Source: Zygnema circumcarinatum SAG 698-1b (taxonomy: Eukaryota; Plantae; Zygnematophyceae). Taken from it: a stretch of 64,000 nt of DNA. Below the pieces are notes generated by a model. It saw only the letters and a list, made by a program, of their open reading frames with translations. It made no database searches and was not told the DNA's origin. Below, piece by piece: positions 1 to 64,000 of this stretch (position 1 is its first letter; the number at the start of each line of letters is the position of its first letter). The stretch is taken from assembly GCA_037447605.1 (NCBI GenBank), contig CM074804.1:3635909-3699908 (forward strand). Reading direction: 5' to 3'. A program made the translations under genes and the position numbers.

Positions 1-32
1 GGGAGAGGGTTGTGAATTCGTAGCAAGCAGCC

Positions 33-4527
<4,495 letters not shown>

Positions 4528-6193
4528 AGGAAAAAGCTGTAGGGCAGCCGAAGTGATGCCCATCCATGTGTTTTTTACTTAGTCGTGTGTTCCTCTGTCT
4601 GGAGGATTTGTGTTTTAAAATTGATAGGAGATTAAAAACGGAGCTAGTGAGGTTGGAGGAAAGTTGGGGTACAGCTGAGACAGAATGTAGGGCAAGTACA
4701 TAACCGCATGCTGCACTGCTGATTGGACTAATTAACAGTCTCTCTTGTCAAAGTTACCTCAAGATTGTATGCGTATGACTGCTGGCATGGCCTTATATTG
4801 GTTAACCAAAGAGGATGATTTGCTCGCGGAGATAAAAATGCAGGAGTTTGTCATGAATTATTCACATCTGCGATGTCTTTACTCTCAACTTTTCCCGCAG
4901 AATCTTAGTTAAACTTCTTTCTCCCACAACCTTCGTAACAGCGTCTCTCAATTTTTTTCATTTGAGCAAATTGCTCCTTGCCAATAAGTTTGTGTCGTCG
5001 ATTTGAAAGTTGCCAAAGTGTGATAGTTCTAATATTTGAAATAGCATATGGTCGTAGACAACAGTTTCTGACGAAAGGCAAATTGATGCATGCGTGTCTG
5101 GAATGTGCCTGCGACAAGCAAAGCGGGCTTCTTGAAACTGGATTATATGAAAATGTTTTTGATAAAAGCGACATGATCATTCTGCAGTATGACATGTTCC
5201 ACTCGGAAATTCTGTCGTATGATTTGGCTTCTTAACAGCGTAATCTTGTGAACATAGAGGACAATTATATTCCAATTTCTCATCGGAAATGAATTGTCCG
5301 ACTTACCACAGTATTTTTTATTCCTGCTGACTTGATAAATTTGGGCATGATCGACTGCATCTGTCATGTGTTGCGAATGCCATCGCGTCTTGTTCGTTGG
5401 AAACACGGAGCGGGGATACGGAGTTTCACATGACATTTTCAACATCGGAAAAGAAAGGAACGATGCAGGCACCCGCCAATGTAGCGGGCACACTGAAAAG
5501 CTGCGATATGTCTGATAAGGCAACCCTTTTCAGCCACTTGTGACAAGGAACACACTTCGACGTTGTGCCAACTGGATAGAACAGGTGGACCAAATTCTTC
5601 TGATACATATGAAATTGCTTTTTGTGCCGAGAAAGGGAGCAGACAATGTCTGTGCTCGGGACTCAGTTCCGACTGTAAGGAATTTTTAGCTCCGTGCGAA
5701 GGTTAAAGTAGCAGCTAAGCTATGAAAATTTGTCATGATCGACTAAGTCTTTGTTGAACCTGGCATATTCAACGTACAAGAGTGGATCACGTTGTTCACC
5801 AATCATCTTAGACTCTACGCTTGCAAACATTGGGCAAAAAACCGATGAGGGTAGGCTGCAATACATGATTCAATCACAGCTCCCCACGTCGGACAAAACA
5901 CTTATGTGGCAGACCTGCATTAGCCTATGCCATCGAAGGTTGCTCTCAACAGAAACCCACCCATCGAGGCTGACTCTCCCCACATCATGAGAGGGGAAAC
6001 AGAATGCAATATGAACTGGACCGTGCATCCGAAAAACTATGTGGGACCAAACCTTAAGGGCCAGTGAATCAACTACAAGGCTTGTGGCTGCTTTACAGAC
6101 GAGGGAAAACAAGGAACTTATTTGCGACCCGTACTAGCCATGTATCCACGACTTCAAGGATTTCGCTCACATGCCAATGTCAGCCACTGCTCG

Positions 6194-9100
6194 TCAGTTC
6201 TCGGTATTATCAACCGCGGCTAAAACTTCCTTCTCCATTTCCAAAATGACTGTGCAAAAGGCATTTGCATCTTTGACCTCATTGGCGAACATGAAACGAA
6301 ACTCCCGCCATTGAGGAGTGCTTTTGTCCTTTTCTGTAGAGACTACACTCTGATTCAAGGGCTGCGCCAACACATGGAAGCCCCACTTGTCGAGGGAAAA
6401 GAGGTAGGCCTCCTGAAAACCCAACAAATCTCACCACATGATTTGCCGTTCTAACAAGACGGGGAAATGTCAACAAACAGAAAAACTGATTTGCACTTGA
6501 AGAAGCCACCGTACAGTTCTCAAGAACTACAATGAGCCAAAACGTAGCTGGAGAAACTCAACCACCCATAAGCATAGTGCTCTTGAGAGGGGAGCTGCGG
6601 CTGCGGAAAGAAATACCTGAACTTCCACTTGAAGATATGCTGCGCAGAAAAGTACCAACGCTCTTCTCTTGGCATCATTGCGATTCACTCCTTCTACCAA
6701 AGCTGCATGCAAGCCAGCTGTTTCATGCCCCAGCCTTCTCCTCAGCAAGCAGAAAGGAGAGAAGTACTGAACGTGCAATAAGTATGCGTTCATACACAAG
6801 CATGTGGTCACTTGTTTCAAGCGAGGAATGAACAAACTTAATCGCTGACATGGAAATGCAGCCTGTCGCCTGCCATAAAGTTTCGACAATATCCAAAACC
6901 GGACGATGTTCATGAACTGTCCCATGTCGTCTTTGGGGTGAACAGCAAAGAGACACGTCAATGATTCTGGCAAAGCAAGTACAAAGTGAGCTAAATCCTT
7001 CGAGCTTAGCCAGTTCTTGGTTGGGAAAAAGAGTCCTAGAGATCCTGATGGAATTTTCTTACCAAGAGGATCAGTGGCAGCACCCACGATGTCTGCGACA
7101 GGAAGTGACTGTCGCCCGTCATAGAGATCCACAAAGTGGCAAGACCTGCGGTGGCCATTGTTTCAGCGGCCACGAAAGACTAAATTCAACTTCCACCTAC
7201 AGATATGTCTTTTCAATCCACAGCAAACTTCTGACTGTTGATAGCTAGACACTCGACCAATGCAATGTCGTATTCCCCTCCTCGGGCAGGACATCATTAA
7301 AAGGTGCAAAACCCACCTGGCGTAGAGCCGATAGGGTGACATTTTGTTGTCCGGCAAACTGAGGTGGACTAACGCTTCCAGACGGTCTTTCCGAAAGCTT
7401 CCAGAACTACCCAAAATCGCTTCAAGTGCAGGCTCGGCTTTGTCAAGACTGGTTTGCAGAGTCGCTGCTTGCTTCTCCACTCGTCCTCTCAAATAGTCCA
7501 CCTAGCGCAGGATGGCAGAGAACAGGCTTTTTGTGAATTCATATAAACTTCTTACCTCCTAAAGGGATACACAATCACAGAAATATTTTAGTATGGAGAA
7601 AATGCATTAAGTCAAACGTTTATTTTTCTTGTTTCTTTTGTAACTTCACGATGCAGTACATGGCGGGTACGAATGGGCGGCACCTCTGAGCTTTCAATTC
7701 CGACAAAGTCTCCAAGCAGAATGGCCCGAGGGGGCACCTGCACAAAAAACAATAGCTAATAAAAAGTCATACAAGAACAACAGAATATGACGGGCTGAGA
7801 GACATATTTTGCAAATCATCCACGTTAAGCGACCATCGACAAATATTTGCTTGATGACACGTGAATCATCCGTCCTTCAAAGAAGCCTTTGATCAAACTC
7901 CAGCTCGAGTCAGAACTTTGATGACATATGCTGAGTTCAGCTATTCTTACTGTGTGATGAACCATCGGACAACTTACCAGGCCTGCAGCTCTGAACGCAG
8001 CGATAAGAGGAGGAGGATCCACATGACCAACGAGGAGCGACCCCCTATCGTCAAGCAAAAGGTTCTATCTTGCGTCAAACATCAAGACACCAAATGGGCA
8101 TAATGTCAGAAAGAATTCAGAATCAACTCTAAGGTCTCCGTTCTCGCAAGCAGCCAATATATGAATGAGGGATCCAAGGGATCATTCTCACCACCCCCCT
8201 CTGCAGATATGCGTCCCCAAGGGAACGATTCTCACATGTAACAAGCGCGTGAAGGCACTTCCAGATTGTCTTTCGGGAGGGTGGACGGCAAAAGGGACGC
8301 ATGCAAAATGAGTATGTATAAAGGATGGCGCAAGCAAGGAGTGAGCGTTGATTCCTTTCAGCTTAGGTGAGGCTTGTGCTCTTGGAGACTGCTAGTCTCA
8401 CCTTATGAGTGCCCACACAATTCACTTTGATTATTATGCCATTATGGAAAGAGATCGTGCACCCGAGGCAATCAAGCGGAGGCAAGGCTAGGCTAGGGGA
8501 AAGGTTGGTGAACAAGGTTCACTTCATCAGTGCAATGAGGGTCCCTCAACGGACCTCGTCGTTTCACCAACCTCTCCCCTAGCTTAAACTTACCTCCCTC
8601 AGTAACTGAATAAAGACCAAAGAGAAGTCTAAAGGATAACGTGCAATCTTCGAAAGTGGAGGTTTCATGGAAACCCAAAAGGGATTAGCCTTCATTTTTT
8701 GCCTCTAACACGTGGTTGCTTTCCCACTGGCATGCTCTCCCTCCGCAATCCCCTTTACCGAAAGATAATTCCGGAAATGTTTTCACCAGCACCCGTTGCA
8801 CATCGGGAACCCTTCCCATGGGTACACGTAGTACCATAGGATGAGGCGGTGTTACTTGTGGTTTCTGATTTGATGTCCCCTCATTGTAAAAGGTACACAA
8901 GAACTCATGGGACAAACACGCAAAGGTAAACTATGGATCCAATCTGCCTTATTGCAATTGCTTGATTCTAAACCTCAATTACTTGATGCTATGATGACTT
9001 CTCAAGCGCCCAAAAAATACTCATACCTTCAAAGAATTGAATTTCACGGTTAACGCACCTATCCCAATTGATTGAGCATTCCTTTCTCTCAGATTATGCC

Positions 9101-10395
9101 GCCTATAAACATGGCTGATTATTGCCTAATCTCAGCATGTTTCAAGCACATATGCTAAATCGAGATGCAAACTCGACCAGTTCAACAACATGAATCGAAT
9201 TCCATCTAACTTATACCAGAAAATTGAACAGCAAAATGAAATTGCAAAAACAAACTCAACATAATCCTAGAAGGCCCTGGAAAAGAGCGCTGAAGCAACT
9301 ACTGAAAACTCACTCTCCATGCACTCACCACAGAATGGGTATCACCCGAGGGTATCCAGACCACGGGCTTGCCGTCAAACAGGGAATAGTGAACAACGGT
9401 TCCATAAACGCTTTGCGCGTCCCTGCAACATGTCCACAAAAATATGAAGCTTTAAAAAAAAGGAGAAAATTATAAAGTGGCAATTGATTTGCACGAGATT
9501 CAAATAGCACACAGGGTAACAAATAGTCCTTCCTCCTTCCCCTTCCCTTCCCCATTCCTTTCCTCTCCTGTTCCTCCTCCACTTTCCTACTAGACAATCA
9601 TAAGAGAAAATTCATATGAGATAGTTGTGCACAAGAAAGAGCTCGCAGACATACAAACTAGTCAATGCTGGCGATGGATGGGACGCACATCTTGTTGGAG
9701 CCCGCTTTGATGGTGCTCAGCTGCCCTCTCCAGTTGGCAGCCAAAACATTCTGGCACAGAGAGGAGACAAGCTCCGCTACCACTTTGGATCAGTCCGCAC
9801 TTCCAGCACCGCAGACGGGGAAGTTAATTAGTTCCATTCTCTAGAATGAGCAAGGTACTGAGGGTACAACATTCTAATCTTCGTGCCTTTTTTGCGAGAC
9901 AAACATTATCTACACGCTGACATCACCTGCAAAATAAAGCAAAATGAAGAATCATCGGAGAAGGCCTGCATACTTTACAGCGTTGCGCAAGCGGCAAGCT
10001 CGTTGACTCAACTCTCTCCTCTTTCAATGAAGCTTCTTGCTTCAATGCTGTGCTGTCGGATGCATCGCTTGCTTCCCTGCTGGACGAGAAACATCCTGCG
10101 TTTCAAAACAAGGTGATCAGTCTTTCGGGTTAATCACAGACCAATAATGGTCACAATTGACCGGCATTTCGATGCTCCAATGGTCCTATTTCAATCCACA
10201 CATTAGCATTCTATTAAAAAATTGACTGCATGTACGCTGTCGGGAGCTTCCAAAACACGGACTTTGTTGTGTTGCGGCTTCGAAGCTATGGCTGCCAGCA
10301 CCACTTGGCCCTGCGAGAAGGCTCCTCCTCGAAGACAGCAGCGCTAGTCTCCAGCTATGGCGCACGGAAGCAGCCCTGCAGGTCGGGGACGCCAT
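6194..10395 (-). CDS. Organelle-targeted plant split-barrel (FMN-binding / pyridoxamine 5'-phosphate oxidase-like) protein, about 10-11 exons
   Basis: Minus-strand exons join in frame: MASPTCRAASVRHSWRL...RQR (10395-10236), CFSSS...LPLAQRCK, NVLAANWRGQLSTIKAG, SVYGTVVHYSLFDGKPVVWIPSGDTHSV, NLLLDDRGSLLVGHVDPPPL, VPPRAILLGDFVGIESSE, VDYLRGRV..., CHFVDLYDG...AATDPL, AGLHAALVEGVNRNDAKRRALVLFCAAYL, and EAYLFSLDKWGFHVL...QWREFRFMFANEVKDANAFC...stop at 6194. The family call is from memory of a conserved uncharacterised plant protein family. The Arg/Ser-rich N-terminus with RCFSSS looks like a mitochondrial presequence. Confidence 0.72.
8478..8597 (-). repeat. Intronic imperfect inverted repeat (35-bp arms, 50-nt loop)
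   Basis: 8478-8512 GGAGGCAAGGCTAGGCTAGGGGAAAGGTTGGTGAA matches the reverse complement of 8563-8597 (GGAGGTAAGTTTAAGCTAGGGGAGAGGTTGGTGAA) at 30 of 35 positions. Confidence 0.85.
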
Positions 10396-10892
10396 GCCTG
10401 ACCCCCGCAGACAAGCAGCAGGAAAAGCTCCCACGGCTGTCCACCGTGGACGCCATTCTCCATGATTCCGTTCGCTGTTGGCCGCGACCACAACAAAACA
10501 AGAACAGCACATGTCGCCGCGCCAGCGTCCCATGGAACACGCGTGGTTTCTTGTCGGATCATTTTCTCGGAAGATAATTTCTGAAATATGTGCTGACGTG
10601 TCATGCCACCCGCAAAAAGCAAGCCGTTACATGCAAAATATCCCTTGTCCGTTCACCGTAAACCTGCGGCTGTGAACCACGCAACAGCGAAACAGGCGTT
10701 GTTCTCAGTGCATCCACGTTTTGAACTGAATGTTTCAAATTTATTCGATATTTGCGCATGGAACGGCGGAAGGGCCCGCTGAAGGGGGAGGCGGCACTGG
10801 CGCAGCGGCGGTCTGGCTGGGAGGAAGTGAGGGATTCTACAGGCGGCGCGGCAGCCATTGGTGGCGCAGCAGCCTCCAAGCTGGCCTGCCCT
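10396..10892. promoter_or_regulatory. Short divergent (bidirectional) promoter region between the split-barrel gene and the CFM2-like gene
   Basis: Head-to-head start codons at 10395 (-) and 10893 (+). Contains an ABRE-like TGACGTGTCA at 10594-10603 and ACGCGTGG near 10540. Motif function is inferred. Confidence 0.5.
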
Positions 10893-13800
10893 ATGGCAGC
10901 CAGCTTGCTGCGGGGGCCTCCCTCCCGCATCTCCATCCATGGTGGCCTTCTTTCTGACAGCTTTCCAGCTAAATCCGGCCAGTCCACTGCTTCCGCGATT
11001 CTGCCGAAACCTTTACCGAGTTTTTCGCAGCAGCCATGGCTGGTTTTCCGCGGCCTCTCTCACTCCTCGCCATGCATTCCGTCCTTGCGAACTTTACAAA
11101 CCCTAAAAACGCGATGCTCGCAAAACAGTCAGTACCTCTCGGAGTCACAGGAGCCGGTGCAGCACGGAGGAGCAGCAGAGAAAAGAGGTATGAGCCGACG
11201 GACCTCTGCATTTCGTCAGTTCAGGAGGAGGAAGGCGATGGAGGAGCAGTGGGAGTTGGGAACGCTGCAGAGTGCAGAAAAGGGGGTGGATGGTTTGCAA
11301 TCACTAGAGGAAAGGAAAGCAGCGGACTTACCGCCATTTCCGTGGGAAGTTCCTGCTAAGTTGAACGTCGATAATCGGAGAGTGAAGGGTCGAATTTTGC
11401 CAAAGTCAGCTGATGATGTCGCCACTCCATCACGGTTCAGTGAACAAGAGCTGGAAGGGGGAAGGGCTGTTTCTAGGACTCGTAGTATAAGAGAAAGCCA
11501 GTCTAATGTTTTTCAGAGAGAGGAGACGTCGAGGGAGTATGAGGAAACGGAGAATTCAGGGAACTCAAGTGGGTGGAGAGGCTCCTGGCGGTCCACAAGA
11601 GAGCAGCCAGAATTTGATGACGGTAGAGCGCAGAGAAAAGCGTTAAATGGGCGGAAGGATCAAGGAGAGTATTTGACGGACGTTCGTGACTTAGGGCAGA
11701 ACACGGAAGTGAGGTCTGACAGAAGGTTTGGGAGAATTCAAGAGTCACGCAAACAGGATGCCGTTCGTAGGAAGCCATCAGATGCCAGCGACAGGAATGC
11801 ATCGGAGGAATTGAGAGCCGGTGCAACGCTGCCTGTTCCTCCTTGGGAGAAGCAAAATTCTAGTGATTATGCTGATAAATATGGTAGGCTGGACAGTGAT
11901 AGGATATCCAGTTATGGTCCTTCCAGCTCTCCTGCAAGCAATAACCTCACCTATGCTAAAGACGACGACGTTGTTCACGCTTCCTTCCGGGGAGAGTCCA
12001 CTTCCGAACCTAATTCCGCTTTGATCGATGAAACTTTGCAAAGAGTTGGAATTCACAGATCAGATAGAAAGGCTGCACCTGAGCGCTTGCCCTGGGCATC
12101 TGATCAGGGAGAAAGCAATGACAGAGGCTTTCGAGGGTCATGGAGGACTGGGGGAGATGGACCAGCTGCAGCCCAACCGATTGGAGATAAGAATCGGCCC
12201 AAGCCAGAAAAGGGACTTGGTTTAGGAGCAGTTATCGAGGGGCTTAAAGCAACTTCTCAAGAACTAGGAACGAATGTTGCGTCAGCAGTCAATGAATCGG
12301 TTGAGGAAGAAATGGGAGCGAGGTTTCCTTGGGACATTGAGGAGGAAGGCAAAGAAGAGGCCGCTCGAAAAGTGAAGGCCCCTAGCTTAGCAGAGCTCAC
12401 CATTCCTGCAGACGAGCTGAAGAGATTGAGGGCCTTGGCACTAACAGTTAAGAATAGAGTAAAAATTGGGAAGGCTGGAGTAACTGATGGTATCGTAGAG
12501 TATTGTCACAACGCTTGGCGGACGAGCGAGGTTGTGAAAGTGAAGTGTGAAGGGCCTCCGGCTTATAACATGAAGCAAACGGCAGAAGAGTTGGAGGTAC
12601 GCTACTCTAAAGAAACTCTAACTGCATACCATCATATGCGTATAAACATGGAGTTTGCCAGCAAAATCAACAATTCCCCAGTGATAAACTGTCGGATATG
12701 GGCATGGGAACACCGGTACACATTTTGACTACTGTACCAGTTTAAACATACATGCGCAAATATGCAGGGCCGTAATCACTTGAGTACTTTCAGAATACGT
12801 ACACATAGTCGACCTTGAATGCATACACTTACACGCATAGTCATGTATAAGTGCAAGCAAAGCACTGACACAGACCCTCAAAGGAAGTTGATGGTCACTG
12901 AAGAGATCTCATGCCCACGCTTTTTCTACATTTTCCAAAATAATTATGATAGAGATTTTACACACAGCGCAGACGAGTCTTTTATCAGTTGATTGCAGCA
13001 GTTGCTCCAGCATTTTTGAACTTTATACTCTCTCAAGACATTTAGTTTTTAGACATAAAACCGTATTCTCTTGGATATTATTTAAGGTAACAGGACTAGA
13101 GAGAAGCTTGTGGTGGAAACAAGCTCTTGAAGTCTTAAAAATGAAACTACTGCCATAAAAGAGGAGATTCAGCTCTGAGCTGATTATACAGCTGCAACTT
13201 CTGGACCTTAGGAAATCGAACTTGCCATTCTCTGGTGGTGTTATTCGAGAGTTCTCAGAATTGACGTCTTCGTCTGAGATGAGCTTATACGCAGGGAGGC
13301 CCTTGTTTTCCTGTCCACCCTTGAGTAGTGGGCAGTAACCTTTGAAAAAACAGATTTGTCTCATCATTCTGACATTTATGGGTGCAGAAGCTAACTGGAG
13401 GTCTTATAATCTGGCGTAGTGGAGGAGCTGCTGCAATTTATCGGGGGTTGGACTATACTCCTTCTCCTGTGAAGACCGCATCTTCTGCCAAGGACGTAGA
13501 AGTGGAAGAAGATAAGGAAAGTGATCTGGTTGAAGAAGATCCGAGTGCTGATGTGCATGAAGAGCAGCAGAGCCTCTCAAACAGAGGAGTTGGTATACAG
13601 GAGACACAGAATAGTACTGAAGTGGAGGATCCTACCGCGGGGCTTGGCCCTAAGGTGGAGGGCTGGCCTTTCGCTGGGCCGGTTCCTGTGGATGCAGACA
13701 AGCTGCTTGGCCCGAATGTGCAGTATTACCAACCGTACCGACTCTTACCATATGGCGTCCATCCAAACTTGACCAACAATGAAATGACTGCTCTAAGGCG

Positions 13801-16800
13801 TTATTCGAAGAAGCTTCCTCCGCACTTCGTATTGGGTGAGTCAAAGTCGGATGCTGTAAGTTGACAACATTTTGTTTCAGCATCAAGGTTTATGGGATCG
13901 GTTAGGCAATCTTGACAGCCCTTTCTAAAGGTGACTTTTTCTATAACTTCTTTTTGATGGGTGATAGGCACAAACAAGGGGCTGGAGGGCCTTGCCATGG
14001 CCATCCTGCAGTTATGGGACAGATCGGAATTGGCAAAAATAAAGATGAAGCGCGGAGTGCAAAATACATCGAACGAGCGTATGGCTGAAGAGCTCAAGGT
14101 AAGCATTGCCCTATTGTTGATAAAAAAAAATGGATGTCATGGGGGATTCAATCTCTGCATACATTTCCATGCTCTTGCTGCATATTAATGGACCTTTTCA
14201 CCTCATTCCCTTCCCATTCTCGCATTGGGGATGATTCTATGCTTCAAATCATCCCCCGCGGAGAACGATCAGAGATTGACATGAAAGAGTAGGCGATGAT
14301 TGCGCAGTCTAGAATTCCATCAACTGATGTGCTATTTTGGGAGGGGGAAGGGGAGCAGAAGCTGACAGGTGGCGTTCTCCTGTCTCGCGACACTGATCAT
14401 ATTGTTTTGTACCGCGGAAAGGATTTTTTGCCATCACCCATTGCCGCGACCTTGCGGGAGAGGCACGAGAAGGCGCAGATGAATGCAGACGAGGAGGAGA
14501 GAGCTCGCCTCCTCAGCTCCCCGCGCATCATGCTCCCTCCCTCGCCTCAAGGCATGGAGCCGCCTGAGGATGTGAATAACATCGAAGCTGAGGAGATAGG
14601 TGCGTTGCGGCTTTTTCTGTTTCCGTCATTCTAAAGCCACTTGACCTTGAGCCTTTTCAGAACAACAGAGAAGAACTTATACGTACTTTTTCTCTCTCAG
14701 ATCAAACTATACAACGGAAACAATGGAACTGTTCTGCCTGCTCTTCTGCTTACCATTGTGCTTTAGTGGTTTTCAAATTTCTCCACGTAACGTCTGCACT
14801 CATTTGAGTTGCTGTGGAGGGTGCAGTTTCTGTTGCTGGCAGGGTTGAGGAGTCTTTGGAACTTCAGAAAAGGTGGCAGGAGTTCCACACCTCTTCAGAT
14901 TGGAGGACCCGTCAGAAGGAGGCTGCGAAATCTAGGAGGCACGAGCAGGTGAAGATCATCGAGCGGAAGCTGAAGCAGGTGAGAGAATCTTGAGAACCTC
15001 GCAGCCAGGAGTAGCTAGACCAGGCCGCAGGTTGGCAGCAGAAAGGTAAGGACTGTCCAAACAGAGGAGGATAACAGGAGTGAAGCATGTGCGTGAGTGC
15101 AGGTACTCGACCGAAAGGAGAGAGCAGCAAAGGAGGTGGCTAAGCTGGATGAGCTTCTGAAGCCTGCGATGGCGCCGGTGGATCGTGAGAGCATCACGGA
15201 GGAGGAGCGATACATGTTTAAGAAGTTGGGCATGAGAATGAAGGCGTACTTGGAGCTAGGTAATCTCTCTTCTTTGCTTTTTGATATCGCTATGTTGGTG
15301 GAACTGGAGAAGATAAAGGTAAACGTGTGGAATTCGAACATGCCCTAACGCATGCATGCTCTTTGCAGGAAAGAGAGGCGTGTTTGACGGGGTGGTGGAG
15401 AACATGCACCTGCACTGGAAGCACCGAGAATTGGTGAAGATCATCTGCAAGGAAAAATTGCCAGAGAGAGTGCAGAACACAGCGCAGATGTTGGAATATG
15501 AGAGCGGTGGAATCCTCATCTCCGTGGAAAAAATCAAGAAGGATTTTTCAGCGGTTGTTGTTTACCGTGGGAAGAACTATACGCGTCCAGCAACGCTGAG
15601 GCCGAAGACGCTTCTAACAAAGAGGCAGGCTCTGAAGAGAGCAACGGAAGAGCAGCGCCGCGCGGTGCGTGAGAAAGAACAGCAGCACGCCTTTGCTTTG
15701 CTTTCTTATCTTACTCTTCTCATTCATGGGTGCTATTGAAAGATTTCTTTTCCTACTTGTAGACTTTGAAGGTTGTGTATTCCTCTTCTAAGTGCCGTAC
15801 AGCAGCTCTTTTGCTCTTTCACAGTACCCCACCGGGAAGTTGACCCCTTCCTGGTGTGGCTAGACTGCTCGACATGAAGAGTTGGCTCGTGCTGACTTCC
15901 ATGACATGTGGCTTTGAGCAGTCTCTGGAGTTGCATATGAAGGCGTTAGAGAGCCGCATTGGGGAGTTGCGAAGGGACCTGGTACGCTGCGTCCTCCCCT
16001 CTCCCCTTCCCCTCCCCACTCCTCTGCCCTCTCTCCCTCAACCCCGTCCTCACCCTCCCTTTCTATTCCTCCATCCCATGTTTCCTGTTGCACCTTTCTG
16101 CTCTTGATCATTCCCATGCCCCCATTTCTTATTCTCGCACCTTCGTCCTGGACAACCTAAATTTGAACTTGCAGGAGGTGGCGGAAGAATGGGCAGAGGC
16201 GGACCCGCCAGAAAGTGGGAAAGAAAGTGCAGCATTGAAAGAGGTGCTGCCCCCTGCCGCACGTCGGAAGAGAGTGTCACAGGAGGAGCTGGCGGAGCAG
16301 CAGGCAAAGCAGGAGAGAGTTCGCAGACTGCGCGCGGAAGAAGGGGTCATCTACCGTGCTTCCCCCCTCACAAAACTCGAGAGGTTGCAGCTGAGGGATC
16401 AGGCACTGCGGCTGGGCAGAAAGGCCACTTTTCAAATGGGTCAGTTCCCGACAACTTTCTGAATTCTGTGTGCGCGAGAGCACTGTCTGCTTCAAGCCCT
16501 TTCTTGCGCGGTGTTCACCGTTGTTGGGCTGCTGTCCCCCTGCCTCCGCAGGTCGCAAAAACGTCCTCACAGGGCTGGCAAAGCAGATTCGCTTGGCGTT
16601 CCTTTCGAGGCATCTTGTGAAGATCGGAGTAAAGGGACGCGCTGCTGGAACACCTATCGAAGTCATAGTACGGCAGCTAGAGGTGAGGGAGTATTCAACT
16701 AACATTCGATGATTTGCAATCTTGCAATATTGGACGATTTTGGTAAAGTTTTGCAGGCAGTGGCTTCTCTCTTGTAGCATGCGTCAGGGAGGGCTTACAT

Positions 16801-17496
16801 TCGAGAGTGAAATGTCGTTTGGGCGTGCAGGCTGCTACTGGAGGGGTTTTTGTGTCCCAGGAACCGAACAAAATCATTCTCTACCGTGGTTGGCCGCAAC
16901 AATTTGAAACTCCGGAAGAGGCCGAGATTGTGCCCTCTCGGCTGGAAGATGCACTCAGAGAGGAAGACGCTGAGGTGGAGGTTGACTATTCGAAGTTGAT
17001 AGTGGAGCAAGTGAAATCAAGCTCAAGCGATGAGGAGGACTCCGAATCGGAGGGAGAGGAGGGGGAGGAAGAGGAGGGGGAGGAGGACGAGCAAGAGGAG
17101 GGGGAGGAGGTGGAGGACGACTATGATCTTGAAGGGTGGAAGTATGAGGAGGACGAGGAGGGCGATGGCAATGATGTGGTAGAAATCAGATCGAACTTGG
17201 AAGATGGGGGCAGACTTATTGCGGACGCACAGGAAGGAGAGGCATCAGCTCCGGGTGATTTTGAAAAGAATGAAGATAGATTGTCTGTCTCTAGAATGGC
17301 GGAGTCCTGGGAAAGGAGGCGGGGGGGGGCGGGCGGGAAGGAAGAAAGTGGGTATGGGGAGATTCATCGACTGGGAGAGCGCGGTAGATCAGGAGACGGC
17401 GATGGTCACCGGGGTAGTGATGATGATTTATGGAAACAAGAAACAATTCGTCCAAGGAGAGGTACTAAGTACTGGGAGGATTTAGAGAAGCAATAG
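10893..17496 (+). CDS. CFM2: Chloroplast CRM-domain RNA splicing factor with four CRM domains (CFM2-like)
   Basis: CRM1: [33 protein letters not shown]...[23 protein letters not shown]2: LPPHFVLG...[28 protein letters not shown]...[13 protein letters not shown]3: [26 protein letters not shown]...[11 protein letters not shown]4: [11 protein letters not shown]...KGRAAGT...[20 protein letters not shown]. The fourth CRM distinguishes CFM2 from CRS1/CFM3. Likely start is ATG 10893 (MAASLL..., transit-peptide-like), although the ORF is open further upstream. Confidence 0.85.
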
Positions 17497-17746
17497 AATA
17501 AAAGGCTCCATAGTAAGGTCTGGCGATAACAAGCGGATGCCATTTGGGCTGTTCTCACAGTGTGAACATGAGAATGGTTCGATGCTTGCACTGTCGCTCT
17601 TGCTCGGCCTTTGCCGTCAGTGCCTATGCTGAGGAAAAAGTCACTTTGCTGTTCAATGTGGGTCTTCTGAAAAGTGCGAGAACAGCAACGAAACCAAGCG
17701 CAGCGCATTTAGTTGAGAGAAAATCTCTTCAAATCTCTGAAACTCG

Positions 17747-17965
17747 AAACCCTGAACCTTAAACGGTGAACCCTAGACCCCAAACCTTCAATCCTAAACC
17801 CTAAACTGTCCACTGTAAATCCCAAACCCCCAACCCTAACCCTAAATTTTACACTTTAAAACCCTAAACCTTCCAGCATTAATTTCCAAACCCGAAACCC
17901 AAACTCTTAACCCTAAACCTCTACCATAAATCCAAAATCCCAAACCCTAAACCCTAATCACTAAA
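17747..17965 (+). repeat. Degenerate interstitial telomere-like repeat (AAACCCT)n, about 30 units
   Basis: About 7-bp periodicity (aaaccct gaacctt aaacggt gaaccct agacccc aaacctt caatcct aaaccct ...) with five exact CCCTAAA units. This is the complement of the plant-type TTTAGGG telomere repeat. Confidence 0.85.
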
Positions 17966-18076
17966 TTGGTTAAAATGGTTTGTTTCTTGAGCGGGTTTCA
18001 TGGCAAAACTTGGACTCAAACCCGCGCTCTGTGCGAGGAAGCAGTCCCAGTTACCGTTCAAAATCCGTCCCTCTCG

Positions 18077-18486
18077 CACGTGTGAGAACGGGCTGTGAGT
18101 GGAGGGTCACCCCAATGCGGGGAGCCAATCGCAGTCCGATATCACACGTGTGAGGCGACCCCCGGCCCTGCCCGGCATACGAGGCAGGTGCACGCGAGCC
18201 GCGGCCACCAGTTCGCCTGCCCGCCTCCCAAACCTTTCGCTGCCCGCGCGCTAAAATGTTTTGCAGGTTGCCAGGAAACTGCCCGCACCTCTCATTCTGT
18301 TTCTTTCGCCTGCCCGCTCGCTCTCTCGGGCTGCCCGGCCGCGTCAAAACGAAAATTTGTCGGAACAACGTCCGTATGCCGTCACGTGTCCCCGGAGGCG
18401 CCCTCGCAAGGAGGAACTGGTAATTTTTTAGCACTGCCCAATTGTACCAATAGCGCCTCGTCACGTGTAACATTGGTATACGTGGC
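18077..18486 (+). promoter_or_regulatory. G-box/ABRE cluster upstream of the BOU-like carrier gene
   Basis: CACGTG at 18077, 18145 (inside the palindrome TCACACGTGTGA), 18383 (CACGTGTC) and 18462, plus ACGTGGC at 18480. Several CCAAT/ATTGG boxes are interspersed. The cluster lies 220-630 bp upstream of ATG 18708. Confidence 0.6.
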
Positions 18487-18707
18487 GAAGTTTCATTGGT
18501 TGATGGCCGACACTCGCGTGCAGTGGCGCATTGCAGGCTTTGACAAATGATCCCGCCCTCCGTTCTCTGCTTCATATGTTCCCTCTCCCTCACCCTCTCC
18601 CTCTCCCTCCCCTTCTCCCTCTCCCTCCGACACTGCACCGCACGAGAAGGCAGGAGCACTACCGGTGCTCGTTCTCCTTAGAACGGAAGGCCGCAGGCGG
18701 GGCAGCC

Positions 18708-21700
18708 ATGAGCTCCTCCGGCAATGCAGGGACTGTGGCGAAGGACCTGACAGCCGGCACCCTTGCAGGGGTGTGTCAGCTCATTGTGGGTCATCCCTTT
18801 GACACGATCAAGGTGAAGCTTCAGGCGCAGCCACGGCCGCTTCCCGGGCAGCCTCCCATGTACGCCGGCGCAGTGGATGCTGTCAGGAAAACAGTAGCAG
18901 CCGAGGGCTTGCAGGGGCTCTACGCCGGAATAGGACCTCCCCTTGCGACAGTGGCTGTTTTCAATGCAGTGCTCTTCACGGCCAGGGGGCAGATGGAAGC
19001 TCTATTGCGAGACTCCCCTGGAGCCAGCTTGACTATTGGGCAGTCGCTTATAGCAGGGGCAGGAGCAGGCTTTGCGGTGACGTTTGTGGCGTGTCCGACT
19101 GAGCTTGTCAAGTGCAGGTTGCAAGCTCAAAGCGCCATGGCGACGCAGGTTAGTTCGGTTGAGGAGCATTAGTGCTATTCTGATTATTTTCATTTTGATT
19201 AAAGAGGAAATGCAGTCTTTTTCCTGTTTGACGTGAGTTTTTTTAGTATGGAATTGTGAGGGCTTGTTTGTTTATTCGTGGGTGACAGAAAAATTCCGGA
19301 CTTCTGGATTGCATTTTTCAAATTCTTTAAAATTATTCTTTTGCAGGTCGCTTTTGCTGAACTGTGTAACTGATGCACGGACCGTAGCACTAGAATGGAA
19401 TGTAGCCTTGTTAGAGCTCTCTCCCTTATCTTTCTGTGCTTGATTTTCCCTCTCGGCAGGGAGATATCACGGATTGCAGCTGTATTTCGGATGATGCTAT
19501 GTGTCAAGATGCCAAATAAGGTCGTGTGCTACCGCTAGCTTTTCTCTTGCTTCAATGGCTGACTTTGATTACCTCCGTGTAAATCTTTTGTGACGGTAGG
19601 TGGCAGGTGCAGTGGAGGGCCCAGCTCTTGCAGCGGCAGGATTGACAGCTAGCTCAACCGGGGCGGCTGCAGAGGTGGGAAAGGCGCTCAAGTACAGGGG
19701 GCCCATGGATGTCGCTCGGCAAGTCGTTCAATCGGAGGGCGGAGTTTTGGGTCTATTTAGAGGGTTGACACCTACTCTCCTCCGTGAAGTTCCTGGTAAT
19801 GCAGCCATGTTTGGCGCCTACGAGTTGACAAAACAGGTATGAGCAGTTTGAGGTCTTACGTAGGAGCTGATTTCACAAATTCTTTGTAGAATGAAGGAAG
19901 ACTGCCAGACGTTTCTCCACCTGGTTGCCGGTTTGTGTTCGTTATGTCATAACAAGTGGACTGTGTCCATATTTATAGAAAACGTATGAAGCTGACCAAA
20001 CAGTACGTCTGGTTGAAAAAACTTTTAGCTTCCGAATTCAACTCAGCTGCATTTCTGCTGTGAGAGCTTGCGACGCTCAATGGGAAATCGTTGAAGGTTG
20101 AGTAAATAGCCAGTGATTTTTCGTGAGGATACCCGCAAAGGAGACAGGTCATTGCGCCTCTACATTGATACAGCTTGATGTAGATTAGCCAATTTTGAAA
20201 AGTAGGTCACGTTGCCTGGCGTTTATCACATCTTGACTGATTGACTGCAGGGAAAGGGTCAACTCATCACTAAGTCAAGTCAAGAAAAGAGTCTTCAAGG
20301 CAGCTTTGTGCTTTGCTTAAGAAGTACTTGGATGAGCAGTGCAAAAAACTGTACATGAACTTCACGTCACTTTTTATGTAATTGGCTGCGAGAGGGAAAT
20401 TCGCTGCATTACTCTTGAAACTAGTTCAATAAACACGGTTCATCCGCTGCCGATGCTCCGGTGAAAGTCATTTACATGCCTCCAAACATCAAACAGCTCT
20501 GTATAGTTTTGTTGCGAATTGGGACTGAAACTGCCCAAAGTACGTCATGAGTGCATGTATGACGTATAGCACCGTAATGAAATTCACAACAAGCACACTC
20601 TCCTTTTTTTCCATGACTGTGTCCTTCTGTCAGGCACGTAGTACCTGTGTCTATGTTCATCTTCATAAAACCAGCATGAAGCCATTTAGTCATGCATCTG
20701 GGGTTGTTCATATAAAAGCGGGAGAGACCAGTGTTCTGAAGTTGACATGACTTTACCAGTAGAACACGTAAACTATGAATCATTTAGATACTCTTTCTTT
20801 ACTTTACGCAGAAATCATCCACTTTTGTTGTGACATACTTCAGCTATTTGTATGCCTTCACATCTATCTCAAGGAAGGACCGAGAGAGAAAATAGCATCA
20901 AATATTACTCGAAGTTTACAATTGCACTGAACGTAGACGTCTGAAGTACAGGCTCAACTCTATATCTTGTCTTGATCATGCAGCCTCACCACTTCAGAGT
21001 AAGTCAAGTGCCGACCACGTTGACCTAATGGAACCTTATCTTTCATTTAGTTCTGACTGCTGCATCAGTGAGTCAGTGTCGATAGTGCCTGAAGCCAAAG
21101 TGATCTTTGTTGAGAATTGTTCTCTTCATCGATTATGCCTCTGCTTGCCTATGTCAACAAACTGCAGAATCAGCCAAGGAGCTTATGACGATATGATAAC
21201 TTTCAAGGTCGTGGGTGTTCCCTGCAGGCGCTGGCTGGAGGACGTGACACCTCCAAGCTAAGCAGGAGCCATTTGCTGGTGGCTGGTGGTGTGGCGGGAG
21301 CCTGCTTCTGGGCGTCTGTATATCCGACTGATGTGATTAAGAGCATGATTCAAGTGGATGATTATAAGTGAGTATTTGTCAAAGGATGTTCTCGCTCTTA
21401 ACATATAAACCAGGCCTTTCCAAGGTCGTCTCTTAGCTTGAAGCATATCTCTGCCGCAACTCGAGCATCTATGGAAACCTCTGTAGGGTCAGTGTGAATT
21501 ACATTATCGCTGCACAGCACGCCCTCATTTTGAAGCTCTTCCTGCCCTGCTCCTTCGCCTACCAAGTTTTCCACCTTGTCGCCCTCCTGCTTCGGTAGCA
21601 TCTGCTTGCATTCAGACTGGGTTCACTACGACTGCATATTGATGTTTTGATGCGGCCGCCTTGCAGAAATCCGAAGTACAAAGGCACCATGGATGCCTTC

Positions 21701-21829
21701 AGAAAGGTCTGGGCTACTGAGGGACTCTCTGGCTTGTACCGCGGCTTTGGACCTGCTATGGCTCGGAGCGTCCCGGCCAACGCCGCTTGCTTCCTTGCTT
21801 ATGAAGTGGTTCGTGAAGCCCTTGGGTAG
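18708..21829 (+). CDS. BOU: Mitochondrial carrier family protein, A BOUT DE SOUFFLE (carnitine/acylcarnitine carrier-like), 4 exons
   Basis: Exons at about 18708-19148, 19600-19836, 21228-21368 and 21667-21829. Three MCF repeats carry the Px[DE]xx[KR] signature (HPFDTIKVKLQ, CPTELVKCRLQ, YPTDVIKSMIQ). The C-terminus GFGPAMARSVPANAACFLAYE is typical of the BOU subfamily. Confidence 0.92.
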
Positions 21830-22800
21830 AGAGTTGTCCTATCTCTGTAGATCGATTATACATTGCTTTAACTTTGGCTGCGCCAATTTTGTAGCGCTTC
21901 GCTCAATGTAAAGGTTGGCATTGTCGGAGCACTCTTTTGAAGTCAACTGCAGGGAAGGCTCTCTGGAGTACCAGAGTTTGGAGATCAGGAGGTCAGTTGT
22001 CAGATAGAAGCATCCGATTCAATGTGTGTTGTAATTTTTCGATTTCGCGTCTAGGGTGTGGAGCTGTCTTGTTCATTCTTTGGGGCGCAAAACAGGGCTC
22101 CGAGTTGGAAGGAGTAGGCTCCTTCCCTTCATTGTTTTCTTAACAAATATATACCAATTTGTTCCCTATAGTAAGAGCGCCCAGCGTGCCTTGGTGTTCT
22201 CCATGTACTGGGAGACTGCTTCGATAGTTGTGGCACCGAACCTGGTCGCGGAAACTTGAAACCTCTCTGTAGCGAGTTGTTACCCGAAGTTTTGAGTCCC
22301 ATGGACCAACACCCAGCAACCAATAAATTCTGGTGTCCTCAAATTCTGGAAGAAACCTAGTGTCAATTCATTAGGGGGCTTCAACCTTACAAAATCTTCC
22401 ATCAATGGCTTCCATCAATGGAAGCAAAAACATCCCTAAGTATGAAAACGAAAACGAGTAATAGATCCCCGTTACCGTGGAATGAACTCTCACATTTATC
22501 ATTGCGCCCTAGTCAAGGAGTTGCATACAGTAGCCAGCAATTTGGTTTCAGTAAAGAAGGAAGTGCCATTGATCTCACGATGGCGTTGATCCCACCGTGG
22601 GAATATTTCCAACGCTTGGGGAAGGCCGAGGCGCGCCCCGCCAAAGCGGACGAAGTCGCCGGTCGGCAGTTGGACCCCGCCCGCCAGCGTCGCGTCGCCG
22701 GCCGTCGCTGCGGCCTCCTCCATTGCTGGGGCTCTCACTCTCTCACTCTCTGCCCGCCCGCTTTGGCCCCCCTCCACTCTCGACAGGAAAGGCGGTCGCC

Positions 22801-25800
22801 ATGACCAAGGAAGTGGAGATGGCGGACTCTGAGGCTGCCATTCCGAAATCGGATGCGGCGCAGAAGGAGACGCAGAAGACAGAGGCGACCAGTGCTCTCG
22901 CGGGTAAGTAATTGCCTCTCCGACACGAAAATTCAGCGCACCAATACCTTGGCAACGTGTGCAGGAGGCTCGACCAGAAATCCTTGGTGTCTTGGTAATG
23001 AAGTGAAAGTAGGGCAGCTTAAAAGGGAATCGAGTCTCATAAGCTTGTAGGTCTACAATACGGAGATTTTGATCATGAGTAATGACGTCAGAGGAGGGTG
23101 AGATTATGAAGGGATGTGATTTTATGTGCAATTATTGGTAGATTTATGACTTTTGGAGGCAGACATATATGTTTTGAACATGCAAGAAGGGTCATGTTTT
23201 GCAGATCTCAACAGCATAGCTTCGTTGATTGAAAGAGCGGTGGCACAGAAGGAGATACGCCTTATGGCGCGTTCCATACGCCTCTTGATGGCAGTGCGGC
23301 GCAAGCTGACTGCCCAGAGCCTCTCTGTCTTTGCGGCCTCTGTGCTTCCTCCTGACTCGGAAGTTCGAATATGCTTGCTGAAGTATCTTTCAGAAGTAAG
23401 TTTCATGTTGAGACGGTTCTGGTTTGGTTTAATTTCGTTTGAATGGCCTTCTACGAAGGAGGCTTCCCAGCAGGGAATTTTGTTTGGAAAGGACTATGCC
23501 AGTTTTGCCCTGTTCACGAAATTAGGTTTTGCACTTGTCACTATGGCCGAGAGGCCTGGGATGTACATCTTCTCGCTTTGTATCACGTTCAATGCCGAGA
23601 CCACGCGGACCGGATGGTTGTCAAACGTGTCCTACAGAAGCCATTTGGCTTGCACCATGAGATTAATTATATTCACCTCTAGCTATTCATGCACCGCCAC
23701 TGATAAGGAGCCTCTCACGTTTCACCGCACATGAGATTGATTGTCTGCACCTCTAGCTATTTATGCACTGTCACAGACAAGGAGCCTCTCAGGTTTCACT
23801 ATTGAAATTTACTCGTGTATGCTAAAAAAATGTGAGTTAATACGCTCACAGTTTCGAGCGATTGTTGAGAAATTGTTTAACAGACTGATAGTATAGCTTA
23901 AAGTGGATGACGTGTGCCTCAGGATTCCAGTGAGATGGAGGTAGATGGTGATGTGCCGGCCTCTTCCGACGCACGTCCGCATCATAAAGTTGGAGCATTA
24001 CCCGAGACTGAATGCTTTGTACAACTTGTTGTCCTCATCTTTCTCATCGACAAGAAGCGTTTAGAAGAGGTAAGGGTAACCTGGAGAGCAGGTAATTTCG
24101 AGTCGTTCTTCTAAACGGAGTTTCTTGTTGTTCAGCTAGTTGGAAAAGTCTGACTGCGGACAGCTAGAAGCTCCATGGAAAGTTCACCCATATATATAGT
24201 GCAGATTTACTTGTTTTCCAAACTCTTTTGTGCTTGCAATTTTAGGTCAATGAGGTCACGTTGTTAGTACCTGTATTCATTCACAATGTTTGGATGCCAA
24301 CTGCCGAATCGATCTCAAAATGTTGTCATGATAAGGCAGAGTAGGCTTCCGTGGCATCATTATTCGTTGCCATAAGCTGACTGTGCGTAGTTTATTACCT
24401 TCATTAGTAAACACTGTGAAGTTGAATCCTCTTGCGGTTCCTTACATCTTGTCTTTTTTATCAGCGTTTACTATTTCTTTCTTCAGACTGTTCTTACGGC
24501 TTGCTCGCTTTAATGGGTTAGGCAAAAGAATGCGCTTCAGCAGCTGTGAAGCAGTTACAGAAATTTAATCGAAGAACTCTCGACCTCCTGGCAGCACGAC
24601 TCCTCTTTTACTACTCCTTAGCGTATGAGCGCACGAATTCTCTTGCAGAGATCCGCAGGTATCTGTCCGCAACTTTTTAGGATGGCATCCCTTATTGATG
24701 TATCGCCTGCTTATTAAAATAGTTGTGTATGGTGTAATTGCAGTGTCTGAGAATGTCTATCTCCTCTCATTCATAACTGCCAGGAAAGTCTCTTTTCTCA
24801 GAGGTCACAATGGTGCAGCTCAGAGTTAGCTTTAAAAAATTTCTATGCTGTTTTTTTTTTGAAGCACCTTGCTGGCGCTGAATCGAACGGCAACGTTACG
24901 GCACGACGAAATTGGGCAGGTAATTGATTTTCTCCAACGCTGAACGTTTTTACCCTTACATTGAATGCGCTGTCGGTTCTAATTTCGTCATTTAAGCGAT
25001 TCAAGCCTCTGTTGAAGTGAGGCTGTGAACTTTACTCAGGACTTGGGGAGTGCAGGAGACCATCTTGAACTTGCTTTTGCGAAATTACCTAGACTATAAC
25101 CTGTACGATCAAGCTGAAAAACTTCGCTCGAAAGTGCAACGCCCAGAATCACACTCGAACCAGCAGGTGAGAAGTTGAAGCCATCACGTCGAGTGAAATT
25201 AGGCACAACATTTTCAAGTTACAGAAGTGGCCTAATGTATAGCGGAGATAGTGCCCAATTGAAACTTTGCTTATTCGATTGTGTGTGTTTGCCCATGCTC
25301 AGTACTGTCGGTACCTCTACTACTTAGGTCGCATACGAGCCATCCAGCTGGAGTACACGGATGCAAAGGACTGCCTTTTACAGGCCGCTCGGAAAGCTCC
25401 ACTAAAGGCTCGTGGATTCCGCATAGCTTGCACCAAATGGGCAGCTCTTGTACGCCTGCTGTTGGGAGAAATCCCAGAGCGCACAATTTTTATGGTTCCA
25501 GGAATGCGCGCAGCTCTGTATCCCTATTTTGAGCTTACAAACGTAAGTGCATATTCCGATGTTTTCTGCTTATTGTTAGGAATAGTACTTTTGAGGCTTC
25601 AGATTGATTTGGGCGATGCTTTATAGTCTGGCAAGGACGCAGTTAGCTCATTGGACAGAGGGCGAGGTTGATTGTCCATAGGATTGTCATCTATGAATTC
25701 ACCTGGAGCCGTAATTTTCTTGGAACTTATGTAAGAACTTCAGTGGGGGGGGATATTCGTGCACTGGAATTCACCAATTACAAGGGATGGACTGCAGGCT

Positions 25801-26992
25801 GTACGCATAGGAGATCTGGAGCTGTTCCACACAGTTGGAGAGCAGTATGAAGCAGTCTTTCAGCAGGACCGAACCCTCAACCTCATTATTCGCCTGCGCC
25901 ACAATGTGATCCGCACAGGCCTTCGACGGATCAATGTTTCATACTCTAAAATTTCGCTGGCTGATGTTGCAGCCAAGCTTCACCTAGAAACTCCAAGTCC
26001 TGTGGATGACGCGGAGTCAATCGTGGTCAAGGTGAATTGTAGTGTGGCTGTTGCAGCTTTAGTTCAGTGATTTAAAAAATAGCTTTCAAATGATATAATA
26101 CTCCATTTAGCAGAATTTTTGCAAAGGCCCATTCCACACTTCTGTGACCTGTGGCAAGGGCATGAGCGTTTTGGAGGGGCTTAGGTCCAAGATTCTGCTT
26201 ACAGCTTCTTTTGAGTTCCAAGATCGGTTGACTTCGTAATTTGGCCTTTCTTGAGTTTTCTCGTCAATTCTCGGATGTAGTACTCAATATGTGAACTTTT
26301 GCGGTGGACTGCAGGCTATTAGTGATGGTGGAATCGATGCCGTGGTGGATCATCAGGCCAGCTGGATGCAATCCAAGGAGACGAGCGATATCTATTCCAC
26401 TGTTGAACCGCAAGCAGCCTTTCATTCCCGTATCGCTTTCTGTCTGAATACTCACAACGAGGCTATCAAGGTGTGTGTCTTGCTGCCAGTCGCTAGTTCG
26501 TATGACACTCTCTTGGCAGTGAAGGCCTTCTGGTTACTGGATGCTCTTTGCTGATGGTGTTCAATTCCTGAGGTTCCTTTGTCCTTGGTTCATCCATGTG
26601 AATCAGGGGTTTGAATCCTCGTCTGTAGACTATTTGAGAGAGACAAAGGCTACACCATTAGTTGAGGGTTCTAAGCGCGTGCTGCTGGGAATCAAACTGT
26701 TGTATAGACAAAGAAGTAGGCAACTACACTTTCAGCTGCCGCTGCAGCTGCAAGGCACGGATTGCAAGCATCTTAATGACAAGCTCGCATTCTTTCACTA
26801 TTCTTCCTATGGTTTACCGGACGTTCTGTTTCAAGTGTTATTTACTCGGATGTGTGCCCATGGCAGGCCATGCGCTTCCCTCTGGATGCCCATCGGGAGC
26901 AGTTGGAGAGTGGGGAGAAGCGGAGGGAGCGGCAGCAGCAGGAGCACGAGCTGGCAACGCACATTGCTGAAGAGGATGGCGATGACTTTTGA
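22801..26992 (+). CDS. RPN3: 26S proteasome non-ATPase regulatory subunit 3 (lid subunit, PCI domain)
   Basis: Exons encode MTKEVEMAD..., [146 protein letters not shown] and AMRFP...[14 protein letters not shown], with stop TGA at 26990-26992. Confidence 0.95.
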
Positions 26993-27240
26993 GGGTTTTA
27001 TCCGGCAGCGGGGTGGGGGTGTAGGGCGGGCAGAGTCGGTACATGGTGTATAGGGTTCGCATCTCGCCATTCCCCCTGTCAACTCTGCTGCTCTCCCACG
27101 AGCCACGGGACAAGGGCTGCTCCGGTGTCCACTGGGGGATAGTGGAAGTGGAATAAGACGCGAAATTCCCAGCCTTTGTTGGAGCTTTGAGTATAGTCCC
27201 TCTCATTTTTTTTTTTTTCCTTTTTTTTTTTTTTTTTCGT

Positions 27241-27427
27241 TGAAGGGACTGGAAAGGTTGCGAGCCTGGTCTGTGGCAATGGTGTGATGGACTCTTTTTT
27301 CTTGAAAAGCACGAGCACGAAATTCATTGTGGAAGCAAGACGCATTGCAACAGAAAGAAGGCCGATTGTGTAAAGCAAGTTTCTTCTGCGATCAATCGTC
27401 TCCTAGTCTCTCCGACAGGGCGGTCCA
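27241..27427 (+). repeat. 187-bp direct repeat, copy A (preceded by T-runs at 27206-27237)
   Basis: Aligns without indels to 28322-28508, with 16 substitutions by hand count (about 91% identity). Confidence 0.9.
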
Positions 27428-27900
27428 GGCAGGCGGGCGGGCGGTTGTTTTTTCCCTTAATTCCATTTGTGGACCTTTCAAATCAGAAAAATATAAGGTA
27501 TTTTTTTCAAAAATATCAAAATCAATTTCTCATGACCGTTGCACTGCCAACGACGGCGACACGTGGCGGCCCGTGATTGATCCACATGTCAAGTCTTATT
27601 GCCGTGCAAAATGGGCTGTGGTATTAGCACGGATGATAACTACAGGGGGTCCTCGTCATATTTTCCACCTGGTTTCGGCAAATACCGGACGAAAATATTG
27701 TTTTTGGCAAATAGAAGGTCCGTGTTACCAATAGGGAAAACTTTCATTGAACTCGCGATGGCGAGGCCATCAAATGTACATGGACAAAGGCAAAATGTGG
27801 AACCACGGACTGGTCACAAAGGACCGAAACACAATAAAACGAAGCTAGGAGCGACCAATAGGCGAGCGGAACAATGTTAGAGTTCATGTATGACCGTACG

Positions 27901-27965
27901 TATCGTATCGTATCGTTTTCTGTAATATCGTAGCGCATTGGTTTGTATCGTATCGTATCGTATCG
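27901..27965 (+). repeat. (TATCG)n pentanucleotide microsatellite, two blocks
   Basis: (TATCG)3 at 27901-27915 and (TATCG)4 at 27946-27965. Confidence 0.85.
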
Positions 27966-28321
27966 ACGCCAAGACGAAGGGGAGAAGAAGCCGCCTCTTA
28001 CGGCGGCAAGTGCGGGGAGATTAGGTGAGTTTTGGGGACGCGTGTCGTATCTAGATGCTCAGCTTCTTGCCGTCGAGGTTTGGATGCGAGGCTTGAAGGC
28101 CTGACATTCAGAGATGATGTGTGCAGACGAGGAAACCTAGTAGGGATTACAGGGGTCCGAATGAACTGCAATGCACGTGAATTCCGATCTTTTTGGGTCG
28201 TAAGGTATGCATATGGTAACACTCCCGCGGTGTCACGGCAGCATGTGCATGTTTTGTGTATTACTTCCAGTCGTCGTTTCGAATCATATTACACATCTCA
28301 TTCATCTATTCATCTATTCTA

Positions 28322-28508
28322 TGAAGGGACTGGAAAGGTTGCGAGCCTTGTTTGTGCCAATGGTGTGATGGACTCTTTTGTCTGGAAAAGCACGAGCACG
28401 AAATGCATGGTGGAAGCAAGAAGCATTGCAACAGAAAGAAGGCCGATTGTGTAAAGCAACCTCCTTTTGTACACAATCGTCTCCTAGTCTCTCCGACAGG
28501 GCGGTCCA
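28322..28508 (+). repeat. 187-bp direct repeat, copy B, inside the inverted-repeat-bounded element
   Basis: About 91% identical to 27241-27427. Confidence 0.9.
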
Positions 28509-29203
28509 AGAGAGGCGAACAGCCTAGAGCCCAGAGCTTTATTCTCTCAATCTCTGCCTTGCGCCAACAATGACGTCTGTTTCTCCTGCGCCTCCCTCTG
28601 CGGGCCGCAGCTCCCGGGACACTAAAGGGGCGCATACCCCAGGGGCTCTGTTTTGAAATCTCACTGCCAATTGGCATTCACAATCGTGTTGTATTGTCGT
28701 AGCGGAAAGTAGAAGCGGTCGCCTCGACGGCTGTCCGGGAGGTGCAGTGAGCGCGGACGAAGCGGTCGCGGCGAGGCGCGGCGTCCAGCTCCCTCCGCTT
28801 CGGGGGCACACTGATCAGTGAGGACGGAGCGCGCACGGACATAAGCTGCCGTCGCGCTGCATTGCACGCGTGACATGACGCTGCTTCGCGCTAAAAGTAT
28901 TGAAATGGAAGCCCATTCCGTCGCCCTTCAGCGTTGCCTCGCTTCTAAGCTTCTTCGGCGTGAAGCTGCGGTTGTTGGTGATCGTGTTGGTGGACTTCCG
29001 CCGCTCCCTCGCGATGTGCCTCACATCGGTGACCTTCGCGGCTGCTTCTAGGGCTGCCTTGTTGTGCCTATGCGTAGTTTTCCGCTCCTAACTTTGTTTT
29101 ATTGTGTTTCGGTCCTTAGCGACCAGTCCTTCGTGGTTCCACATTTTGCTTTTGTCCATGTACATTTCAATGAAAGTTTCCTCCCTATTGAAATGGAAGA
29201 CGT

Positions 29204-29776
29204 GGACATTGTATGCACACAAGTGAGGATGAAGAGAAAGTAACACAAAGAGAAATGTGTATACAGTCTAATCACGTTATAGTGTCCATGTCGGTCCCCA
29301 CACATTTGTGTCACTATATCGGTAATGACCCGTTTGTCATTTCACATTTATAGTAACAATGTTATTACATATGTTTTTGCGGTATATCCGTACGACTTTG
29401 ATACCGTACATTGTACTTTTTGGGCAGTCGTCAAGTGGGTAGGTGTGTACGAACCCTAGTGAGCATATGTACGGACAACTTGATATGTACGGTCAAGTCG
29501 ATATCTGACGATATTAGTCGATAATCTGTACGGTCGTAAATATATTTGTAACGCATATTCCAATACGTGGGTGGATAATATCGACATTTTGAATATATAG
29601 TAACAATCAGGGTTTTTCAACGTCATTATATCCGTAATGGCGTCACTACTGGCGCAGGATCTGCAGTGGTGCAATTCCGTTCCCGGAAAAAAAGTCAGTA
29701 TATCCATGCTGTTCTTATAAACAGTGTCACTATAACGTGATTAGACTGTATTCAAGTGGGTAAACATACAATGTCC
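29204..29776. repeat. Nested inverted repeats around an AT-rich core
   Basis: Perfect 24-bp inverted repeat ATACAGTCTAATCACGTTATAGTG (29261-29284) / CACTATAACGTGATTAGACTGTAT (29728-29751). An outer perfect 12-bp pair is GGACATTGTATG (29204-29215) / CATACAATGTCC (29765-29776). Confidence 0.85.
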
Positions 29777-30025
29777 TAAACTGATTTATATATATTGCGG
29801 CAAGAGCTAGACGACAAACAGAGCATAGATCTTGCCTGAGCAAGGGCGGCCAGGTGAGAAGCACAGGGCCGAAAAAGTACAAGCTAAAAGAGCAGAAAAG
29901 TACAAGCTAAAAGGACAGCCAGGTGAAAAGAACACATGGCTGGAAAACGACAAAAGAGTACGACAGTATAGGAATGTCTTATTCGCAACAAAAAGTGCTC
30001 CGGAATTCATGGGGAGGAAAATAGG

Positions 30026-30338
30026 ATTGATCTCACGATGGCAAGGCCATCAGATGTACATGGATAACATCAACACGGCGAACCAAAGGAAGCAGTCACA
30101 AAGGACCTAGTGACAAAGGGAAAAGCCTATAAACGGAGGTCTACTTCTAAGCTCAACAACACGGCTCATCACCTCATTAAGCATCATCAAAACACAGATT
30201 AAGACCTCAAACTACCACATTGTACGCTCATAGCCTTTTCCTTTTGTCGTTATGTCCTTTTGTGACCAGTACCTCGTGGAGCCCCATGATGATTTCGTCC
30301 ATGTACATTTTGATGACATTGCCATCGTGAGACCAAAT
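30026..30338. mobile_element. Second, smaller fold-back/MITE-like element of the same repeat family
   Basis: 30026-30129 and the reverse complement of 30231-30338 share TCTCACGATGGCAA, ATGTACATGGA, GTCACAAA(A)GGAC and GACAAA-GGAAAAG-CTA blocks. The same blocks occur in 27729-27852. Confidence 0.5.
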
Positions 30339-30814
30339 GCCACATCTTGTCCATTAAACTAGTTTATACTTTTTAGGGTTATTAATTCTCTTGCATTCTT
30401 ATCGGCAAATGCTAACTAATAGAAATTCGAATAGGAAGTTATGGACATGGATCGAAAGTGGTTTATGATAACATACATTTGAATATAAATATGAGCTATT
30501 AGTTGTGAGGAAAAACAGAGAGACTTTTCCCCGTGGTCGCATGCTCCTCTACCTGGATCAATTCTAAAAACATCACCTCGAACATTTCTTACTCCCATGA
30601 CGTGAAGTAGTCATTGTTCCACGAAATACTCCATATTCACTGTCCACATTGTACTGCATGGATAATTCATGTGGAATGGGCAAAAACGTCACCACACTGT
30701 TTATATTGTTGGCAACTCTTCCAAAGGAAAAATCTGAGGAGATTGTAATGAACGAATTGAATGCTTCCGAGACACGCTTTACCAGTGGATGGAAAAGAAG
30801 CGATAGGAGAAGCG

Positions 30815-33332
30815 TCAGAGCCGACGTTTGCGAGGAACTGAGACGTAGCCTGAAGAGTCCAACATAGCTGCGACCATATGCGTCGTATTCTGCGCGCTAT
30901 TTCCTTGGCTCTGCACGACACTGCTCGGCTCTACTGTCGAACGGTTCTGAGTCGACTCCGCCTCACGTGCCATTGTGTGCTCGACTGGCCCACTACTAGG
31001 CCCAGCCTCTGACGATTCACCTCCTGCCTGCTTGCTGTCCTCCTCCTTCAAGGACTGCCATTCTGGAACTTCAGAGGAACCAGCCCTCCCTGTCTGCCTT
31101 TTCTCACTTGACAAGCTTTCCTCTTTGACCGGGGGCTGACAATCGTCCTCCTCTTTGTCGCCATCCCAATCGCTCTCACCCTCGGAACCAGAAGCCTCAA
31201 ATTCAGGTGAGACAGGCTCGGTTGGAACAGCCCTCGTCTGAGATTGCCGCAGCTCTCTAAGTTTCGCCTTTTTCGCATTAAGCACCGCCACAAACTGTAA
31301 GCAAAAATATTACCATATAAAAGAATAAGGCGTCTACAGAAACAGAACTGCCTCAGTCGTAGAGCCAAACAACCTTCCCACCTTTACTCCGACCCAATCT
31401 ACTTGAAATGAGGAAGGCCTCGAGTCCAAATATTTTGAGCCACAAACCACAGTGCACTCCTTTCAAAATACAAATTTATTAAATTCTTGTCACAATTCTA
31501 CCACCTCCTTTCAGCAAACAAGCTTCAACTACAAAATATGCGGCGATGCAGGAAAGCCTAGACTCCTTTACGATCCGTTCCTTCACACACAGGATACGTC
31601 AACTAAACCATGTCATGTCTTAAAAGCTGCTCATAAATCTACTTATGGATGCACCCTGCATGCCCCATGACCGTCTAGCTGTCTCCAGCAGATTGCATTT
31701 GGACAACTCATATTTGAGTCAGCTAACTTGCCTTTTTGTATAGGTCAGCTTCAATCGCGTTCTTCTCCTTCATGAAACTCTCACTCTGCTTAAGGCACCT
31801 GTCCGCTTCATCCTTCATTCGCTCGAATGCTTTTGATGTACGCTGAAGGCTTTCCTGTTGCGAATAGCTCAATCCAGTTTGTGAGCTGAATCGGCAAGAC
31901 AACTGGTTAAAAAAAGGAGCAGATATTCTTGCTTGTGGGAAACGTTGAAGCATGCTTGTAAGCTAAGTAAAAAACGCACGAATGGACCATGAATAACTCG
32001 TAGAGGATAGTTTGATATTGCAGGCCTGCAATGCAAACTCAGGTTGCAAAGCACTCGCTTTAGCAAAAGGGTGGTGAACTGTCCTTTTTTTCTCACAACT
32101 GATTGCAAGTGTGCTTCTTCCCGATCATTTAACTTCAATAGTGGATAGATTAGTTGGCAATGACAGTGGCAGTGACCACGGCACTTGGCAGGTCAATAAA
32201 TTCACCATAGAAGTCATGCTATCGGGAAGCAGTGCACGTGCAATTGCGTGAGACGAAGAATGAAAAACAGAATGCATAACTTACATCCAATTTTACGTTT
32301 TCATCGATGAGCATGTCTAGAATTCCTCGAATGACAGCACCTCGATCCGCCACAGGTTCAAATTCCAAATGTGCAGTCAGCCTCAAAGATCCTCGCTGCA
32401 GCTCCCATGACAGCTGAAGTTGTCGGCCCAACCAGACCAGCTACGGACGCTGAGAAAGGAGAACCTCACTGAAATGTGCATTGACAGCAAAAGAAGAAAA
32501 AAAAAGAAAGGGATCACGTAGCAATTCCAGAGAGCAATTGGATAAAAAATTCCTGCTCGGCCAGCTAAATAACTACCATAAGTTGGCAGATGGAAAATGG
32601 CAAAGGATAATCACCTTTGTTGCAGATAGTTCCATCACTATTAGACTACTGTTTGACCTTTTCCGATTCTTTTGACCACAAGCTTCTGAAACAAAGTTAA
32701 TCACTGGTTAAGTGCATGCGGAATAGGGGAGAGGAGAAATTGCATGCTCAGAAGATTTGTCTAAGGACAACAGGTAAGGTTGGGTCAAAAGGTTATCCAA
32801 CTGCAGTTTGCAACTTAAACATACTTTCATTTTATCGCCTTTCCCAGGGGAAAAGGCATATGCTGAGGAATCATCCTGTTGAATCAGATAGCGACATATC
32901 ACATCTCGCACGTACTCCTGCGTGCTGTCGAAACCCCAATCTTGTGCACGCTCCTGAATGTCTGACTCTGGAGCTGAATATTCACAAGTGCGAAAAAAAA
33001 CTCAAAGTTAAACAAGCAGGATTAACCCAAACCAAAGTAGACACACCTTCAAGCTCAACTCATCCGGTCAGTGCACTCTGCTGCGCACCTCATATCAAAT
33101 GTTTGCCTCTCCAAGCAAGCACACATCGCAGACATAACGACGAACAAGCATTTTATCCTTTCTTGCCGCTGCACGAGGTTATAAGGCGCGGAGGATCACG
33201 TGCGCAGAGCCAGGCCGAGTCTCCATCCGTCGCTTCAAGCATGAAGTGCGCGGGCCTCCAATGGCCGAGCACATAGAGCCGCCCACCCTGGCGCAGCACG
33301 ATGCGCGCGCAGCTCTCCTTCCCCTCCGCCAT
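30815..33332 (-). CDS. XRCC4: DNA repair protein XRCC4 (non-homologous end joining)
   Basis: N-terminal head MAEGKESCARIVLRQGGRLYVLGHWRPAHFMLEATDGDSAWLC. Further exons encode LSWELQRGSLRL...GILDMLIDENVKL and a coiled coil AFERMKDEADRCLKQSE...ADLYKK-FVAVLNAKKAKLRELR, followed by an acidic tail and a basic C-terminus PRKRRL. This matches the plant XRCC4 pattern. Confidence 0.88.
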
Positions 33333-33743
33333 GGCGCCCTCCTATCCTCTCCTCCCCCTCCCGAGCAGGAGCCAGCCCGCAGAGGCCGCCACGCGGCACT
33401 CCCGCACGGGCGATCCGCGCTTTTCGGCTCCTGGCTGCCTTGTCGATGACGTCAATTTAAAGATAAATCTAGCGTGGCACACAGCCATTCGCGGCGAAAG
33501 CAGTCTGATGACGCTAGCGCAACGCGAGGCGAGCTGGTTTCCGGGAGGGCGGGACGCAGCGCTTTGGCTCGGGCCAGCTGGGCCCTGCGAGAGCTGGCCC
33601 TCGCGGCGAGTGGTTTGACAATGCAGCTTTCTTTCTTTCTCTTAGCAGCTTCAGAGTATCCTTCATTGGACGCCACGCGTAATTCGCCGCTGTCCGTCGG
33701 ATGCTCAGGAAGCGCATGTTGATCTGCATTACTCATCTTGGTA
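33333..33743. promoter_or_regulatory. 411-bp divergent promoter region shared by XRCC4 and the VPS13-like gene
   Basis: Head-to-head ATGs at 33332 (-) and 33744 (+). GC-rich, with a TGACGTCA palindrome at 33447-33454. Confidence 0.55.
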
Positions 33744-36700
33744 ATGGCGGTCATGGCAATATGGTTTCCTTATCTATGGATATCAGCTGCGTTGCTGGCT
33801 CTGCTGCTCTTGAGCGGCACCAGCTTGCTGGCCCTCGTTTTGGACAGGCTGTTGTGCCGCTTCCTTCAATTGCAGCGCAGCCCAAACCGAAGAATTTGTG
33901 CAGTGTCATGGCGAGGTGATTTTCTGCTGCATTTAATACTTCGCGAAGCAGTCCCTTTATAAGCCTTGCGTTTTGAAATGGCGCCGTTGAATCCCTTAAT
34001 GTTGCGTCTCATGAGAAAAGCGTGCGACTTGAACTACTAAATTAACCACATTTTTTGTAGGATATAAGTTTCTGTGCCGAATGATAAGAGTTATAAAGTT
34101 TCTCATTCCCGACAGCTGTCTGCAGGCCTCACGCTGCAGAACTTGCACATTGGACCTGCAGCATTGCAACGACTTGACTTTCCCCTTCAAATAACGCACT
34201 GTAAGTTTCCTTGGAAACACTTGTCTTCACGATTTGATTTCACACCACTTTTTTCTTTTTCAGCTTCCTAGGACGTAAGTGGGTGGTTTTTCTGTCGCAG
34301 TGGCAATTGAGCTTTTGGAAGTGCGGTGGCCTTGGTTTCTGCTATGGTGGAACGGGCCCCTTCTGAGGCTCCGCGGCTTGAAGGCCACGATGGCAGTCCG
34401 CACAGTTCCCCTGGTAGGCCTACTGGAGCTGGATCGATGCTTTTTGCATGATGATTAGAAAGTGTCCGCATTTCCGCAAAAGTTATACTTTGCAGGATGA
34501 AGGCTTCCGGATGCACTTGCGTGCAAGAGATCAAGGTCGTTCGTGCTGTCGACAGCTATACACTTCTTGTGCGTGAGATACTTAAGCGTAGCTGACGACT
34601 CATCATGGTGTGCAAAGGCCACTATAATTGAGTCGAGATAATAAAGATTGCTTACCGAATGTAGGCTGCAGAGCCTTGCATATATAGTTTAAATTTAAAT
34701 GGATTTTTCTTTTCGGGAATCAAACTTGATGCATTGTCAGTGAGCGGCAAATGGTTGATCTGGCAAGCAGGCCTCGCTTATAAGGAAAATCATTAAGAAG
34801 TAAGAAAAAAAAAAAAGGCTAAAAATTGCAAGGCGCTTAAGTCAGCAAAAAAAAAAAATCAAGTAAAAAGACAACCCTCCAGCTGTGGTGTTCACCGTAT
34901 GTCCTTCAGGTTAAATTTTAAGCTTGGAAAATCATTAAGTCATGCTAATTATTGAAAAGCTTAACACTGGAATATCCAGCAGTGACTGGCTAACCTCTCA
35001 GACTTCTCCAACCTGCTCGAGTCAATGACTGATTCTTCAAGGTTTGTGACAATTTTCCTTGCAAGAACCAATTTCTTAAACGCAGAGTACTTTCTCTGTA
35101 GAAGCCACCAATTGATGACGTACAGATGACCAGTTCAGACGGCCTGTTTGAACAAACGATGTTTTCAGTAGTGCCAAAGTTTTTTCAAACCAAACTCGCT
35201 TATCAACAGAATCTGTTGTTGGAAAGGAAGCTGTTCAGTCATTGTAAGGATTGAAACTAATGATTTTCGAAAATGCACTTCTACCGGTATCTCTAGCGTT
35301 GTCAGAACAACTTCGAAGGTGAATCCACAGCATTTAGATCGCTTTTGTATACACCAGACCTTGCATTGCGTACCTTCCACCCACCCTAGTGTGGCATATT
35401 CTGTCGACTGTTGTTGCACAGCCAAAGTCTTCTGCTGCCCTCGACTATCAACTGTTCCTAAAGAAACGAAAATTTCGGCGAAAGCGCCTGGAGGCAGTCG
35501 ACGAAGTCCTCTGGCCTGTCGGCGAGAGCAAGACACCTGGTGAGGCTTCTGCAACCAGCCACTTCTCTGTTCAACATTTTGCAGTTTGCCTGCTGCACCG
35601 ACGTGGTGCCCCCGATTGCTTTTCAATATGTACAAAGAGAGGCGAACTTCTTTTGGAGAGAGATGACGACAGAATCGCACATCAGAAGAAACACAACAAA
35701 GTTCAGTGAAATCAGGGATGTTGCAAGGAGTACAATAGCCCATGTTCTTCACACATTCTAGTGTATAATCAACACATGTCAAGACCAAGTAGTATCTTCC
35801 TACAATCAAGACCGGCCAATGCATCACCAATTAAAGGACCACGGGTGCAGTTCTGTACATGAGAAATCACCCCCTTATGTACAATGTGACAAGGTGGAGG
35901 CGTGGGCGGTGTGCATATTAACTTATCCATGAAGAGAACAATGATTGGAAGTTCGTTCTATCTTGAAAAGAATAGGAGCTCTCGGTTTTTAGCCATAGAA
36001 ATTCACAACTGGCCTTAAGTGTATCACTAGCGTATGCCGTAGACCCCCTTAGGAAATCTTTTTCAAATATGGAACTAGAGTTTGCATAGATGTAATTTCT
36101 TGGCTGTGCATGTTTCATTTGAGTACATGTTTCTGCAAAGGCTTATTGCAATGAGGATGCAGGCATGACTCAGGGAAAGTCCAAACTATTGCTACTTCTC
36201 CAGCCTTTCGCCCAGTGGGTGCAGCAGCGCTTGGATGTGGTAATGGAAGACGTCAGCCTGAAGTGGAATACAGGGACTACCACTCAGGTATGCTCCTTCT
36301 ACTCTATCAAATATCCGAAGTTGAGCTCGCCAGCATAGGCATGTCTGTAATTTCAAAAGTTGTTTTTTGAGGCTATTGTGGCCTTTGCAGAGGCTAAATC
36401 GAAATGCTTCTAAACAAAAAGCAGGAAGAAGGAACTTATTTCAAGCTTATGCTGGTCGCTTTGTCGCAGGAGGGTTTTGGGGGACTGCTCCTGAGTTTGG
36501 AGGCAGTGTGCTTGAAGGAGGTCAGTTAACAGGCGTGCAGCCAATGATGTTGGCATATCTCGTCCGCTTTTCAGAATGGTGTTAACTCGTTTTTCTCCAA
36601 TGATAAGCTCGCCATTAATGTTTTAACAGCAAGCATGAGCTCGGCATGTAACATGCTCTGAGAAATTCATTCCTGCCGCAGGCTGAAGTACTGGAGGGAG

Positions 36701-39700
36701 AGCCTCTTTTTTCCCCTTCAATTGATCGGGTACGTCATCCAGGGCCGTGCTTGTTTGACTTCTGTGTATGGCAGCCCATTTCAATTCGTGCGTCTGTTGG
36801 CTAAGCGGCAAGGTGAGAAGTGGTCCAAACGGATAGTGGTGTTTACGTTTCTGCACCTTATCTGCAGGCACTCTACATTCGTGGAGTCAACGCGGAGATG
36901 ATTTTCCGAGTATGCTTCTTCCCATTTCATTTGTTTGAAAATGGGTTGGTGACGCTGTTTGAAGTTCTCACTTGCACTTCGTACTAAGCGGGGTTGCAGG
37001 AGACAGTGCTGGAGGGTGAATCGGCGACAAATCAGCTGATTCCCATCATCAGGCGTTGGAGCGCATGCGCAACTGTGCGTTCTCCTCCATTCATTTCTCC
37101 TGCGTTGAGGACTTCTCTCACAATTCGGAGGAATAGCGTGAAGTAGCATGTCGACAAGTTTAAGACAAGTGAGCGATGATTAGAATGAAGAATGCGTAGC
37201 AGGAATAGGTCTCTAATGAATCGAGTGAATGTAACGACAGATCGCCTGTACATTACCTCAGATTTCATGTGCTCTGGGTGCTCCTGGGAACGACAGGTGC
37301 ATGCAGGAGTTACACGAAAGGGGAATTTGGGAGTGCGAGTTTCCCTTTGTTTTGGGGCCGTAATTATTAGCTCCAATGAAGCGGTCAAACGTGGCCTTTC
37401 AGTCCTACTCACCCAGCTTGTGGGCTACATTCGTGTGAAAGAGGTACATTTCAAGACATTGGGAGGATACCTGACATCCATCCATTGCATCATTAGTCTC
37501 ACCTTAACCCATTGATTCAGCACTTCAAAATAGCGCTTTCACAAAAGCTGTTTGAAACTAGCAGCTGTGTTAATGGTGGGGGTGTTATTGGGTGCTTTCA
37601 CACAGTTGCAACGCACGAGGCCAGAAGCATCTGTGCTGGAAAAACCGACGGCGTGGTGGCGCCATGCAAGTATGTGCTTGAGGCACCCAGCTATTTGCCG
37701 GCTTGCTTCTCAACTATAAATGTGATTAGGTGCTAGGCAGAGGATTTTTTTAACTTTTTTCCTTACCATCCTCCATGCCCTTCCTGTACCAGATTGCCCC
37801 TAATGATGTGCCAGGAGCTGTGCCGTGCCTTTTCCTTTTTTCTCTCATACAAACGTTTGATTTGGCTTTGGGCGTGCTGATGACAGTCTCAACAGTAGTT
37901 CGCGAACTACGGAAGGTGACTCCAGCAGCCTCTCTTCGCAGGCCATCTCTTTCTGAGAACCGAAAATTGCGCATCGAATACATGCGGCTTTATGTAGGAA
38001 AACATTCAAGAAGGCACTCATGGTGAGCTGGACCTTAAAGTCGGAAGGAGGCTGAGAAATCTTGTTTGGGACCCTGCTGCTTTTTCAACGTAAACATGGC
38101 GGGATTCCTTGCATACCTTCCGTTTGTAAGCACCTGCATTCCCGTAGGATTGGTTGTGCAGGAGAAGGAATTACCGGCTGGCTGAAATTGAAGAGTTGGT
38201 GGGAACCTTGGAAGCCGCACGCTTTCGTTGGTGGGTTGCTGCAAACGTTCGTAAGACGGAGGCGCTTCTACATTGGAAAGTGCGGTGCTTCTCCTAACTG
38301 TGACTTAGTCATGCCTTCTGTTACGGGGAACAGGGAAGGAAGGGGGTGCAACTGCGATACGTTTCACACACTAACTTAATGTTTTGTGAGCGTTGCGTCG
38401 GCTGATTTCATGTCCTGCTGTGAAGTGGAAAGGAATGGTCTCAACAAGTCGCTGTATTGATTTTGGATGTTGACAGCATATTGTGTGTGATACAGGAAAA
38501 GAGAGCAGCTTATTTCGAGGATCTTACCAAGACTCTCGATGCAATTCATAAAATCTTGAGCTCCAAAAAATTAGGTTTGCAATCGTTCACCTTTCCACAA
38601 TGCACAGGCTGCATTGTGCACAGGCTGCATCATGTATCATGGCTTGTGGGTGGACCATGGGATTGACCTGCTCACCACGCTATTCCTTAATTCTCTGCAT
38701 CTTGTTACGAAATTGTTTTTTTTTCTTTTTTACTGCATCTTTGACTTTTGCTATTTTTATCTAGATGTTTCTTTTATATTCTTGAATCTTAATCCTGATT
38801 TTTTCCCCTTTGAAAGCCTTCATGTACCTCTCTGGATTTATTCGCGTTTAGTTCGGTCTCCATTACTACTTCACTGGTCCCTCTTGCTGATTCTGCCGGC
38901 CTCTTTCACGGATTCATGGATTCTGCTGTTGCTGTTAGTTGATGGCTTTTGCACAATGCCGTACAGGGAAGCAAGGCGAGCAGCTTGTAGGGGAGCTGCA
39001 ACTGCACTTCACATGTCCCAAGGTAATGTTAAATCGATTTAGCTTAATTGGTCATTTTAAATCACATAACAATAAAGAGACAGGAGCCATGAAAGCCTCC
39101 AATACAACTGTCTGCAAATTTTTAAAACAGAAAAAGAAGATGCAAGCACTTTTGTAAAGAGGGTTTCATCTTATGATCTGCCTCGTCCGTATCTGAAGTG
39201 TATCTCGAGAATCTGTTTTCAGGGCGAAAGGCATTACTCACTCTGCTGATTTTTTGGAAAGACTCTGCATTCTGTCATTTTGCATATTAGTATGTCTAAA
39301 TTTTTCCTGCAGTGTCTCTTCAAAATTAGTAAGTGTCACATTGCTTGAACTGCATTTTCGGCCCAGCCAGCGATGGCCCGCAGTTTTTCTGAAGTCACGC
39401 CGGCTTGTACCTTGCACGGACTATGGCTATCCTTCCTCCATCACTTTCACCCTGATGCAAGAAGTAAATGAACGTTGAGTGTTGCGTTCTGTACATGCGC
39501 AGGTCAGCTGGCTCGTCTCTTCGATGCAAGACCCGAATTGGGCTGGAAAACTGTCCATCATCAACATCCGGTGTTCTCTGCAGGTGCGCCGTCCATTCGT
39601 TAGTCAATCTGCATGGCATGCAAAAGTCGCGCTTCAGGAGCTTTTCACAGCGCGTGATTCCTTTACGTCGGCATGTTTTGTGCTTTCCAAGAGTCTGAAT

Positions 39701-42700
39701 TTACACAGTTTAACTCATTGTGACAACAAACGTGTCTAGAAAGGTGTTGACAATTTTTTTGTTGGGGCGGAGAGGAGGACGCACAGAGGAGCACATTGGG
39801 CAAGGTGGAGGCGGACAGCAGCGTTCAAGAGATCTGCATGCAGGCTGCAGGTGCTGTCAGCGAATATGACGACAAAAGCATCATTCACAGGTAATAAGTA
39901 TCAGTCAAACTGGATGTTTTACCAATGGGTGCCATTTTTCCAAGTACTTGAAAGTAACTTCAGAGTTCTTGGCAGTGCTACGAACTGATAGAAGTAAGCT
40001 AAATAAAAGGTCGTTGAATTCAATTTTCGCTGATTGGACCTGCAGCCCAGCTGTACATGACCATGCGTACGTTGAGAAGACATTGGAGCAGCCCTTTCTC
40101 GTGCTCAAGCTGCGGCGGTCGGAGCTTGCGAGTGTGCGGCCATCTCTGGAGTTGCACTTGGCTCCGATTCATGTGCAATACAATCATGAATGGATCTCCG
40201 GCCTTTCTGCTTATATCCAACGCTTGAAGGTGCGGTTTTGGAAGAAAGCTTTGTTATCTGGACAAAGTGGCCTGTAGACCCTCCAAGATATTGTACAGAG
40301 GATTAGAATCATGGATTCTCCCTTTCAAATTGGTTGTTTCAGATTGCTTGGAGCCGCCAACATTTGATGTGAGAAAATACTGATTGTTCAGTGCATCCGA
40401 CTCTACTGTCACTTTCACTAACGCGAAGTCGAATGGTCATCGTCAAGAGTTGACGGAGTTCACTTCATGTTTGGCTCTGGATGCGTGATGACCGGCCGAT
40501 GCTGGGTGCTACTACTTTACCATGATCTTGCATCAGTCTTTTGCATCCATCTATCCCCGTCGCCATTCCAAGTGATCCTTCAAACTCACTATCCACTAAC
40601 TTATCGCATCCAGATCGTTAGTTTGCAATTCTGCAGCTCGATGACCTTTATGTCTGGGCAAAGGCTTTTTTGCAGGCAGGTGATGTCGGGGGAGTGGCTG
40701 CTGTTGGATCTGCTGTCCAGCAGTGGATGGCAGACATTCGCATGCAGCAGCGCAGATATTATGCAGGGCAGGACCGAACAGATACAAAGCCTGCGAAGAA
40801 TGACAACCGCTTAAAGTCTGCTGTGACTGCCTTTGCGACCAGAATATCAACCAATCGGCTTTGGGCTCAGCCATTACCTCGTGTACCACTGGGCATGACT
40901 GTGTCTTTGAGCACAATTCAAATCGCTGTGCCATCACGATTTTTGGTGCGTTACAGAACCTGTCTATTTTCCTGTCTCCCGATGCTGACAATTGTGCGGA
41001 AGTGGACAGAATTGTTGTTTGGATTGTAAACACATGAAAATGAATTCATCAATGAGATACCCTGTTCCTTTATCTTAACCTTGATATCACCCCTGTTGCA
41101 TGATGAACTCCTATGCGCACGAAAAGCGTAGTCCCAGTTCTCCTGGCCGACCTAATTTGTGTGCGGGCCAAGGGCTGCAGGAGCCAAAAAAGCACCCTGC
41201 AAGCGCAGCTGTGGCGGAAACTGTGACTATGCCTTCACGCAGTTCCATCCGGCAGATGAGCTCGGCAGGCTCCGGGAACCCTTTGAAGGGAGAGGCGAGC
41301 TTCAGGAGGGTCCCTGGCACATCAGCTTTTACCACCCACGCAGGCAGTGGCTCGTGCAGCATTCCGTCTCTCATATTGGTCGCAAACCTCAAAATCTTTG
41401 ACGTCCCTAAGGACGGCAGGTATTTCTTTCGTCTTAAATTGTTCTATTGCAGTTTGGTTTACTTGCTGAAAAGCAGGATGCCTTCCTGCATTCTGCATGA
41501 TCCACATGTGCATGTTGAGCATGTTGCATGCTGAGCATCCTCTACATGAATGTTCCTTGAGAATTGTCATGCCTTGCTCATATTCGATTCTCTAGACGGA
41601 AGGTGAATGAAAACCTTGTACTTTGCTGGTTTCTGCTGCAGAGTGGACATGGTGATTGACGTCGTGTCTGGGGCGAAACAAGAGTCCTTCTGGAGACGTA
41701 GTTTTGATCTCGACGATAGCCGATCGGTCAGACCACGTAATGCTTTTGGGGCGCAACTCACTCTGGAAGCGTTTTTTGGCTGGAGGAAGCCTGACGCAGT
41801 GGACTCTTCTTGGGAGAGGTGAATACCTATTCAGTCGCATGAAACGTTGGCATGCCTTTCTCCCATTTGCGTTCTGCGGCTTATTGCGCCTTGCAGTCCC
41901 CAACCAGAAATGGTGGTATGGCATTTTGAGATGCAGAGTGCAGGTGCTAGAAAAATTGCAGCTACTCGCCTCAACAGTCGTGAACGACGCTCAATCGGTG
42001 AGTCCTTAGCGCGCCATGAAGCACATGCTTCAGAGTGGACATCGTCTCTGCCAACTCAATGAACAGGAAGTAATGCTGTCCCTCTATAAAAAAGTGTTTT
42101 CAAATTGCCTGTCAGAGTCTTGGAGTTCCCACTGACTATATGACTCACAGCTAATGCAGTTCTGGGCTAAGGATGAAGCATGCAGCTAGTTACGCTGACA
42201 TCTTCTTATCGAGGAACTGTTTCTTCGTTGGGAGGTCTGGCAGCAGTTACATGCTTCAGTATGGCTCTCCAATGTGGAGGTTTATGTGTCAGCCTTCGCT
42301 GCAGCGGAGTTACGAAGCCTGATGCAGACGTATTGCTCTGCCCTTCTCGAATGCTGCTCCCTGAGATGGTGTTTGTTGTAAAGCAATGTCATGCAAGCTG
42401 TTATGGTCGAGGTCTACCATCATCAGATACTGCATGTGTGCCTCAATTTCTCTCCTAGAACCTTGAGTAATGCTGTTGTGCTGGCCAAACTTCAAAATCT
42501 GGGCTAAGAATCGGCAGACTAAGCGTGAATGTTGTAAAAAGTGAAACTGGCGACTTTGCCATTGGAAAGAAGGGAAAAGTCAGAAAGTCTGCCGAACTGG
42601 AAATTACTCGAAAGCTACTGTAACCTCTGGGACAAAAAGGAGACTTATAGCAAGGTCAGGCTTTCCGGGCTGTTGAGTTTATAGTTTTTAACAGTATCCA

Positions 42701-45700
42701 GAGCTGGGGAGGTAAGGACATTGCACCCAAACATGGCCATAGTAGCGGGCTGCAGTATGGGAGTACTGGCATTTCAAAAAACGCAATTAAGTGGTGCTCC
42801 CCCGCCTCTATCAACTGACACTTCGGCCACTCCTGCGAAAAAGAAAGTCACCTTAGTATGGCTGCTCAACCTTGAGGTGAGACGGTTCAAAGTGAAGCTA
42901 GTAAACCCTTGTCATCTTATTAGCCTGGTGGCGTAAAGTGCCCATGTCTCCGCTGGTAGTCAGTCTACCTTTGCCTTGCCACCCTGATATTTTTAAGACC
43001 ACCATTTCACTGCCAGTGCTGATGGAGGGTTTGTATGCTCCAAAAAGACCAAAGGTACCTGGATGCTGGCTCGATGTAGTTGCATGACACTCTGCACCAA
43101 TCATTACCCGCACCCGTATTCTCGTTGCAGCGATATTGAGTTGAGATCGAGAGAAGAAGAGGCCTCGGGTGTGGCTTTGATAATTAAGGGATGAGAGGGC
43201 CGGTGGAGAGTTGCTTCTGAGGACCGAGTCATTTAGGCTTAACTCGAGGGGATTTTAGTGTAGCTACAGCCACAAGATAGCAAAAGAAGCAGCGTAATTT
43301 ATTTTGTTCGAGTTAGTTCTGAATGAGATATTCTCCCATAGCAATTGCAGTGGACAAATATGACCATTGTCACCGGTTTTGTCTGTTCGCTGTGCAGGTG
43401 GAGAGCCTGGCACTGTCTGCTCTCTGTGTGCATCCTCCAATGTGCGCATGCGGCCACTGCCACGAAGCGAGAGACGCAAGTCAATTGGGAAAAGAGTCAG
43501 CTCCGCTTTTTCTTCTCGTGCAGAATTTGGAGGTGGAAGCCACCAACAGGAAACCAGAGGTAAGCAAAGTTTGGAGAGCTTGGCGGCAGGTCGTTTATCT
43601 CTGCCATTGTTTACCCTCGATTGATCACTGACGTGATTATTGAGAGGGCCCTGTTGGATTGAACAGTTTACTTTGAACATATGGTTGGGACGGGTGGGTC
43701 TGGAGAACCGTCATTGCAAGGTGCAGTTCTTCTTCTTAACTCATAACCATTGGCTCACAGGCACTCACAGGAGGTGTCTGTGCTTTTCCTTTCCCTAGAT
43801 CTGTAACTCTGAGCAAGTGCTCTCTGTTTTGTTGTTGGAAAGGTCTAGATTTCAGAGAGCACCTTAATTGACTGCTCCCTGAGGAAATTGTGGTTTGTTT
43901 AATCTACCATCTCTATGTCATTCTTTCTCTTGTTTGTTCCCCCAACAATGCTTGGCCTGCCTTTCTGCCGATTACAACTTTAATGAAGGAAATACGTTTA
44001 CAGAGAAAGACTGGAATTGCAAAGCATGAAGCATGTCTCTGTTGTAAGTGGTTTTATCTTCGCCATTATCAACGTTGTTTACATCCACCCTGCCATTTTC
44101 ATTCTTGATTCGTCATATATTTCTTCTTTCACTTCTACTCCTTTCTCCACTGCTTCTTGACTGATCTTGCTGTCGAGAATCACCTTGTCATCAAGCAGGC
44201 TGGATGCCATTGAGACTGTGGTAGTTTGAAGAAGGGGAGGACTTAGGGGAAGACAGGAGTTGATCAGAAAACGGGGAAGTGGAGGAGAGGGGAGAGGAGA
44301 TTGTTATGGGAGAGTAGAGGAGTAAGCAGTGGAGAGAGGAGAGAACAGGAGGGAGAAATGATCTAGGCAGTCAGATTTGGCTTTATGCTGGCTGGTGGTT
44401 GCTTATTGTTGATTGTCCTATTGCTTTCTTGAATTATAGATCAAAGCAAATTGCCAAAACAATGGTTGCTATGCTCTCATACTGATATGGATTGTCAGCA
44501 AAAGGTATAAATTAAGCGGATGTTGTGCACACTGCAGTTGGAAGTATACAGAAGCTGCCAAGTAAGCATGTTCATGTTTTTCAGTAGTGGATGTTTCCAG
44601 GAACCGGATTGTGCAATGGAGAGGCTAATTGTGAGCCCTTATTGGGTGTGGGGGAAGCGCCTGGCCACTTCCTACCTTGCAGTTGTGAGTAGTTTTGAAA
44701 TTCCGGACATTGTTTCTTCTTAGCATATATATCGTTGCCCGGAAAGTGCGCGCTTCAAGATGGTCCTGCAGAATTCAGACGATTCAGGCCCAAAACATCA
44801 GGAGACGACCAGAAATTTTGCACCGGGTTGTATTGCATTACGTGTACTTAATTGCATTTCATCCAACGATTCTGCCTTTTTTGGAGAGTGTTCCAGTTGT
44901 CTCGTCTCACGATCAAGCCTCTCCCTCTGCCACTTGCAGACGTGGTGGCGCTGGCGAGTGCACACTTACAAGCGGAAGGGGCTGGCAGCAGTGCAATTGA
45001 AGGATGCGCTGCAGCGAGCGATCGTGCGCTCCAAAGCTCAGGTAAATGTCTCTAAGCCGGCTTTCCCTGGTATTCTTTGTGGGTGGCGATCATAATTCAG
45101 GAATTCAGCACGTATGAAACACTCCATTCGTTTTCTTATTGTCCTCCTCCCTCAGTTTGCAGAAATATGCAGTGTCAACGATGCTCTGGACCGTTGAAAA
45201 ACGAAGCTGGAGTAGGAGTAGTTAGGATGGTCGGATGTAGTTTGTAGTACTGTATAGACTCTCTGGACATAGCCATTTTGCAGCCTTCTAATCGTCGTTA
45301 TGTGTTGAAGTTCTTACTTAACAAAGGATTTCTCATCCGTTTGTCTGTCTGCACATGGGAGGGCAATAGATGCTGCTGTTGTGGGAAAGCCTTGTCATAC
45401 GTGGCGCGTCTCTTTCAGTTCTCAAGTGAAGATTGCTGCTTCTATAAGCTAGCCTATTGCTCCAATCATGTTTCTGCAAGTGCCTGGTTGCATACGTTTC
45501 TTCCAGGTTTTTAGTCTGTATGTCCTTATTCACATCTGTGAAGAGCATAGGTGCAGAATGTTTGAGAAAGTATCAGAATTGAGGGTGTCCCAGGTAACTG
45601 CAAGCATGCACCGGAAGGAGTCCACCGTCGAGCTTCAAATAGGCGTTCACTTTTTGCCCATCAACTGGTAAGCGCATTAACGCTTTGTTTCTGTCCATGG

Positions 45701-48700
45701 CCCAAATGCTCAATGGTATTTGTATTTCGACCAATGAATTTTTGACTCTGATCTTATTTCCACTCTTTTTCATTCATGGTTGCACTTTTTCATCAGCTGG
45801 TGGACTGATCTGAGGGTTTTGCCCCTCAAAAAGACCCACCTTTCTTAGGAAGGACTACTTCACTATGTGTAAAAGTTCAAGAGCCTGCCTCACTCGGTTG
45901 AGTATCCATGACGTGATTTTGCAGCAATCTGGAGGCTTTTGCCGATGTGATGCTGTTCGTCAGCAGGCTGAAGGCTTCTGTAAGTGGTGCGGTAGGAGGA
46001 CAGCCTGCGGGAACAATGGCCACTCCAATTCCGCACGCCAAAGCGACCGAGATTCTGTCTACTCCTCTACCAACTCCCTCCGGATCTGAGATGCAGCGTG
46101 GCGAGTCATCTTCAAGCGGACATCCGCTTGAGTCGACTGCTGTAGCGGTTGACCAGTCCGTGAATTCCTCCGAAGTTGCGCCCTCTCCTCCTCCCAATCC
46201 TGCAGGGCTCAATTTGCAAGTCACATCAGCTGTCGCTCCGTCCCAAAAAAAAATCTTGCCTTCCATATTCAAGCATCTCTCGACTGTACTGCGAGGAAAG
46301 GTGTCATTAGCAAGTCTCTCTCCTGTTGTCATTCATCCATCTGCGCTCTCTAGAGAGTCAGATCGCGCGACCCATCACCCCCCGCATTCGTCAAGTACAC
46401 AGAACCATTCCCATGAACCAATTTCAACTGGAAGGCCTGTTCATGACACATCCAATATTGAAATATTGGGAAGCCGTGCTCAGTGGCATCCTGCTGCCAC
46501 GCCCCCTTCAACTTCAACTATACCTTCAATGACTTCTTTACCTGTAGCTGCCAAGAAGACAAACAGAGTGCTAAGAATCCGCATAGAGTTGAGCGGCCTC
46601 AGCATAACCCTATCTACTCTGCGCAAAGCATTCACACGCCTCGTTTTTGAGGACATCCTGGTATGCCAAACGCCACGCCTTCTTCCGTCGGATTCATGAT
46701 GCACCTCTGCTTTTGTTCCATATTGTAGAGTTGCCTGTTTCTGTCTAGAGTCTGCTGATTTGCAATTTCTCTGGTTATGAATGTTTTTTTTCCATTTTTC
46801 TTTGCTTAACATGCTCTGTCCTATGCATCGCGTATGTATTTTTTAACAGCCTTGCTTCTTCCTCTATTTTGCTTATCCCCAGTGTGAGGTGAATAAGGAT
46901 CCCGCTCTTCTCTGCATACTGGCGCGAGTTAACAGCCTCCAGATCATGGATCTGCAGGCCAATGACGAGTACGTGTGTTACGAAACTTGCTCCCTTTGCT
47001 TTTTCCGTTTCATATGTTCTGGCCTGTTAACCATATGCTTTTCTTTGCAGGCGTTATCGATATATTGCGAAGTCTTTTGGCAAGCAGCCAAGTGTTTTGT
47101 TGGAGGTCCGGCAAGGGATGCAGCAGCGCGCCGGTCTGGCCCTTCTTTCCCAGGTCAGCATTTTTTGCTTTTCTTTGAAGGCAAAATTCGTTTCCTTTTA
47201 AGCCGTTCGGTGTTCTACCCGCCTTTCCGAGCCGAAGCTCTCAAATACTTTTCTGAATCTGTCCGAATGTACACCGCAATGACAATGGATTGTTGAAGGG
47301 TTTGCTTCACCACCATCGATTTACTTCTATTCCACAATGTCTGACTTTGAATATATGTGCCAGGAGTTTGAATTCGCTATAATTGCCCCGTTTGCTCATT
47401 AGGTTCTTCTATCAAGGCTTAGAGGTGATGTATTTTCTCAGTTGCTGAATCCAGGCGGCTACTGGGAAAACTCATGTTATAAGTCCGCATGTGTTTTTCA
47501 TATGTTCGGGTAGAATGACATAGTTTGGGAAAGGAGGATGGCATGTGCAGATGACGATGTGGGCGGAAGTTCGGGAGTTGCATGTCACAGTGCTGCTGCG
47601 GTGGATTAAGGACCTCATTTTCTGGATCAAGTCCTTGCTGGCATTACTGAAGGTCGTTTTTACATCCTAAGGCAGCTCAGTGTACAGCTCAGTGCTCAGT
47701 GCTCTCAGCTCAGCTCAGTTCAGTGTGCTTACAAGTGTTGAGATGAGAACTCCATCTCGTTCGGCAGAGAAAAGGGCATTGTTTTCACGTTTTTCTGCGT
47801 GAGGGTGCCGCACAGAGTAAGGATCGCTATCCCAAGTCCAAAAAAGTCCATCTGGAAGCGGAGGTGGTGATAAAGTTGAAGCCACTCATCTATATTACCG
47901 CAATCGACCTGCAAGTCAGCATGCCAAGGTGCAGACATTAGGCTTTCTGACCAAGTCTAGCAGCCATTCAAACTACCGCCTACTTGCTTTCTCAAATGCG
48001 CCGGCAAATTTCTGCAAGGAGATGACTCAGGATTGAGGGTATTTCATGATGTTGGTTCAGGCATTCATGGGCCCATGAGAGCTACACACTTCATGCTGCA
48101 AAGGCCGCAGTTATGATCGCAGCACCGCCTGTCGTGGAGGACGCTCTTGCTCTCATTCAAAGGTTGTTGAATCTTCTTACTTCAAACGAATGATATCTGA
48201 AAAGAGGCTCCCAAGGTCCAGTATGCATAATACTCAACATTGCGAGCCAGATAATAAAAGGACGTCACGTCTGTTGTCGATTTTTTCCTCCTGCTTATCT
48301 TCATCTGTCTTCTTGTTAAGTTTTACTTCTCGTGCTGCGCCTGCATGCATGGTCAGTGTTGGTCAAAGACTTTTCTTCTCATTTTGGAGCGATGCAGGCT
48401 AGCAGAAACTCCCACTGAGAGGGATGAGTTTGTCATGGATGACTCCTTCTGGGAGCCATTCCAACACCTACCTGGAGCACGGTTCACTCTAGCCATCCAC
48501 ATGTCGGAATTCCATGTCCTCTGGGCTACCACTGAGGTGGGTCATTGGCTGGGCAAGGGATGTTGTGAATCCAAGCTGGTGCTTGAGTAAACTGATGGAA
48601 GATCTCATGAAGCAGAGTTTTTTCTGGAGAGCAGGTATGAAGGAGTCAGAACGACAAGTAGTGATACTTGGCACTAAAAATTATAATCAAGGGCGTTTGC

Positions 48701-51700
48701 AAATGAGTGCAGCCTTTGGCAGAGGCACAGCGGCGTGTGGTGGAAGGCGGCTGCGCATCTGCCGCCATTCAGGTGCGGATCTTGATCAGGGCTTAATTAG
48801 CAGAGACCAGCGTTCCCGCAGGAAAAGTAGAAGCAGAGGGGGTCAGAGAATCAAAGATTAACAGTCCTTGTTCCAATGTCAAGGCCTATATCCAAGGTCT
48901 CTCTCTGATTCTTTCCCCCTCTTCCCCTCTCTCGCCCTCTCTCCTCTCTTTCTCTCTCCGTCTCTTTCTCTCTCTCTTTCGCTCTTGCTCTTTCGCTCTC
49001 TCCCTCCCTCTATTCCTCCTCTTTCTCTCTCCTAACTCTCTCTCTCTATCTCCCCCCCCCTCAAGACTTGACCCTCTGCGGTTTGGAAGGGCAGATTCAT
49101 CCGTTCCAGCTGCATGTGGTTTGGCCCCACTTGCGTGCTGTTTATGGGGAAATCCAGCACTCACTCCTTATGGCCATTATCTTCGAGAACGTTGAAGAGC
49201 GCTGCATCTACATACGTAAGTTGCCCTTGCTTGATGCAAACGAAAAATATGAGCGAGTCAGTCTGCTTCTTTTTGGTAAATGCAACTTTCAAGCACGGCC
49301 TCTCACCTTTCAAGGTTTTCTTCGCTACAAAAGTGGATCGTCCATTTTCTTTTCGCTTGTCAGAAGGGAACGGCGAGTTTCTGATCCGACTTACAATAGG
49401 TAGAACAGCCCTACTACCTATTCGCTGCTTCTGAAATGTCATTCGTTTGCTATTGATTTGTCCCCTCCTTGGGCGCGCAGCTGGGGGGCAGGGGAATCCG
49501 AGGACAGGAGTGCCCATGGGGGGGCTCATGGGGCCGAGGGAGCCGGAAGTGGACCTCAGCAGCCTCACTCCATCTTGGGAGTTGGTGTTCCGTGTCGGCC
49601 TTGCGAAAGTTACTGTTGAAACTGCTCCGAAGTCATTCCCCATCAATGGGTAGGCGATGCACCTTGCTTATTTACGATTGCGATCTCACGATAGTGATCC
49701 GTTGGAGTATTGTCAACATCTTTTGTCAAAGAATCGGAAGTACTTCTGTCTCTTTTGTAGAATATTGGCTGTCAGTGGATAGGCCCGATTAACCAGTTCA
49801 AGTAGGCTTTGAAGATGTTTGTCATCACATGTGACTTGCTTGTTTGAGGTGCAGATTGCTTTCACTCCATTTCTTTTTAGTGGGAAGAAAATCTGCAGTG
49901 CAGAATGCTGACTTTGTCCCCTAGCGATTTAATGCTTCGCATTCCAGGAAAGGTTGACTGAGAGGACTGGTCCTGTAATGGGTAGACCCTGATTCGAATC
50001 TGCAGCTCTCAGCGGAGGTGTCGGACATGAGATTGCTATCATTGTGATTGCAGTTCTTAGCTGTAAAAGGCAGAGGACTCTGGCTTTGATGTTTTGCAGC
50101 CATGCGAAAACTTTGAGTGACGTTCAAGGAGACGAAATGTTGGTGGTGATCGCTTCGTACAAACCACCAGATGGACTTTCTGTACGTTTCTAGCCTTGCA
50201 ACACCAGGTGCTTTTGACTGCACCAGCAGGGCAGCAAAGCATTTATAAAGCATCTTGCTTGGGCCATTTAAATGATCTGGGGAGTACATCTGCGATCTGG
50301 CTTGTGCAGATCATCCAGATTGTCGTTAAGGCTGTTGCGTTGCAAGTAATGGATAGTCGCTTCAAACACTTCACTTCTGCGAAGGTAATTTCAGAAAAGC
50401 TGCTGTACCTTGCTGCTAGACAAGAATGGCATTTCCATTTCGTCAAATTTGGAATTCATTCGCGTAACCGGAAATACAGCTGTGTAGTATCCCAGATGGG
50501 GGCTTACAAGGGACTGTTTTGTGTGGAAAGCAGTTGCCCGTGGTGCAGTGCCCACGAGCTGATGCCGAGAACTCTTCGATGACATCTAAAGAAAATGAGC
50601 ATTTCGATTTCAATTATGTTCTGAAGAAAGATGGAACGCATGCGATGGAAATTACCTTGCGGAACTCGACTTCAATCTGGCCGTATTTCTTCGACCTCAG
50701 TTTTATTTGGGCCATACAGGTTGGAGTTCATGTGGCCCAGCTACTCTTTCCCTCTTGACATATAATGCTCTAATCTGGATTAGTGCGTCCACATTTTTAA
50801 TTTGCAAATTGCTGAGCCATCAAACTCGTAAGTACTAATGCATGTTGTTATGATGACAGGAGACTTATGCCGGCTTCTTCATGGCTCCTACATGCAAATA
50901 CGGACCTCGGAGCGAGCGTCCCGATTCTTGGTTTTTTGTCAATGTTGTCTTGCCGGTAAGTCCGTCGCACTTTCTTCAAAACCCAGGGCACGAATGCGTT
51001 TTCCATTGCATCAGCTTACATACTTGGAAACGCTTAATGCCCACACATAGTAACATCGACGTGTTAAAGTGATGGCAGGACATGGACTTGTTTCTTCCTG
51101 AGCCCCCTGCCACGAGTGATGCAACTTCATCGATCATTCCATCCTCTACAGAGACCTTCGAGTATGTGGAGGAGTTCCGGATCTGGAGTGATATGCTGGG
51201 AGCGTACTTCAGTTCTCTGTGTGATCAAGGTCTATCTATACACAGCAGAGTTTTACGCGTTGGATACTTCTGGGGGGGAGATGGAGAGGCCAGATTGAAG
51301 ATTGACCTGCTTGGAGCAAATGCAAGCTTTATTGCATCCATGTCGGTGAGTACTAGTTCAACGGTACTAGCATACTATTGCCGTGGGTGATGCAAATTTT
51401 CCAACAATTACTGAGATTCTGATGTGCTCGAAATCGTGCCGATCTTGGATTTGCAGGATTTCCAGCAGGAAAACATAGTAGGGGAGCATACGCACCACAC
51501 AGACATCCAATTCCACAATTCCAAAGTCAAGGCAAAACGTATTCTGAACGTGCAACTGCAGTGCCTGCAACAAGAGCCGGAAGCCAGAAATTGCTTGGCG
51601 TTGTACCTTGTCTTTTCAGTATGTCCCGATCCCCGAGATTATGCTGCATCCCGTTTCTTTCCAATGTGTCACTTGATTGTCCCGGGCTGTTTCACCTTAA

Positions 51701-52131
51701 CATACGTAAGAACTGCTACTTGGGTTGAATTCTTTGTCATTACCAACCTATGCTGGGTGGTGGCGAGGAGCTCCACATTTGACTATTGACTTATAGATGA
51801 TGGGGTGGGAGAGAACAGCATATTCCTGCACTGGCTACCTTTGTTGAAACGGTCACACAGAGACTCCGGGAAAGCCGTGGAGACCTTCTGAACCGCCAGC
51901 GCCGATTTGCAGGGACTTCGCTGCCTGTTGCTTTTGTTCCTTCCCTCATGTCTGTGCACGTCCACGTGGATGAACTGTCCGTCGCCCTTATCGATGATCG
52001 GTGAGGCCAGTCAATTTTCGCAGTTTTACAATCCTCGCACTCGAAAATGCACAAAGGCATCAGATGGAGGGTTTTCTAATCTGCCTATCTTCTTACCAAG
52101 CAGGTCCTCTTTTCTACAGCACTGTCCCAGT

Positions 52132-52181
<50 letters not shown>

Positions 52182-55100
52182 AACCCTAGTGACTTCGTTT
52201 GAAACCTGCCTGCTTGTGAAAATTTAGGATAGGTACACCGATCTCCGTCCTGGAGGCTAAAGTACGATCTTTGGCGGTGAACTGGACGCGTGAAAAGCAG
52301 TTCGAGCTGAGTGCAGGCACAATGGCCGGATCGCTGAAACTGCAGCTGGCTGTCTCCTACCTCAATAGCACAATCGAGGTTCCCCTTGGCCTTCCTGATT
52401 GAAATTTTGGACATATATTTAGCCATTTCGTCACTATTAGTGGCTTGAATAAACTTAAGAAACTGTTTAACGAAGTATGTTACTCCACTACGCTTAAAAA
52501 TTGAAGCGCTTTGTACCGTAATGTACCCCAACCAATCATTGGTACCTGGAAAGATGTTGAAACCCAGCGTATGTGTGCAAGTATGCACGGGCTGTCATGT
52601 GCACAATTAAGAACAGGTGTTCGTGGAAAACGCTTCTGCATGCTTGCATCTGATTTTGGCACTCGATCCTGGGTGGGAGTCCCTGCATTGGCTTCCTGCA
52701 GCTGCTGGATGTTGTGATGGAGCCATGGCCAGTGGAGGCCGAGCTCTGGTCTCAGGGAGGCCCAATGCAACTGCGTCTCATTTCCAAGCAGCGGATGCGC
52801 ATCATCTTTACACCCATGCAGCTGCGCTCCTTTGGGGACGCCCTCAGCTTTGCTCGTCTCATTGGGAAAAGTCTGCGCGTGTTCAGAGGCCCTCAGCCTA
52901 CTGCTATCGTGGAGGTTTGCCCCGATCCTAGCCCTAGAAAGATCAAATTGCTTCGTTTCTAATTTTCTCTGCCATACCCACTCACTTTTAAAACCCTTGT
53001 CGCTCACAGGCATCCAGCAGACAGGGGTCAAACGTTGTGCAGGATCCAAGTCACCAGCTCGATGAAAGTGACAGCACATCCAAGGCATGCCATTCATCCT
53101 ACTCTTCCTTAACTTCCCTCTAAGGCAGCCCTCTCAAGAGCCACAGTTTGTCAGAAGAGCCGGTTGAGATTGGCCTCTTATAAAGAATGGGCCTTGAAGT
53201 GGGCTCGTTATAACGAATCTGAAAGCAGCTGTTAGCATGGACTTTCCACTGACGGATACCTGAAGATGTTTGGCTGGACAGAGAAAGTCACAAATTTCTC
53301 CTGCGCTGCCGGTCGCTGCTAGGGTAAGAAAAAAGAAACCTAGCACCTTGCAACAGAGGGTGGGTAAGGATTATCAGCAAACCAGCTAGGCTGCAAGGCA
53401 ATGCGGAGAGGGGAACTCTTGAGTGAGAGCGATGGGCTGTGACGAGACCGTTTATTGGCGTGTGATTGCAGAATGCTGTGCAATCGTCTCTGCACAGGAT
53501 GGCTCAAGAGTTGCGGAGCATGGCCCGCTACCGTATCGTTAACTTGACAGGCCTTGAACTCTACTATTGGACAGGTGAGCCAAGGGTCCTGATGCTTTTC
53601 AGCTCCACAACTTTTCGATGTCTAGAAGCCTGAGCTGCTTGTTCTGATCGAGGAGGTGGGGTTGTAGATGACGGAGAGGGAGACAAGGAAGCGCACCTTG
53701 TGGAGGCGGGGCAGGAGGAGGCGGTTGCTATCCAGCCCATGGAGAAGCTTGTAACTCTACCGGACTCGAGACGCATTATGGCGCGCGCGCTGAACTTGCA
53801 GCTGAGAGGTGGTTGGCTCCCAGTTTTGGACATCATTGTAGACAAGGTGAATGCACATGGAAGTACAGATTAAAGCCTTTGCTGGAAAAATCTCATCCAA
53901 CGATATCAAATACCTTCATTGTGTGAAATCGCTGTCGGACCAGTTGCGTTGAATAACAAAGTTGGCTGCGTTAGACCATATGCTCAGGGAGTCGGACACA
54001 TGAAAGAAGTCGCGCAATTTTCCTGATTCGTCGAACTAGTGAGGTTCTTATCTGTCTTGAACGGTAACACATGCAACACATGGCAACACATGCTGTCAGT
54101 GACGTAGACGTGAATACTTTTTACTGGGGTGGTGAGGAAGGAGCTTCAGAAGGGCGACTATCTCCACTGCCAGTGTTGTGCGGAGAGTTTGGCAGTATGG
54201 CAATGATATGCTGTATTCTCCACTGTAGCCTATAGGAAAACCTGCTTGTCATACTTTGTACTGTGTCCACTGGTTATTTAAGGACGCAAGAAAGGCGGTC
54301 TCTAGGTTTAAAGTGACGGCTTTGGTGGGCTGGTTATTCCACAGGTTGGGAAGTACATCGTAAACCTACATTCTGTCTTCGATGGAGTCGATGTTCCACT
54401 GGTGGTGGACGTTACGCTGCATAACCGGACGAAAATCGTGACAGTGCACTCCACAATTCGCGTTGACAACAATACCACTCTGCCGTTGCATTTATACCTC
54501 CATCTCCCTACCATGCGTTCGACATCAGTCTCGGGCTACTCCGGAGCACCACTAGGTGAGTGACCGCGTGATTTCATGCCTTGCAAAACGCAGCGCAGAA
54601 GTTGTGAGGGATAGGGAAACATTTAACTGCTCTTTCATGTCTATCTGTGCAGGTATTCTTTCTCCTAATGCCAAACTCTTCGTACCAGTTGCATCAGTCC
54701 TTGGAAGGCAGCTGTTTATTCAGGCAGAGGTACACCTCATCAACCCCCCCACTGTGTGAGATGTTGCGCTTAGCGGACTGTTCGCATCTGCAATGCAATT
54801 CGATGTGTGATGGCGAGGCTTGTCTGATGGCTTTAGACAAGGCACGTGCAGGGATTTGGTGTGGCGGAGAAGGATGTGATTGGACTGGATACGTCACAGC
54901 TGGCAGAGCAGCACGGCCTGCTGACGTGTCCTCCGTTGGAGCCTGGAAGTCCCCCCTTCTGCTGCTGCCTGCAAGTGGTTTCCCCTGAGGCTTCACGTTT
55001 TGCCAGTACCAATGCTGGGGAGGTGCGTTCGGGCTCGTATGTCTTAAATATTTTGCTTTTTGTAATCATTCTGTTGATGGTTTCTCGGAGCAACAGAGGT

Positions 55101-58100
55101 GCTTGAAAGATGTGGGCTTAATGTGGATGTTCTATTCTCATCATCCTCGGAAGTATAAAGCTGGAGGCTGGTGTACAGGAATTTGTGCTCTCCTTCTTGC
55201 CGCCTTTGGTACTTGAAAATGGCCTGCCCTTCGACATTGAGGCTACTGTCGTGGCTGCGGAGAATGGGACTTGCTGCAGATGCAGCATCCCGACAGGTAA
55301 AGGAGGCAACTTCAGGATGGAAGAGTGCTTGAATTGCAGCCGTGCCGCTCTTGCCACAATCCAAACCTACCCTTCACATCAGTGCTTTTAAAGCAGCCCT
55401 GAAGCAATTGGTTTTAGTTCTAAGTGAACCTTTAGACAACAATTTAGTCTGGTGGTTGGAACTCTCTTGTTTGTCATTTTTTTTTTAGTCCTTGCTTTTA
55501 CTCAGCTTTCACTGTGCGGCTTGATGTGACCGCAATGCTCCCAATGGCACTGCTAGTTACTGAAGTTTTACTTAGCATTTCTCGGCCGTTTCCCTCTCAC
55601 GCATCCCTTATGTCCGCTCTTGGCTTGACCGCAGGGAAGCACGTAGAACTTCATAGCTTTACTTTGAGCGAGCAGATTGAGCTGGCCCTCTCTGTAAGTC
55701 ACAATTCGTTTGGGCAGCTCATTTGTCTACTCTTTTTGCAACTGGCTCTTTTGAAGAAGAAGCTGACAGGCTACAGCCAACAGCTATTGCTAAGTTGCGC
55801 ATTCTTTGATGCTCAACTTTTTGTCCTTGGAGTGTCCAGGTGCCTTCTTTGCGGGCTTCAAGTGGAGCAGCGCAGCATACTCCCATCCACCTGCCGCTCA
55901 AGTGAGCCTCATCTCCTCTTTCCCAATGTTTGTAGCCGGTTCTTGGAGTGCAGTGCTCATGAAAAACGTTGCGCATGTCTGCAGCTATATGCTCGAAAGC
56001 AACGCAATTTTGGCAGGCCTGCCTGGAACGCAGCTTCCAAAGGAACTAACCTTACAGACAGCCAACAACAGCAGGAAACTGCACGTGAAACTGGACAACA
56101 GGTGCAGTTCCTCAAACCTACATTACCGTGAATGCACATTGGACGTAAAGTTAAATGCACAATGAATTCAATGTTTCAGCACGCGGCTGAGGGAACAGGA
56201 GGGCTTTGCGTAGTGAGAGGATGAGAAAAGCGTTCCTTTTGTTGCAGGGCCACACGTAAGCCTCTGCTTCGCCGTGTAGCGGTGTTTTCGCCCTTCTGGA
56301 TTGTCAATGAAGCTGGCATTGATTTGCAATTGATGAGCAGTGATAACGAGCCTGTCCAATGTCCTTCTAATGAGGTAAATGACTCTGTGATATCACTGCA
56401 CCCAAACAGAGCTAATCTATTGCAAAATTCAGACACTACGTATTTTTTCACTGTTGCGCATGCTGGATGCCCCGCAAGCGTACTATTGCTCTGTGCTTGC
56501 ATGAACTCAGAATTTTGGCTTACCCTGCAAGGCTTCTCCTGCAAATGACATGCTTGTCCCTTCACTCTGTCCTCTCGTTATATCAGAGTTGTAATGCCAC
56601 AAGGAAAGCACACAAACTAATCCTGTCTACTCGTGAGTGGAACTAAGGAAAGCGGAATGTGGGGGTTGTTGCAGGCTGGTCCATTGGTTCCAGTTCTGTT
56701 GACTGTTACTGGATCGCACACAGCGCTTTCCGTGCAGCAGGGAGAGTGGTCTCGGCGCATCCCCATCGCCTCTGTGGGAATCAAAGGAGCTGTCTCATGC
56801 GCGGCTCAGCTCGCAGGCAGCAACAAGGGAGAGGTCCTTGTGCTCTCCCTCCCCTACCTTTCCTAGCATGGCTGCTATGGTTGCTTTGTGTTCAACCTGG
56901 GAAGCGTTACCATTCGTGCACTGTTTGGCATGCAGGTGCTATTGAAATGGCTGTATGAATTCGGGGTAGAGGTGACTCTAGGGCCGTCCAACTTCCCGCG
57001 CACCAAAGTGCTGAGAATCACACCGCGCTTTGTCCTCGTGAACGCGACCGGACAGGATCTGGAGATCGTGCAAAAGGATACTGCGGAAAGCAAAGTGCGG
57101 ACTCACACTGCAGCCCTTCTTTCTCTCTGACAGTCATGTGCTCCATTCATGAACTTCAAAAGTGAGGATTGCGGTTGGTCTTGTTGGAGGGCTACAGATC
57201 TTGAAGAGTGAATCGCGGCTCGCACATCACTGGGTCAGCAGCGAGAAAGAACACCGGATTGCGGTCCGACTGGTGAAGGATGGCCCTTGGGATTGGTCGG
57301 GGAGCTTCGACTTGGACAAAGCCGGGGAATTTGCCGTGCGTGTGAGACATGCTGATACAGGTAAGCTACTACCACTATTTTGCATGGAAATGATTTCATG
57401 AAAGAGTCGTAGACTTTTCCTCTGTGCACCGTTGGAGTGCATAAGGTGAATTGGAAGTTTCGATAGGCATCTAATGTGAGAAATTGGCGGTAAATAGGCG
57501 CTTGCTAACTCCAGCTTCTTCTGTTCGCGTAGTGTCTTTCTCGAGATTTTTTTCAATAAAATCTGAGACTCTTTCTATCCAGCCATCCGGTTGGCTGCCT
57601 ACTGCTCTCAGTTCCCCTAATAATTGTCATGCGAAGTTTCTGTTAATCTATCGTATCACCAGTTTGATGAGATAATTGTGACAAGGAACCTTTCAAGCTC
57701 ATCGCAGCTGAAATTAGTCCGAACTAATTCAGGTCATTATTATCCGCTATCATCGAATCTGCTTAGCCGCAAGGAACCACATTCTCTTTTACAATTTCTT
57801 GCAGGGCTGTATACCATCATCTCCATTGATATTTCTCCTAATGGGGCCTCCGCTCTGATCACTTTTGATATTTGCGAAGGCGTGAAGAAGTACGCCCCCT
57901 ATCGGTATGTTCTTTGGTTTCGTTTGACTTCGTATCTTAAATTTTGGAGATAGCACAGAGACTTCCGGGACAAGTTTTCACTCCTCTGATGCGGAGTTTT
58001 TTGCAGGCTGGAGAACCAGTGCAGCAGCGTGACTCTCACTGTGGGGCAGAAGCACGCGGGAAGGCAGCAAGTCCTGGCCCCAAAATCTTCTATGTCATAC

Positions 58101-61100
58101 GCCTGGGATGAGGTAGGCTGTTTGGGAACGATGTATGGGGGCTCAAAAGGAAGCTGAACTGAACTGAGGACGATGGCATCTTTTTTTTTGGTCAATCAGA
58201 ATGAAATCGATCAAGCAAGCATGCTTTACATTAGTTCCCTTTGTTGCCTACAAAATGACCTCGCAGTTCCGCTATTCACGAAGTCCTATCTCCACGGTGG
58301 TTTTTTCCTTTTTTGGCAGCCGAAATCTCCACAACTGCTGGTGGTAGAGTTGAAGGATTACGAAATTGTCCGCGAGTATACCCTCGACGATATCAAGTCT
58401 CGTCCCGCCATTCCTCTGCAGGGGCATGGAGGGTATCTCTTCTCAGACTCCCTGCACTAACAGCTCAAAACTGCTCCTACTTTTCACCGTTTCTTCATAG
58501 CACGCGTGGGCTCGTAATGCTGGGAACTGACTGATAATTCAGTCATTAAATTTGTGGAGTGTTGGAACAGGTTTCTTAATGGATTAACATTGCCCGTGTA
58601 TGGAGGTGATGTGGAGCACGTTTATGTCAGTCTCTATGCGGATGGTGCAACTCGAGTTCTGTTGTTTTCTGACAGTGAGAAAGCAGTTTCAAGGTGGGGA
58701 AATTGTCATTATCTCCTTGGAGGAGACTATGTTGACCAAATGTTTCCTCTTCCCATTCCTGTAGCCGCTAAGCTTTTGCAAGAGTACCTCTGTCCCTCCA
58801 CTTGTTACATAATACTGAAAATATGTTGCGGTACAGAGGTGAAGAGGAGGAACGAGAAAGTGTTCTGTCGAAGCTGCATGCGACTGTGAAGCACATCACA
58901 GCAGTGAAGGAGCTTCTAGAGCAATGGGGAGTACAGGTACGCAATGACCTTTCGGTCACCTTTTCAGCCCTTCACCACAGCTGTAATTTACTGAACAAAC
59001 AGTCGAGAATATCAGTGTGTAGCAGCTGGAGAGGCACCTGATGCAGCAGAATGGCAAGGTATGCTCTTGCTTCTCGGCATGGTTCAGCTTGCATACGTCT
59101 CATCTAGCGCAGAGTTTGCTAAAACAGGTGCTGGCTCCATGCAGGCTGATGAGCTGGAACAAGCAATATACTCGAAACGTTTAGATTCCACTGACGACGT
59201 ACATGGAGATGATGAAAGGGCGGTGGACAACGCCGATCTGGAAAGCATAAGCATGAAGGAACATGAGCAGAAGTCGCCTGCAGGGGAGGGTGAAGGCGGT
59301 TCTGCAGCTCACGGCTTGCCAGCCCTAGCGGAGGAGGATGCAGTCCTTGAGATAAGCGGTGAAGCGATGCAGCCCGAACGTGAGGGAAAAGGTATTGCAT
59401 CCGAATCAGAAAATTTTGGATTGGATATGCTTTCCTTCGCAGACGGCTCTGGAAAGGGACCAAGAACAGCTGAGGCAATGACGGATAGAGTTGTGTTCAG
59501 CAATGGGCAGTGGCCCGAAGAGGGGAACCCAAACGTCAATGCAGCCTCTCAGGCAACTGTCGTAGGCTTGCATGCCGGACACGGGTTCTTCAGTGATGTT
59601 TCTGCCAAAGGGGCCAGCTCGTCTCTGGCCATAGTAAGGCAGGCAGCTGCATTGCCAAAGAGATTGTACAGAGGCCTTGACAACTGGCGGCAACATGAGA
59701 TAGCGAGGGAGGAACGCCGGCAGAAAGTGGCGGATGAAGAAGCCGAGGCAGTGGCGTCCTCAGCCGCCAATGACATGGCAGTCAGCCTGAATGTTATCCA
59801 TGGTCGACGAGTCAGTCCTGAAGGGTTGGAGATTGCTGGTGGAGACCTCTTTGTGCGCATTGTGGCTGCTCGAGATTTAGCCTCCAGGAGCGAGGCTTGC
59901 AATCCGTACGCATTGGTGAAGGTGGAGAATCTTCTTCCCTTCCTTGAGAGTTTGTGCAAATGTGAGCTGAGAGGCTTAATGAGAGCTTGCGGATTTATGA
60001 AACGAGATTAAACGAATTGCTTATGTGGTCTTTGTAGTGTCTTTCTGTTCTCCACTTCATCGAATGCACTTTAAAATGCCTTCCCTTACGTTCGGCAGTT
60101 TGCATACTTTATGCTTTTTTGTGTCACTGACGGTGCTTTTAGCATTCGTCAAGGAGTCGCGGAGTCCAACAAGTGAAGGCACTCTGAGATGAGATAGACA
60201 GGGTAGAGCACAAACGTCTGCGTCTCTCTCCCCCCCACCAGTACTCCTCCCATTTTCCGTCTCCTTGTGTTCCATTAAACAAGGGACGAAGGCCATTACT
60301 AGTCAGTTACTGATACATGTGTCACTCGATCTGAAAACCTGGAGCAACAGGTGGAGGAACGCAGCAAACGCACAAAGGTTCAACGACGAACAGTGCGGCC
60401 GCAGTGGAACGAGGAACTGCTCTTCAAGGCGGCGTCAGTCACTGCAGACATGTCAGTTGCATTGTACAGCCACAACCCACTGGGAGCGGATACGTTCCTT
60501 GGAGAGGTGATGAAGCACTTTACCTCCTATCGATTAATTATTTAAGTGGTCTCTTCCTTGTTTCCCTCGTCTTCTCTCTTTGTCATTCAGGACTCCTCCG
60601 TTCATGATCCGTTCGGTCATATTAACGTGAGCTCAGGGCACATAGCAGGTCTATCTGCTAGAAGTGATTATCGTGCAGTCCATGTGTTTCTCTCGACAGT
60701 CGGGATCAAGTATAGATTTCAATACTATTACTGGCCTTTAGAGTCACAACCTTTGTAGGGCAACCTATTGATGCAGCTCCAGTAAGGACAGTTCTCTTTC
60801 GAAGCATTTTCATTCAATCGCTTACAACATTTGGGGGCTTTTGCAGCTTCCTCCAATTTCAACGCTTCCCCTCTTACTGTTTGCCTGTCACTGCCAAAAA
60901 AATTAATGGGACTTCAGGGAGGGCTGCAGGTAGTCTTGCCTCTGCCTGAAAGTGCGACTGAACTTAACCGCAGCCTCCAATGGCACACGCTGAGGCGACG
61001 AAACTTCAAAGACCGTGTCAGTGGAAGCGTAGCTCTGGCCACTGTGTGGCAAGCCACGGAGCTCGAGCTTCTGTCTTTTCAGGTGCTGCCTTTCCTGCCA

Positions 61101-64000
61101 TTACTGCTTTTGTTGTGCAGAACACTACTGCATGTCAGAGATAATTTCCAAGTAATGCATGTTCTGACGACGACCTGCCCTGAAAGGTGACTCTGAACAT
61201 TATGTGACTATGTATGTATGCGCTTGTTATTTGTCACAGCTTCAGGAAAGAGAGGCAGTGCTCGCGCGCCTCGAAGAGCTGTTGGCGTTGCGGAGAGAGA
61301 CTTTGCAGGAGGAGGGTTTGGTTGCCCCGCCACTGCAGACCCCGCTGATGTCAGCAAGCGATGAGGCCCCCCTCGCCGATTCAGCGTTGGATCTTGCAAA
61401 GCAGTCGCTTCGCTGGTCACTGAGGGGGACACTTCAGGTCCCACTTGCTCCTTCACCGTGCTGAAGCAAACGTCGATTTTTTCGCAGCTTGTTTGTTGCT
61501 TGCTTGTTGTTTTTTTGCGGTTCATTTGAATGATGGGGACTCTTCGTAGATTTCGAGCTTACAGCATCATCTGTTTGACGGCGTTTCTGCTCTGGGGAGC
61601 ATGCTGCAACTCCTGTAGATTTTTTAGTTCATAGCATCTCTCGCAGTTTGAATTTAAACGACAAAAGCTGCTCAGATGTGCACAATCTGAATTTTCTGCT
61701 GCGCAAGAGACCTCCAGCATGTAACAAATGGAAGGGACGTGGATGACAGGTGTCAGTGATTTCGGCTGTCCACCTAAGAATGCCTCAAGAGTGGCTGCGT
61801 TCAGTGTACACCTGCGATGCATATGTTCTCTTGCGCTGTAAAAACGCGGCTCCTCAGTGCACCGCAGTTATCCCACGGACCTCCTTCCCTGAATGGCATC
61901 AAGCTTTCAGCTTTGCAGATGTGCCGCTGAGCTCAGTACTGCATGTTGAGGTAAGTTGATGGAAGAAACAAGTAATGGCTCATTTGATCGCAGCTTCTCG
62001 TTCCTCTTATCTCTCCGTCGCCCATTGAATGATTCGGCTATTTTCTCGTCGCAGGTGTACCACAAATGGCCACTTGCCCAGGATGTCCTACTGGGGAGGT
62101 CGGAAGTAGCTGTGGCTCTCTTGGAGGTGCGCTTCCCCCGAAAATTACAATTGCACTGCGCCTGAACTGCATATAGGATTATCCTTTTTCCCGCCTACCT
62201 CCTTCTGGGTTCTACATGGATTTTGGCAAACTAAGGATGCTTTTGATGCTGAAAATTGAACAGTATATTCTATTTTTCAACTGATGGTGGCCTTGTTTTG
62301 TGAGGTGTTCTGCCAGGATAAGTTGCCCCAATACATGTGGCTCAAATTGCGCACTGCTGATCAGCCGGTGCGTTGTCGACAGTTCAAATGCCCTAGAAAT
62401 GTGAAAAGCCAATAATTCGTTGTGGTAAATCGACTTTTGTGCGCTGTGCCTCCCTGGCATTTGTGGCGATTCATAGTCAAGAGCTACTATTCCAAAGCTT
62501 CTTCCCATGTAGCGGCCATGTCCTGAAACTCATCGCACCTTGAAGGGTGCAGGAAGGGGGCCTTGCCCGCATTCGTGTGCGTCTGCAATGGAGCACTGGA
62601 AAGGGGATGGCACCGGAGACGGGCTCAGCTGTAGAGGTGCACAAACCTATAAGACCTACACCAAAACAGAACCTGGAAGGAATTTAGAAAAAAACAAAGA
62701 GAACCCAGGTCCATATTGGGTGATGTTTGTTATTTGAGGGGCTGCTTTGGGTGGCGTTATGCAGGTTGCCTTCGAAAGCGTCAGCATCGCAGTTGTGGAC
62801 CATGTCCCACGAGAAGTTCTACACATCCTCTTGCGCGGGTTGCGAGCAGAATATACTGATTTGGTAAGCTTCGTCCATCATCACAACAACCTGAAATGCT
62901 GTTTCCCTGCTGCAAACTTCATTGGCTGAAGAATTTCCTCTTTTTTATTCTGTAGGCGCGAGAACAGGCAACACGTATCCGGTTAGGAAGCGTTCAGGTC
63001 GATAACCAACTGCTCACATCGCGAGAACCGGTGGTGCTGCAGGCCACTCAGGTGCGCTTGAATGGCTCTGTTAATGTGTTTACTTCAATAGATGGACAGG
63101 AATCAACCCTTATAATTCTGAAAGGTGAAACCTTTAGAAGTGCAAGTGGGCTAACCTTGGAGTGCTGTGTGGCAGCGGGAAGGCCGGCGCCTGCACAGTG
63201 AGGAAGGGGCCAAGCCGCTGCTGCTGCTCGAATGGACGCGCTTGAAGTCGAGTCCGAGCATTGGGCACTTCCGCAACCTTCTGTTCATGCTTCGGGAGGT
63301 GGACCTGCATGTGGAGGAAGACCTGGCTGATGCAATTATCACCTACGTCATGGAGCTGCCGACACAAGACCTCTGGCAGGAGCAATGTAGACCAAAGCAA
63401 GACAAAAATTCGGTGGGTGGGAAATACTTACCGTCGTAAAGTTTTGATCTCAAGTGATTATGTAGAGGGAATTGATATGCATACGCTTGGCCGTCAAAAT
63501 GCAGGCGGAGAATGCGGATGACAGGAGTGTGGGAGTGCTGATTCAACCACAAGGCTGGGTTCCCGGTAGGCAGGTGCGTCGATTGTGGTTGGCAGTTTCC
63601 TACATTTGGAGGGTATGTCCATGCAATTGTAAAAAAATAGGTATGCTTAGAACATCCTCCGAGTATTATAGGCACTCAGGATTGAGATAGTTGGCGAAGT
63701 TTCAAACTCATCTGCCGTGGTGACAATTGCAAACTTACTGAAGTCAGTACGCGATTCTAGCTTTCACAGCAACAAGCAGATATTTTCCTAGTTCTGCAAA
63801 TTTCCAAGATTGTGAATTCCTGTTTGTAATACCTGACTGTCTTCCTACGCTTTTGCTCTAGGCGTTGAAGGTATGAAATATTTGTGCAAGTTGATGCATC
63901 GTTTATTATGCCTAGAAGACAGTGTGTTATTGTAGCTCAACCATAACTTAGCATTATGTTACAATTGTTCACTTCCTTTAGTCGATCTCAATCAAATTGT
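33744..64000 (+). CDS. VPS13: VPS13-family bridge-like lipid transfer protein, many exons, 3' end beyond the window
   Basis: The Chorein-N-like start spans exons 33744-33915, 34126-34200 and 34301-34413 (VLDRLLCRFL...AVSWRGLTLQNLHIGPAALQRLDFPLQIT...EVRWPW). Other VPS13-like exons: VQQRLDVVMEDVSLKW (about 36220-36290), VHVDELSVALIDD and LAVSYLNSTIE-DVVMEPWPVEA (51.9-52.9 kb), VAB/SHR-BD repeats YRIVNLTGLELYYW, VPLVVDVTLHNRTKIVTVHSTIRVDNNT, RTKVLRITPRFVLVNATG, WDWSGSFDL and SYAWDE (53.5-58.1 kb), and VPS13_C-like VAFESVSIAVVDHVPREVL, LGSVQVDNQL and LREVDLHVEEDL (62.7-63.4 kb). Many exons between 36 and 51 kb were not individually resolved. Confidence 0.88.
47673..47725 (+). repeat. Degenerate (GCTCA)n pentamer microsatellite in a VPS13 intron
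   Basis: cagctcagtgtacagctcagtgctcagtgctctcagctcagctcagttcagtg. Confidence 0.7.
48898..49062 (+). repeat. CT-rich low-complexity polypyrimidine tract in a VPS13 intron
   Basis: About 165 bp of almost pure C and T with (CT)n subrepeats. Confidence 0.85.
52133..52176 (+). repeat. (CT)22 microsatellite in a VPS13 intron
   Basis: Perfect dinucleotide run of 44 bp. Confidence 0.95.
59836..60508 (+). other. C2 domain 1 within the VPS13-like protein (split over exons)
   Basis: GGDLFVRIVAARDLASRSEACNPYALVKVE, then KRTKVQRRTVRPQWNEELLF...MSVALYSHNPLGADTFLGE. This is a canonical C2 pattern. Confidence 0.8.
61750..62128 (+). other. C2 domain 2 within the VPS13-like protein (split over exons)
   Basis: VSVISAVHLR...CDAYVLLRC...CTAVIPRTSFPEWHQAFSF...VLHVE, then VYHKWPLAQDVLLGRSEV. 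This is a C2 pattern. Confidence 0.75.

Follow-up and report, generated by a model that had tools for sequence, protein, structure and literature searches.

VPS13Y is a clade of VPS13 proteins found in prasinodermophytes, chlorophytes and charophytes; land plants are reported to have lost it (Leterme et al. 2023, Contact 6:25152564231211976, PMC10683392). It is defined by two C2 domains placed directly after the VAB domain. The N-termini of its members are divergent, and in most of them TMHMM predicts an N-terminal transmembrane (TM) helix, which is predicted in no other paralogue with the exception of one VPS13X (PMC10683392). The layout proposed as ancestral for the clade is TM-Chorein-VAB-C2-C2-ATG2_C-PH, and an anchored tether resembling the extended synaptotagmins has already been suggested for it (PMC10683392). 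In the literature, the name VPS13Y was found only in this one study (PMC10683392), and no functional or localisation work was found; the class is known from sequence analysis alone.

VPS13Y aside, N-terminal TM helices mark Hobbit and Tweek, as an initial sequence-only reading of the locus described here had correctly stated (Levine 2022, PMC7613979). In BLTP1 (Tweek/Csf1) and BLTP2 (Hobbit/SABRE/KIAA0100), this helix directly precedes the first RBG domain and is expected to hold the donor end of the lipid bridge in the endoplasmic reticulum (ER; PMC7613979). These families have neither a VAB domain nor a C2 pair, and their RBG2 domain is different. The canonical VPS13 proteins, including yeast Vps13, human VPS13A and VPS13C and plant VPS13S, have a Chorein-type start, a VAB domain and a long RBG rod; their first element, however, is the amphipathic Chorein helix, and contact with the ER is made via adaptors such as FFAT-VAP. 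The extended synaptotagmins and tricalbins also pair an N-terminal anchor with C-terminal C2 domains, an arrangement suggesting that the protein is anchored in one membrane and binds the other through C2. These proteins, however, are not homologous to the gene considered here and move lipid with an SMP domain in place of an RBG rod.

The 64,000-nucleotide stretch of Zygnema circumcarinatum DNA analysed here (the window) probably contains the first ~85% of a VPS13Y-class gene, the first exon of which would encode a hydrophobic anchor fused to the Chorein/RBG1 helix. It would be an ordinary new member of VPS13Y, the anchored design of which was already described in 2023. The sequence-only reading had taken the union of an anchor with a VAB domain to be unusual and undescribed. 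This claim of novelty falls because anchored VPS13 orthologues have already been described, an outcome that the reading itself had named as decisive, while its structural interpretation, a VPS13 that begins with a hydrophobic anchor, is supported. Likewise, its premise that characterised VPS13 proteins start at Chorein-N holds for the yeast, animal and land-plant proteins, but missed the algal VPS13Y class.

Gene continuity and domain order

One VAB exon, searched exhaustively with HMMER, returned a single full-length match, the 4161-residue protein P0003, which the format of its gene identifier points to as a protein of Spirogloea muscicola. P0003 contains a VAB domain, two C2 domains and a VPS13_C domain. 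More relatives are present in four Closterium assemblies, and the same Pfam content is found among the nearest Spirogloea and Closterium proteins. Following those of Closterium, the next relatives of P0003 are fungal VPS13 proteins (E 1e-20). The nearest relatives of the Zygnema gene are all zygnematophyte, in agreement with the published distribution of VPS13Y.

Searched by tblastn against the whole window, P0003 gives ~30 colinear matches over ~30 kb of the plus strand, extending from residue 72 (position 34306) to residue 3497 (position 63382). Thus, the 5′ exons and the exons encoding the VAB and C2 domains constitute a single gene that continues past the end of the window, as the sequence-only reading had assumed for the 33.7-36 kb region and the VAB part. 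The window ends at position 64000, and the 664 residues of P0003 beyond the last match, VPS13_C included, have no counterpart within it. The features of the gene are collected in Table 1.

Table 1. Features of the VPS13Y-class gene in the window (positions in nucleotides from the first letter of the window)
Feature	Position	Strand	Boundaries	Content and support
Exon 1	33744-33915	+	ATG at 33744; donor GT	57 residues
Exon 1, codons 1-33	33744-33842	+		Putative hydrophobic anchor
Exon 1, codons 34-57		+		Arginine-rich flank and VPS13-type N-terminal helix motif
Exon 2	34126-34200	+	AG..GT; phase 1 on both sides	Putative Chorein/RBG1 start, region of the first beta strand
Exon 3	34301-34413	+	AG..GT; ends in phase 0	Conserved RWPW strand of Chorein_N
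Exon 4	35422-35539	+	Phase 0 in, phase 1 out	Helical segment after the first strands; located by tblastn
Exon 5	36163-36287	+	Phase 1 acceptor, phase 0 donor	Phases suit exons 4 and 6
Exons 6-10	36470-36520, 36682-36729, 36868-36909, 37000-37074, 37297-37443	+		Run X2 contig joints and frames
VAB exons	53469-58679	+		Pfam VPS13_VAB in colinear profile order; tblastn P0003 2047-2786
Acidic disordered exon	58995-60008	+		~300 residues; precedes the first C2
First C2 region	59838-61076	+		Pfam C2 60303-60542, E 3.7e-9; tblastn P0003 3034-3160
Second C2 region	61747-62126	+		Pfam C2 61747-61956, E 1.8e-6; tblastn P0003 3222-3290
Post-C2 rod region	62750-63382	+		VQVDNQL-type motif; tblastn P0003 3355-3497, E down to 3e-14

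The VPS13_VAB profile matches at 54.3, 55.1, 56.2, 56.9 and 57.2 kb (to 57.4 kb), with a best E-value of 2.8e-8 and a score of 33 bits against a cut-off of 22.6 bits. Both C2 domains correspond in colinear order to the C2 pair of P0003, and Pfam detects no other domain between 59061 and 60008. The ten longest open reading frames of the plus strand gave nothing in Pfam and correspond to disordered linkers.

In its domain content, the gene agrees closely with VPS13Y. The VAB domain and the two C2 domains 3′ of it are recovered by both Pfam and tblastn, and an N-terminal TM helix is predicted by hydropathy in a segment that is presumably translated. Further points of likeness are the position of this hydrophobic helix before a diverged Chorein start, the occurrence of the gene in a streptophyte alga, and the presence of its relatives in the zygnematophytes Spirogloea and Closterium. 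The gene differs in being without the kinase insert reported for Klebsormidium. With the canonical VPS13 proteins it shares the spacing of conserved motifs at a probable Chorein-type start as well as the rod and the VAB domain, whereas those proteins have neither the N-terminal hydrophobic extension, which amounts to ~25 additional residues in Zygnema, nor the C2 pair after VAB. BLTP1 and BLTP2 are recognised by family-specific RBG domains after the TM helix and by having no VAB; the gene analysed here, in contrast, has a VAB domain, and its N-terminal exons can be aligned with VPS13 proteins. The Zygnema gene is accordingly a VPS13 by its VAB domain and its colinearity, and by analogy would resemble BLTP1 and BLTP2 in its working only at the anchor end.

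The 5′ exons and the probable Chorein start

The splice sites of the first three exons are canonical, and the reading frame is kept across introns 1 and 2, both of phase 1. The splice borders and the per-exon translations agree with what the sequence-only reading had proposed for them. Exon 4 was absent from the earlier exon list and is added here by way of the N-termini of the Spirogloea and Closterium proteins, which locate it by tblastn (P0003 98-145, E 2e-4; Closterium P0007 133-171, E 0.008). Its phases suit exon 3 and the acceptor at 36163, and the alignment to P0003 is ungapped over the exon 3/4 junction. Two candidates were dropped once tblastn had placed this exon, one being a putative exon at 35102-35243 and the other a splice joining 34413 straight to 36174. 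A minus-strand open reading frame of 221 residues in the same region (35168-35830) has no family match. Exon 5 is weakly similar to P0003 and P0007 where colinearity would place it, and exon 10 aligns to P0003 236-295. Exons 1-5 are in phase throughout and align nearly gap-free to P0003 and to an intronless open reading frame of Closterium. By codon-usage log-likelihood, trained on 776 codons of the gene, frame 0 of exon 1 is the best of the three, with a value of approximately zero.

Exons 2 and 3 align to P0003 46-108 (E 1e-5 to 1e-6). Within this stretch, exon 2 aligns without gaps to P0003 46-64 and to Closterium P0007 78-97, and exon 3 is 38% identical to P0003 72-108 (E 1e-6 by blastp and 0.004 by tblastn against the whole window); with exon 4 included, the match extends over P0003 46-145. 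Residues 47-104 of P0003 in turn align to residues 37-93 of human VPS13C, and the same N-terminal stretch aligns to residues 24-112 of human VPS13A. The distance between the LDxP and RWPW motifs, which spans the exon 2/3 junction, is 13 residues and is identical in P0003 and human VPS13C. The resemblance to the conserved VPS13 start that the sequence-only reading had noticed appears to be real, in two steps that lead from the exons to P0003 and from P0003 to human VPS13C and VPS13A. Owing to their short length and divergence, exons 1, 2 and 3 searched singly gave no VPS13 match in Pfam or in PDB sequences.

An N-terminus too diverged for such single-exon matches could be expected of a 5′ end in decay, in which the N-terminal exons would be relics that are not productively spliced and lipid transfer would be lost, as suggested for the VPS13Y of Coccomyxa, which has no detectable Chorein domain. 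Only intron-retaining contigs cover the 5′ end, which would also fit decay, as would the divergent N-termini that have been noted in VPS13Y (Leterme et al. 2023, PMC10683392). However, ten consecutive exons stay in frame with canonical splice sites and no stop codon, the conserved motifs stand at exactly the expected distances, and the downstream exons are spliced in RNA. Decay is thus highly improbable.

The relatives differ in the region that precedes the first strand. Neither of the two Spirogloea models has a TM helix at its start, and ahead of this strand they do not agree; either the first exons of these models cannot be relied upon or not every relative has the anchor. A single intronless open reading frame encodes the first 420 residues at the Closterium locus L001, with a moderately hydrophobic segment before the Chorein helix. 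This frame runs 57 codons further upstream to another ATG, and the extension contains a stronger hydrophobic segment, with a Kyte-Doolittle (KD) mean of 2.10, of which 39 of 45 positions are identical in a second Closterium species. The L001 DNA was retrieved with the shorter Closterium model P0010; a Closterium protein of 6772 residues is also present. In a MAFFT alignment, the four N-termini are highly diverged, and the similarity of the hydrophobic part of the Zygnema protein to Closterium is not significant (E 20-48). The two also differ in construction, as the Zygnema anchor joins the first Chorein helix without a linker, whereas Closterium has ~75 residues and two hydrophobic segments there.

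The hydrophobic N-terminus and its expression

The assignment of a TM helix is based on Kyte-Doolittle hydropathy in 19-residue windows. Residues 1-33 contain no charged residue, and the best mean, 2.46, is reached at residues 15-33, in keeping with the ~30 uncharged hydrophobic residues described by the sequence-only reading. The hydrophobic run is followed by D34, R35, R39, R45, R49, R50 and R57, such that five arginines lie within 17 residues on the C-terminal side of the anchor and the flank has a net charge of +5. Among all six-frame stop-free segments of the 64-kb window, a KD mean of at least 2.4 occurs in 0.08% of the 19-residue windows, at ten places. The chance of finding such a segment in the ~30 codons between the usable starts and the conserved VPS13 start is ~1%. 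Through P0003, exon 2 corresponds to residues 36-59 of VPS13C. Thus, the Zygnema protein would have the ~25 extra N-terminal residues mentioned above, which merge with the normal first helix into the 33-residue hydrophobic stretch.

Outer-membrane signal anchors, too, have a hydrophobic N-terminal stretch with basic residues close behind it. The segment could therefore be a targeting signal of another kind, that is, a cleaved signal peptide or a signal anchor of the mitochondrial or plastid outer membrane in place of the ER, and no localisation data for any VPS13Y protein were found in the literature. A cleavable signal peptide, however, would be far exceeded in length by the uncharged core of 33 residues, which also has no basic n-region before it, and with cleavage and translocation a lipid bridge that belongs in the cytosol would end up in the lumen. 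Moreover, very high hydrophobicity, as in the KD maximum found here, favours recognition by the ER pathway. Another targeting signal is, on these grounds, very unlikely, and an uncleaved ER anchor is the preferred reading.

The start of the reading frame is closely confined. An in-frame stop codon at 33720-33722 lies 7 codons 5′ of the ATG with no AG dinucleotide between them, and therefore no upstream exon can enter the frame before the ATG. The only usable starts before the conserved helix motif are the ATGs at 33744 and 33753, both of which have G at -3 and +4 and include the hydrophobic codons. Upstream, an XRCC4-like gene lies head-to-head on the minus strand, with its ATG at 33332, 411 bp from the VPS13Y ATG, and its first exons occur in spliced form in two runs. 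This proximity leaves little room for another VPS13Y first exon. Out-of-frame ATGs at 33701 and 33716 would disturb the start if the 5′ untranslated region is long, and several AG dinucleotides occur within exon 1.

The RNA evidence is less clear for the 5′ exons than for those that follow. Run X2 behaves as RNA, and one of its contigs contains four GT..AG joints (36520/36682, 36729/36868, 36909/37000 and 37074/37297), from which introns 6-9 are cleanly removed. A second X2 contig is continuous over 33200-34478, an X1 contig covers 34277-34533, and further X2 contigs fall within introns 3 and 4; the depth over exon 4 is zero. Exons 1-3 are accordingly covered in unspliced form only, and the exon 1-2-3 junctions, for which the sequence-only reading had looked to RNA, stand unconfirmed: no spliced form was seen among the contigs of runs X1 and X2, which drop minor forms, carry no strand and cannot show absence.

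These observations bear on whether the hydrophobic segment is part of the main protein at all. The gene could be a VPS13Y gene with another 5′ end, given by a later start or by an acceptor internal to exon 1, or it could retain its 5′ introns and yield a shorter, unanchored product, such as one begun at the exon 5 ATG (36165). Such an outcome would fit the restriction of exons 1-3 and introns 1-4 to unspliced contigs in the same run from which introns 6-9 are cleanly removed, the Spirogloea models that are without a TM helix, the two upstream ATGs and the AG dinucleotides of exon 1. On the other hand, the protein sequence of exons 2-4 is conserved, and its spacing agrees exactly with that in Spirogloea, Closterium and human VPS13C; these exons are therefore expected to be translated, and the in-frame starts that reach them all lie upstream of the hydrophobic codons. 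The short distance to the divergent XRCC4-like gene argues likewise against another 5′ end, as does the N-terminal TM helix reported in most VPS13Y proteins (PMC10683392). A main protein that excludes the segment is thus unlikely, if still to be given some weight.

The unspliced coverage also allows a conditional form of the anchored protein, in which retained 5′ introns or the internal start at 36165 would provide a switch between an integral product and an unanchored, Chorein-truncated one; alternatively, the contigs may represent antisense RNA that extends over the 5′ end from the promoter region shared with the XRCC4-like gene. We consider this proposal quite unlikely. Taken together with the colinearity of the gene, the locus is most probably one VPS13 gene with a hydrophobic anchor immediately before the Chorein start and with VAB and C2 modules downstream.

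Proposed anchoring and its meaning for VPS13Y

By the positive-inside rule, the hydrophobic segment would be an uncleaved signal anchor of N-out/C-in topology. Insertion in this orientation is expected on account of the uncharged core, which is preceded by no basic residue and followed by five arginines. In analogy to BLTP1 and BLTP2, the anchor may hold the lipid-entry end of the rod in the donor membrane, most likely that of the ER. The rod, the VAB domain and the two C2 domains would remain cytosolic, as would the ATG2_C and PH domains expected beyond the window. Binding of the partner, or acceptor, membrane would fall to the VAB and C2 modules; were lipid transfer to proceed in this arrangement, an adaptor of the FFAT-VAP type would therefore be unnecessary at the N-terminal end.

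The novelty of the finding is small, as the anchored VPS13 with a C2 pair, including the idea of a tether, was defined as VPS13Y in 2023. The locus instead offers a clean example of the class, in which the anchor is fused to the Chorein helix without a linker, the 5′ structure is limited by an upstream stop codon and a head-to-head neighbour, and the motif spacing is the same as in human VPS13C. As a well-defined gene model from a streptophyte alga whose genome is small, it could serve for a first test of localisation and topology, and thereby of whether a VPS13 protein can act as an integral-membrane bridge in the manner of BLTP1 and BLTP2.

Head-to-head neighbour and coverage of the VPS13Y 5' introns

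The VPS13Y gene, which codes for a VPS13 of the TM-Chorein-VAB-C2-C2 class, is arranged head-to-head with an XRCC4-like gene, for which Pfam matched both the N-terminal domain and the coiled coil of XRCC4, weakly but in colinear order. The ATG of this neighbour (33332) is separated from that of VPS13Y by 411 bp, and its intron at 32974-33199 is removed by splicing in the contigs of two sequencing runs. In the RNA-like run X2, VPS13Y introns 6-9 are excised cleanly; introns 1-4 are spanned in the same run by continuous contigs (33200-34478, 34573-34836, 35075-35346 and 35834-36145), with zero depth at exon 4 (35422-35539). This coverage could represent retention of the 5' introns, antisense RNA emerging from the promoter region shared with the XRCC4-like gene, or DNA carry-over.

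Features in and around the VPS13Y gene and at the Closterium locus
Feature	Location	Strand	Context
XRCC4-like gene	window 30818-33332	minus	weak, colinear Pfam matches
ORF, 221 codons, TTG start	window 35168-35830	minus	antisense to VPS13Y exon 4
Exon or ORF, 260 codons	window 45917-46696	plus	within VPS13Y gene
CT/TC dinucleotide microsatellite	window 48.86-49.03 kb	plus	VPS13Y intron
CT/TC dinucleotide microsatellite	window 52.1-52.2 kb	plus	VPS13Y intron
Exon or ORF, 338 codons	window 58995-60008	plus	within VPS13Y gene
VPS13Y-like gene, 5' part	L001 9290-10720		Closterium sp. Naga37s-1, CANJKZ010000330.1

Unusual sequences within the VPS13Y gene

The 221-codon ORF lies in introns 3 and 4, antisense to exon 4, and returned no match in the Pfam search. 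It may be due to chance, or it may be the remnant of an inserted element, which would account for the length of these two introns (1008 and 623 bp). Further downstream, the 260- and 338-codon stretches are unusually long and encode Ser/Pro-rich and acidic products of low complexity with no family match; these presumably form disordered loops of the VPS13Y rod. Translation of the two microsatellites yields (SL)n.

Hydrophobic segments and Closterium gene models

Elsewhere in the window, six-frame segments exceed a 19-residue Kyte-Doolittle mean of 2.8 at three places, 2314, 17127 (minus strand) and 55443. The first two, near 2.3 and 17.1 kb, may represent TM helices encoded by other genes of the window. 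An ABC-transporter domain (PF00005) is fused to several of the Closterium VPS13Y-like models, and erroneous merging of genes is the probable cause. The database models also begin too far downstream, P0007 at 9461 of the Closterium locus L001 and P0010 at residue 180 of P0007. The L001 ORF continues upstream of the P0007 start to an ATG at 9290, and this upstream part codes for a strongly hydrophobic segment that is kept in Closterium sp. Yama58-4.
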